From the NCBI GenBank assembly GCA_038087875.1, contig CM075983.1, positions 33,790,001-33,854,000 of the forward strand: 64,000 nucleotides of DNA, read 5' to 3'. Shown here piece after piece: positions 1-64,000 of the stretch. The number at the start of each line of letters is the position of its first letter. The first letter of the stretch is position 1. The DNA comes from Malacoraja senta. Taxonomy: Eukaryota. The notes below the pieces were generated by a model that worked only from the letters and a program-made list of their open reading frames with translations, made no database searches and was not told where the DNA came from. The position numbers and the translations under genes are program-made.

Positions 1-2270
1 CAGTGCAGGCCAAACAGTTGATTGCATTTTCATTTTATTTCCATTTCCGTTGCAGTTTCAAGCACAGGGCAGGCCAAAAAGCTCATTGCATTTTTTTTTC
101 ATTTCCATTTCCATTGCAGTTTCAAGCACAGGCAGGCCAAACAGCTCATTGCATTTTCATTTTATTTACATTTCCATTGCAGATTCAAGCACAGTGCAGG
201 CCAAACAACTCATTGCATTTTCATTACATTTCCATTTCCATCGCAGTTTCAAGCACAGGGCAGGAAAACAGCTCATTGCACTTTCTTTTCATTTCCATTT
301 CCATCGCAGTTTCAAGCACAGGGCAGGCCAAACAGCTCATTGCATTTTCATATCATTTCCACTTCCATTGCAGATTCAAGCACGGTGCAGGCCAAACAGC
401 TCATTGCATTTTCATTTCATTTCCATTTCCAGTGCAGTGTCAAGCACAGTGCAGGCCAAACAGCTCATTGCATTTTCATTACATTTCCATTTCCATCGCA
501 GTTTCAAACACAGGGCAGGCCAAACAGCTCATTGCATTTTCATTTCATTTCCATTTCCATCGCAGTTTCAAGCACTGGGCAGGCCAAACAGCTCATTGCA
601 TTTTAATTTCATTTCCATTTCTATCACAGTTTCAAGCACAGGGCAGGCCAAACAACTCATTGCATTTTAATTTCCTTTCCATTTCCATTGCAGTTTCAAG
701 CACAGGGCAGGCAAAACAGCTCATTGCATTTTCATTTCATTTCCATTTCCATTGCATTTTCAAGCACTGGGCAGGCCAAACAGCTCATTGTATTTTCATT
801 TCATTTCCATTTCCATTGCAGTTTCAAGCACAGGGCAGGCCAAACAGCTCATTGCATTTTCATTTCATTTCCATTTTCATCACAGTTTCAAGCACTGGGC
901 AGGCCAAACAGCTCATTGCATTTTAATTTCATTTCCATTTCCATCACAGTTTCAAGCACAGGGCAGGCCAAACAACTCTTTGCATTTTCATTTCCTTTCC
1001 ATAACCATCGCAGTTACAAGCACAGGGCAAGCCAAACAGCTCATTGCATTTTCATTTCATTTCCATTTCTACCACATTTTCAAGCACAGGGCAGGCCAAA
1101 CAGCTCATTGCATTTTCATTTCATTTCCATTTCCATTGCATTTTCAAGCACTGGGCAGGCCAAACAGCTCATTGTATTTTCATTTCATTTCCATTTCCAT
1201 TGCAGTTTCAAGCACAGGGCAGGCCAAACAGCTCATTGCATTTTCATTTCATTTCCATTTTCATCACAGTTTCAAGCACTGGGCAGGCCAAACAGCTCAT
1301 TGCATTTTATTTTCATTTCCATTTCCATCACAGTTTCAAGCACAGGGCAGGCCAAACAACTCTTTGCATTTTCATTTCCTTTCCATAACCATCGCAGTTA
1401 CAAGCACAGGGCAAGCCAAACAGCTCATTGCATTTTCATTTCATTTCCATTTCTACCACATTTTCTAGCACAGGGCAGGCCAAACAGCTCATTGCATTTT
1501 CATTTCATTTCCATTTCCATTGCATTTTCATGCACTGGGCAGGCCAAACAGCTCATTGTATTTTCATTTCATTTCCATTTCCATTGCAGTTTCAAGCACA
1601 GGGCAGACCAAACAGCTCATTGCATTTTCATTTCATTTCCATTTTCATCACAGTTTCAAGCACTGGGCAGGCCAAACAGCTCATTGCATTTTAATTTCAT
1701 TTCCATTTGCATCACAGTTTCAAGCACAGGGCAGGCCAAACAACTCTTTGCATTTTCATTTCCTTTCCATAACCATCGCAGTTACAAGCACAGGGCAAGC
1801 CAAACAGCTCATTGCATTTTCATTTCATTTCCATTTCTACCACATTTTCAAGCACAGGGCAGGCCAAACAGCTCATTGCATTTTCATTTCATTTCCATTT
1901 CCATTGCATTTTCAAGCACTGGGCAGGCCAAACAGCTCATTGTATTTTCATTTCATTTCCATTTCCATTGCAGTTTCAAGCACAGGGCAGACCAAACAGC
2001 TCATTGCATTTTCATTTCATTTCCATTTTCATCACAGTTTCAAGCACTGGGCAGGCCAAACAGCTCATTGCATTTTAATTTCATTTCCATTTCCATCACA
2101 GTTTCAAGCACAGGGCAGGCCAAACAACTCTTTGCATTTTCATTTCCTTTCCATAACCATCGCAGTTACAAGCACAGGGCAAGCCAAACAGCTCATTGCA
2201 TTTTCATTTCATTTCCATTTCCATCGCAGTTTCAAGCACAGGGCAGGCCAAACAATTCATTTCATTTTCA
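1..2270. repeat. 64-bp tandem satellite/minisatellite (~35 units) with a 6-unit (384-bp) higher-order repeat in its right two-thirds; runs off the left window edge
   Basis: Unit cagggcaggccaaacagctcattgcattttcatttcatttccatttccattgcagtttcaagca. A diagnostic variant unit (caactctttgc...ccataaccatcgcagttacaag) recurs at ~973, 1357, 1741 and 2125, a spacing of 384. Confidence 0.97.
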
Positions 2271-3414
2271 TTAAGGGCTAACAAATCATTTATAGCAAGT
2301 ACATTGCAGACTCACAGTTCATTTGATTCACAACTTTGAATCACAGTTGTGGCCTCTCCCTCGTGATCTTCCAAAGTGACTGACTCACGTCCAGGCATAC
2401 GGGGTTTTATGCTCCTGACCCCCCCCCCACCCCTGGAAGAGGTGTTACCTTTATCATGGTGATTGACAGGCAAGAGGACCAATCAGTTTGATCTCATGAT
2501 ATTTTAAACAGTCATAACTTTATTTATTATTCATCGATCGGAAAAATCCTCGGGGCTGCCTCAGCGGAGGAGGACTGTGAGTAAGGGCCAAAAATCAGAG
2601 CAATATTGGTAACGTTTTTTCTAATATCAATATTCAGCGCAGACTGGAAGTGGTCAAGATGAGACTTTTAGTTACTTTTTAGTTCAAAATGAGACTTTGA
2701 TACGCCACACATTTAATTGAGGATTGAGCAATTCAACGATTACAAAGATTAATTAAAGTTTTATTAAAACACTTTTCAAAAGCTGGATATGTGCAATTTA
2801 GAAATAATGTTGTTTATCATTTGCAGTGTTAAGCAGTGCAATATCAGAGAACATTCATTGGACAGGGTATGGAATAACACAAAGAGTATAAAGGTTTCAG
2901 GTTCCTTATATATCTCACTTTAGTTAGGTACATGGGAGGAATCTACATGTATGTTTTGTTTGCTGCGATGAGCAGTTCATTGTATCATATTGCAGGCCGC
3001 AGACATGACTTTGCAGTACAGGTCAGCTGTTTCACTCACATGTGTCAGTGCTGCAGGCAGTTTCCAAGCTAGGAACCATCTGATTACAGTTGTCTTTTTG
3101 TATGAAACACGAACCTGGTATAGCAGCAACAATAAATCCCACATCCACTGCTTACAAGCTTGTGACATCAACACTATTTATTTATTTATTTTTAATCGGG
3201 GCGGGTGATTTAATTCTTTGGCAAACTCTTTATATTAATGTTTCTATTGATGTTGTCTTGTTCATTTATGTTCTTTTGTTTTCACATCAATTTCCTTTAT
3301 TTAGTGTTTAGTCTTTAATTTCCAGTTATATGAAAATACACATTTTACTGTGAACAGCAGCTAGTGAATTCCAGATTCTAGTGAAATACAGATTCCAGAA
3401 GATTTTCCTTTCAA

Positions 3415-3578
3415 ACAAAAGAGCTAGATAGTGCTCTTAAAGATAACGGAGTCAGAGGATATGGGGAGAATGCAGGAACGGGGTACTGATTGGGGATGAT
3501 CAGCCATGATCACATTAAATGGTGGTGCTGGCTCGAAGGGCCGAATGGCTTACTCCTGCACCTATTGTCTATTGTCTA
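3415..3578 (+). mobile_element. CR1 (HER1-like) LINE 3' end fragment
   Basis: gagctagatagtgctctt...aagggccgaatggcttactcctgcacctattgtctattgtcta is the reverse complement of the CR1 3' ends at 17165-17280 and 43507-43670. Confidence 0.75.
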
Positions 3579-4239
3579 AAAGCAAAGGTTTGCTGTATGT
3601 TGACTCTGGGTAATGTGCAATACAGAACATAATGTCACATCAGATAAACTGCACCATCTACAAATCTTCCAGCTATGAGCACTGTTTATATCATCTACCA
3701 GTGCAATAATATTCTGCACTTTAAGCCTTCTGTTTATCATCCTCCAGTTACAATGCAACCAGCTGCCTGAATAATGTAAGTATTATTCAGAAAATTGGCC
3801 AGGTTAAAGAAATTGAGAGTGGAAGACTTGTCTGGCATGTGAAACCTCACAAGGGTGTGATGTGCATTATCAGATTTGGCTTGGTACCAATGTTGTTACT
3901 GAAATGGGACAGATTGTAGGAGTGCAGATCGCAAGCAACTGTACTTCTGCATTGCCACAGATTGAATAAATTATTTATTGGTTCATGTGCAGATCAAATG
4001 AATTCAAGAAGAGCTAACAAAATTAAAAAAAAAAAACAAGAGTGCAATGCGTGGTATTTGGAATATTGATGCATCCCCCACCTCCATTGTCACTGATTTA
4101 TTTTGCTATTGCTCACGATCCCGATTCTGGGTTGTTAAACCCTAGCAATGCACTAGTTGCACTCAGTGCTTTTTTTGAAGATGAAATGGTGGCAGTACAC
4201 ATAATAGTTGATGCGATGCAATTGCCTGATGTACACCAA

Positions 4240-4880
4240 TCTAGTGTTTAACTTTCCAGTCATGCCGGTAGAGCCTACCATCACAAGAAAAGCACAGTTG
4301 CACTGATAGCATCTTATAGTACAAACCCCATCACCAATTAAACTGCTTGACAGATATGTGATTATCTGTGATGCCACTTTCAGGGAACTGTATACCTGTA
4401 CTCCTAGATCCCTTTGCTCTACAACACACCCCAGGACCCTACCAATCAATACATAGGTCCTGTCCTGATTTGAATTCCCAAAATGCAAAACCTCATGGTT
4501 ATCTGCATTAAACCCCATTAGCCATTCCTCAGCTCACTCCCAGCAGATCGAGATCCTGCTGTAATTTTGGATAACCATCTTCACTGTCTACATTATCACC
4601 TACTTTAATATCATCTACACTTACTAATCATGCTTTGTTCCATCTCATCTAAATCATTGATATAAACTGCAAACAGCAATGGGACCAGCACTGATCCCTG
4701 AGACACACCACTATTCATAAGCCTCCACTGCTAAAAACAATCTGCCACCATTACCTTCTGTTTTCTACCATGAAACCAATACTGTATCCAGGCAGCTAGT
4801 CTCCCTGGATTCCATGCGATCTAACCTACCAGAGCAGCCTACCATGTTGAGCCTTAGCAGCCTTGCTGGAGTTCATATGA
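4240..4880 (-). mobile_element. Degenerate CR1 LINE RT C-terminal fragment
   Basis: Minus ORF 4153-4518 contains FNADNHEVLHFG...EQRDLGVQVYSSLKVASQ, typical of the CR1 ORF2 C-terminus. Confidence 0.8.
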
Positions 4881-4924
4881 ACATGGTTGAGCAATTACAT
4901 GTAGGAACGATCTGCAATGTGACT

Positions 4925-5168
4925 ATTTAATCCATATGCCAATGCTTGCTAAGAATTGAACTATTTAGATTGTTCCCTCTTCCCACTTCTTCCAGCTCTC
5001 TGTGAATGTTATATCTTGCACTGAATGTTGTACCCTTTATCTTTTGTCGGTGCACTGTGGACAGCTTGATTGTATTCATGTATAGTCTTTTCTCTGACTG
5101 GATAGCACACAAACAAAAGCTTTTCACTGTACCTCAGTACACGTGACAATAATAAACTAAACTAAAAT
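4925..5168 (+). mobile_element. 3' tail fragment of a non-LTR retroelement
   Basis: Ends cactgtacctcagtacacgtgacaataataaactaaactaaa, a polyA signal followed by a short tandem tail. Similar tails occur at ~35340-35485 (+), 29075-29220 (-) and 36085-36140 (-). Confidence 0.5.
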
Positions 5169-5659
5169 AATTAGTGCTTCTAACCCCTACTGCCATTTCA
5201 GACATTAAGTTGCAGATTTCACAACAATTCTTTTCTCAAATCCCCCACAATCATTTTACCAATTAACTCATGTCCATGTCATTTAGGTATTGAACCCTGT
5301 GCCCAAAGAAAGATCCTTCCTGCTCACCTTGCTTAAGCTGTTAATAATGGCACACAATTCAGTTAAATCTCACCTTTGTTCCAAAAGGGGAAAAAAAGCT
5401 GCAGTTCCTTGTGTCTCCATTTTACTGTCTTGTCAGTTGGTCCTCATAACAATAATTCCCTGAACCAGGCATTATCCTTGAAAAAGTCATTAACTCTCAC
5501 TAATGCTGACACATCCTCCTTGTATAATTCGGTCTATCAATATCACAGATGGGTGCAGGCTTGTGGAGATTATACAGATGTGAAAGCGTGAACATGGGAG
5601 GATTTGCAAACAGAAGTGAGAACTTTAAAACGGAGGCACTGTTTAACTGAATGCTAACG

Positions 5660-6010
5660 TTGATCATTGACTGAAGTGCATAAAGTTATGAGAAGCATAG
5701 ATAAGGGAGATAATCAGAGTCATCTTTCCAATGGTGGAAATGTCAAATATTATAGCTTTAAGGTGAGAGTGGGAAAGTTTAAAGGAGATGTGTGAGGTAA
5801 GTTTATTTACACAAGGAATGGTTGGTGTCTGGAATGCACAGCGAGGAGAGGTGGTATAATCAGATACAATAGCAACATTTAAGAGGTATTTAGACAGATA
5901 CACAAACAATTAGAGAGAGGAAGGATGTGCAGGCAGATGGAATTAGTGAGGCTGGCATGGTTGGCACAGACATTGTTTGCCTAAGCACACCTGTTCCTGT
6001 GTTGTAGTTC
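5660..6010 (+). mobile_element. Degenerate CR1 LINE 3' portion
   Basis: gaagtgcataaagttatgagaagcatagataagg...tttaaggtgagagtgggaaagtttaaagg...tttagacagatacac, homologous to 48040-48230 and 49620-49760. Confidence 0.7.
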
Positions 6011-8234
6011 CATGTCAAAGACTATTTTAAATACAACTTTACATTATAAGTTCAGATAAAATCTTTACCTCTGAATTAAATGTATTGTTAATGTACTGTA
6101 TGTGATATTGATCTGTTAAAAAAATGAATAAGTAGTTTAGAGGAGAAATTCTATGCTAAGGAGTTAACAGAGGGAGATAGGTGCTGGACAGCAGAAGTCA
6201 GTATGACCTCAAGTTAACGATAGATAGAATGTGGGAGGACAGCCAGGAACACATTGGTGTGGTGAAATCTAGAGAGACCAAATGTAAGTTTGAGAGATTC
6301 AGCAGAAAATGAGGTGAGACAGGAGCAGCATTATGATGGCAGAAGTAGCCTTCATAGCAATGGTCAACAAACTGCAACACACATCAAATATGACACAAAG
6401 GCTTAAATAGACTTGTTTGGAAAACTGCTTGAAAGAGGGATGAAGTTGGTGGAGAGGAAACTAAGGGTGCTGCAGGGTCTTCCTAATATTTAGTTGGAGC
6501 AGTGACAACTGTGAAGCAGCAGTGGAAGTGGTGCACGGAGGAGGGCCGAGGACGGTGGGATGAATCCTTCAGAAATTCGGCTTTGCAGACTATTAAGAGG
6601 TTGTGTATAGCTGGTGAAATGAGCTCATTGCAAACATTTCTGGCTCCCATGCATGAATATGTTGCAAACAAGGACATTGATACAATACATTTGTCCCTAA
6701 TCTTGCTGCAGTAATCTTTTGCATCGTTAAACTGTCAGCCAAAATGTAGTGAGAACTGAACATGAAGAAGATCATTTTACTGCAGCAACAAATATTTTCT
6801 GTCAGTATCTGCATAATTATAATGCTTCTCAGTTTAAATTAAACATGTTTTATTAGCTTTTATTTTGAAATTTATTCTTACTTAAATCTTACCCAACTTG
6901 AATTCTAATATACAGGTGCACTGATGCACAACATTCAACAACATACATGATGCATGAATCCCTTGAATTTATTAGGAGACTGTACTGTTATTGAATGAAA
7001 GAGATTTGCACTCCTATTTTCACTTCACCACATCTTACTTTCTCTGCAGTTGTGTAAAATAGATTTATAGAATGGTGAATGAATTATATTATGTTTGAGT
7101 AAAATCTCTAATTATAGATACTGCACACAGACTTTTCCAATCTCTTCTCTTATGTGAGTCTGACATTATACCCAAAGGGAATGATTACTGCAGAGCAGAA
7201 TGCATTTCAACCTGTCCTTGATTTGGCAACCAAAGCATTTAATCCGTTTGCTGTTACTGAATCACACCTTAAAATAGTATTTATAAACATGTCAGCCAGT
7301 TTCTTCATCCGGAGAAAAAAATGCAGGTGGTGGAATCTGTTATTACATCCCATTATTATGACATTATCAATGTACCCTCAGGGAAACCTAACCATGCTTA
7401 ATGAAAGGGAGCATTTGCTAAGCAGCAAAGTTAGGCCTGCATCAAATTAATCTTTTTCAGTCTTGAAAGCTAAAAATAAAACATATGCATTCTTGCAAAT
7501 CTTCCTTACATGAAATATTCAAAAAAGCTTCTTTGCAGTAACAGTGACTGCAGATGTAATAGAATGAATGACCTTTTGAAGACGTGTTATGAGACTTTAC
7601 TGTACCGAAATTCAAACAAAATTATAAATTGTCTTTAAATTAACTTTTTAGAACCGCATAAAATGGTAAATGTTGGATTTTCTACCCTAATAGTGGAGTT
7701 CATGCCCTCCCCCATTAGACACAAATACGAAAAAAGGAAATTGTTCAGAGAAGAAATATGTGGAATCTGTCTCCACCTAGTGGATGTTTGATGGAAAAGG
7801 GACAGAAAACTGAACACATTACATACAACATTGCAGTCCCAGAACTTGGCAGAAGCACGTAAATGTAGGAACAGACTTTACTCCTAGCTCTCCTTTACGA
7901 TTCCGCAAGGCACATTCTATAGCCACAGACAGGAAGATGGTAAGAGTTCATGAACTTAGGCAATGGTGGTGACAATGGTTTTGTGGTGGTTGAGGGAGTG
8001 AGTGGGTGCGGTGTGAGCTGGTATTGGAAGGGGGTGGGTTTGGTGGGTTCAAGTTCAAGTTTGAGTTCAAGTTCGCGTTTATTGTCACCTAACCAATTAA
8101 GGTACAGTGACATTTGTGTGGTGATGTGGGATAAAACAGGCCATGGTGTAGAAGGAGAGTGCAGAGTGTCACAGGAAACTTTATTCTCCTAACTACTTTG
8201 TAATTTCTAAACCAAGATGATAGACAACACAGCA

Positions 8235-8545
8235 AGCCCAGTCACAGCTGGTAAAGCTGCCGTCGCACAGTTCCAGCGACATGGGTTGCATCCTGACCTC
8301 CTCTATAGTTTGCGTGAAGCTTGCACATTCTCCCAGTGACTCAATGGGTTTCCTGCAAGTATTCCACTTTCCTCCTATATCCCAAAGCCAGGTGGATTTG
8401 ATAGCTTAACCAGTCACGGTAAATTATCCTTGGTATATACTTGAGTCGAAGGGAATGTTTGGAGAATAAAATGTGAGTAATGTGGGATAAGTTTAATGGT
8501 CGGACAGACACAGTAAACGGAACTTTTCCATGCTGTATGAAACTT
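8235..8545 (+). mobile_element. Old degenerate tRNA-derived V-SINE
   Basis: Degenerate match to the SINE at 9107 (B-box-like gggttgcatcctgacc; gcacattctccc...gggtttcc; cctcctatatcccaaa). Confidence 0.6.
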
Positions 8546-9106
8546 TGACAAGGGGCAAGCTAAACCTGAGGGATCTTAGATATTACCCTAGGACACTCTT
8601 GGATGTCCTTTCATACAAGAGCATTGATAAATTAATTTCTCATCATCCCCCATGCCCATGATTAGAAATATCTATTTCTTATGAAAGGTTTTCCTTCATA
8701 GCCATTCACATAAGTTCCATCTGCAGTGAGTATCTTATGACTTTAGGTTTGTGCCAAAGTTTATTTGGAGCCAGCATTCGAACTTTTTTTTTCCATTGGT
8801 TTTTAATCATGAACGTTCAGAGAAAATGACAAATTAGCAAAACTCAGGGCTCACCAAAAGATGGCGACTTGCTTGGATGGAACCCATCAGCGTATGTTCA
8901 TATCAGTAAAGCTTCTCACAAAGGAATCATTTTATTTGGAATTCATGTTAAGAAGTCAACCTCAGACTATAGAACCTTTATAAACCCGATTTACATTCAC
9001 AAAAAAATGATGTTGAACAATATTCTTAGTTTTATATTTTTGTTAGAATAGGAAAGGATGATTCAGGAGCAGTACAGTGATGCAATTGGTGGAGCTGTTG
9101 CCACAT

Positions 9107-9408
9107 GGTCACGATAGCGCAGCGGTAGAGTTGCTGCCCTACAACGAATGCAGCGCCAGAGACCCGGGTTCGATCCTGACTACGGGTGCTGTCTGTACGG
9201 AGTTTTACGTTCTCCCCGTGATCTGTGTGGGTTTGCGCCGAGATTCCTCCCACACTCCAAACAAGTACAGGTTTGTAGGTTAATTAGCTTGGAAATTATA
9301 AAAATTGACCCTAGTAGGTGTAGGATAGTGTTAATGTGCAGGGATCGCTGGTCGGCGCGGACAGAGTGGGCCAAAGGGCCTGTTTCCGCACTGTATCTCT
9401 AAACTAAA
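9107..9408 (+). mobile_element. HE1-like V-SINE (tRNA head, V-core, CR1-derived tail), apparently nested in an older SINE copy (~9066-9106 and 9409-9520)
   Basis: A-box tagcgcagcgg, B-box ggttcgatcc, core ttctccccgtg...cctcccacactccaaa, tail gggcctgtttccgcactgtatctctaaactaaa. Confidence 0.85.
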
Positions 9409-9589
9409 TTGTCCATGTATAGAGTCTGTAGGTTTTCCCTGTGACTGCACGGCTTTTCTATGGGTGATCCAGGTTATTTTGACATTCCAAAGATGTGCGG
9501 GTTGGAAGATTAATTATCTACTCTTAATTGCTCTGATGATATGTGGGTGAGAGGTAGCACTTGAACAGCCAAGAAAGAAGAAGGCTACA

Positions 9590-10010
9590 GAGATTGGTAG
9601 ATTGTCTGGTCCATCATAGGTATTGAGCTCCCCACCATCCAAGGGATCTATAGAAGATGCTGCCTCATAAAGGCAGCCAATATCATCAAAGATCCATACC
9701 ACCCTGGCCATGCTTTCATTTCGCTTCTACCATCGGGAAGAATAAGAATGTGCAGGAGCCTGGATACTGTGACCATCAGTTCAAGAACAGCTTCTCCCCA
9801 GCAACCATCAGACTCTTGAACACTACACAACACTAACCTCTACCTCAGCCAATATGATCATCTATAAGCTATGCCTTTGGTTGCACTATGGATTTCAGTT
9901 TTGCACTAATATAAATATGTAATATTACTGTCATTAGTTTATTGTGTTATTGATTATTCTATATTTATTTGTGTGTTATTAATTTTATGGGCCTGACAGG
10001 CTGCAGGGAG
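9590..10010 (+). mobile_element. Rex1/Babar-like LINE 3' fragment
   Basis: Homologous to 54140-54350 and, in reverse, to 50340-50560 (ctgcctcataaaggcagccaatatcatcaaaga...cagcttctcccc). Confidence 0.65.
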
Positions 10011-11963
10011 TAAGTACAGGTACACCATCGATTTGCCGGCAACTGATCTTTAATCTGGACAAAATGTAACTGTTACATACTATATGGCCAATTTTACTTC
10101 AGAGTCACGTTTGTGACTACGTGAAGAAGACCCGTCAGCGCGCATGCGCGTCATTACGTCGGTCGCATTGGCGCACAGACAGCGGGAGGACAGAGCTCCT
10201 CCTGATGTAAGTACTTTTAGGGTATTTTTAAAGAGTTTTAAAGCTCCAGCTAAGTCTGAAACTTGTCAGAAATTTAGCTGGAGTAAAATAAGTTCCTTGA
10301 CTGTGGTGCTGTGCTCTGTGTTTTGTCACAGGCAGCACCATGGTGAAGACGAGCAGGGGAGGATAGAGCTCCTCCTGTGGTAAGTACTTTTAAAGTACTT
10401 TTATAGTTTAAAGCTCCAGCTAAGTGGGAAGCTTAGCTGGAGGGGAAAGTTTATTTTGTGGTGCTCTGTGTTTTTGATTACAGGCAGCACCATGATGAAG
10501 ACGACCAGGGGGAGGGCAGCCGCAGGTAAAGCATAGGAGAGCCGCGGGAATGCGGTCTGTCAGCGGCTGCCTCGTACCCCTGCACAGTCGCCGACCGGGA
10601 GCGGGGCGACTTCAGACTGAGTGCTAAAAAGCACCAAAGCCAACGCCTGTCGGGCGTAAGGCACGGGGAAGTCTGGGAGGCCCTTGGACTCAACTGAGTC
10701 AGGCCACAACGAGCCTGTACGGGGCTGGAGACGTTTTTTAAATGGTTCTCCCAAATGGAGCACCTCATCCAGTGGTTGCTCCAGAAACGCACACTCCGGG
10801 GAGGAGTCGTGTGGGCGGTAGGCTGCAGAAAGGCCACGCCGGCAGCACCTGGTAGAGGGCTGCTTAAAGCACCCTCATGCATGAGGTGAGTGCAGAGGGT
10901 CAGCTAAGGTCTGACCCCGACTCAGACTTGGAAATAGCGAAGAACGGCCGTTGTCAGAGGTCCATTCTCTGGCAGCACGATTCGCTGTCCAGTCAGAGTA
11001 TGGAGTGCCACTGGGAGAAGAGCTGGCCTCCACGATAGGGTCAGCTCAGTTCTGACCCGATTCTGACGGAGACTTTGTTGAATAGCGAAGAACGGCCGTT
11101 GTCAGAGGTCCATTCTCTGGCAGCACGATTCGCTGTCCCGTCAGAGTATGGAATGCCTCTGGGTAAGCGAAGACGGCCGTTGTCAGAGTTCCCATCTCTG
11201 GCAGTATGATACGCTGTCCAGTCAGAGTCTGGAATCACCAAGAGAAGGAGTAACTGCGAGTTGCTGAAGGTGCCAGCAGTGAACCGGGTGATATGGAGCC
11301 AGACGGGCGTGGGCGTGCAGTGCCCAGGAGATGAAGCTGCAGAGAATCCTGAAATTACTTGGCTCAGGAATCACGGCGTTCGCGAGAACGGTGGATGGAG
11401 GGCTTGTTTCGGAGACGCATCAAGAGGTACTAGGGTTGCTTTGTAGCACCCATTTTTTAGATAAATTGTCTCAGGGAAAGTGCCATTCGGCCCACCATTA
11501 ATTCCAAGATTGCAGTATTTTTCCCAGCCTAGCAACATACAGCCGGCAAACCTACTCTTCGGAGAGGACCTCGCCAAGAGTGTCAAGGAGATGGACGACG
11601 AGGCAAAGATGGTGGGCTTGATCAAGCCACCGGCAGTCGGCAAGTTTCCAAAATAAAGTACCCCTACAAATGAAGTGGGAACATGGTCAAACATCCACCA
11701 GGTACCAAGGAGGTAGGTGGGCCTGGTTCTCAGGTGCACATATCAAATGTGACACAACTTAAACTGGGGTACATTACATCTTTCTGGGATGAATGGAAGC
11801 AAATTACCTTAGCTCTGTTTATACAGAGTGTTATTCAAAGGTTTCGAATGGATTTCAATCCAAAATGTGATTTGCACATTCAGCATGTTCTTGGTAGAAC
11901 TATTCAGTTTTCATTAACAGAACAGATGGATGATCAGACTGCGCTTGCAAGCTTATGTGATAA

Positions 11964-12190
11964 ATTCAATTCAATTCAATTCCTTTATTGTCATCTTGCA
12001 AGCAACAGTTGTGCAGTGCAAAACCAAAAGACGTTTCCCAGGGAATACCGGATCATCGCGCATGACGTTTAAAAAAATTCACACATAATAATAACAACAC
12101 TAAAAACAATCCAGTCCCTGATGGAACAGTATAAGTTAAAATAGATACAAACAACGTTAAAATACAGTGAGACCAATCATAAACATGTCC
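11964..12190 (-). mobile_element. Short LINE 3' tail inserted into DIRS #1 pol
   Basis: aattcaattcaattcaattcctttattgtc is the reverse of AATAAA plus a (GAATT)n tail, and it interrupts DIRS-like sequence. Confidence 0.55.
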
Positions 12191-14686
12191 GGGTGTAATT
12201 ATAAGTTTGTTCACCAACCCATCAATTTGTGTCTAATATTTTCCCAGGCCAAAAAGGATGGGGGATGTAGTATGGACATTGTAAGATGGAATTGTCACTG
12301 CCAAGCAACTGGGCAAGAGGATGCTATATGGCAACTCTAGAGCTTAAAGATGCGCATTACCCAATGTCTGTTTATTTGCAGGATATTTGAAATTCATCTG
12401 GATGGATCAACTATGGCAACAAAATTGTTAAAACCTCTAATAGGCATGCTGAAAGGCCAGGGTATAGGTGTTCATGGCTTATCTCGATGATATCTTGATT
12501 ACAGGGGTATCCAAGAGAACAGCTGAAGTAACAGGTGATAGTTGTTAAATCCAATTTTCAAAGATTGGGCATTAGACATCCAGAGGAATCCAAATTAACA
12601 CCTGACTATTTGGGTCACAATTGATTCAATTAAGTGACTCTGCCCAGGGAAAAAAGGGTAGAGCTAATTGACAGGTGTATCAAGCTAATTGAGACATTAA
12701 GGATACATTCGGGTCATTATAATAGACCTATGCAGTTTTCAGTAAAGGCTATTCTGATTTGCAATGGTGGATTCACCATGTGTCCAGAAGTTATAGCAAG
12801 GTAATGCTTGACAAGCCTTCCATGATTTTGCAGATGAATGTCAGTGCACTCCGGTGAGGTGTCACGGATACGAGTTTCAGCTATGGAGGCAGATGGACTG
12901 AGCAAGAGGCATCGTTTGTGCAGACATGGGCAATTAACTATAAAGACGCTTATAGCTCTAACAAATGTTATCTGCAATGTTCAGTTTCAGATTGACAATA
13001 ATACGCAAGTGGCATATACATTAATGTGACAGATTGGCTAATCACATTTGGGCTGGTGCATGGAAAAATATATTTCAGCTATTTATCTACCAGGTAGATT
13101 CTACATAGTAGCAGACGCCAACTCACGAAAGTTCCATGACAACATAGATTGGATGTTGAACCAGGAGGTGTTCAATAATATAGTACTTGTATATGAATGC
13201 CAGATATCGATTTGTTTTGCATCAAGGTTCAACCATCAGCAGCCTAAATAGGTTTCATGGAAACCAGACCAGGTGGCAGTTGCAATTGATACTTTGACGT
13301 TACATTGGGGTGGTATGTTTTATATATTTTCCTACCATTTTGCCTAATAGGTCGGAGTCTGCAAGAAATCAAGCAGGATGCTGCTTTGGGGATGCTTGTA
13401 ATACCTAATTGGCCGAATCAAGCATGGTTCCCTTTGATGTTACAGTTAGGGATCCAACCTCTTTTGGTGGTTCCCAAGCGTAGGAATTGACTGGAGCATC
13501 CGCTAACAAGGGAAAGTCATCTGTTATGTGATTGTATTGACTTGTTAGTTTGCAGGTTTTAAGAAGGCCATACCTGAAGCAAGGACTGACTGGGTGAACG
13601 GTGGACATGCGCACTGTAGCCTGGAGAAAGAGTACTCAAAAGGGGTATATTACTTATGTAAAAAAAAAATGTGAGCAATATAGTGTACAAAATAATATTG
13701 ACTGTAGTACTGCAGGTATTGTGGATATTTCAGAGTTCCTGTTGACACTCTACGATGATGAGGAGCTCAGTTATAGCACCATTAATACAGCTTTAAGTGC
13801 TTTGTCATCGTATGGTTTTGATGGGGTCAGGAAAGATCCTATTGAGTTTCATCATATCATAGCTGGATTGATGAAAGGAATTTCAACTCTGAACTTCCTA
13901 AACCCAGGTATATGGCGATCTGGGATGTAAGTGTGTTCCTCAAGATTCTTCGACAGTAGGTTCCTGTCATGTCTCTGAATTTGCCAGACTAATCATGAAA
14001 GTGTTTATGCTCTTGGCATTGGTTCAGCATAGCAAGTGCAGATTTTGCAAAAACTTCTGCTAGTCAGGATGGAAGTTCCTGAAGAGAATGTTATGTTATA
14101 TAATTGCGTACTGCTTAAGCAGAGCAGGCCAGGTGTCACAGGTTTGTTAAAATTGTGTTTCAGCATAACCTACCGATCCATGTTTATGTGTAATGGCACA
14201 TTTATTTTCATTATATTGAAGCTATAAAGACCTTAAGAAATGTGGAAACAGCATTGTTTATCAGTTACATGAAGCCACACAGGAGAGTGTTAGTGCAGAC
14301 TATCTCAAGGTGGTTTAAAGCAAATGTTGATTAAGGCAGGTATTAACACTGAAGTGTATATATCCTTTTTTCCACTAGTGCAGCAGCAACGTCGTCGGCT
14401 AGGGCGATGGATGTTCACAGCGGCCATTTTTAAAATTTATTTTTATTTGACCATCGGCCGATCGCCGATCAGAGAAAGGCTGTTTGCAAATTCAGGATTA
14501 ATTCCTGTTTAGTTTCCACTGGGATAGAGGGGTTACTGGTTGTTTTGATTATTCAAATCAATTGTTACTGCATGATATTCACATTTCATTTTTAACGCAT
14601 TATTAATTGTTTCTCATCGAAAGTCAATCAATGCAGTGAGAAGCCGGGATTTCGATCTGCGGCATAAAATCACAGAGCTTTGAACC

Positions 14687-14788
14687 CTTCACGTAGTCAC
14701 AAACGTGACTCCGAAGTAAAATAGTAAGATTAAACGAGAACTTACCAAGTTTGTTCTTTATTTTATGAGGAGTTACGTTGGTGATTAC
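14687..14788 (+). other. DIRS #1 internal complementary region (ICR)
   Basis: First part is the reverse complement of the element's left end (10091-10125); second part is the reverse complement of the right end (~14946-15022) apart from a small indel. Confidence 0.9.
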
Positions 14789-15299
14789 CTGCCCGCCACG
14801 CCCAACCCTCTCTCATTAAAAAAAGGTCTTATGGTAGTTCTCATGTTGCTCATCTTAATATGTTACTTCAAATATTGTGTTATCTGTGATTTCATACCGC
14901 TGCTTTGAAGATTGACGCGCATGCGCCCTGACGGGTCTTCTTCACGTAATCACCAACGTAACTCCTCATAAAATGAAGATCAAACTTCAAACTTGGTAAG
15001 TTCTCGTTTAATCTTACTATTTGGTTCTACAAGTAACAATTTAAATGAACATTAATGCCATGTGTGATATGCCCGAGCTCCGTTGTGCATTGCCTTGGTC
15101 AGTATAATCGCAGACTAATCTGTTCAGCTAATCTGTGTTGCTTGAGGGGCGAACATTTTCCAGATCTCTGGTAATGGTGCTATCGGTCTACAACTGTAAG
15201 GGCATCACCTGCCCCCACCTGGGGATCAAGGATCACACAAGTGAATGGATAATGATCAGAATTAGTGGCCACAATTCATTTTTATAATGTTTATTTACC

Positions 15300-15465
15300 A
15301 AAAACTGCAAAGCGCTGGCGGATCAGGCAGCATCTCTGGAGGATATGGATAGGAGACATTTTAGGTCAGGACCCTTCTTCAGTCTGCCTGACCTGCTGAG
15401 TTACTCCAGCAATTTGTGTGTGCTTTTCTTGGTGCACCAGCAACTTCACTACCTTGTATCTCTAT
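15300..15465. mobile_element. Short Penelope-derived inverted remnant
   Basis: caggcagcatctctggag...acccttcttcagtc...cctgctgagttactccagca, the same motif as 41740-41955 and 45665-46296. Confidence 0.5.
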
Positions 15466-15751
15466 GAAGCCTCTCCTTTTGTGAATGTGGTGTAAGTGTA
15501 TTGTCAGTACTAGTAAACCCTGTTGAATGGGTGGTGTTTATTCCTGATGGGAAAGGGATGTAGTATAAAAGTACATGATTCTTGATTCAAAATTAGATTC
15601 TTGATAAGTACGGGTGTGGGAGGTTTTGGGGGGAAGGCAGGAGAATGGGGTTAGAAGAGAGAGTAAGAGATCAGCCATGATTGAATGGCAGAGTAGGCTT
15701 GATGGGCCAAATGGTCTAATATAGAAGGCTAAGAGACCAAGATAAACTGCA

Positions 15752-15879
15752 AAATCCAATGGACTGACGTGGATTAAACTGCGAGAGGCATAACAGGGAT
15801 CGTGGTCTTATTCCTAAAATGGCGGAAGTGACGTTCCATTGCGTTCCGTTGCATACTACACGTCAGTCCACTGGATTTC
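15752..15879. mobile_element. Small MITE-like inverted repeat
   Basis: aaatccaatggactgacgt ... acgtcagtccactggattt. Confidence 0.4.
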
Positions 15880-15915
15880 GTAGGAGTCGTCTACCTTGCT
15901 CCTCTAGTATCTTTG

Positions 15916-17156
15916 GTGTAAACTACCCAAGCAAAATATGAGGTTCTGCTCCTCCAATTTATGGTGGGCCTCACTCTGACCATGGAGGAGGCCCAGGACA
16001 GGAAGGTCGGATTCAGAATGGGAGGGGGAGTTGAAGTGCTGAGCCACCGGGAGATCAGGTTGGTTATTGCGAACCGAGCGGGGGTGTTGGGCGAAGCGAT
16101 CGCCAAGCCAATGCTTGGTCTCACCGATGTAGAGCAGCTGACAACTAGAGCAGCGGATGCAATAGATGAGGTTGGAGGAGGTGCAGGTGAACCTCTGCCG
16201 CACCTGGACAGACTGCTTGGGTCCTTGGATGGAGTCAAGGGAGGAGGTAAAGCGACAAGTGTAGCATTTCCTGCAGTTGCAAGCGAAAGTGCCAGGAGAG
16301 GGGGTGGTTTGGGTGGGAAAGGACAAATTGACCAGGGAGTTATGGAGGGAGCAGTCTCTGCAGAAAACTGAAAGGGGAGGAGATGGGAAGATGTGGCCAG
16401 TGGAGGGATCCCGTTGGAGGTGGCGAAAATGTCGGAGGTTTATTTATTGTATGTGACGGCTGGTAGGGTGGAAGGTGAGGACAAGAGGGAATCTGCCCTT
16501 CTTACGAGTGGGGGGGATCAGGAGTGAGAGCAGAGTTACGGGGTATAGAAGAGACCCTGGTGAGAGCCTCATCTATAGTAGAAGAGGGGAACCCCCGTTC
16601 CCTAAACAATGAGGACATCTCCGATGCCCTGATTTGGAACACCTCATCCTGGGTGCAGATGCAGCGTAGACGGATGAATTGGGAAGGGGATGGAGTCCTT
16701 ACAGGAAACAGGGTGGGAAGAAGTGTAGTCCAGGTAGCCATGGGAGTCGGTGGGCTTATAGTAGATGTCGGTCAGTAGTCTGTCACCTGCGATGGAGATA
16801 GTGAGGTCTAGAAACGGTAGGGAGATGTCGGAAATAGTCCAGGTGTATTTGAGTGCCGGATGGAAGTTAGTGGTGAAATGGATGAAGTCAGTGAGTTGTG
16901 TATGGGTGCAGGAGTTAGCACCAATGCAGTCGTCGATGTAGCGGAGGTAGAGTTCAGGGATAGGGCCACGGTATGCCTCGAACATGGATTATTCGATGTA
17001 CCCTACAAAGAGGCAGGCATAGCTTGGGCCCATGCGCGTGCCCATAGCTACGCCTTGGATATGGAGGAAATGGGAGGAGTCAAACAAAGTTGTTAAGGGT
17101 AAGGACCAGCTCCGCTAGGCAGAGGACAGCATCAGTAGATGGGGATGGGTTGGTTA
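15916..17156 (-). mobile_element. Penelope-like retroelement, truncated: RT C-terminal part plus GIY-YIG endonuclease, frameshifted
   Basis: YLRYIDDCIG, LPFLDLTI and YYKPTDSHGYL (PLE RT); FTCTSSNLIYCIRCSSCQLLYIGETK...RFAQH (GIY-YIG). Confidence 0.92.
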
Positions 17157-17162
17157 AATGTT

Positions 17163-18913
17163 TTCAATGTGATCATGGCTGATCATCCACAATCAGTACC
17201 CCATTCCTGCCTTCTCCCCATATCCCTTGATTCCGCTAGCCCTAAGAGCTCTATCTAACTCTCTTTTGAATGCATCCAGTGAATTGGCCTCCACTGCCTT
17301 CTGAGGCAGAGAATTCCACAAATTAACAACTCTCTGGGTGAAAAAGGTTTTCCCCATCTCAGTTCGAAATGGCCCACCCCTTATTCGTAAACTATGGCCC
17401 CTGATTCTCGACTCCCCCAACATCGGGAACATGTTTCCTGCATCTAGCTAGTCCAATCCCTTAATAATTTTATATGTTTCTATAAGATTCCCTCTCATCC
17501 TTCTAAATTCCAGCGAATATGAGTCCAGTCATTCCATCTTTCATCATATGATAATCCCGACATCCCGGGAATTAACCTCGTGAACCTACGCTGCACTCCC
17601 TCAAATTCAAGAATGTTCTTCCTCAACTTAGGAGAACAAAACTACACACAATACACCAGGTGTGGTCACGCCAGGGCCCTGTACAACTGCAGAAGGACCT
17701 CTTTGCTCCTATATTCAAATCCTCTCGTTATGAAGGCCAACATGCCATTAGCTTTCTTCACTGACTGCTGTACCTGCATGATTACTTTCAGTGAATGATG
17801 TACAAGGACACCCAGGTCTCGTTGCATTTCCCCTTTTCTTAATCTGACACCATTCAGATACTAATCTGCCTTCTTGTTCTTGCCACCAAAATGGATAACC
17901 TCACATTTATACACGTTATACTGCATCTGCCATGCATCTGCCCACTCACTCAACCTATCCAAGTCACCCTGCATCCTCATAGCATCATCTTCATAGTTCA
18001 CACTGCCACCCAGCTTTGTGGCATCTGCAAATTTGCTAATGTTACTTTTAATTCCTTTATCTAAATCATTAATATATATTGTAAATAGCTGTGGTCCCAG
18101 CACTGAGCCTTGCGGCACCCCACTAGTCACTGCCTGCCATTCTGAAAGGGACCCGTTAACTCCTACTTTTTTGTTTCCTGTCTACCAACCAATTTTCTAT
18201 CCATGTCAATACCCTATCCCCAATACCATGTGCTCTAACGTTGCCCACTAATCTCCTGTGTGGGACATTATCAAAGGTTTTCTGAAAGTCTAGATACACT
18301 ACATCCACTGGCTCTTCCTTATCCATTTTACTTGTTACATCCTCAAAAAATTCCAGAAGATTAGTTAAGCAAGTTTTCCCCTTCATAAATCCATGGTGGC
18401 TTGAACCGATCCTGTTTCTGCTATCCAAATGCTATTACATCTTTGATAATTAATTCCAGCAGCTTCCTCACCACCGATGTCAAGCTAACTTGACTATAAT
18501 TCCCTATTTTCTCTCTCCCTCCTTTCTTAAAAAGTGGGATAACATTAGCTACACTCCAATCCACAGGAACTGATCCTGAATCTATAGAACATTGGAAAAT
18601 GATCACCAATGCTTCCACGATTTCTAGAGCCACCTCCTTGAGTACCCTGGAATGCAGACCATCAGGCGCTGGGGATTTATCAGCCTTCAGTCCCGTCAGT
18701 CTAACCAACCATTTCCTGACTAATGTGAATTTCCTTCAGTTCCTCCATCAGCCTTGATAATCTGTCCCCACGTACTTCTGGGAGATTGTTTGTGTCTTCC
18801 TTAATGAAGACAGAACCAAAGTACCTGTTCAACGCGCCTGCCATTTCCTTGTTCCCCATAATAAATTCACCTCTTTCTGTCCTCAAGGGACCCACATTTG
18901 TCTTAACTAATCT
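17163..18913 (-). mobile_element. CR1 (HER1-like) LINE ORF2 RT and 3' end; continues upstream at 24814-25132, split by DIRS #2
   Basis: KSPAPDGLH, HGFMKGKTCLTNL, VYLDFQKTFD, SGVPQGSVLGPQLF and KFADATK motifs, with frameshifts. Confidence 0.93.
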
Positions 18914-19372
18914 ATTTTACTTCGGAGTCACGTGAGTGACTACGTGAAGACCCCGCCAGCATGCATGCGCGACATATCGTCTATCGCATTGCGTAAACAA
19001 CAGGCTGGGGGGAGCGCTGCTCCACCAGCGGACCAACCTGAAGGTAAGTTTTACATTTTTCCAGGTTGTGTTTTGCAGGAATCTCTGTAAGCCTTACAGA
19101 GGTCCTGCTTTATTTCGGCGAAGTCGGCCGGGCCGCGGGAGACTTTATGGACTGCGAGGAACCCCAGTCGCTGACCACAGAGTCGGGGAAACCCGCCCAC
19201 GTATCGCGGGGAACCCGCAATGGAGGCCCCGATGCGGGTAGAGGGCGGCGGTTGAGTTCCCTTTTTCGAGTCGCTGGCAGTGGAGCCAGCAGCTTCAAAC
19301 TGGTGGCAACCCACTGGAGGGTAAGCCAATATTTTTTCCAGGGACCGCAGAGGCAGCTGTGAGAACCGCAGG

Positions 19373-19760
19373 GACATGGATCTCGTGGGGATCCCTTCTA
19401 CAAGGACTGTAGAGGGAGTACCGGCTGCAAGAACCGCGGGGATACCAGGCTCGGTGGAAAAACCCGACATGGATCTCGCGCGGATCCTTCTGCAATGACT
19501 GCAGAGGGAATTCCGGCTGCAAGAACCACGGGGATACCATGCTCGTGGAAAAACACGACATGGATCTCGCGGGGATCCCTTCTACAAGGACTGTAGAGGG
19601 AGTACCGGCTGCAAGAACCACGGGGATACCAGGCTCGGTGCAAAACCCGACATGGATTTTGCAGGAAACCCCTTCTACAAGGACTGTAGAGGGAGTACCG
19701 GCTGCGAGAACTATGGGGGGAAACCCGATATGGGCTTTGCGGGGAATCCCTTCTACAGGG
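19373..19760 (+). repeat. ~92-bp GC-rich tandem array (~4.5 copies) in the DIRS #2 leader
   Basis: Units beginning gacatggat at 19373, 19466, 19557 and 19649, with a partial unit at 19727. Confidence 0.9.
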
Positions 19761-21100
19761 GCCACAGGGAACCACTACGGAGACCGCAGACTGCGGGTAG
19801 CGGGCAGCGGTCGAATCTGATTTTTCCAGATATGACCTGCAGGTAAGTTCTTTACTCTGGGGTCGTATTTTGTTCCACTTCTGTGTTACTGGGAAGGAAC
19901 TATGGACAAGTCAGTAACGAAGTCCAAACGGGCTGCATCCAGACTGGCTGAACCGCAGAAGTACGGGCAGTCAGCAGCAGCCGACTGCATCTGGATCGCA
20001 ATCTATGCGGTCAGCATTCTCCGTCCCGGCACCTGTACAGTCTGAATCAACACTACAGACTGGCGGAAAGACCAAGCAGAGGACGGACAGGCCATAGACT
20101 CGGACGAGTCGGGCCGTGAAGAATCACCGCCGGCAGGCAGCGACCGAGATCGCATATCCCGCATGGGCGGTTGATGGAGCAGATGCTCCAATGTGACGTG
20201 CTCCAGGATATGGAGCCTTGTCACCATGGGCCTCCTAGGACGGCCATGGCAGAACCTCGTTGAGGGCTGCATAATGCATCTCCCTCGATAGAGGGGAGCA
20301 TTAGGAGTCACTTCTGGGCTGACTCTGAAGACATGGGGTTGGCTGAAGATGCCACAAGTCTCCTATGCACCCACCAGCAGACACTGAAGCTGGTGAAAGC
20401 CGAAGGCCATACGATCAGAACAGAGGTCTTTTTTAGACCACGGCCCAGAATGGCCTTCGTGGAAGATGTGCCAACCCCGCAAGAGTGTGGAAGGCATGTC
20501 AGGCAGCAGCTCCTGGTTCAGGGTTGCAAATTTCCTCCCACTCAAATGAGCCGGAGTGGTAGAGGGTGCTACTGAAGTGCACATATGCCTGAAGCGACAC
20601 CTGTTTCAGGGTTGCAATTCCTCCCACTCGATAAAACAGATGGATGCAGATGGTGCTTACCTAAGGCAGCTCCTGACTCGGGTTGCATAAGTCCTACCAT
20701 TCGGATGGATGAAGCTGATTGAAGGATGAAGCTGGTTGAGGCAGCTCCTTGGCAGGTTGCATAAGTCCTCCCATTTGGAGTATGAAGGAGAAGCTTCCGA
20801 TTACGGATACTAGTTGGTAATATTTACACTTGGGGTTTACAGATCAGATTAGCTTATACTGCACAGCATTCAAGCACCAGAGTTCTCGAAAACATGGTTG
20901 GCGTTGCCTTTTTAGGCAGAATTGCAATTGGGGCAATAAGGCCTGTTCATTGTTAACAGTTACAACTCGTTTGTGCAGTATAGACATTTCTGAATAGGGA
21001 ACTTCGTGACTGTTAACTACCATGGGATCAGTTTCCATTCACAAGGCACCAGAGGTATTTCAAAATTTAGCTGGAATTGAGTTCTCATCCATCCAGTTAA

Positions 21101-22518
21101 TTTTTTTTTTTTTTTTTTTGTGGTAATATTTTTTATTATTGGAGGTAAATACATATCATATTAAAATCGTTACCAGTCTTTCATTTCTAAATTAATAATC
21201 TTGTCAAACATTATTCACATTGTCTCCAATGATTTTTTTTTTTTTTAAAGTAAATAGAAATAAAAAAATAGATGAAAGAAAGAAAGAAAGAAAAGAGCGA
21301 AAAGAAGCGAAAAAAAAAGAAGAGAGAAAGAGATAATAAAGAAGTATGGAATAACTTACTAAGATAAAAAAACTTCATTCGAGATATATTCGTACGTTTC
21401 AGAGTATAACAATTCATCTATTCCTTGGTTCGAGTGCTAGTCAGTTTCCCGTGCTGAACCATTCTGACCCTTTAGATAATCAATAAATGGAGACCATGTT
21501 TCAACAAATAATTCTTGTTTGTCCAACAGGACAAGTCTAATTCTTTCCAAGTGTAAGGTCTCCGTCATTTCTATTATCCACATTTTAATTGTGGGGGTTA
21601 TAGGACCTTTCCAAAATTTTAGAATTAATTTTTCCCAGTTATTATACTATAATCAATAAAGTTTCTTTGAGTTTTTGTAAATGTTTGATTTAGTTCTAAT
21701 ATTCCTAGTATTATTAATTTTGGATCCGGGTCCAATTGAGTGCTGGTCACTATAGATATTATTCTGAAAATATTTGCCCAGAATTTTTTAATTTTTATAC
21801 AATTCGCAAACGTATGAGTTAAGTTAGCATCTAAATGTTGACGTTTATCACATATAGGGGAGATATGTGGGAAGATTTTATTTAATTTTGTTTTAGAATA
21901 ATGTAACCTATGTAGTACTTTAAATTGTATTAGAGAGTGTCTGGCATTTAATGAACATTGATGTATGTGTTGTAAACTTTCTTCCCAAGTATCTTTCGTT
22001 ATTATTTGATTTAGTTCTTTTTCCCATGTTTGTCTGTGTAACTCCGTCGATGGAGTCTCGCTGTCTAATAAAATATTATATGTGTAAGATATTAATTTTT
22101 CTGTATTAGGGTGTTTATTGAAACAGTCATCAAGAATTTCTGAATTTCTAATTCTAAAGTTTTGGGTACGTGCTTTTACATAATCCCTAAGTTGAAGATA
22201 TCTGAAAAAATCATTTACTTGAAGTCCATAAGTCTGTTGCAACTCCTGAAATGAAAGAAAAATGCCTTCTTTGTAAAGTTGTCCCATCATTTTAATTCCA
22301 TAATTTTTCCATTGTGTGAAACCTTTATCCAACCATGAGGGTTTGAATAAAGGATTATTCACATTTGGAAGAAAAAGTGATAAATTATCTAATTTTAATG
22401 TCTTTTTTAATTGTTTCCAAATTTGCATAGCACTATATATTATAGGATTTTCCCTATAAATTGTTTTGTTTAATTTAGAAGTAGCAAATAGTATCGAGCC
22501 GATTTCAAAAGGTAAACA
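21101..22518 (-). mobile_element. 5'-truncated L1-clade LINE with poly(A) tail and 12-bp TSD
   Basis: T-run at 21101-21119; TSD ccatccagttaa at 21089-21100 and 22519-22530; ORF 21625-22428 encodes the ORF2 C-terminus (FKVLHRLHY...CDK...HTFANC). Confidence 0.92.
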
Positions 22519-24813
22519 CCATCCAGTTAAATTTAAGTTAAATTTACGTTGATACCAACTGAAATGTCTGGAACTCCGCCCTGAGGCAAGAGATTGGAAT
22601 CAATTCTCAAGTACCATTGTTACCAGACCTTTCCTATTCCCGGCTGAAATTATCAAAGTCACCATGATGGACGAATAGTATCCAGCATTGCTCCATTAAC
22701 TTTTCATCAATTATCTTCAGTTAATTACAAACGGATGCTATTGCTCAAAGATGGAAAATTACTAATATCAGCTCTAAATTACGGAGACGGATGGGATTCG
22801 CATGAGTTACCAAATGTTCAGTTATATGGTATCAACTACTTACAGACAACAGGTGAATTCTGTGGATTAAGGGGTGCATGCTTAAGTCCAAGTTGATTCA
22901 CTTTGGTGGAGGTATATGTTGATCACATGGGTATAATCAGTCAAAGTATCTGGTGATAAATGACCTAACCTCATCTAGCACTGGTATATCATCAATTGTC
23001 AATACGGAATTGATGTTGGATCGCTAAGTGTTTAATGACATTGTGGCTCGATGAAACACTGAAGATCGAAATGTCTGCATCCAAGGCTCAATCACCAGTT
23101 GCAAAAATGTGGCATATCAATGGCGATGTATGTATTCTCGCTACACTGGGGAGGAATGTCTTCCTCCATTTTGCCTCATCAGACGGGACTTGCAAATTCA
23201 GCAAGCTCCTGCTTCAGGTATTTTCATAGAGCCTGCCTGGCTTCTACAGCCATTGTTCCCACTGATGTGGGGAATGATGACAGAACCTTATATGGTTAAT
23301 TCTAGACATAAAATTTGCTGGTTTTACCGTGACTCGGGGAACCATCCTTTGCAGGATATAACCTATGCTTTGATTACAGACTCTGCGAAGGCCATTCCTG
23401 CGGCTCAGGTTGTCAAACCATACCTTGGACGTGCTCACTGCAGATGCAGGGATAGCACCAAACAGTAGTAAGGGGATGGGAGGTATTTGTTTTATGTTAT
23501 ATTACATTCAGCTTGGCACGGATGACTGATGGCTTGAAGGTCAGTTTTGTATGGGATTGACAATTATCAAGTTAAGTGCTATTTACTGTGCCTAAAGTGC
23601 CTTCTCATCATGCTGGCTGCGGGGAACAGAATCCACTTCTGTTGGGTCTCACCCTCTGGGATTCAGGTAATGAAGGGTATCTTCAACTCTAAACCTCCCA
23701 GGCCTGGGTACGCAGAGATATAGGATGTTAACATTGTGCCACGTTGTTCGTCGGTGGGCTCCAGCTACATCCCTGTCTTTGGTAAAACTCGCCTACAAGT
23801 GGTTATGCCCATGGCACTGAGTTCAGCACAACGGGTCCAGACATGGCATTAGCAGTAACTGGACACGATGATAATATCTGTGGGCTAAATGACATTATGT
23901 TTATGACATAGCCAAGCAGAATAGACCAGGGGCATCAGGTCTAACTAGATTGTTCATATATCTCATGGACCTTTGGTTGTGTGTAGTCACACATCTACAC
24001 CAGAATGTAGGTCTCTAGAGCATTAAAGACACTGAACTAGCAATATTGTTAGTTACATTAGCCTTGTAAGAAGGGATTGCTGCAGACCATCTCCAGGTGG
24101 TTTTAAAGGGGCTGGCTTATACAGGAGTGAACACTAATATTCAAGTCTCAATCCACCAGGGCTGCAACTACCACAGCAGCAGGGTATGGAGGTTAGGGGT
24201 ACCACATCCTAGGGACTGCAGGGTGGTCAAACTAACAATCTTTCCAATCATTTATAACAACCCATTATCAGATTGGGGGTAGTTGCCAACTATGCTAGTT
24301 CTGTTTCATAGTTCCCTCTCGGTTGAGTGAGGTTACTATTATCATTGGTTGTTTATTAAAAGCATCAACATGTCTATATCTAAGTCATGTCTGAATGCAT
24401 TATTAATGATCACTCATCAGTAGTCAACTGATGCAGTGTGTGAAGCATGGACTCATTTCCACGGCATGAAATCACAGATCTTTAAAATCTTCACGTAGTC
24501 ACTCACGTGACTCCGAAGTAAAATAGTAAGATTAAACGAGAACTTACCAGTTTGAAGTTTGATCTTTATTATATGAGGAGTTACGTCGAGGGATTACATG
24601 CCCTCCACGCCCACCCTCTTGTAAAGATCAACTGGTATCCTAGTTCTGATCTTACTATGTTTATTTCATTACTATTACTGTGATTCCACACCGTTGCTTT
24701 GAAGAATGTCGCGCATGCGTGCTTGCGGGGTCGTCACGTAATCCCTTGACGTAACTCCTCATAAAATAAAGATCAAACTTCAAACTGGTAAGTTCTCGTT
24801 TAATCTTACTATT

Positions 24814-25132
24814 CTTCTTCACATACCTAAAGAAGCATTTACTATCCTCCTTTATATTCTTGGCTAGCTTACCTTTGTACTTCATCTTTTCTCCCTGTAT
24901 TGCCTTTTTAGTTACCTTCTGTTGATCTTTAAAGATTTCCCAATCCTCTGGCATCCCGCTCATCTTTGCCATGTTATACGTCTTCTCTTTTAGTTTTATA
25001 CTGCCCTTGACTTCCCTTGCCAGCCACGGTTGCCTCTTACTCCCCTTAGGATTTTTGTTCCTCGTTGGAATGAAATGATCCTGCATCTGCATTATTCCCA
25101 GAAATTCCTGCCATTGCTATTCCACCGTCATC
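24814..25132 (-). mobile_element. Upstream continuation of the CR1 LINE split by DIRS #2
   Basis: Minus ORF contains QPWLAREVKGSIKLKEK...LAKNIKEDSKCFFRYVK (CR1 linker) and joins to 18913. Confidence 0.88.
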
Positions 25133-26167
25133 TTTGACTAAACTGTTAAATTTAACCTCAGTGTAATAACCACTATTGTATGAAATTCAAAACACTGAAT
25201 TCCTGGGTACTGCATCTTTTAAATTTGAAGGTCAGGGTAGGCTGAGGAATTGATTTAATCAAGTTTTTTTAAATCTAGATCATCAAAGTCAAAGAAATCA
25301 GGACATTGCACACATACAAATTCAAATATCTACAAATACCAGCTGGAGCTACATGAATAAAAATTGTGGCTTTCTTCATTAGAAGTAATCTCCATTTCAT
25401 CAGTATTGCTGCTTTCCCTTGGAAATCAGAACTCATCAGAAAGATTATTTCATTAAGCAGCATATACTTTACCACCCATAGTGTGTTCTCATTGCTTTGA
25501 ATGAAAAAAAAACTCTGCCTCATGATATTGAACATTATAAATGTCCAGAAATAATACTGCAGATGTTACATTATATATATTATACATGGAAGCAGTAAAG
25601 CGTTCAGAGAGGGAGGAACTAATTGAGATGATAACTGGAAGGGAATAATTTATCAAAGAATAGTGTTTTTGCATAGCATTTTAATTTTCAGCAAAGTTAC
25701 CTTGACAGATAATTAGCAATATTCAAATCTGTACTTACAGCATTGAAACCTGCCAAATACCTCAGTTATTTAGTATTTCCAACTCAGTACATCATGTTAT
25801 CTCTAAACTGTACCTCACCAATATTGGATGGTACAATGTATCAGGAAAGTGGCCAATGCAATCAGTACAAATTAATTAAATCAGCAATGTTAACAATAGG
25901 GATCAACCGTTAAGGAACTTAAGGTATTTTCAACCTTGTAAGTGGACATAATGTCAGGCAACATAATTGAAGTACAGGGACCAGCGAGCAGTTAATGGAA
26001 AATTAAACTGAAGCAAGGGCAAATAGGCAGATATAAATCTGGTCAGTTTTGTGAGCAGTATGCAATATCTAATGGTCATCTTTCTAGAAAAAAAGTCATG
26101 ATCAAAAGAAAACAAATCCTTTGGGCTAATCTGCCAGAGAAGTTTTCTTAGGTGTGTTTATTATGCA

Positions 26168-27778
26168 CAGTGCATTCAGAAAGTATTCATACTCCTTCAC
26201 CTTTTCCACATTTTGTTACATTACAGCCTTATTCTAAAATGGAGTAAATTCTTTTTTTTAAATCATCAATCTACACACAATACCCCATAATAAAAAATAA
26301 AAAAACTGGTGTTTAGAAATGTTTGGAAAGTAATTTAAAAAAGTAACTGAAATATCACATTTACATAAGTATTCAGACCCTTTACTCAGTACTTTGTTGA
26401 GGCACCTTTGGCAGTGATTACAGCCTCAACTCTTCTTGGGTATGACGCTTCAAGCTTGGCACACCTGTATTTGGGTAATTTCTCCCATTCTTCTCTGCAG
26501 ATCCTCTCAAGCTCTGTCAGGTAGGATGGAGAGCATTGATGCACATCTATTTTCAGGTCCCCCCAAAGATGTTTGATCGGGTTCAAGTCCGGGCTCTGGC
26601 TGGGCCATTCAAGGACATTCACAGACTTGTCACAAAGCCACTCCTGTGTTGTCTTGGCTGTGTGGTTAGGGTTGTTGTCCTGTTGGAAGGTGAACCTCTG
26701 CCCCAGTCTGAGGTCCAGAATGCTCTAGAGCAGGTTTTCATCAAGGATCTCGCTGTACTTTGCTCCGTTCATCTTTCCCTTGATCCTGACTAGTCTCCCA
26801 GTTCCAGCCGCAAAAAAACATCCCCACAGCATGATGCTGCCACCACCATACTTCACCATAGGTATGGTATTGGCCAGGTGATGAGCGGTGCCTGGTTTCC
26901 TCCAGATGTGACGCTTGGCATTCAGGCCAAAGAGTTAAATCTTGGTTACATGAGACCAGAGTATCTTGTTTCTCATGCCTTTTGGCAAACTCCAAGTGGG
27001 CTGTCATGTGCCTTTTACTGAGGAATGGCTTCCGACTGGCCACTCTACCATAAAGGCCGGATTGGTGGAGTGCTGCAGATATAGTTGTCCTTCTGGAAGA
27101 TTCTCCTATCTCTACAGAGGAACTCTGGAGATCTTTCAGAGAGACCATCGGATTCTTGGTTACCTCCCTGACCAAGGCCCTCCTCCCCGATTGCTCAGTT
27201 TGGCTGGGCGGCCAGCTCTATGAAGAGTCCTGGTGGTTCCAAAGTTCTTCCATATAAGAATGATGGAGGCCACTGTGCTCTTTGGGACCTGCAATGCTGC
27301 AGAAATTGTTTTATAACCTTCCCCAGATCTGTGTCTCGACACAATCCTGTCTCGGAGGTATACGGACAATTCCTTCGTCTTCATGGCTTGGTTTTTGCTC
27401 TGACATGCACTGTCAACTGTGGGACCTTATATAGACAGGTGTGTGCCTTTCCAAATCATGTCCAATCAATTTAATTTACCACTGGTGGACCAGTCAAGTT
27501 GTAGAAACATCTCTAGGATAATCAATAGAAACAGGATGAACCCAAGCTCAATTTTGAGTGTCATAGCAAAGAGTCTGAATACTTATGTAAATGTGATATT
27601 TCATTTATTTCTTTTTAATTACTTTGCAATCATTTCTAAACACCTGTTTTTGCTTCTTCATTCTGGGTTATTGTGTGTAGATTGATGATTAAAAAAAAAG
27701 AGTTTAATCCATTTTAAAATAAGGCTGCAACATAACAAAATGTGGAAAAAGTGGTCTGAATATTTCCTGAATGCACTG
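26168..27778 (-). mobile_element. Tc1-family DNA transposon, full length, IR/DR-type TIRs of ~210 bp; transposase pseudogene 27384-26386
   Basis: Ends cagtgcattcagaaagtattca / tgaatatttcctgaatgcactg followed by TA; inner DRs at ~26363 and ~27568; MKTKELS...GRPAKLS, ARRKP-like ASRKP and WPSQSPDLNPIKHLW motifs. Confidence 0.95.
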
Positions 27779-28419
27779 TATGTGATTAAGTCATCGCTCC
27801 GTGATAAAAGATATGTTTTCTCAAATCTATAACTTCAAAAACATTTTGATTTAAGGTTTTATCAGAAGCAGTAACACAAGAAGCTATGTTTTGCAGCATT
27901 GTGTTTGACAACAGCTCTTCCAATTTTATAATCAGCACCTAATATCAATGCTGAAATGTACAAGTTTTTAATGTTAGCTGGTGTTAGAAATAGATTAAAA
28001 TGGTGTGGATAAAATGGGAGTAAAATGCAAATCCTTTCAAGAACTGAGATCAATAAGTAATGGAGAACTCATCACAAACTGTAAGGATCAAGATGTTAAA
28101 ATTTTCAGTCACTGCTACTTAAAAGACACGTTTCAATTCATGTATATCATAATATTTAGTGCTATACAACAACATTGTACTTTCAATCAAGTACGTGCCA
28201 AAGTATTCAGGAATCATGATCTACCAATGAATAGAAGGAAGAACTATGGTCCAGTTTTTAATTGGTAAACAGTAGCAAAGATGGGCAATTTTGTAGAGCT
28301 GTGCACTTTGGACCTTAGGCATGAATCTTCTACATTCAGATATCATTGTCATCTGACTCGAGCATCTTAGGATCCTAAAGTATTTCACGGAGAAAACATC
28401 CAATTAAGAACTCCTGTTT

Positions 28420-29388
28420 GTCATAAGTCAGCAAGAGGTCGATTTTAATAGAATGGTTATGAGAATAAGTTCACAAGAATCATAAAAAAGGACAATAAGA
28501 GCTTCTGTGGGATTATATTGAAGAGTATACTGAAAATTAACATTGTTTCCCTTGAGGGTGAGATAGAGGAATTAATAATGGAAAAAAATAAACAAACACA
28601 GAATGAATATTTTCTATCCAAAAAAATATCCCAATATTGGCAGAAAATCCAGGGGTGAATAGGCCTGACATATTTTCAAAAAGCAATCATTATCACTCAA
28701 GGAAAAGTACACGTCAAACTAATAAAACTAAAGATTGACAAGTCCCCTCAATCTAATGACTTGCATTTGAAAATCTGAAAAGTAGTGGCTGCAACAACAG
28801 TCTATGCATTGGTTGTGAGCTACCTGAATCTCCAAGTCCCAACAGAGTGGAAACCTGCAAAGAGAATTCTCCTGGTCAAGAAAGGAGGGGACCTGAAAAA
28901 GGAAACAGGCCAAATAGTTAGTGGAAAAAGTGCTGGAATACATCATTAAGGAAGTGATAGCAGGACATTGAGAAAATCATCATACAATCTGGCACAAATG
29001 TCATAGTTTCACAAAAAATAAATTATCTCTGACAAATTTACTAGAGTTGTTTGAGGAATTAATAAGCAAGGAAAATTCAAGATTCAAGGCAGTTTATTGT
29101 CATGTGTCCCTGATAGGACAATGAAATTCTTGTGTTGCTTCAGCACAACAGAACATAGTAGGCATGACTACAGAACAGATCAGTGTGTCCATATACCATT
29201 ATATAAATATATACACACATGAATATGGGAAACCAGAATGTTAGTAAAATGCAGTCAATCAGATGCCATATAAAGTATTACTGCATAAGATGTTTATGAC
29301 ATTGAAGATAACATATTTGCATATAGAATGAACTAATAGGAAAGAGAGTCTGGATAAATGGATCATTTGCTAAGGTTCAACTATTTAC
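28420..29388 (+). mobile_element. Old degenerate CR1 LINE, interrupted by DIRS #3 and resuming at ~33935-34035
   Basis: ctaaagattgacaagtccc, aagaaaggaggg, ctctgacaaatttactagagttgtttgagga and caactatttacaa resemble CR1 RT coding sequence. Confidence 0.6.
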
Positions 29389-29907
29389 AATAGGAAGATT
29401 AAACAAGAACTTACCAGTTTGAAGTTTGATCTTTATTTTATGAGGAGTTACGATGAGGGATTACGTGAAGAAGACTGCCAGCCCGCATGCGCGTCAACCT
29501 TCAAAGTAGCGATGTGAAATCACAGATAACAGTTGTTGAACTGATTATAGGAAGATTCGAGAAACTAGAACTACCATTTGACCTTCATGAGAAGAGGGTT
29601 GGGAGCGGAGGGCACGTAATCCTTCATCGTAACTCCTCATAAAATAAAGATTAAACTTCAAACTGGTAAGTTCTCGTTTAATCTTCCTATTTTACTTCGG
29701 AGTCACGTGAGTGACTACATGAAGATTTCAAAGCTCTGTCATTTTGTGCCGCGAACACGAGTCCATGCCACACACTGCATTAGTTGACCAGAGTTCATTG
29801 AAATGATAATGCACTCAGACATGACATAGCTTTAAAACATGCTGATGCTTTTTAATAAACAAATGATATATAAAAAATAATAGTAACTCCTCATATCCGG
29901 GAGTAAA

Positions 29908-30840
29908 CTATAGAACAGAACTTAAAATTGAGTTTGTAAACAGCCCCGGCCTGGCAATGGGTTTGTTATAAAAAGATTGGAATGTTCGCTCATTGGACCA
30001 TCCTGCAGTCGCTAGGATGTGGTCCAGCGGAACGTCCATAACCCTCGCTGCTGATGTTGTTGCAGCCCTGGGGGAGTGAGATTTGAAAACATCAGTGTCC
30101 ACTCCTGCACAAGCCAATACACGCCTTAACCACCTGGAGATGGTCTGCACTGATACCTTCTTGTGTGTTTTTTTATAACTAACAAACATTGCCAGTTCAG
30201 TGCCTCTAAGGTTCTTACTGGCCTTAAAATACTGTTGTATATGTGTGACCACACACAATCGAAAGTCCATAGGGTATGCCATAAATTCTAGTTTTAGACC
30301 TGACACCCCTGGTCTGCTCTGCTTGATTAGCTCATGAATATAAAATGTTATTTTATTGGCAGATGTAACCATTCTGTCCAGCCGCAGTTTATGCAACGAC
30401 TGGACCTGTTGTGCTGAAACCAGCGCCATGAGCATAATCACTTTAAAAGTGAATTTGACCAAAGACAAGGATGTAACTGGAGCCCACTGCCGAAGCATCG
30501 TTAGCACAATGTTGACATCCCATATCTCCGTGTACCTGGGCCTGGGGGGATTTGTGTTGAAGATACCCTTCATGAATCTGGATATCAGCGGGTGAGACCC
30601 GACAGAGTGGTGTCCCGATCCCAGCAACAAGTATGACGACAAGGCACTCCTGGCACAATTAATGGCACTATAACTCAATTTCTCGTCAAAGAACAATTTT
30701 GAGAGAAATTCAAAGACATCAGTTATACGTGCCGTGTCATACATTATGTTGGACTGCGAACAGAACACTTCCCATCTTTTGATATAAGAGATGTACTGCT
30801 TCTTGGTACTATCCCTCCAAGCCGTAGTGATCACGTCCAC
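29908..30840 (-). CDS. DIRS tyrosine recombinase (YR), 310-aa open frame; first catalytic Arg appears mutated to Gln
   Basis: SAQQVQSL (AQRVQ in DIRS #2), FKSHSPRAA (HxxR), AGWS, FYNK. Confidence 0.88.
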   Translation of the reverse strand: MDVITTAWRDSTKKQYISYIKRWEVFCSQSNIMYDTARITDVFEFLSKLFFDEKLSYSAINCARSALSSYLLLGSGHHSVGSHPLISRFMKGIFNTNPPRPRYTEIWDVNIVLTMLRQWAPVTSLSLVKFTFKVIMLMALVSAQQVQSLHKLRLDRMVTSANKITFYIHELIKQSRPGVSGLKLEFMAYPMDFRLCVVTHIQQYFKASKNLRGTELAMFVSYKKTHKKVSVQTISRWLRRVLACAGVDTDVFKSHSPRAATTSAARVMDVPLDHILATAGWSNERTFQSFYNKPIARPGLFTNSILSSVL

Positions 30841-30878
30841 AGTTCAATCTGACAGTCCGAGCCTCAGGAAAGGTCTTC

Positions 30879-31250
30879 TTAAAATCTGCAATTCAATAAA
30901 TTGATTCGATCATGCAGCAGATGGCCCTCCCGAGTCACGGGATGATCCAGCAAATTTCTGCGTTTGGAAATAACCATAAATGGTTCTGTTATCATACCCA
31001 ATATCAGCGGGAACCATTGCTTTGTAGGCCAGTCAGGCACTACCAAAATGCCTGATGCGGAATCTTGCCGGATTTTTTGTAAGCACCGACTGATGAGGCA
31101 AAATGAAGGGAATGCATAGATGAACATTCCTCCCCAGTGAAGCGAGAACGCATCTATCGCCACTGCCCCTGGGTCTGGCTCCCATGCAACATACTTCGGT
31201 AACTGGTGATTGAGCATAGATGCAAACAAAAATGATATCCGGTGTTCCAT
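30879..31250 (-). pseudogene. DIRS pol C-terminal Dam-like (N6-adenine) methyltransferase domain
   Basis: LFASMLNHQLPKY...DAFSLHWGGMFIYAFPSF...ILVVPDWPTKQWFP matches the DLFAS / DAF..W / YAFPP / P.WP..W pattern of the DIRS1 MT domain. Confidence 0.8.
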
Positions 31251-32574
31251 ACCGAGCAACAATGTCGTTAAACACTTTATGATCCAACATCCATTCTGTG
31301 CTGTCATTAAATGTTCGTGACCTGGTGTCCACCACCATATTAAACCTACCTGGCAAATAGGTAGCTGAAATACAAATGTTTCTTTCGATACACCAGTGCC
31401 AAATAAGGTTAGCCAATTTATCACAGGATAATGACTTGATTCCACCCATGTGATTAATGTATGCCACGGCTGTAGTGTTGTCAATCTGTAGTTGAACATG
31501 CAGATTATGCATATTCCCACAATAAGCTTTCAACCCATATAATGCTCCAAGCATCTCTAGGTAGTTAATACCATGTAACTGAAGAATTGATGATTCCACC
31601 CATGTGATTAATGTATGCCATCGCAACTAGTGATGGTATTAGTAGCTCCCCATCCTTGAGCACTAGCATCAGTTTGTAATATAACTGAAGGTTTGCTGAC
31701 CAAAATGTTACTGGAGCTATGCCAAATATTGGTCATCCACCATTGTAACTCAGAAATAGCTTCAGCAGGTAACCGCATAGGCCTGTTAAAATGACCTAAA
31801 TGGTATCTGAGTGCTTGCTCCTTTGCACATTGTAAATTTTGATAATGCAAAGGCCCAAACTGTGCAGCTGGAAAAAACAGCCTCTAATTTGCCAATTATA
31901 CTGGCTACTTGTCGAATAGATGGTTGTTCCATAACAACAAGGTTGTTGCAGGCTTCTATTAATTCTAATCTCTTGCCACAGGGCAGAGTCACAGACATAG
32001 TAATAGAGTTAATGGTAAATCCCAAATAATCAACAACTCTAGATGGTATCAACTTGGATTTAACTGGATGGATGAGAAACCCCAATTTCTCAAACGTGAG
32101 TTTTGTGGCTGAAACAGCTAATTCAGCTAATTTCAGAGTTTTCCCTATGATTAGGATATCATCCAAGTATGCCATGACAATTTGATTTTGAGCTCTAAGT
32201 AGCCCAAGCACTGGTTTCAATAATTTGGTAAACAATCTGGGGGCTGAAGTTAACCCATTGGGCAACGCATTAAACTGCCACAGTTGCCCCATCCAGCTAA
32301 ACATTAAAATATCTCTGGTGATCCCTGTAAATGGGTACTGAATAGTATGCATCTTTGAGATCAATGCATGCCATAACGCATCTTTTGGAAATAATCTACC
32401 ACCAACTTGTAACTGGTCCAAACACCCCATGTTCCGGAAAGAACCAGACCCACCTACCTCCATGGTTACCGGTGGTTCTATGGAAGGCCCAAAGGCCCAT
32501 GATGCAGGTTCTATTTCCACCCCCGAGGTTTGGTGGGTAGGATTGCTGAAGTGTGCGGATTTCGCATCTTCCAC
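31251..32574 (-). pseudogene. pol: DIRS #3 RT-RNaseH, frameshifted, with an N-terminal RT deletion near 32395
   Basis: VGGRL directly abuts the ..IDLKDAY region; YLDD motif present. Confidence 0.85.
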
Positions 32575-32596
32575 GAGGGCCAGCCTGGGCCTTGGA

Positions 32597-33722
32597 CTAA
32601 AAAAGACCTCTGTCCAGAGAATTCAGCTTTTGAGCTGCCACCAGCTCCAGCGAACGGCTTACTGCTGATGGAAGCGTAGGGATGCTGCCGCCGAAATAGC
32701 TGAAAAGGCTAGTTACTGGAGCCTTGATCAGCCCGACAGCATTTGCTTCTTTGTCCAGGTCCTTAACCTGTTTCTGCAGATCTTCTATGAACAGAAAATT
32801 TGGCGGCTGAACATTGCTGGCCCTGCACAATCTCGCAAATTTATGGTTCAATGCGGGTCGGATGGCGTTCTTCCGAAGACTGTTTATTTCGAACTGTGCA
32901 TTGCACATCAACGCCAAGGCATCCTGTTGTACGTCTGATAGGGGTCCCCCATCCACAGACCTGGCGAATGCCGTAATGCCTGACCCCAGCAATTTTAGGA
33001 TTCCCTGGAGCTTCATCTCCTGGGCTTTGATGCCCCCATCCAATATATCCCCAGTTGGAACTGTTCACAGCCGGCACATTGAGTGAAGCACAATTTGCAG
33101 GAGTATGGTACTTAGCGGCTGTTCCCACCATCACCTGTTCCTGCAGCTGGTGTGATGTGAGGTAATTAATGCTTGCAGCTAATTCCTCTTGCAGCGGCTC
33201 ACCTGTTGGCGAGGGTATCGCGAATTTTGAAGCCATGGCAGGTAATTCCTGTGCCTCACATATGTCGTGCATTCTGGTATGCTCCCCAGACATACCTCCA
33301 GATTCCGAGTCAGTCCCTCTTCAGAGTGGGAGACATAGTGCAGCCCTGGAGCAGGCGCTGCCACGGGCCCCCGAGGAGACCTGCGCTGATATAACTCCGT
33401 TCCACGAAGAATATCATGATAGAGCATCCTTTCCATAAGGTGCTCCATCCGGGATTATCGCCCGAAGACGCTATCCATTGTAGGAGGCGAACCCTCCTGG
33501 CCTGACTTGTTCGAGTCAACAGGCCTGTCAGACTTTTTCTTGGCTTTCCCCCCCTTTCGGGGTTGCCAAGGTGCTTTCGGCAAGCACCAAGTCTGAAGTC
33601 GCTGACCGCACCATCAGCGACTCGGGTGGCGAAACCGCCGGCCGCCGGCTACCCACACTCCCGCGGTCCTCCGTAGCTGGTTTCCCCACGGCCTATCTGA
33701 ACTTCGCCCTGGATTTATCCAT
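32597..33722 (-). pseudogene. gag: DIRS #3 gag-like ORF1, frameshifted
   Basis: ATG at 33722 (gaactatcATGgat); fragments KYHTPANCASLNVPAVNSSNW and QDALALMCNAQFEINSLRKNAIRPALN. Confidence 0.7.
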
Positions 33723-34286
33723 GATAGTTCGAACTGGAACTCTGTAATCAAGATTTACAACGAACAAAACGACCTCAGAATAAGTTTAAAACTTACCTGT
33801 AGGGCTTTTAATCTTACCGCTGGAGGAGTGACACGCCTCCCAGCCAGAACGTGCGCCATGCGTTAGACGTATTGACGCGCATGTGGGCTGGCAGGCTTCT
33901 TCACGTAGTCACTCACGTGACACCGAAGTAAAATTCATGTTAGATGAATGGACGAGTATGTCCCAGCCACATTAATTAACAACAGAGTCATGTGGGAAAG
34001 TAAATTGTGGGAAGGATACAAAGAGTCAGCTGAAGAAGAAATAAAAAAATAAAAGCCTGGAGATATTGGAAATTTGAAATACAAACAGAAAATTCTGGAA
34101 ATGCTCAGCAGATCAGGCAGTATCGCTGGAAAGTGAAACATTTTAAACGTTCGTATTAAAGACCCTTCGTCAGAATGAAGTAAAGAATACATGAAGGTTA
34201 GGTTAGTGGGCAAATATTTAGTAGATATGGTAATATGTCTATATTTTCACATTAATGAAATTAGCTCCATTGATAGGAAGAATTAA

Positions 34287-34679
34287 TTCATTTCATTCAT
34301 CATCATTTAAAACATTAGCAACGCAGTGGTGCTGGTTTCCGACGGGAACGGTGATGGACGCACCACACATCTCTGTCCTCCAGTTCCTGCGGACCTCCGC
34401 CGCTGGAAGTATAGGATTTTGGTGTGTGTGCTTTATCATCATTCCTTACAATGCTATGTACAACAGTGATCGCAACTTCTACTGAAGTGTGGCTCGCTAG
34501 AAGCTCATCTGCCCTTTGACAGATCTTGTTTTTGGTCCTGCTGGGGTTCCACAGCCCCCTTATCACCTGGCAAACTAGGCGGTGGAGACGGTTTAGTCAC
34601 CGACTATCCGACCATGGAGCAGGTAGCATGGGATTACATGTTACCCATGGCGGGGGGATCTCCCCCCGACCTGACCAGA
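34287..34679 (-). mobile_element. 5'-truncated LINE (Tx1/L1-like 3' end) with 10-bp TSD
   Basis: TSD gaagaattaa at 34277-34286 and 34680-34689; tandem (TGA)n-type tail; minus ORF 34315-34566 ends just before the tail. Confidence 0.6.
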
Positions 34680-36255
34680 GAAGAATTAAAAAGCAGAATA
34701 TTGTTTAATGGGAGGGAGACTACTGAATGCTGGAACTGTAGGGAGTGCAACCAGAAGTGTCCCACTCATGGTGTAGCAACTGGCTCTGCGACATCCATAT
34801 AGAGTGTTGACATTCCAATACAGCAGGTAATTAGTAAGCAATTAGAATGTTGCCCTTCACTGCAAGTGGGATGGAGTATTAAAGTAGGGAAAACTCAGTG
34901 CCTGCTTATGGTTGAAATTTTGATTTTTGATTTTTGAACTACAATTAATCTATGTCTGATTTAATCTCTAGCTACTGGCGATGGCTCCTTTATAATATTT
35001 TATAATAATCCTATGCATTGAGAAGGAAGATGAGGGTTTTATTGGTGAGAAATTCATGGTGCTGCTGGTTTCACGTTAAAATTGGATTGAAAATAATCAT
35101 ACTAACATAAAGCATAACAAGCATTCAAATCCTACATTATTCCAAATTTAGGTTGTTTGTTCAGTTTATCCTGAAACAATAAAATCGCACTGCTCGTGGT
35201 GCAAATTTCTATATTTGACTGAATGTATAATTATACCATCAGACAACTGATGGTACCTTGCATAATGTGTATAGACACATCCACTGCACACTCTAACTAC
35301 AACACCAGCATTGAATTGCTATGGATTTTGTACAACTTAAAAGGTTGCACAGTGTACTTTGGACTGCACTGTGATTGGGTGGTTTGTTGTGTTGTTGCAT
35401 TAATGTACCTGTTAATCTGCAGCAAACAAGAATTTCATTGTTCTGGTCCTGGTTCTTATGACAATTAAACACTCTTGATTCTTGACCTTTGTGTGATCTA
35501 TGGAAACAGAGCAATTGACCTGGGTCAGTGGAACAGAGAAAATGTTTAAGCTAGGAAAAAGCTAGCACCCATCTTAAAAGGATAAAAATGTAATGAATAT
35601 GTTTAACACTAAATACATAGTTTCTACTTCTAGCATTGTTCCTCGATTACCATTGAAGATCCTCTGTGCAATCCATGTTCTACATAAGAATGTGTAAAAT
35701 GTCCTCTTGACAATCTTTTGTAATGTTGTCTGTAGCTGAGAAAGTACCTGCACTTTAGAAGACCTGCTTAACAAACAGATTTACTACTTACAATGGTCGG
35801 CAAGCAGTACATCAATGTCACCAACACATTGAGATCAATACATACTTCTTTTGCATTAAACTCTGCACAAGGATCATCCTTTAAGTCACAGCTGCCAAGG
35901 AATTAGATTGTGCAGTGGTTGGTTTAATGCTCCAAAGGCCTGAGTGTTGAATCAAACAGCATAAAAACATGATTGTGCCAACATGGGCACATTTAAGCTA
36001 TCTGTGATTTTGACCGTCCATGATCACAATACCCTTTTGAAACATTATGGGAAAGGTAGAGCCTCCTCTTAATAATGATACTTTCAATTATACTTTATTA
36101 TCATATGTACCAAGATACAGTGAAATGTTTTATTTTGTATACTACCATGTAGAATCATAGAGCAGACCTCACCGAGGCAGTACACAAGAGTTGCCACGTT
36201 TTCTGGCGGTGTAAAAGTTGTAAAAGTTCACCGAACAGACTTACCACCCTGTGCA

Positions 36256-37125
36256 GACGTGGCGTCGAAGGACGAGAAGCCGATGCAAAGTGGAAGCCAA
36301 ATAGCTGAACGGAAACGAAGCCGAAACGCCAAATAACCGAAAGTGTACGAAGCCAAAACGCCAACTAACCGAAAAGGTGGGATGCCTCAAAGCAAACTAA
36401 CAGAAAGGGCAGGACGCCTAAAAGCCAACTAACCGAAAGGGTGGGACGCCTAAAAGCAAACTCACCAAAAGGCCGCTCTGCCGAAACACCAACTCACCGA
36501 AAGGCTGCGTCACCTACAAGCCAACTCACCGAATGGCCGCTCTGCTGGAAAGTCAAATAACGGACATGACGTCGCTGGGGGGGGGGGGGGGGGGGGGACG
36601 GGACTTGTCAGCGATTGGTCCAGACCCAAGTAATAGGTGACTGGGCACCCTGAATCCGAGCACCAAATTGTAAGCGGCCGAAGGAGCGCATCCCTCGGGA
36701 CAGCTCCCACTCTCCCACGGCCACGTCCGCCTTGTCTCCCCCATGCGGCCGCACTGTGATGGGCTGTGTGTCTGCAGCGCCGGTTGGAGCATAGGTGTGG
36801 GACGGCCCTGGCCGTGGGAGAGTGGGGGCTGTCCCGAGGGATGCGCTCGGGACAGACACCCACCCTCCCGTCTTCCCCGGCCAGTGATGGGATGGATGCG
36901 GGGGTCTGGACCAATCGCTGACAAGTCCCGCCCCCCAGAGACGTCATGTCCGACTTTTCGGCAGAGTGGTCATTCGGTGAGTTGGCTTGCAGGTGATGCA
37001 GCCAATCGGAGAGTTGGCATTTCGGCAGAGCTGCTCTTCAGTGAGGTTGCTTTTAGGCATCCCACCCTTTCGGTTATTTGACTTCCACTTCTTTGCTTCG
37101 GCTTCTCGTCCTTCGATGCCACGTC
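36256..37125. mobile_element. Non-autonomous foldback-type DNA element with ~55-bp TIRs, subterminal repeat arrays and nested internal inverted repeats
   Basis: gacgtggcgtcgaaggacgagaagccg / cggcttctcgtccttcgatgccacgtc; inner inverted pairs ~36600-36627 with ~36902-36929 and ~36684-36722 with ~36810-36848. Confidence 0.8.
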
Positions 37126-37129
37126 CGGG

Positions 37130-39265
37130 TACCGCCATCACACGTGGCAACAGATGATCCCCCACGCCGGGTCCCTCCTTCGTTCTTGGTGGCCCCCTGC
37201 CGGGTAGCTGTCAGCGGCGCAGGTCGCCAATGCTCTCAATTGGTCCCTTGCTCTCAACCATCCACCTCGCGATCCACCTCTCGACGATGCTCCCGCAACC
37301 CTGAAACGGCCGTCCTGTATCCATCCATCCTGTCATCCGAGCGCTGTGCTGCAACAAACTCCACGTAATCAACACCATGGTCCATGGCCGCCACAGCCTG
37401 GAGGGCCGGGCGAAACAGGGCGTCAGCGTGTTGAACTTCCCGGCCACGTGCTGTACGTCCGTCGTGAACTCTGACATAAATGCCAGGTGTCTTTGCTGTC
37501 GAGCGGACCAGGAGTCTGACACCTTGGCCAAGGCGAACATTAAGGGCTTGTGGTCACTAAAGGCCATGAACGGCCTGCCCTCCAGGAAGTATCTAAAGTG
37601 ACAGATGGCCAGGTAATGGGTGAGGAGCTTCCGGTCGAACGCGCTGTAGTTGCGCCCGGGGGGCCTCAGCTGACGGCTCAGAAAAGCTAGTGGCTGCCAG
37701 CGGCCATCAATGAGCTGATCCAACACCCCACCCACGGACGTATCGGAGGCGTTTACCATGAGAGCAGTCGAGGCTGTGGCCCGCGGGTGTACTAGCAAGG
37801 GGCTTTGGCCAGCGCCTCTTTCACACCGTCAAACGCGGCCTCGGCCTCGGTGGACCACACGAGGTCCCGTGGCTTACCAGCGAGGCACTGAAAGAGGGGC
37901 TGCATGATTCTGGCAGCTGCCAGCACGAAACGATGGTAGAACTTAACCATGCCGACAAACTCCTTTGACAGTGAGCGGCCGGGGAAACTGCCGGATAGCC
38001 TCTACCTTAGTGGGTAATGGGGTGGCGCCCTGTGAGGTAACGTGTTGCCCCAGGAATAAAATTGTGCGGAGGCCAAACTGGCAATTGGCGGGATTGACTA
38101 CGAGTCCATGGTCCTGGAGCCGCTGGAACAACGCCTGCAGGTGCGTGAGTTGTTCCTGTTGGGACCGGCTCACAACTAGAATGTCAGCTAAGTAGATGAA
38201 AACAAAGTTCAATCCCCTACCCACCATGTCCATCAGTCTCTGGAACGCCTGCGCGAGGTTTTTATGCCGAAAGGCATACGGAGCAACTCAAACAGCCCAA
38301 ATGGGGTGATGGTGGCGGTCTTTGGGACATCGTCTGGGTGAACAGGGATCTGATAACAACCGCAGACCAGGTCCACCTTTGAAAAAAAGGTAGCTCCTTA
38401 AAGATTAGCTGAGAAGTATTTGTGGGATTTGTGGGACAGGGTAGTGGTCTGCGGTCGTAACGGTGTTCAGGCGCCTATAATCCCCGCATGGTCTCCACCC
38501 CCCAGATGTTTTAGGGACCATGTGTAATGGGGATGCACATGGTCTACCTGAGCGGCGTACGATCCCCATGTCCTCCATCAGTTTGAATTCTTCCTTGGCG
38601 ATGCGCAGCTTGTCGGGCGGGTGGAATGATGGTCTCGTGGTGGGGATATGATTCACTACCACGTGCTTGAGGGTTGCAGCATGGAAACGGGGGGTGAGTA
38701 GCTCTGGGAACTCTGCGAGCAAGGAGGCACACGAGCCCTCGACCTGAGCCACCACTTTCAGCTGCGGGCTGGGAGGTTCCACAGGTCGTGGGGTTGCGGG
38801 GCTGGGGCCCGCAGTTGGAACGAGGCGCCTGCCCCGTACGTCCACCAGGAGTGAAAAAGCCCAAAGGAAGTCAGCGCCCTGCAGCGGCTGGGCCACGTCC
38901 GCAAGGGTGAAGGTCCAGTTGTATGGGCGGGAGTCGAAGTTGAGGGATAGGGTCCGCGTGCCATAGGTGCAGATAGTACTACGGTTGGTGGCAGTCTGGA
39001 CGGGGCCTCACTAGCCAGCACGGGTGTCCAACCCAGTCGGGGGGAGGTATGCTGCGATGGCCCCTGATTCGACCAGGAAACAAAGTCCTGAATGGCGGTC
39101 TCGCACGTAGAGGCGGTTGTTTTGGCCGATCGGGACAGCCCTAACTGACGATCGGCCGAGGCGTTTCCCGCAAACATGCAGGGAGGCGGCATCAGCGGGC
39201 ACCACTGGTGCTTACCCCGGTCTCCGGCAGGCGGCTGTGGCGCGGCGACGGTAGCAGAGGTTCGG
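37130..39265 (-). mobile_element. Gypsy (Ty3-like) internal fragment: gag end, PR, RT, RNaseH; degenerate, no LTRs seen
   Basis: FLVESGA (PR); [11 protein letters not shown] and FIYLADILV (RT); ASDTSVGGVL, YSAFDRKLL and SDHKPL (RNaseH). Confidence 0.88.
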
Positions 39266-40459
39266 GCATCTCTGCGGGTCAGCTGTTCGTCTGGTGTGTA
39301 GTACGCCAGGATAGGTGCCGTTGTCAACAGCTCCTTGATCTATGACATTGCCATGTCATGTTCTGATGACCATTCCCACTCTGCTTCCTTGTGGGTCAAT
39401 CTCCTCAAAGGCTCGAATGTGACCGACAACATTGGCAGGTATCTTGCCAAAGAGTTTACTCTGCCTTGTAATCTTTGGATTTCTGTTGGATTGGTTGGGT
39501 TGGGCATCTCTAGGATAGCATGGATCTTCTTCGGATCTGGTTTCAGGCCACGATCTGTGACTATATGTCCTAGAAATGTGATACAAGTCGTTTTCACTAC
39601 CGACTTCTTCCGGTTCAGCTTAATGCCTCTGTCTCTGCATCGCTGAAGAAGATCTTGCAGTCTTGCATCATGATTCCTTTCTGCATCTTCTCTGGTGTCC
39701 CCTGCTCCGAATAAGATGATGTCATCTGCAGCACATTCCACTCCCTTTAATCCTTCTAGGGCTTGTTGCAGCTTCTTCTGGAAGATCTCTGCACTTACCT
39801 TCAGTCCAAATGGCAACCTCTTCCAGCGATATCTCCCAAAAGGGGTGTTCATGGTTGTTAGGAAACTGCTCTCCTCATCTAGTTTGCAGTAGAGGTATCC
39901 TGACTTCAGATCGAATTTGGAGAAAATGTTCTCCTTGGACAGCTCAGGGATTACATCCTCTAGTCTGTGGATCTCCCTTTTCAGGACTTTGTTGAGGGGT
40001 CTAGGATCTACACAGAACCTCAACTCTGTGCTGTTCTTCTTCTCCGAAATGACCAGCCTGCTACACCACCACCGCACTGATTTACACGCAGCGTCTTATC
40101 TCTGCGTGCTCACTGACCTGCATACCATTCCTCTCAGGCATGCAGCTAGTCCGGTCGCTGAGCGTTGAATCACTGATTCCTGAAAGCTTTTCAAAGCATT
40201 TTTTGCTAATCATCATAGCATCTATTTGATCCACAAATCTTCATTTTCACCGCTGCCAATATGTTTTGATATATGCCTATTTACGAAATAGGAAAGATTT
40301 GCACATATTAGACGGAGAAAGATGGCTCCACACACACTCGTGTTGGGATCAAAAGCAGGAATGATTTATTTCCAAGTCAAAGGTCACTGACTGATTTACT
40401 GAGCATGTGCGAGATGAATACAGCTCATATGCATAAATTACATGGATATTGTCACAACA
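39266..40459 (-). mobile_element. Mag-type Gypsy 5' fragment: LTR (40262-40459), tRNA-Leu-type PBS, mostly deleted gag, RT
   Basis: LTR tgttttga...cacaaca; minus strand TGGCAGCGGTG immediately inside; RT FSKFDLKSGY, FGRYRWKRLPFGL and ADDII. Confidence 0.82.
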
Positions 40460-41739
40460 GCCAACTCCAATTTGTTAATCCTTGGAATGTACACCTCTGC
40501 AAATATAACTTTATTGGAGAAGTACAATTTTAAGAGGACACGTTGCTTACCAGAATAAAATAATGGGAGACATGGTTTGACAGAAGATAGCAAAGGAATA
40601 CATGTCCAATCTCCACTTGTTCACTGGAACATGAGCGTTACCTCTGAACATTTGATAAAAGTACCTTGCATCCATTTTAAGTGCCAACCCAGCAATAGTT
40701 ACGTCTTGTGACAATTTATTGAGCCTAATGATTATAAAATCCAGGATTTCAGTTAAAGCTTTACAAAAGGCCAAGAGTTTACTCTTTCAGTTTGAATGCA
40801 CAATCCAAGTACAAATAATCTCTTGTAGCTGCCAGAAAAACAAAGACTATGACTTATTGGAATATGGAATAATAAGATTTTGGATGAAAACCAGTACCAT
40901 ATGTTGCAGGCACTCATGATGATTTTTCTTTCTTTTTTCTTTAATAATGTTTTTCTTTTTCATTCCTTGTACAGCTGTTGACCTTGATACCATCCTATTA
41001 CTAAATTAACAGACATTTTTACATTCATTATGATTATAACACAAGGCAAGTAAAGTTTAATTGCTCACAAACTATACATGCAATTTACCATCTAACAAGC
41101 ACAATTCTGCAGGTTATAGATATTGCAGTGTATTTTATTAAACACAGAGCCTGTGATCTGGGGTATCAATTAAAATTCTGTGCTTCATCAAGGTACATTA
41201 AAGATCCCATGACTGCCTAGCCAATCTTAGTATCTCACACACCTGGCTTACATTATATTACAGGCAACAATGCCAACAATGTATTGCACATTGGTGCACA
41301 GATCAATACCAAGATATAGTGGTGTAATGCTACCGGGAGTGTGAAGAAATGCCCTACAAATAATTAGAATAATTTGAAACAGATGGGCAAGCAGCAGGCT
41401 CCTAAACCATTTATGGCAAAGAAACTTCAAAAAATAATTACAGATTTTTGTACTCAAAGCATATTATCAAATGGCAAACCCTATTATCATATCATCTGAT
41501 GAAATGCTATCTTTTTTACTTAGAACACAGTTACATGCTGCATGCAAAAGTCATTTATTGTTAATTAGAGATATGTAGTGTGGGGATGGCATTTGTTAAA
41601 CGGATAGTGATAAGCATTTATATTACCTAGCCTTGGACAACTACATGACTGAAATTGCTTTATTTGCCAAAGGAGCTTTAACCTCAATTGTCAGCCTTGA
41701 GAACTAAAATTATTGTTTTCACCTTTCCAGTTTTGGGGT

Positions 41740-41955
41740 CAAACACAAAATGCTGGAGAAACTCAGCAGGTCAGGCATCATCTAGGGAGGGTATGACGGG
41801 CGATGTTTTGGGTTGGGACCCTTCTTCAGTCTGAAGAAGGGTCCCAACCTGAAATGCCAGCCGTCATTCCCTCCACAGATGCCGCCTGAGCTGCAGAGTT
41901 TCTCCAGCACCTTGTGTTTTGCTCGAGATTCCAGCATCTGCAATTCCTCGTGTCT
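41740..41955. mobile_element. Penelope-derived short palindromic element
   Basis: acacaaaatgctggagaaactc...gggacccttcttcag|tctgaagaagggtccc...gagtttctccagcaccttgtgt. Confidence 0.7.
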
Positions 41956-42009
41956 TCACTTTTGGGGCCAGTTACCTATTGCATTTACTTAAATGATTTG
42001 GTGATAACG

Positions 42010-44345
42010 GTCAAGGTGAATGGTTATCAAGTTTCATGTTAACATGGTGGAAAGGGTAGTGAGATTGGTTAGTTCATATATTAGGAAATGGTTAGGAGTT
42101 CCACGGTGTCTTAGTACGTGACTTTATATGAGAAAGGTATTCTCCATATCATTGTCTAAGCTAACAGAGGAGTTTAAGTGTGTTAAGGTGAGGTTAGAGT
42201 TGCAATTATCAGGGAGTAAGGATACTTTAGTAAGCAATCAGGTGCCAAGTGTAACTAGAAGGAGGAAGTGGTACTCAAAGCAGGCAGTAGAAGAAGCACA
42301 AGCAGCTCTGGGTCATACAGATATTGCTGGGAGGGTGCAGCAAGGGAAAGGAGGCAGGGCTCAGCACAGGGATCCAGTGTGGAGTAAGGCAGGTCCAACA
42401 GAGAGGAGGAAATTTGTTGTACAGCAGGTACATCGGCAGGAGGAAGCAGTGAAATGTGTAAGGGCAGTAGCCCAGGTTAAGCAGGGACAGTGCATGATTT
42501 GGGAAAGTGTAGAAAAGAGGTGGTTTAGCTGGAAGGCACTGTGGTGCATGGAGGCGGGTCATGTAAGTTTCCTTATAAGGGCTATTTATGATGTGCTGCC
42601 ATCACTGCAGAACATCAAACAATGGGTAGGTGGGGATCTGGCGTGTCCCTTGTGTTGAGAGGTGGCAACGTTGAGGCATATTTTATCAGGATGTAGGACT
42701 AGTCTTTCTCAGGGTCAGTATACTTGGTGGCATAACCAGGTCTTCAAGTGCATAGCTGCAGCAATTGAGAGGAGGAGAGTACAAGTGAATTCAGTTGGCA
42801 TCGGGACTGGGAGTGTAGCAATTCATTTTGTCCATGAGGGAGAAAAAGGTAGAGGAGGGAAGTTTGCAGATAGGTATGAGTCAGGCCAGTTACAGGGAGC
42901 CAATGATTGGGAGATGCAGGTCGATTTAGGAGGAAAGCTTGTTGTTCCACAGGAAATAATTACAGTAGTACCAGTGAGGCCTGATGTGATGTTATGGTCA
43001 TTTTATTCAGCATATAGTGTATTTTATAGAACTGACGGTGCCTTAGGAGAACTTAGTGGATGAGACTTATGAAGGGCTTAGATATGTAGAGTTGACAGCA
43101 GATGTTGAGCCGAGGATGGAGAGCAAGAGTATGTCCGGTTGAGGTGGGTTGTGGAGGTTTCATAGTGAAATCGACCACGCCGCTATTTGGAGAGCTAGGA
43201 ATTTGCGGGCAGAGTTTGCGTCAGGCTGCAAAGCAAATGTCAGAGGCAGCAGAGCAAGGCAGTAGGTGGATTTGATGGAGAGGAAATAGTCAGTTGGGGG
43301 CAGAAAGGAAACGTATGACATGCAGTATGTGTATTTCTTTGTAATTGTAGTCTGTGCAAGGGTGATATTTGTGATGGTATAAGCTTAATGATGGGCTAGG
43401 ATCAGTGGAAGATAGGATGCAGGTGTTTAGAATTTGTTAGTGAGCTAATTGGCTGCAGCTTCTTTTATTTAATAGATACTGGTAGAATAGGTGGTGAGAG
43501 AAGTTATAGACAATAGGTGCAGGAGTAGGCCATTCAGCCCTTCGAGCCAGCACCGCCATTCAATGTGATCATGGCTGATCATCCCCAATCAGTACCCCGT
43601 TCTTGCCTTATCCCCATATCCCCTGACCGCTATTTTTAAGAGCCCTATCTAGCTCTCTCTTGAAAGCATCCAGAGAACCTGCCTCCACCGCCCTCCGAGG
43701 CAGAGAATTCCACAGACTCACCACTCTCTGGAAGAATTTTTTTTCCTCGTCTCCGTTCTAAATGGGTTACTCGTTATTCTTAAGCTGTGGCCCCTGGTTC
43801 TGGACTCCCCCAACATCGGGAACATGTTTCCTGCCTCTAGCGTGTCCAAACCCTTAACAATCTTATAAGTTTCAATGAGATGCCCTCTCATCCTTCTAAA
43901 CTCCAGAGTGTACAAGCCCAGCTGCTCCATTCTCTCAGCATATGACAGTCCCGCCATCCCGGGAATTAACCTTGTAAACCCACGCTGCACTCCCTCAATA
44001 GCAAGAATGTCCTTCCTCAAATTAGGGGACCAAAACTGCACACAATACTCCAGGTGTGGTCTCACTAGGGCTCTGTACAACTGCAGAAGGACCTCTTTGC
44101 TCCTATATTCGATTCCTCTTGTTATAAAGGCCAACATGCCATTCGTTTTCTTCACTGCCTGCTGTACCTGCATGCTTACTTTCATAAACTGCTGAACAAG
44201 GACCCCCAGATCCCGTTATTAAGGGGGGTTGTTCTGGGATGCCAGAACCAACTGTTGAGCAAACTCGAAGTGTTATTGGCTTAACTCATAGAATCATCAA
44301 TGAAGGGAGGTGCTCACTTGATAACCCCAATAATATTCTTGCATC
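42010..44345 (+). mobile_element. RLE-type non-LTR retrotransposon (HERO-like) 3' half, degenerate; coding remnant ends ~43290, and the putative 3' UTR is interrupted by a CR1
   Basis: SFLIRAIYDVLPS, CPLC...LRHILSGC (CCHC), YTWWHNQV, RPDVMLW and ELTVP (PD-(D/E)xK nuclease). The 3' extent is inferred. Confidence 0.78.
43507..44213 (-). mobile_element. Young 5'-truncated CR1 (HER1-like) LINE
   Basis: ORF 43718-44185 contains LYRALVRPHLEYCVQFWSP...RTRGHSL; 3' tail at 43507. Confidence 0.93.
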
Positions 44346-44389
44346 TACAGGATTAGTTTTTTTTTAAAGAGCTAATTAATATGTGGGTA

Positions 44390-44623
44390 TTTGGCAGATA
44401 GAGACAAGAGTCAATCGTTTAAATTAAGTTTTATTCGTAATACGTTTAAACTAACGATAGGTCTCACACAACCAACAAAACTGATCCAGCCACAACAGTG
44501 GTCTAGAGCGACTGAACGGGCATCACCCAGAAAGCGCGTCAAAACGCAACCCCTCCCAGTGTCACATGCCCGAGGCACCCGACCGCAGGGTTCGACCTGT
44601 GAGCACCAGCAGGTGCCGCTACA
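44390..44623 (-). mobile_element. Solo Gypsy LTR with 4-bp TSD
   Basis: Ends t(t)tggcag ... tgccgctaca; GGTA at 44386-44389 and 44624-44627; minus-strand AATAAA at ~44430. Confidence 0.65.
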
Positions 44624-45664
44624 GGTAGCTTTTTTTGAGGGGTTATTTTGCATATGGAGTTGGTGTATTTAGTTAGATAATACTTTGGTTTTGGGCTTGA
44701 TTTTCTTAGTTGAGCACTTATCCAGGAGTTATAGCACAAGTATGGTGTGTTTTAATAGTAATTTAGGTAGCTGTTTATTGCATGTTTACATGTTTAATGT
44801 TAACCTGTGGGTAGCTGTTTATTGCATATGGAGTTAGTTATTATCTTTAGCATAAGTTAGTATATTCAGCTGGATAGTACTTTGGCTTTGGGCTTGGTTT
44901 TCTTAGTCAAGCACTTATCCTGTTGTTATAGTACAAGTATTTTATATTTTAATTGTAATTCTGATAATGATGATTTGGAACTGGGAAAATTGTAAAGGAA
45001 GAGCACAATGAATCACAACAATGCCAACAAAATAGGAACAGGGTGGACCAGTGTACTGCATGCTAAAACCACCTGTAAAATATTCTGTCCAAAATAGGGC
45101 TGTATTATTTTTTGGCTATTCTTAATAACCATTTGAAAGGAATTAGGGTGCCTATATTGGTAAATAAAGTTTAAGATTCATATTCAGATTTTATTGGCCA
45201 GAGGTGGCAGCAAAGAAAAATTCTGATGTAATCCCAAAATTAAAATCTAGTACACATTTATCACAATTATTACAATTAAAGTCTAATCTATGATTGTTTA
45301 ACTATGATTGTCTATCCATACCCTATTAAGGTACAATATATAATTTGAGACCTCAATTAGTAAAGTAAATCTTCAAAATCATTGGAGGGTCAAGTGTTGA
45401 CAACTTGCATACAAAATGTTAGTCACAATTTCCAATTTGGCTCAAACCTTTTCGTTGGTTTGCCCTGCTTCCAGAACAAGCCTCGATTTAAAAGAAAGCA
45501 CAGGCAAATGTATTTCCCCGAGTCCCACTTCCTATATTCATTATGCTTTGATTCATTAAAATATATTTGCTACCAAATATCAATTTATGGACAACATTGT
45601 CATCCCTTATCCATCTCAATTATTAATATCCCAATCAGGCAAAAGCAATATTATCTTAAATGAA

Positions 45665-46296
45665 GGTAGACAAAAATGCTGGAGAATCAGCGGGTGAGGC
45701 AGCATCTATGGAGCAAAGGAAATGGGCAACTTTTCGGGTCGAGACCCTTCTTCAGACGGATGTGAGGGTGAGGGGGGCAGGAAGAAGAAAGGAAGAGGCG
45801 GAGACAGTGGGCTTAGGGAGAGCTGGGAAGGGGAGGAGAATGCCGGGACTACCTGAAATTGGAGAAGTCAATGTTCATACCGCTGGGGTGTTAACTGCCC
45901 AAGCGAAATATGAGGTGCTGCTCCTCCAATTTATGATGGGCCTCACTCTGGCCATGGAGGAGGCCATGGTCCTGGGCCAGAGTGAGGCCCACCGTAAATT
46001 GGAGGAGCAGTACCTCATATTTCGCTTGTGCAGGTTACACCCCAGCGGTATGAACATTGACTTCTCCAATTTCAGGTAGTCCCGACTTTCTCCGCCCCTT
46101 CCCAGCTCTCCCTAAGCCCACTGTCTCCGCCTCTTCCTTTCTTCTTCCCGCCCCACCCTCACATCAGTCTGAAGAAGGGTCTCGACACGAAACATTGCCT
46201 ATTTCCTTCGCTCCATAGATGCTGCCTCACCCGCTGAGTTTCTCCAACATTTTTGTCCACCTTCGATTTTCCAGCATCTGCAGTTCCTTCTTAAAC
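45665..46296. mobile_element. Inverted (palindromic) pair of Penelope 3' fragments with a flanking direct repeat
   Basis: Arms meet at ~45960; EAHRKLEEQYLIFRL...GMNIDFSNF is the PLE C-terminus; attatcttaaRtgaa at 45650-45664 and 46297-46311. Confidence 0.88.
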
Positions 46297-46539
46297 ATTA
46301 TCTTAAGTGAATTCAGTTTATTTTTTATCTGGATTAAGCAGTAAACTGATTTTTTTTAAATCCTCTCCTTTCCCCATACTCTGCTTTTTTTTTTCCATCT
46401 GCCCACTTTAATCATGCCTCTCCTCAACTTCAGTTTGCATTATTCCTTATGCAGATTTTATTAAATTCTTCATGAAAAATCATGTAAACTAAATGCATTA
46501 CACTTCCTTTATTGATTCTCTGTCTCTGTTTAAGCTAAG

Positions 46540-46680
46540 AGGCTCTTGAAGCATGGCTTGGCCTTTATAAACCACTGTTTACCAGATGATTGCTTCATCT
46601 TTCTCCAAATGCTCAGCGATTATCCCCCGCATTAGAGACTCCAGTAGTTCATCAACAAAAGTGTAAATCCACCATAATTT
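46540..46680 (-). mobile_element. Ancient CR1/L2 RT remnant
   Basis: Minus translation LLESLMRGIIAEHLEK followed by GFIKAKPC-like sequence. Confidence 0.45.
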
Positions 46681-47419
46681 TTCCAAGTTATCTTCATCTC
46701 ATTCTCTGATGAGTTGACTTTCTGTTTTTGAACCCTCAGGGTTATGGAATGAATCTTTTTAGTGGTTTTCAAATGGTAAACATGTCACATCAGTAACAAG
46801 GGGCATAGAGTTAGAATTATCGATAAAAGAATGAAGAAATCATAAACATTATTTTTGCACCTGGAAGGTTAGTGGATGATGGACTAAACTAACTTTTCAG
46901 AGACATTAGTAAGCCTTCTTGCATGGCTGCCTTCATTGGGGATTTTCTGTATCTCTCGGCAGCTCTTTTACCATGTTTTTGTCTGATCAAATCCACTATA
47001 ACGTATAACATTAGTACCTCCACCAATGTAAAGCACTTAGGTCAACGAGAGTTGTTTTTTAAATGTGCTATAGAAATAAAAGTGACGACTTGACTATCAT
47101 TAAGGCAGAGATCACTGCACATTACGCTGATGTATTAAAATATATTTAAAAATCTGCAACAGTAATTTTGTTTGTTTTATTCTTTTAGCTGTTTGGGATC
47201 AAGGTATCGCTGGCAAGACCAGTGTCTATTTTCTGTACCCAAGTGCCCTTCAGAAGAAATTGGTCACCTTATTTTACCAGTGCATTCCTTATAGAGACAG
47301 TACCCCAAGAATGACATTCTTGGGGGTGGCGGCTTCAGTTTGGAAGATGCTGCCTAAAAGTCTAGATGAGTAAAACTGGAGTGCATTTTGTTGATGGCAC
47401 ACTCAACAGTCACAGGGCA

Positions 47420-48228
47420 GGGGTTGTGGAGGGAATTCCTAAGGAAATCGACAGGGATGGTAGTGAGATCAGAAACAGGTAAGTTGATATTCTAGGGCAT
47501 GTAGGTATTAAGAAAGAGGTGTTGCATTATTTGAAGATCATTAATGTAGATAAATCCCCAGCGTCTGATAGGATCAATCCCAGGATAACGAGGGAGGTAC
47601 AGCAGTAGAATATTGGGGCCCTGACAAAGGTGTTTGTATCCTCATTAGTTATAGACAAGGTCCCATCTGAAAAATAGCCAATGTTGTTCCTTTATTTAAG
47701 GAGGGCATGAGAACAATCTAGTGAGCCTTACATCTGTATAGAATACTATATATCTGCTGCATGGCAGAAGGCTCCTAGACCACTGCAGCCTGGAGGGGGG
47801 AAGCCACCAAGCCACCCCCTGCTTGTCCCCCACGGCCGAAAGCAGGACCGGTGGACCACGGCCTCCAGGAGGGAAGCCACCAGCCCCTGCTCATCCACCG
47901 AGACCAGAAAGATGGAGCCAGTCATGATGACGACAACAGATGCGACGGGTGAGGTGCAAAGCTGATAGGAGGGGGAACCGGGGTCAGGCCTACTGTGCCC
48001 TCAAGGTTGGGAGGTGCCCCTCGGGCAGAAAGGTGGACAGGCAAGGAGCAATTACATACTTGATACGAGTATATAAAATGATAAGCATAGATAAGGTAGA
48101 CATTCTGAACCTTTCTCAGGATTGAAATGTCCAACACCAGAGTGCACAGCTATAAGATGAGAGGGGAAAATTGAATGGACATGTGCAGGGCAATTATTGT
48201 TTAAACAGAGTGGTTGGGGCTTGGAACG
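47420..48228 (+). mobile_element. Degenerate CR1 fragments, with an unrelated GC-rich insert at ~47755-48040; CR1 3' end resumes at 49620-49760
   Basis: gtagataaatccccagcgtctgataggat (KSPG.D), gccaatgttgttcctttatttaag (ANVVPLFK), tataaaatgataagcatagataagg. Confidence 0.6.
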
Positions 48229-49618
48229 CTTTGCCGGGGGTGGAAAGTCTCCACTATTGTCCCTGTATCCATAAATACAAGGATTACTGGTCTTATTAAC
48301 GACAGGCCTGTCGCGCTGACCTCTGTAGTCATGAAGACCCTTGAAAGACTTGTGCTGGCCCAGCTGAAAAATATCATAAACTCCCTGCTGGACCCTCTGC
48401 AGTTTGCATACCGGGCCAATAGATCAGTGGATGACACAGTCAACCTAGGCCTGCATTTCATCCTCCAGCCCCTAGACCACCAGGGGACCTATGCAAGAAT
48501 TTTGTTTGTGGATTTTAGCTCTCCATTCAACACCATTGTGCCAGAGCTACTACACTCCAAACTCTCCCAGTTGACTGTGCCTGAACCCCTCTGTCAGTGG
48601 ATCACCAACTTGCTGACAGACAGGAAGCAGCATGTGAGGCTGGGAAAGCACATCTCGGACCCGCAGACCCTCAGCATAGGAGCACCGCAAGGCTGCGTAC
48701 TCTTCCCTCTCCTTTACTCTCTCTACACCAACGCCTACACCTCCACAGACTCCTCTGTCAAGCTTCTCAAGTTTGCGGATGACACAACCCTGATTGGAAT
48801 GATTCAGGATGGGGTGGTATCTGCCTACAGACAGGAAGTGATTCAGTTGGCGTCCTGGCGCCTTCGTAACAACCTGAAGTTCAATCGTCTTAAGACAGTG
48901 GAATTGATAGTAGACTTTAGGAGCTCCTCCCCTCGCCTCCCACCACTCACCATCAACAACACCAGTCACATCTTTGGAGTCCTTTAGATTCCTTGGAACC
49001 ATCAACTCCAAGGACCTTAAATGCGGGGGCCACCATCGACTCGACAGTCATAAAGACTGTACTTTATAAGAAAGGAAACATACACAATCTGCCACAGGCA
49101 ATGATGGTCCAATTCTAGACTGCCATCATAGAGTCTGTCCTCACCATCTCCATCATGGTCTCAGCCACCAAGCACGATATCCGGAGGCTGCAGCGAATCG
49201 TTCGATCAGCGGAGAAGGTTGTTGGCTTCAACCTTCCCTCCATTGACGAACTGTACACTGCAAGGACCAGGAAGCGAGCGAGTAAGGCCCCTCTCACTCT
49301 GGCCACAAAGTCTTTGAACCACTTCTCTCTGGAAGGCGACTCCAGACTGTCAAAGCCACCACAATCAGACATAAAAAGAGCTTTTTCCCCCATGAGCAGT
49401 AGCTCTACTCAATAACCAAAAGTCCGTAGCCTCCTTTTGCTCTGGTATTTTATTTCATTCACATGTTTAAACTATAATGTTTTATTCTTAATGTTTTAAT
49501 GGTTTATGTTTTATTCTTAATGGTTTACTGTATGTCGTGTTGTTACTTGCGAGCGGAGCACCAAGGCACATTACTTTCATGTGGCCAATAAATTTATTCA
49601 TTCAATCATTTGTTCATT
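48229..49618 (+). mobile_element. Rex1/Babar LINE, 5'-truncated, RT domain and tandem tail
   Basis: PVALTSVVMKTLERLV, LDPLQFAYRANRSVDD, GAPQGCVLFPLLYSLYT, KFADDTT; tail aataaatttattcattcaatcatt. Confidence 0.92.
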
Positions 49619-50074
49619 AATTATAAGGCTTTTAGATAGGCACATGAAAGTGCAGGGAATAGAGGGATATGGATCATGTACAGGCTAATGGGATCAGTTT
49701 CACTTGGCATCATGCTCGGTACAAACATTGTGGCTGAAGGGCCTGTTCCTTTGCTGTAGTGTGCTGTGTTCTCGGAGAGGACCAAATGCAATAAATGAGA
49801 TTGGAGGAGATGCTCATAAATCTCTGCCTCATTCACAAAAACTCTTTGGATCCCTGTATGGTGGTGAGGGAAGAGGTGTTGACACAAGTATTGCACCTCA
49901 TACCACTGCAGGGAAATTGCCAGATGACAGTGAGTGTGGGTGGAGAGAGATGAACTGACTAGGGAGTCATGGAGAGTGTGGTCCCTGCAAAAAGTGGAAA
50001 GAGGGGCAGACGAGAGGTGATGGAGACAGATTTAGAAAATGCAGAGAAGTGTCATACATGGCCCAATGAATTTA

Positions 50075-50617
50075 ATCAAGAGTCAAGAGTCAAGTGGGTT
50101 TTATTATCATATGTCGCAGATAGAACAATGCAGTTCTTACTTGCTGCAGCACAACAGAATATGTAAACATAGTACACTGTAAATAATATGATAAACGAGA
50201 GAGAAAAAAAGTTCAGTGTGTATATTTACACATACTCACATATATTTATTTATATATATATATACTCAAAAACAAACAATAATAGTGCAATAATAATATT
50301 AATATTCTATTGTAGTTCAGAGCTTATATGAGGTTGTTGTGTTTAGTAGCCTGATGGCTGTAGGGAAGAAGCTGTTCCTGAACCTGGACGTTACACTTTT
50401 CAGGCTCCTGTACTATCTCTCCGATGGCAGTGGTGTGATGAGTGTGTGGCCAGGATGGTGTGGGTCTCTGATGATGTTGGCTGCCCTTTTGAGGCAGTGA
50501 CTCCGATAAATCCCTTCGATGGTGAGGAGGTCAGAGCCAGTGATGGACTGGGAAGTGTTCACAACTTTTTGCAGTCTTTTCAGCTCCTGGACATTCAAGT
50601 TGCCGAACCAGGCCATG
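50075..50617 (-). mobile_element. Rex1-like LINE 3' fragment
   Basis: AWFGN...LQKVVNTSQSITG...CLKRAANIIRDPHHPGH; tail caagagtcaagagtcaag. Confidence 0.8.
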
Positions 50618-50619
50618 AA

Positions 50620-51008
50620 GCCACAGTTACTGCGCCCGTGGGCCCTCTGTCCCGACCCACGCTCGGGGTGTCCCAGACCCACATGCAGTAGCCGCCCTCG
50701 ACCATGCTATTCCTTCCTCTGGTTCTGGGGGGGGGGGTCCTGTGGCGGCAGCCTATACACGGGCCACTTATGCTCGAACCCTCGTCAGGAAGTACGAGGG
50801 CGGGCACGTGACGTCATGGGCTAGAGGGAGTGTCCTGGTACTTAAGGTCATCTCACCTCGAGACCACCAGGTGTTCAACCGGTAGCTGAGCCCGAGGGAA
50901 CAACCTCGCTCAGCTTCAGCACCAACCTAACGTGTCGACCCTTGAATAAACAACTGTTTGAACCGGCCTGACGTCTCCTCTTTATTCACCACGTTTGGTG
51001 CCGCTACA
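50620..51008 (+). mobile_element. 3' end of a Gypsy element: pol tail, polypurine tract and 3' LTR (50741-51008)
   Basis: G-run PPT at 50727-50737; LTR tgtggcggca...aataaa...tgccgctaca. Confidence 0.75.
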
Positions 51009-51714
51009 ATCTGTTGTTATTTAGACAATGGGATTGTCACTTGTGAAACTGAACAATGAGAGTCACGTTACTCACCCAGATCTCAATCTATGCTGGTCTG
51101 AGTTCACTCTGGGAATAGCAGGACATAATTCCTTAAGATCCATCATCCTAGAAATGTCAAATCTATTCGTAAAGGAGACAGTAAATGGGGAAGAAATTAA
51201 TGGATCATAGTATTAGTGTAAGTGGGTGCTTGATGCTCAGTGCAGGCTTAATGCACCTAATGGCATTTTCCATGATGTACAGCGTTACGATGACTTATTC
51301 TAATTCCCCGGAGAGAAGAGTACAAATAGATACACAAATTTTACTTTAGGAAACCAGCGGATACTTCACTCACCTGATGCTGGTCAAGGTCAAAGATTGA
51401 AGAATGACAATGTGTAAGAAGGAACTGCAGATGCTGATTTAAACCAAAGATACAAAAAAAGCTGAAGTTACTCAGCAGGACAGGCAACATCTCTGAAGAG
51501 AAGGAATGGGTAACGTTTCGGGTCGAGAAGAATGACAAGTTTGACTGATGCACGAGCTGAAAGACAGGAAGCACAATTTTAGTTTTAAGCCTATTGGAAG
51601 TGTATTTTTTTAAATAGGAAATTTCTGCTAAAACTGTTAGTATGATTGTCTCCCTCAAATGTGAAAAGAGTTTGTGCATTTTCCAATTATAATCTGAGTA
51701 ATTTTCTCCTCCCT

Positions 51715-51895
51715 TTGACCCAATGAGTCCACGCCAACCATCGATCACCCATCCACACTAGTTCCATGTTATCCCGGTTTAATATCCAGTCCCTACACAT
51801 TAGGGACATTTTAAAGAGGCCAATTACCTTACAAACCTGCACGTTTTTGGAATGTGGGAGATAAACCGGAATACCTGGAGGAAACCCAAGTGATC
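51715..51895 (-). mobile_element. V-SINE fragment
   Basis: Reverse match to the SINE at 9107 (ccaattaccttacaaacctgcacgtttttggaatgtgggag). Confidence 0.7.
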
Positions 51896-53699
51896 CAGCT
51901 GTGCCACACTGTATGCCATTGTACCGCTCTGATGCATGCAAGGCAGACTTGGTGAATGATTGCCAAAGTGAATACCCATTTCTATTCATTTAGCCCAGGA
52001 AAATGACTCAGTTTATAATTGGGAAATGCACAATCAACTGTTTTCACATCTGAGGGAGACAAATATTCTTACATACCAATTATACTAACCATTTTAGCAG
52101 TAATTTCCTATTAAAAAATACACTTGCTGTCACGGATTTCAGCGGCTAAAATACGTCACAAATATTCCAAATATGAATGAATATTTACCTTAATATACAA
52201 TTACCTTTCAGAATCATCAATTATACAGAAATGTGAATAGCATAAAGTATAACTGATATTTTCCAGTATATTGGCAGTGATAAACAGCAAAGAACATATC
52301 ACCCAGAAAGTAATGTAATTTTTTTGTAACTTCATAGCCAGATTAAGAAAGCAAGAATCTAGTTGGATAACAGAACATCAATAGATTTGAAATGGTCATT
52401 TCCTATTCAGACTAAAATGCAATATTTTGTTGCTTTGCAACATGTCTACAAATGGCAGTAATAAAAACTCCCGTTTCACATACTGGAATTAAATCATTAG
52501 AACATTTTTGGGGTATTATTATTTAGCTCTGTCCATCTTTGAAATAGAGCATTAATTATAATCAGCCGATTATTAAATGCCTTTGAGATTGACAAGTATC
52601 CAAGGTTAAACTTGTATCTCAAAGTGAATTGTTTCATTGATCGCAAGGATTGCAACTGAGCAAAATAAAATGTAAAGTTTCACCTTTTCATCTGTAGTTC
52701 TGAACAGAGAAATGAAGCCATTCATTTGGAAATGTAACCTTTGTGCGAATGCATGAAATTGTTGAAAATGTTATAATGCCTGATGCCTGAATAGGATCAT
52801 ATCAGACACAGGTTTAGAAGAGAACGCCTCAGTGTTAGGACCTTGTGATTGGCATTTTAAGATTATTTTATTTTCAGCATACATAATATAATCTTCCTAT
52901 CCCAAATGCAACTAATATGATTGTAAACTTTCAAATCTGTTTGGAATTTATTTGGTGCTTAGGTAAAGACATTTGACGCGCTACTAATGCATTTCAAAAC
53001 ACTATTGTGAATGCTCCTCAGGTCAGAAACAAGAATTCCACAGCTTGGACCAGATTATAGAAAAGCTGTTTTGTGAACAAAATCACAGTATAAAATGCAT
53101 TGTAAAGGTTTAAGAGAAAACTGAGCAGTAGCCTTTGAACTCTGTTAGCAGCAAGAAAATAAAATCATGTAGACTGAAGAGATAACAATAAATTTGAATG
53201 CTCAATGGCATTTGGGGATTCTTTGATACACTTGTGAGCACTTCTGTTGATTCAAGATAAAACTCTGCCTCTGATCTTCTGGGAATACCTGTGCAGACTG
53301 CAAAGATTATGATTGCCTCCAACCATACTCTTCTCAGTAGCTTCACAGATGCACAAATTTCCGTGAAGGACCTATCCATGTCACCTTTAACTGTGTCCAA
53401 ATAACATGTTAAGTTTACAAGGATTCCCAACATGAATGAGTCGTGTGATACAATCTGATGAAAAGGGTGCATCTTGTCTGTTGCAGGTACTGTGTGTTAA
53501 ACAGTATACAGAATTAGGAACCAATCTGTGTAAACAGTTAACAAATCAACATGTTTCCCTAATTTGATATCTGTACCTATCCCATCTATTTTTAAAAAAA
53601 TAATTTCAAGTTGTTAATCAACAAAGTATAATTAACTTCACTTATCCATGTTTTGTTAGTACATATTTGCATTCCACCTTAACATGTCTAGTTTCTGGT

Positions 53700-54560
53700 T
53701 ATTGACACCACTGTTGCTGGGTAAATAAAGGATAATAAGTCAGAGTATATGACATCTGACTGAATGGTACTAGGACATCAACCTTGCTATCAGCATTGGT
53801 AAAATCAAGGAATGGTTTGTTGACTTTAGAAGAGGAAGGCGAAGGATTCACAAACCTGACTTCATCGATGGGTCGGTGGTGGAGAGACTCAAAAACCTCA
53901 AGTTCCAGTGCATGCATATCTCTGAAGATCTGTCCTAGACCCAGCATATTGATGTAATCATAAAGAAAACCGATCAACATCTCTACCTCAGGAGATTGAG
54001 GAGATTCAATATGTTGACTAATAGTCTCTTGAACCTCTACAGGTGTACGGTTGAGAACATTTTGACTAGTTGCCTCACAGCCTGATTCGGTAACTCAAAT
54101 GCCCAGAAACAAAGGAGATTACAAAAAGTGGTGAACACTGCCTGTGCCATAATGGGTACTGATCTCCCCACCATCAAAGAGACCTATTGGAGGCACTGCC
54201 TCAAAAAGACAGCCAGCAACACCAAAGCCCTGGCCATGCTCTTATTTTATTCCTGCCATTGGGAAGAAGGTATAGCAGTATGAAAACTTATGTATAGGTT
54301 CAGGAGCAGCTTCTTCCCAACAACCCATCAGGCTATTGAACACTACAAAACTTAAACTAAATGCTTAATTATGAATTGCTTTGGTTACACTTGGGACTTG
54401 TTTTGCACTATGTTGCTTGTTTTTATACATTGAACTTCTTCATTTGTTTATTATGGTGTCTGCTGACTTCTAGATTTACATATCTGTTGCGTGACTGCAA
54501 GTAAGAATTTCATTGTTCTGCTTTGGGATATATGACAATATAACACTCTTAACTCTTGAC
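53700..54560 (+). mobile_element. Degenerate Rex1-like LINE 3' part
   Basis: gttgactttagaagagg (VDFRR), ctctacctcaggagattgaggagattc, caggagcagcttcttccc; tail acaatataacactcttaactcttgac. Confidence 0.75.
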
Positions 54561-54891
54561 TATTTTGCCAGGAAATTGTAAAGACTGTCCAAACACAGGG
54601 TGTCTTCACTCTAGTTTATTGCATACATTGTATTCGTATACACACATATTGCCCTAGCTGTTCGTTGTCCATTACCGGAGCTAGAGAGCGAGCTAGGGGT
54701 GGGAAGGTTACATTTATACTGAAGCTAATGGGGAGTGGTTAGTAGAAGTGAGGTCACCATGTTAAAGGAACATGCACGGCTCTACATCCTTCCCCTTGAA
54801 AAGGGAAACATAGCAATGATGACAGTGAGACCACGACTCATACGCTAGGCACAAACCCGCGCGTACATCGTCAGGAAAAAACTTGAAACAT

Positions 54892-56835
54892 TCAAGCAAA
54901 CTCCCCGTAACGTTCAGGCGGCTTGACCAGACGCCCGAAGCGGGTATGCAGCCCGCCTCCCCCCCCCTTCGAAGGTAGAGTGGGCACCGGGGCAGGAGCG
55001 GCGACAGGTGAACCGAAAGGGGAGTGAGCAGGAGGGGGAGAACGAGGAGACCGGGGAGGAGACAAGGTCACCGCAACGGGCACGCGAGCGGGAGATGGCT
55101 GATGGGGGGGGCCAGGAGGAGCAGCGGGAGAACGGGGCGCCAAGGGTTGCGAGGGCAGAGGAGCGGGAGGCAACGAGGCGGCAACCGGGGGAGCAAAAGG
55201 GGCTGCGGGAGGCGGAGCGGGCTCGTTGACCGGCAGCAAATGCTGGCGGGACCGGCGGTAGATTGTGCCCTCGTAGTCAACCAGGTAAGAGCGCGGAGAG
55301 TCGGCAAAGCCGACGACAACAGCCAAGCGGTGGTGTCCGGAGGGGGACTGCATCCGGACGACCTGGCCCTCGAAGAGGGGCTGAAGGGGACGGCATGACT
55401 TGTCGTGGGAGCGCTTCTGGACGACCTGTTTCTGGGTAATACGCTTCTGGACAGCAGCAGGGCTGCGGACTGCGGGCCGTAGCGACCGCTGGGAGACAGG
55501 GATTGGAGGGCGAGTGGTGCGGGACATGAGCCGTTGAGCCGGTGAGCCCATGGCAGGGTCGCGACTAATATTTCGGAGATTCAGTAGAGCGAGATAAAAA
55601 TCCGAATGCGACAGTCTGCAATGTTCCAGCAGCTCCTTGGCACTGCGGACGGCGCGCTCAGCAAGGCCGTTGCTCTGCGGGTACTCCGGGCTGCTGGTGA
55701 TGTGGCGAAAGTTGTAGGCGGCGGCGAATGCGCGGAACTCAGCACTCGTGAACTGGCCCCCGTTGTCAGACTGCACAGTCACAGGAATGCCAAAGGTTGC
55801 AAAGAGGGGTTGCAACGTCCCGATGACCGCAGCAGAAGTGAGGGAGTGCAGACGCTTAATCTCGAACCAGCTGGAGTAAGAGTCGACCAGGACCAGGAAA
55901 TGTTTGCCACGCCACTCAAATATGTCCGTAGCGACCGCCATCCACGCCAGGGCGGGGGCAGGCTGTTGCAGGAGTGGCTGGCGTTGCTGGTGGGGAGAGA
56001 GGGTATTGCAGGTGGAGCAGGCAGAGACCCTCTCCCGGATGTCCTGTGCCATGCTGGGCCAATAAAATTGGCTCTGGGCCTGGGACAGGGTGGCATCGGC
56101 ACCGGGATGGCCATTGTGGGCAGTTTGGAAATAGTGGTCCCGCAGAGCGGCAGGCACCACAACCTTGTGGCCCTTCACCACCACGCCTCCCTGCAGCACA
56201 AGTTCGTCCCGGACTAGGAAGTAGGGCGCAGCACCAGCCGGCAGGGGTGAGCGACGGTCAGGCCAGCCGCGACGGATGACGTCTATAAGCTGTTGCAGGG
56301 CAGGATCATTGGCGGTGTGGTGAATCAGGGACTGCAACTGCTGGGAGGGCATGAAGTTGACGTTTAGCACCATCAGGTCGGATGACTCGTACGGGTGGCG
56401 GGCTGTAGAAGCCAGCGGTGCGCGCGACAGCGTGTCGGCCACAAACATGTCCTTGCCCTTGCGGTACACGATTTGAAACGTGAAGCGTTGGAGTTGCAGC
56501 ATCATGCGCTGCAAACGGGAAGAGGCAACGTGGATCGGTTTGTTTAAGATCGTGACCAGCGGCTGGTGGTCGGTTTCGATAGTGAAGGTGTTACCTATAA
56601 TGTAGTCCCTGAACTTCGAGCAGGCAAACACCACGGCAAGGAGCTCTTTCTCGATCTGAGCGTAGCGTTGCTCGGTTGGGGTCATGGTGCGGGAGGCGTA
56701 GGAGACAGGTAGCTGCAGGCGGTCGTGGATCTGCAGGCAGGCGGCACCGAGACCGAAACTTGATGCATCGCAGGTAATGACGATAGGGCGCTTTAAGTCG
56801 AAGAACTTCAGAGTGGGGGCGCGAACCAGCCGGGA
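54892..56835 (-). CDS. Gypsy RNaseH-integrase part of pol, out of frame with the RT part
   Basis: TCDASSFGLGA, YAQIEKELLA and TDHQPL (RNaseH); HNGH...CSTC, TDIF, SDNGGQF and SNGLAERAV (IN); Pro-rich tail ending TRFGRLVKPPERY. Confidence 0.9.
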   Translation of the reverse strand, partial: SRLVRAPTLKFFDLKRPIVITCDASSFGLGAACLQIHDRLQLPVSYASRTMTPTEQRYAQIEKELLAVVFACSKFRDYIIGNTFTIETDHQPLVTILNKPIHVASSRLQRMMLQLQRFTFQIVYRKGKDMFVADTLSRAPLASTARHPYESSDLMVLNVNFMPSQQLQSLIHHTANDPALQQLIDVIRRGWPDRRSPLPAGAAPYFLVRDELVLQGGVVVKGHKVVVPAALRDHYFQTAHNGHPGADATLSQAQSQFYWPSMAQDIRERVSACSTCNTLSPHQQRQPLLQQPAPALAWMAVATDIFEWRGKHFLVLVDSYSSWFEIKRLHSLTSAAVIGTLQPLFATFGIPVTVQSDNGGQFTSAEFRAFAAAYNFRHITSSPEYPQSNGLAERAVRSAKELLEHCRLSHSDFYLALLNLRNISRDPAMGSPAQRLMSRTTRPPIPVSQRSLRPAVRSPAAVQKRITQKQVVQKRSHDKSCRPLQPLFEGQVVRMQSPSGHHRLAVVVGFADSPRSYLVDYEGTIYRRSRQHLLPVNEPAPPPAAPFAPPVAASLPPAPLPSQPLAPRSPAAPPGPPHQPSPARVPVAVTLSPPRSPRSPPPAHSPFGSPVAAPAPVPTLPSKGGGGGLHTRFGRLVKPPERYGEFA

Positions 56836-56836
56836 T

Positions 56837-58912
56837 TCAAATAAATTTCCCCAGATAGTTCATCATGCCCAAGAAGCGTTGCAGGCTTGGCACGTCGACC
56901 GGAGCTGGCATCTCTGAGACCGCAGCTGTCTTCTGTGGGTCTGGTTTCAGACCCTCGGCCGTAAAAACGTGGCCCACGTAGGTGACCTCTGGGACGCGGA
57001 AACGGCACTTCTTGGGGTTCAGTTTGAGGTTGATTTCCCGAGCCCGATCCAGGACCAGACGGAGGTGGAGGTCGTGCTCAGCGACGTCCCTCCCGTACAC
57101 CAAGATGTCATCAACGATGATAGCACACGGCAGACCTGCAAATAGCTGCTCCATGGTGCGCTGGAAAACCTCGCTGGCAGAATTGATCCCGAAAGGCATG
57201 CGGAGGAAACGGAACCTGCCGAAAGGTGTACCAAACGTGGTCAGTAAAGATGAACGTTCATCCAGCGGAATCTGCCAGAAAGAGTTCTTGGCATCGAGGA
57301 CAGAGAATACAGTGGCCGGGCCAACCTTTGCAGCGACATCCTCCACCGTTCGCATGGGGTAGTGCGGGCGCTTGATGGCAAGGTTTAGGTCCTTGGGGTT
57401 GATACAGATCCGAATCTCACTCTTGTCCTTCTTAGCAGCAACGACCATGGTGGAGACCCACCGGGTAGCATCGCTCACTTCCTTGATGATGCCCATGGCC
57501 ACCATCTGGCGTAGAGTGGACTCCACCTTGTCCTTCATAGCAAAGGAGACGCGGTGAGGAGGGCGGACTATCGGATGGACCTCCGGGTCCACCTCGATTT
57601 CGTACTTGCAAGGTAGTTTGCCCAATACTTCGTCAAAACGGTCGGGGTACTCGCACATGGGATCCATGGGGGTCTGCACCGGGTGGATGTCGTGGTGGAA
57701 GGACACCAAACCGAGGTCCTGGCACGCACGGGCGCCCAACAGAGTAACATTCTCAGATTCCAGCAGGAGGAAAGAGAGGGGCCGAGAGGCCTTCAGAACT
57801 GAGCAGATAAGGGTGGCCTTGCCGACTGGGAATAGCATGCTCCCCCCATATGCACGGAGGCGGGAGTGATCAGCGGTAATGTTCTCACCAGCTCTTATCT
57901 GTTGAAAAAGACTTAACGACATAATATTCGTAAACGCCCCCGTATCTACCTTAGCAGAGAAGGTCATCCCATTCACAGTAACTCGAACTGATGGATCAGC
58001 TATCACAGCATGTGCACCCAGGACTGAAAAAACAAGCGATTCATCATGGGAGGAGCTGTTATCAGAATCAGGGAGTTCGACTGGAAGGTATTCGGAGTCA
58101 TAAACAATGTCAGTAGCAGTCAGGCTGTGTAGACTCTTTCTCGGAGCAGGGACAGGCTGGCCCCTGGAACGGCACGCTGCGGAGAAGTGATTAAGCTTCT
58201 TACATAAATTACAAATCTTGCCCAGAGCAGGGCAAACATCAAATTGATGATTGACAAAGTTGCAGTTTGGGCATCGGCGAGGGTTGGCCCTTGCAGGCGC
58301 AGGGGTGCTACGCTGGCGTGGCGGGCCATCGCGCCGCGGACGTCCAGCAGCACCGGCATAGTTAATGTCCTCAGCTTCAGGGGGAGATACGGCGTCGACA
58401 GCAGCAGACATGCGAGAGGCATGCAAAGCGTCGTTTAAAGTGAGGTCCGGCTTTCTCAGAAGCTCAGCCCGTAGCTTCACGTCCTGTAGACCGTGAACTA
58501 GGACATCTCTGATCAACTGATCGGCGGTCAACGTCTCCAGGTGGCAACGCCGGGCCAGGTGACGCAGCGATGCCACGAAGGTATCGATGTGCTCCCCGGG
58601 TTTCTGGCGCCTGCTGAAAAACTTGAACCGCTCTAGAATGGAGTTGGTGGGAATGTCACACAGCGCGGCAAATTTATTGATGAGACACACGGGGTCCTCT
58701 GCATTCTCACCAGCGGCGTACTCAAAAGATTCAGAACGTTCCATGGCCTCCGGGCCAGCCAGGTTGAGGAGCAGATGTGCTGTAATCGCAGGGGTAATAT
58801 TAGGATGAGCGATGGCGACATAGTGCTGGAAGTCGCGCCGGAAAATAGTCCACCGGTGGACGATGTCCGAGTCAAACACCAGAATGTCAGGCTTTCGACA
58901 CGAGGTGGCCAT
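56837..58912 (-). CDS. Gypsy gag-PR-RT polyprotein, N-terminal part, truncated by a deletion/frameshift
   Basis: MATSCRKP start; two zinc knuckles CPNC..H..C and CNLCKKLNHFSAAC; KVDTGA (PR); LDAKNSFWQ, RMPFGI and IVDDIL (RT). Confidence 0.9.
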   Translation of the reverse strand: MATSCRKPDILVFDSDIVHRWTIFRRDFQHYVAIAHPNITPAITAHLLLNLAGPEAMERSESFEYAAGENAEDPVCLINKFAALCDIPTNSILERFKFFSRRQKPGEHIDTFVASLRHLARRCHLETLTADQLIRDVLVHGLQDVKLRAELLRKPDLTLNDALHASRMSAAVDAVSPPEAEDINYAGAAGRPRRDGPPRQRSTPAPARANPRRCPNCNFVNHQFDVCPALGKICNLCKKLNHFSAACRSRGQPVPAPRKSLHSLTATDIVYDSEYLPVELPDSDNSSSHDESLVFSVLGAHAVIADPSVRVTVNGMTFSAKVDTGAFTNIMSLSLFQQIRAGENITADHSRLRAYGGSMLFPVGKATLICSVLKASRPLSFLLLESENVTLLGARACQDLGLVSFHHDIHPVQTPMDPMCEYPDRFDEVLGKLPCKYEIEVDPEVHPIVRPPHRVSFAMKDKVESTLRQMVAMGIIKEVSDATRWVSTMVVAAKKDKSEIRICINPKDLNLAIKRPHYPMRTVEDVAAKVGPATVFSVLDAKNSFWQIPLDERSSLLTTFGTPFGRFRFLRMPFGINSASEVFQRTMEQLFAGLPCAIIVDDILVYGRDVAEHDLHLRLVLDRAREINLKLNPKKCRFRVPEVTYVGHVFTAEGLKPDPQKTAAVSEMPAPVDVPSLQRFLGMMNYLGKFI

Positions 58913-61900
58913 AGTACTTAAATAGTTGGAAAGGAAAATAAACACTTGGAGAAAAGAAAACAAACCCGATGAACAGGAGACGCAGGGTTAACTTCTGACA
59001 ACCATGTAAAGACTGTCCAAACACAGGGTGTCTTCACTCTAGTTTATTGCATACATTGTATTCGTATACACACATATTGCCCTAGCTGTTCGTTGTCCAT
59101 TACCGGAGCTAGAGAGCGAGCTAGGGGTGGGAAGGTTACATTTATACTGAAGCTAATGGGGAGTGGTTAGTAGAAGTGAGGTCACCATGTTAAAGGAACA
59201 TGCACGGCTCTACAGAAATTGCTAAAGATACAAGTTGATAATGGGTGCAGAGTGAACAAAATGGCTGAGTCTTTGTGAACAATGGCGGTGTATCGCCACG
59301 TTGCAGCACATGGATCATCAGTGCATCCCTCTAACTGTGAAATTTGAGGAATGAGTGGATGAAGTTCTATGAAAGAAGCAAATTTGAGTGCATGAACTCT
59401 ATGCCTAATCAGATCCAGGAAAGGAAACATAAAGGAAGTAGAAGTAAAAACAATAAAGAGAACAAATGGGGAAAATAGGAGGCAAAGAAAATAAAGGAGA
59501 AAAACAATACAGACTTAATTCTGTTTACTGCATGAAGAAATGAAATGCCTCACTCAAAACGTGATAAAACCTCTCAGAAACCGAAGGGATATTGAAAAAA
59601 ATGCAATTCTCAGAATCTAACAGGCATTGAGCATTTGAACATTGGCTTACAGATCCACATTCATTCACTATTTTTGTTTTCCTTTTGATTTCCTAGCACT
59701 TATATTGAATGCAACCCAAGGGACTTAGCGGCAGAGTGTTGAGATCCCAGCTCTGACTGCTAACAGTGATGTGACAAATGCCAGATAATCACCAGATATC
59801 TCAGCAAACAAGTAATTGTGTCTTGAAAATGCATGTCTGATCAGTACTCACCAGCTGGTTCATTCTGATTGATTGTAATGTGCAGTGTTCTGCACAACAC
59901 AGTGCATTACCAAGGATTTGCCCTTCAAGCCGAACAATGAACAACATTCTCTTTTGAATAACAGAGGAGATGGAAGGCAATACAGATCATGCACCACCAG
60001 TGGCAGAATACCCCTGCTGTGTCATGTTTAATTAGGTTCAAACTAAATCCATGCAGTTTTTACTTCTACATCCTTCCCATAATGCAATGAACACAACCAT
60101 TCTGCAGAATGCTAAAGCTGTCTTAGACAACCACTTTGGTCCATCTATAATTAATTCATTCTAAGCTCACCCAGTCTAGTTTCAGTCAATAAAATACTGA
60201 ATCAAGCACTTGAGCAACTAAACTTTATTTTGGATAACGCAACACAAATTCCCCTATACAATACTTAACCACCGTGGGTTTGATCCTTGTATCTGCTTGG
60301 CCAAGCCCTTCCAGCCTCGTGCAAGCAGAGACTCTCCTAAAGGTCACGCAGTCCCAAGCGTTCTTCCCGAAGATCGACATCCGAACTCATGGGAGCTACC
60401 TATTATAGGTCCCCGAACCTTGAGAGGCCAAACCAAATGGGGGTGGATTCTGTACAGTCGAATAACACATATTGATTACAACAGTACATGATGGACAGTT
60501 CCCCAACCCAATAACATAGTAACTAATACATTGTATTTGAAAGGAGCTTCTAGAAAGAAGCTAACACAGATGAATAATGTAACATGTGCCTTGAGATTCA
60601 GACAATCCAGTCAAAGCTCAACATTTCAACCAATCAACAACTATCCAAATAAGGCTTTGCAACATTATTTAAACTATGTATATCGGTTTTGCATTGACCC
60701 AATTAGTTCTATACATTTTACACCTCATTGTAAGGCTACTGCAGATGTACCATTCTTTCTCTGCAGATCTCATCTAGGCCACAGACAAACTGGCACCATT
60801 CAGCAGCTTGTCTCAGTTCTGCAAAGGCACATTTAACTTGACCAAAAAGGCCATCAGCCCTTACACAATTTTAATACCATGGCTGCTCCAATTTAGCCTG
60901 GATTAACATTCCTTCCTTTTATCATATATGATAAACCATCATTTATGATAACCTAATAATCAGATAATCAGATAATACATGGGTGACTATTGCATTATCA
61001 ATCTATTAACAACAACAAGATTATGATGTCTCATCCCAGAATCTCATCAAGCTTCCTGAGTTTTAGTGGGCGCGAATCCCATCCATCCGCATTGTCAATC
61101 CCTCTGTACTCCATCCATGGTTGAACCTATAATTCCTGAAAAACTTGGGACAAAGCAAGTTACCATTCATGCACTAATGCTTTCCCATACATTACTATTC
61201 TGTCAGTCACAATCCCTTTTTCTGTTTACTATCACTATTCTATTCCATAATATAATCTTTCCTATCCAAGGATCAACACTAATCAGCCCTCTCCATATTC
61301 AGACAATGTTCTGCAATGTATATCTGATAATGGTTTCGCATATAAATTTCAGCTGGGTTCAGTTCAGATTTCCCTACAGGCGTGACTCTTATTTAAAGCA
61401 AACCATAAGGCATGTTTCAATTCAACCAAATTCAGTCTCAGCCTTCAATATATATTTTGAGTTTTAGGATCCGTCTCACCCTCTTCATTCCACAGCTTGT
61501 GGTCAATTACACAATTCAATCCAATCCCTGTGGAATTCCCAGCTGTTCAAATTTAATCAATTAATTTCCATACGTTGTCAATTTTATTATAAGACCAATT
61601 AAGAATGTCGAATCTAGGGACAATTTCTTTACACCTTGATAATAGGAGCCGCTTTACTATCAAGGGTTAGACAAATTTAGATCCACCGGTCAAATACATC
61701 GACTCTGAGACAAGTACCCATTCCCCTATTATTTCTTCTAATTTAATACGACTTCCCCCCCAGTAACTCTTTCTTAGGCGGTTCACTTTGGTTTCTCGAA
61801 ATGGGGTTCTGCTATTCACATTTCCTCTTTCTTACTATTTCAATGCCAATGGGAACATTTCAATGTTCCCTGAATATCCCTCCATTTTACCAGATCTGCC

Positions 61901-62622
61901 CAAGTTCCAACCTTCCCTGATGTTCTTTGACTAATCCTTCCCATCTTTGGCTGCCTGTCTGGGGATGAAACAATAATAATACCAAGTTAATAATCAGATT
62001 TTAAATACTCCTAAGCCAGATCTCATGAGTCAGTTCCAAATCTCAAGCTTTCAAGTCCTTCCAATTCATCACCATACAATTTAGAGATCAAATTCAGAAT
62101 TTTGTCAATTTATTTCTAATGACTAGAATTTAGGCCCAAAGTAGGTGTCCCCGAACCACAGAGGAGTATTTATTTTCAAATCTAATTTGTTCTAATTGGT
62201 GCTTGCCCCAAAAATCTTCAGAGGTTGTTTGTATTTCTTTAGAGAGTTTCAGATGTTGTTCTTTTCTTTTCCCTTCACTGGTGTCAAACATATGGTATGT
62301 TAAAGTTGGCCACTAGGGTAGGTGTCTTCTTCTTCTTTCTCGATGTTAGTTCCAAAGGAGTAGGAATACCGAGGAGTAGCCTTCTTTATTTGTTGACCTT
62401 TCCCAGGTTGTATACTAAAGGAACAGGACAGTATAATTTATTCTTTGTTGTTGGTCTTTGTCTCTGGGGAGCTAACTGGATGGAGATAATGGCTACACAT
62501 CCTACCTGAGCTGTGTCTTCTGCCCTTTCTTAAGGGTCCACATACTCTTTACCTCACTCCCCAGATAGTGGCATGTTGTAAGTAACACTGTCCTGCAGGC
62601 ACAACAACTTTATAACAAGTTA

Positions 62623-63134
62623 TGCCCCTGTCCCACTTAGGAAACCTGAACGGAAACCTCTGGTGACCTTGCACCCCAACCAAGGTTTCCATGAGTCGCC
62701 AGAGGTTTTGGTCACTCGCCTGGAAAAGGGAGAGAAGGGGAGAGAAGGGGGAGGAGAAGGAGTGGAGACAGTTTTAAGAAGTTTATTAAAGTTTAGCAGG
62801 CATTTTACCTTCCGGCGGATCTACTAGGTCCTGATAACTCCAATGAGCCAATCAAAATGGCCGGTCAGCGAAGGAGATTGCCTTTGACTGCCTGTAAGTA
62901 AATAGCGACCCCACTCCACTGGCTTTGATCTAACGGCAACATATTTTTAGTTGAGGCCAGTTTTGATTTTGTTGAAATAATCGAAGGAACATAGAAGAAG
63001 CCACGACCACGCGGAAACCACTTTCGACCATTAGGGAGAGTGACCAAAACCTCCGGGAACCTCATGGAAATCTTGGGTGGTCACCAGAGGTTTCCAGAGG
63101 TTTCCATTCAGGTTTCCTAAGTGGGACAGGGGCA
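62623..63134. mobile_element. PIF/Harbinger-type MITE
   Basis: TIR tgcccctgtcccacttaggaaacctgaacggaaacctctgg / ccagaggtttccattcaggtttcctaagtgggacaggggca; 3-bp TSD TTA at 62620-62622 and 63135-63137. Confidence 0.9.
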
Positions 63135-63256
63135 TTAGTACAATGGATCCTATCCCTACTCCCATACCTCCTTGGCAATAAATTCATTTCTTCTTTCCCT
63201 AGTGCCAGTTTAGTTTACTTCAGTTCTTATCCTTTTTGACACCAGCTACTTTGTCT

Positions 63257-63456
63257 NNNNNNNNNNNNNNNNNNNNNNNNNNNNNNNNNNNNNNNNNNNN
63301 NNNNNNNNNNNNNNNNNNNNNNNNNNNNNNNNNNNNNNNNNNNNNNNNNNNNNNNNNNNNNNNNNNNNNNNNNNNNNNNNNNNNNNNNNNNNNNNNNNNN
63401 NNNNNNNNNNNNNNNNNNNNNNNNNNNNNNNNNNNNNNNNNNNNNNNNNNNNNNNN
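63257..63456. other. Assembly gap (200 N)
   Basis: Run of N. Confidence 1.
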
Positions 63457-64000
63457 ACCATAAGTATTTTCTAAAATACCAACCCAAAATAGTAATGTTA
63501 CAAGGATCAATCCTACGCAGCCAGAGGATTATTTGTGTGATAAATTTATCTTCGAAACTGTTTATTCTGTTTTATCTATGGTTCAATATTGCATGTATCA
63601 ACAAAACATCTAATTCAGAGGTAAACGTTCAATCTTAACATATTTTAAAGGTTTATTTAAAATATATTAATTTATTTTCTGGATAAATATATCAGATTGT
63701 TAAAAGAACAGGTTAATCTCTGCTCCAGCAAAGTTCAGTCAGGAACTGCATGAACTGAAAAATCCTTGTGGCAAACATCCTGGTTTGATTTTTGCCTTGC
63801 TTCAGATATTTGCATGAATTATCCTTGCCCAAGCTCCCACATTCACGTTTAGCTTGATAGAGTTAAAGAATTGAATCTTCATGCACAATATACAGTAAGG
63901 GATGCGGAATGCAGATATATGTTTGCAGCGAAACAATAGGTTTTCCTCACAAATAACTAGGTATACAGATTCCTGCATTGAACCACGAGCTACATGTCAA

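Follow-up and report, generated by a model that had tools for sequence, protein, structure and literature searches.

Conserved splice-like signals in the leader and around pol of a DIRS1-type retrotransposon family of Malacoraja senta suggest expression of the recombinase by splicing

The splice-site motifs found in the leader of a DIRS1-type element, upstream of its gag start codon, are features of the whole family and not of single copies. Three copies of this element (#1, #2, and #3) are located in the window, i.e., the stretch of 64,000 nucleotides of Malacoraja senta DNA that was analyzed. Comparison of copies from across the genome further suggests, with good confidence on our part, that pol is removed as an optional intron for expression of the tyrosine recombinase (YR). 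The complete expression plan, which combines partial splicing of the leader, a frameshift or a continuous frame into pol, a pol intron for YR, and an unspliced template, we regard as moderately probable.

According to this plan, one transcript would start in the left inverted terminal repeat (ITR). U1 would bind one of two leader donors, D1 or D2, and a part of the RNA would shed a leader intron of 47–125 nt and become mRNA, with hairpins over the donor and the acceptor and the short spacing between them holding leader splicing partial. Gag-Pol would be produced by a -1 frameshift at the heptamer U UUU UUA in one set of lineages (group S) or in one continuous frame in another (group N). Splicing from a third donor, D3, at the gag/pol boundary to an acceptor, A3, at the start of the YR frame would take out pol and fuse the Gag/linker frame to YR. 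Finally, a packaging or replication signal, most likely the D2 hairpin, would be removed by splicing or would need unspliced RNA, leaving spliced RNAs uncopied. The coordinates of the features are given in Table 1.

Table 1. Features of the three DIRS copies in the window (a slash marks the putative exon-intron boundary)
Feature	Copy	Position	Strand	Remarks
Left ITR	#3	33872..33934	-	Inverted match to 29435-29497; sharp 5' boundary in 30 loci
Leader donor D1	#3	33812..33817	-	GCG/GTAAGA (GT at 33817), just 3' of a GC-rich hairpin
Predicted hairpin with donor D2 on the 5' arm	#3	33767..33805	-	CAG/GTAAGT, GT at 33796; single folds
Leader acceptor	#3	33742..33760	-	TTACAG ending at 33742; itself within a small predicted hairpin
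ATG of gag-like ORF1	#3	33720..33722	-	ORF broken in copy #3
Slippery heptamer U UUU UUA at gag/pol overlap	#3	32598..32604	-	The next base is G, hence an acceptor reading is also possible
Donor D3	#3	32452..32463	-	ATG GAG/GTAGGT, GT at 32457, phase 0 in pol frame
pol (RT/RH/MT)	#3	30879..32457	-	Frameshifted; Pfam RVT_1, E 1.9e-14
Predicted optional pol intron	#3	32457-30886	-	D3 to A3
YR acceptor A3	#3	30886..30900	-	TTGCAG ending at 30886; phase 0 in YR frame; overlaps last pol codons
YR ORF	#3	29908..30885	-	One internal stop near the start
Internal complementary region (ICR)	#3	29613..29725	-	Matches both termini
Right ITR and extension	#3	29386..29497	-	Contains AATAAA (29437-29432) and CTG/GTAAGT (29414)
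Leader	#1	10184..10511	+	Donor-hairpin-acceptor-ATG module duplicated, 75% identical
Donor D3	#1	11710..11718	+	GAG/GTAGGT, GT at 11713
YR acceptor	#1	13540..13555	+	TTTGCAG ending at 13555
Leader	#2	19035..19904	+	Donors 19044, 19321, 19843; mutated acceptor before ATG 19902
YR acceptor	#2	23371..23379	+	TGATTACAG ending at 23379

Identity and size of the family

Copies #1, #2, and #3 belong to a DIRS1-type retrotransposon, as evidenced by the ITRs, the ICR, reverse transcriptase (RT), and the N-terminal domain of the recombinase. DIRS1-like elements are defined by ITRs, ICR, and ORF order in PMC3266345 and PMC9210276. Pairs of a left end and an ICR were found in the fetched genomic copies as well, the RT ORF yields the RVT_1 match listed in Table 1, and the YR ORF follows pol, a 311-aa part of it matching Phage_int_SAM_4 from Pfam (E 1.8e-7). 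The YR catalytic domain gave no Pfam match, its H-x-x-R region being seen by eye; similarly, Pfam yielded no match for 30882-31526, where the RNase H and methyltransferase motifs were recognized by eye only. The left ends begin with ATTT in nearly all of 51 cases, to be compared with the NTT start of DIRS1-like elements. The ITRs, the ICR, the right extension, and the order of gag, pol, and YR are the same as in that group, as are, probably, the ATT start and the RH and MT domains of pol.

A 33-nt motif from the termini has 14,326 matches in the genome of 1.94 Gb; at two matches per full element, we estimate a family of roughly 7,000 copies. We fetched 60 genomic stretches, covering 91 of the first 100 listed terminal-motif matches, and 51 of these stretches held a left end. 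Together with the three copies from the window, the 51 left ends form 18 leader lineages (single linkage at 80%), with a median between-lineage leader identity of 63%. The window copies represent three lineages. Their leaders, previously described as barely alignable, are divergent (59–68% identity) but can be aligned.

In most lineages, the left ITR contains a candidate promoter (33890-33870 on the minus strand in the window), consisting of GCGCATGCGC-like and CACGTG motifs, which we take to be NRF1-type and E-box sites, respectively.

Leader donors and acceptors

All leader sites listed in an earlier note on this DNA are present in the three copies at the positions it gave. In copy #3, the donors at 33817 (D1) and 33796 (D2) and the acceptor at 33742 delimit candidate introns of 76 and 55 nt that end 20 nt before the gag ATG at 33722. 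The sites of copy #1 are GTAAGT at 10207 with the acceptor at 10331, and GTAAGT at 10380 with the acceptor at 10483. In copy #2, sites are found at 19044, 19321, 19341, 19829, and 19843, followed by the ATG at 19902. Copy #2 also features a mini-exon-like stretch of 13–16 nt between an acceptor and the last donor (19829-19843, plus strand), and, 5' of it, a tandem-repeat expansion of the leader (19373-19760).

At positions 91–200, a leader site with at least eight of the nine bases of the donor consensus MAG/GTRAGT was observed in representatives of 15 out of 18 lineages, the best donor of the remaining three scoring 7/9, while the reverse strand yielded 1/18 and dinucleotide shuffles 1.15 expected; since the lineages share ancestry, these counts are not independent trials. 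At the level of copies, the same threshold is reached in 50 of 54. The donor varies between GTAAGT and GTGAGT, i.e., by changes that U1 pairing allows. In the alignment of 17 lineages, from which copy #2 was omitted because of its long leader, the block around D2 is the best conserved stretch after the ITR. The GT of D2 is lost in three lineages that keep D1, D1 is decayed in seven that keep D2, and none of the 17 has lost both, although the latter observation is not significant alone (about 1.2 expected).

In 12 of 15 lineages (the three lineages with no recognizable ATG were omitted), the 26 nt that precede the gag ATG include a YAG trinucleotide with at least 8 pyrimidines out of 14, as compared with 21–35% at random places; the acceptor of copy #3 itself falls below this pyrimidine cut-off. 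The leader donor and acceptor are conserved above both the flanks and the nulls in the multi-copy alignment and shuffles, as the retention of splice signals suggested previously would have it.

The relatives of the three copies that were compared are the best-scoring matches and thus biased towards the copies of the window. Among 29 relatives of copy #3, D1 reads GTAAGT in 24, D2 reads GTAAGT in 26, and the acceptor CAG is present in all. Only the second donor of copy #1 (10380) is poorly kept, with GTAAG in 8 of 29 relatives, most copies carrying a shifted CAG/GTA in its place; the copy #1 counterpart of the donor at 33796 reads CTAAGT. The acceptor of copy #2 that had been called decayed is mutated in that copy, but the change is private, AG being present in 22 of 24 relatives with the motif (30 loci).

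The distance between the leader donor and acceptor ranges from 47 to 125 nt over the lineages and is often only 47–61 nt; in lineages lacking D1, it equals 49–61 nt (four lineages) or 69–70 nt (two). For human short introns, a threshold near 65 nt is given in PMC4463651, and introns of 43–65 nt are spliced in human according to 10.1101/784868. These vertebrate limits are applied here by assumption, and the lower limit of the host itself may differ.

Predicted structure of the leader

When the leaders are folded one by one, D2 falls on the 5' arm of a hairpin in most lineages, and the acceptor frequently lies within a second one. Support for the D2 hairpin is moderate: over 17 lineages, 75% of the cells in the hairpin are paired, compared with 70% upon shuffling (0/500) and 29–51% when the structure is slid, the tested structure having been drawn from the same sequences. 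RNAalifold yielded no consensus structure for the leader. The hairpin persists, with compensating changes, in two lineages whose D2 has lost the GT (copy #1 and L113); hence structure alone may explain part of the conservation.

We propose that the leader donor is very probably bound by U1 and that it likely works like the major splice donor of retroviruses. As D2 is situated in a predicted hairpin and often only 47–61 nt from the acceptor, removal of the leader intron is probably inefficient; that the intron is removed at all seems to us just somewhat probable.

Expression of the recombinase

Candidate splice sites lie not in the leader alone: GAG/GTANG in phase 0 is observed at the gag/pol boundary (D3) in all 14 lineage representatives that contain the region (15 given). 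The third position of the D3 valine codon is invariant, against a background of 6 out of 101 four-fold pol columns. The codons 3' of D3 are conserved at third positions as well, and therefore the signal at D3 could be part of a more extensive RNA element.

At the other end of pol, the YR frame opens at TTNYAG (A3) in 44 of 48 aligned copies, three of the four exceptions being interrupted elements. The T before A3 is kept while the encoded amino acid varies (I, G, N, A, T, V), a pattern seen in 2 of 127 background columns; the arginine encoded exclusively by AGR at A3 is weak evidence (background 5/13). A stop in the YR frame occurs within 10 codons upstream in 30 of the 37 copies where the site pattern was found, and in L091, L093, and L107 the TAG of the acceptor is itself the stop. 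Stops at or just before A3 exclude frameshifting into YR upstream of this site. Further, in copy #3 and in lineages 2, 4, 5, 6, and 11, the first ATG 3' of the acceptor is not in the YR frame; YR therefore requires an upstream exon that is in frame with it, such as the one supplied by D3. As both D3 and A3 are in phase 0, splicing pol out would give a Gag-YR fusion. The closed upstream frame, the out-of-frame ATG, and the conserved peptide that follows the acceptor make D3-A3 splicing the simplest route to YR. The proposal that splicing serves the recombinase is thus favored by comparative evidence, except that D3, instead of the leader donor, would be used.

Several other routes were considered and rejected. 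Joining of the leader donor straight to the YR acceptor is ruled out by the out-of-frame ATGs. A start from an ATG in exon 1 or the use of a donor just inside gag is ruled out by phase 1, as worked out by hand. A frameshift at the pol/YR overlap would have to occur with no conserved slippery site and with stops at or near the YR acceptor.

The last of these routes is part of a broader alternative, in which the leader serves packaging or replication through RNA or single-stranded DNA hairpins, its resemblance to splice sites is fortuitous, and YR is translated by ribosomal frameshifting. It would account for the hairpin that is kept by compensating changes in copy #1 and L113, and it agrees both with replication of DIRS-1 via single-stranded cDNA, as described in PMC7192593, and with the proposal of Poulter and Butler of frameshifting into YR in Ngaro-like elements, as quoted in PMC13003380. 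Yet it predicts neither the consensus-type variation of the donors (GTRAGT) nor the presence of at least one donor in each of the 17 aligned lineages. The stops around the YR acceptor and the lack of a conserved slippery site at the pol/YR overlap also stand against it, and phase 0 is kept although the acceptor is situated elsewhere in distant families. We therefore consider it improbable, and D3-A3 splicing remains the preferred explanation of YR expression. The Gag-YR fusion, if true, would account for the delivery of the recombinase to the particle and the cDNA.

Translation of pol

In the lineages of group S, to which copies #2 and #3 belong, the heptamer U UUU UUA is situated where gag and pol overlap, and gag ends soon after it. 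From the heptamer to D3 and the pol start, the -1 frame is stop-free and the length a multiple of three in 7 of 11 copies with both sites, the in-phase distances taking five values (111, 114, 117, 135, and 138 nt); the remaining four copies break this frame. In pseudoknot-free folds, no stable conserved structure was found 3' of the heptamer, where a stimulatory structure would begin 5–9 nt downstream (z < -2 in 1 out of 10); some sequences have a small GGCC stem. In group S, pol is probably reached by a -1 frameshift at the heptamer. The lineages of group N do not have the heptamer, and the least broken copies from lineages 0 and 3 show gag continuing in frame into pol. Since pol either shares the frame of gag or follows a heptamer with an open -1 frame, the suggestion that the leader donor is spliced to express pol is not upheld.

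A specific form of this route would join the leader donor to TCTTTTTTAG where gag and pol overlap and thereby place the ATG that precedes D3 near the 5' end. This ATG would start Pol if D3 is unused, or YR if D3 is joined to A3, and no frameshift would be needed. In the M. senta genome, G is the next base after the heptamer, and in group S lineages D3 is immediately preceded by ATG GAG, the start context being strong; however, group S may be one clade, and thus the co-occurrence of the two features may be a single event. On the other hand, splicing does not explain why the -1 frame between the heptamer and D3 is open and in phase at five lengths and in distant families. Moreover, the heptamer is followed by T, not G, in three distant families and is lacking in group N, and an out-of-frame ATG intervenes between the heptamer and ATG GAG. 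Given these facts, such splicing is quite doubtful, and the -1 frameshift in group S is preferred.

In group N (e.g., L104, L113, and 10494-11713 of the window), the shared gag/pol frame, with no slippery site, offers no evident source of free Gag; the most abundant lineage, with 1,659 exact motif copies, belongs to this group. One DIRS copy, L129, lacks almost all of gag, its leader being joined close to the slippery site.

Search for spliced genomic copies

Intron-less copies, suggested in the earlier note as a check, were not found: the exon end of copy #3 (D1) is joined to an acceptor in 0 of 361 genomic copies, and that of the commonest lineage (lineage 3) in 0 of 1,659. A probe for the lineage-3 donor gave three matches out of 1,659, all of them representing a 21-nt deletion at an AG/GT microhomology that removes the donor. 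The probe for the D2 junction in the family of copy #3 gave no matches, with the probed copies not counted genome-wide, and neither did the lineage-7 junction probe, run with no positive control. Probes for the D3 junction had five and one matches (copies not counted), all explained by small deletions, an insertion, or a point change, and none joined to YR. The probes (NNBB/NNBH) detect only those next exons that fit these letters, as known acceptors do. At the resolution of blastn, the short elements L111, L129, L137, and L141 have no breakpoints at D3 or A3. The contigs of a sequencing run (X1) that appears to be genomic, their total length being close to the genome size, likewise contain no joint across the leader, an observation that does not bear on splicing of RNA.

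In DIRS-1, marker introns are lost upon retrotransposition, and RT acts in trans and copies spliced RNA, according to PMC7192593. If so, the absence of spliced copies implies that spliced RNA is excluded from replication or that splicing is rare; it fits the lack of splicing equally well.

The last point bears on the possibility of a leader donor that is bound by U1 but rarely, if ever, used for splicing. U1 has roles in transcription and polyadenylation, and the donor would boost the former or block premature polyadenylation, the acceptor being mostly inherited; splicing between pol and YR would still be possible. Such a role would be consistent with the spacing of 47–61 nt in many lineages, with the position of both donor and acceptor in predicted hairpins, with the lack of intron-less copies, and with the perfect donor after AATAAA at the 3' end, which has no acceptor role (both motifs in 34/48 copies). 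It does not explain why YAG and the pyrimidine tract are kept before the ATG in 12 of 15 lineages despite differing surrounding letters, or why the distant locus L163 has a comparable unit of 54 nt before its gag ATG, and the human introns of 43–65 nt mentioned above are spliced. We consider this possibility unlikely and retain partial splicing of the leader in the plan.

Distant relatives

Related pol genes (27–46% identity) were found in 19 metagenome loci, six families of which held the 5' region. Both TTTTTTA and a phase-0 donor are present in four of the six, and in three of these four the heptamer is followed by T, so it is not an acceptor. One of the other two families has a weak donor only, and one, with a long overlapping YR ORF, has neither. 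The same pairing of donor and acceptor is observed in distant DIRS (40–44% identity), with the acceptor at a different position: in 6 of 10 distant loci, a strong phase-0 acceptor is located 273–276 nt (about 92 codons) before the YR SW motif, and this is exactly where the YR frame of L162 and L163 opens. This acceptor overlaps the conserved pol motif FPPFS that forces pyrimidines. A clear leader donor and acceptor were found in one of five distant loci with a leader, namely L163, where GTAAGT is followed by a 54-nt stretch ending with TAG 3 nt before the gag ATG.

These data allow for a tentative, and somewhat speculative, generalization to an animal-wide programme of DIRS1-type elements, which would comprise a hairpin-gated donor with a packaging leader, a -1 frameshift, a pol intron whose removal fuses Gag to YR, and replication of unspliced RNA only.

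Comparison with known retroelements

Splicing of the leader or of pol in DIRS1-like elements was not encountered in our literature search, although Repbase or Dfam annotations or supplements of papers may already record the sites. The available parts of PMC3266345, PMC9210276, and PMC3783388 contain no mention of "intron" or "splic", whereas the sequences considered here point to splicing. For Ngaro, the stated proposal for YR translation is frameshifting (quoted in PMC13003380), whereas splicing is suggested for the DIRS1-type family studied here; this frameshift guess is the only statement on YR translation that we found in the literature. Similarly to our candidate leader intron, Penelope and Chlamys-3_cRei have a short intron in the 5' UTR, with a length of 75 bp in the case of Penelope, that precedes the ORF and is kept after retrotransposition, as stated in PMC8557442. 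These elements differ in belonging to another subclass, having a single ORF and no second intron around pol, and being supported by RNA. Goodwin and Poulter reportedly mentioned spliceosomal introns in some YR retroelements in 2004.

The predicted plan resembles that of retroviruses. HIV-1 has a splice-donor hairpin, a packaging signal, a UUUUUUA frameshift site, and a 3' gene expressed from spliced RNA. Likewise, the DIRS family has a donor hairpin before gag, the same heptamer, a 3' gene presumably expressed by splicing, and unspliced RNA as the putative genome. In contrast to retroviruses, there is an acceptor before gag, YR is predicted to be expressed as a fusion via a donor at the gag/pol boundary and not via the leader donor, and LTRs, integrase, and env are absent. 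In the Ty1/copia group (Drosophila copia, Arabidopsis EVADE), much of pol is removed to form a spliced gag mRNA, and unspliced RNA is replicated; that splicing yields Gag only, while splicing in DIRS would yield a Gag-YR fusion.

The proposed plan bears on the question of how DIRS elements translate ORFs 2 and 3 and, above all, the YR frame, which has no usable start of its own. For this family, the predicted junctions are exact (33817 or 33796 to 33742, and 32457 to 30886). A retained leader intron, if true, would add DIRS to the few intron-keeping retroelements and point to the place of a candidate packaging signal. The family may also affect host splicing, given its approximately 7,000 copies with several strong donors in each.

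Other features of the elements and the window

In the right extension, AATAAA is followed about 18 nt later by CTG/GTAAGT (29437-29409 of the window, minus strand); both motifs are present in 34 of 48 copies, and the donor was observed in 44 of 48. AATAAA and a donor follow each other in this order in the distant loci L170 and L171 as well. This donor could let U1 suppress polyadenylation, and the stretch is also constrained by ICR pairing.

A second set of the three DIRS copies, about 100% identical to the first, is located roughly 106.8 kb further downstream on this contig (33937000-33930739 region; L001, L031, and L062), which reflects either a recent segmental duplication or an assembly duplicate. 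Positions 1-2272 of the window are occupied by a tandem array with a 64-bp period, about 90% identity, and long stop-free frames. Finally, the GC-rich regions 54892-58987 (minus strand) and 36422-40095 contain stop-free frames of 655 and 716 codons and are probably other mobile elements; a 660-bp inverted repeat is located at 36422-37084.
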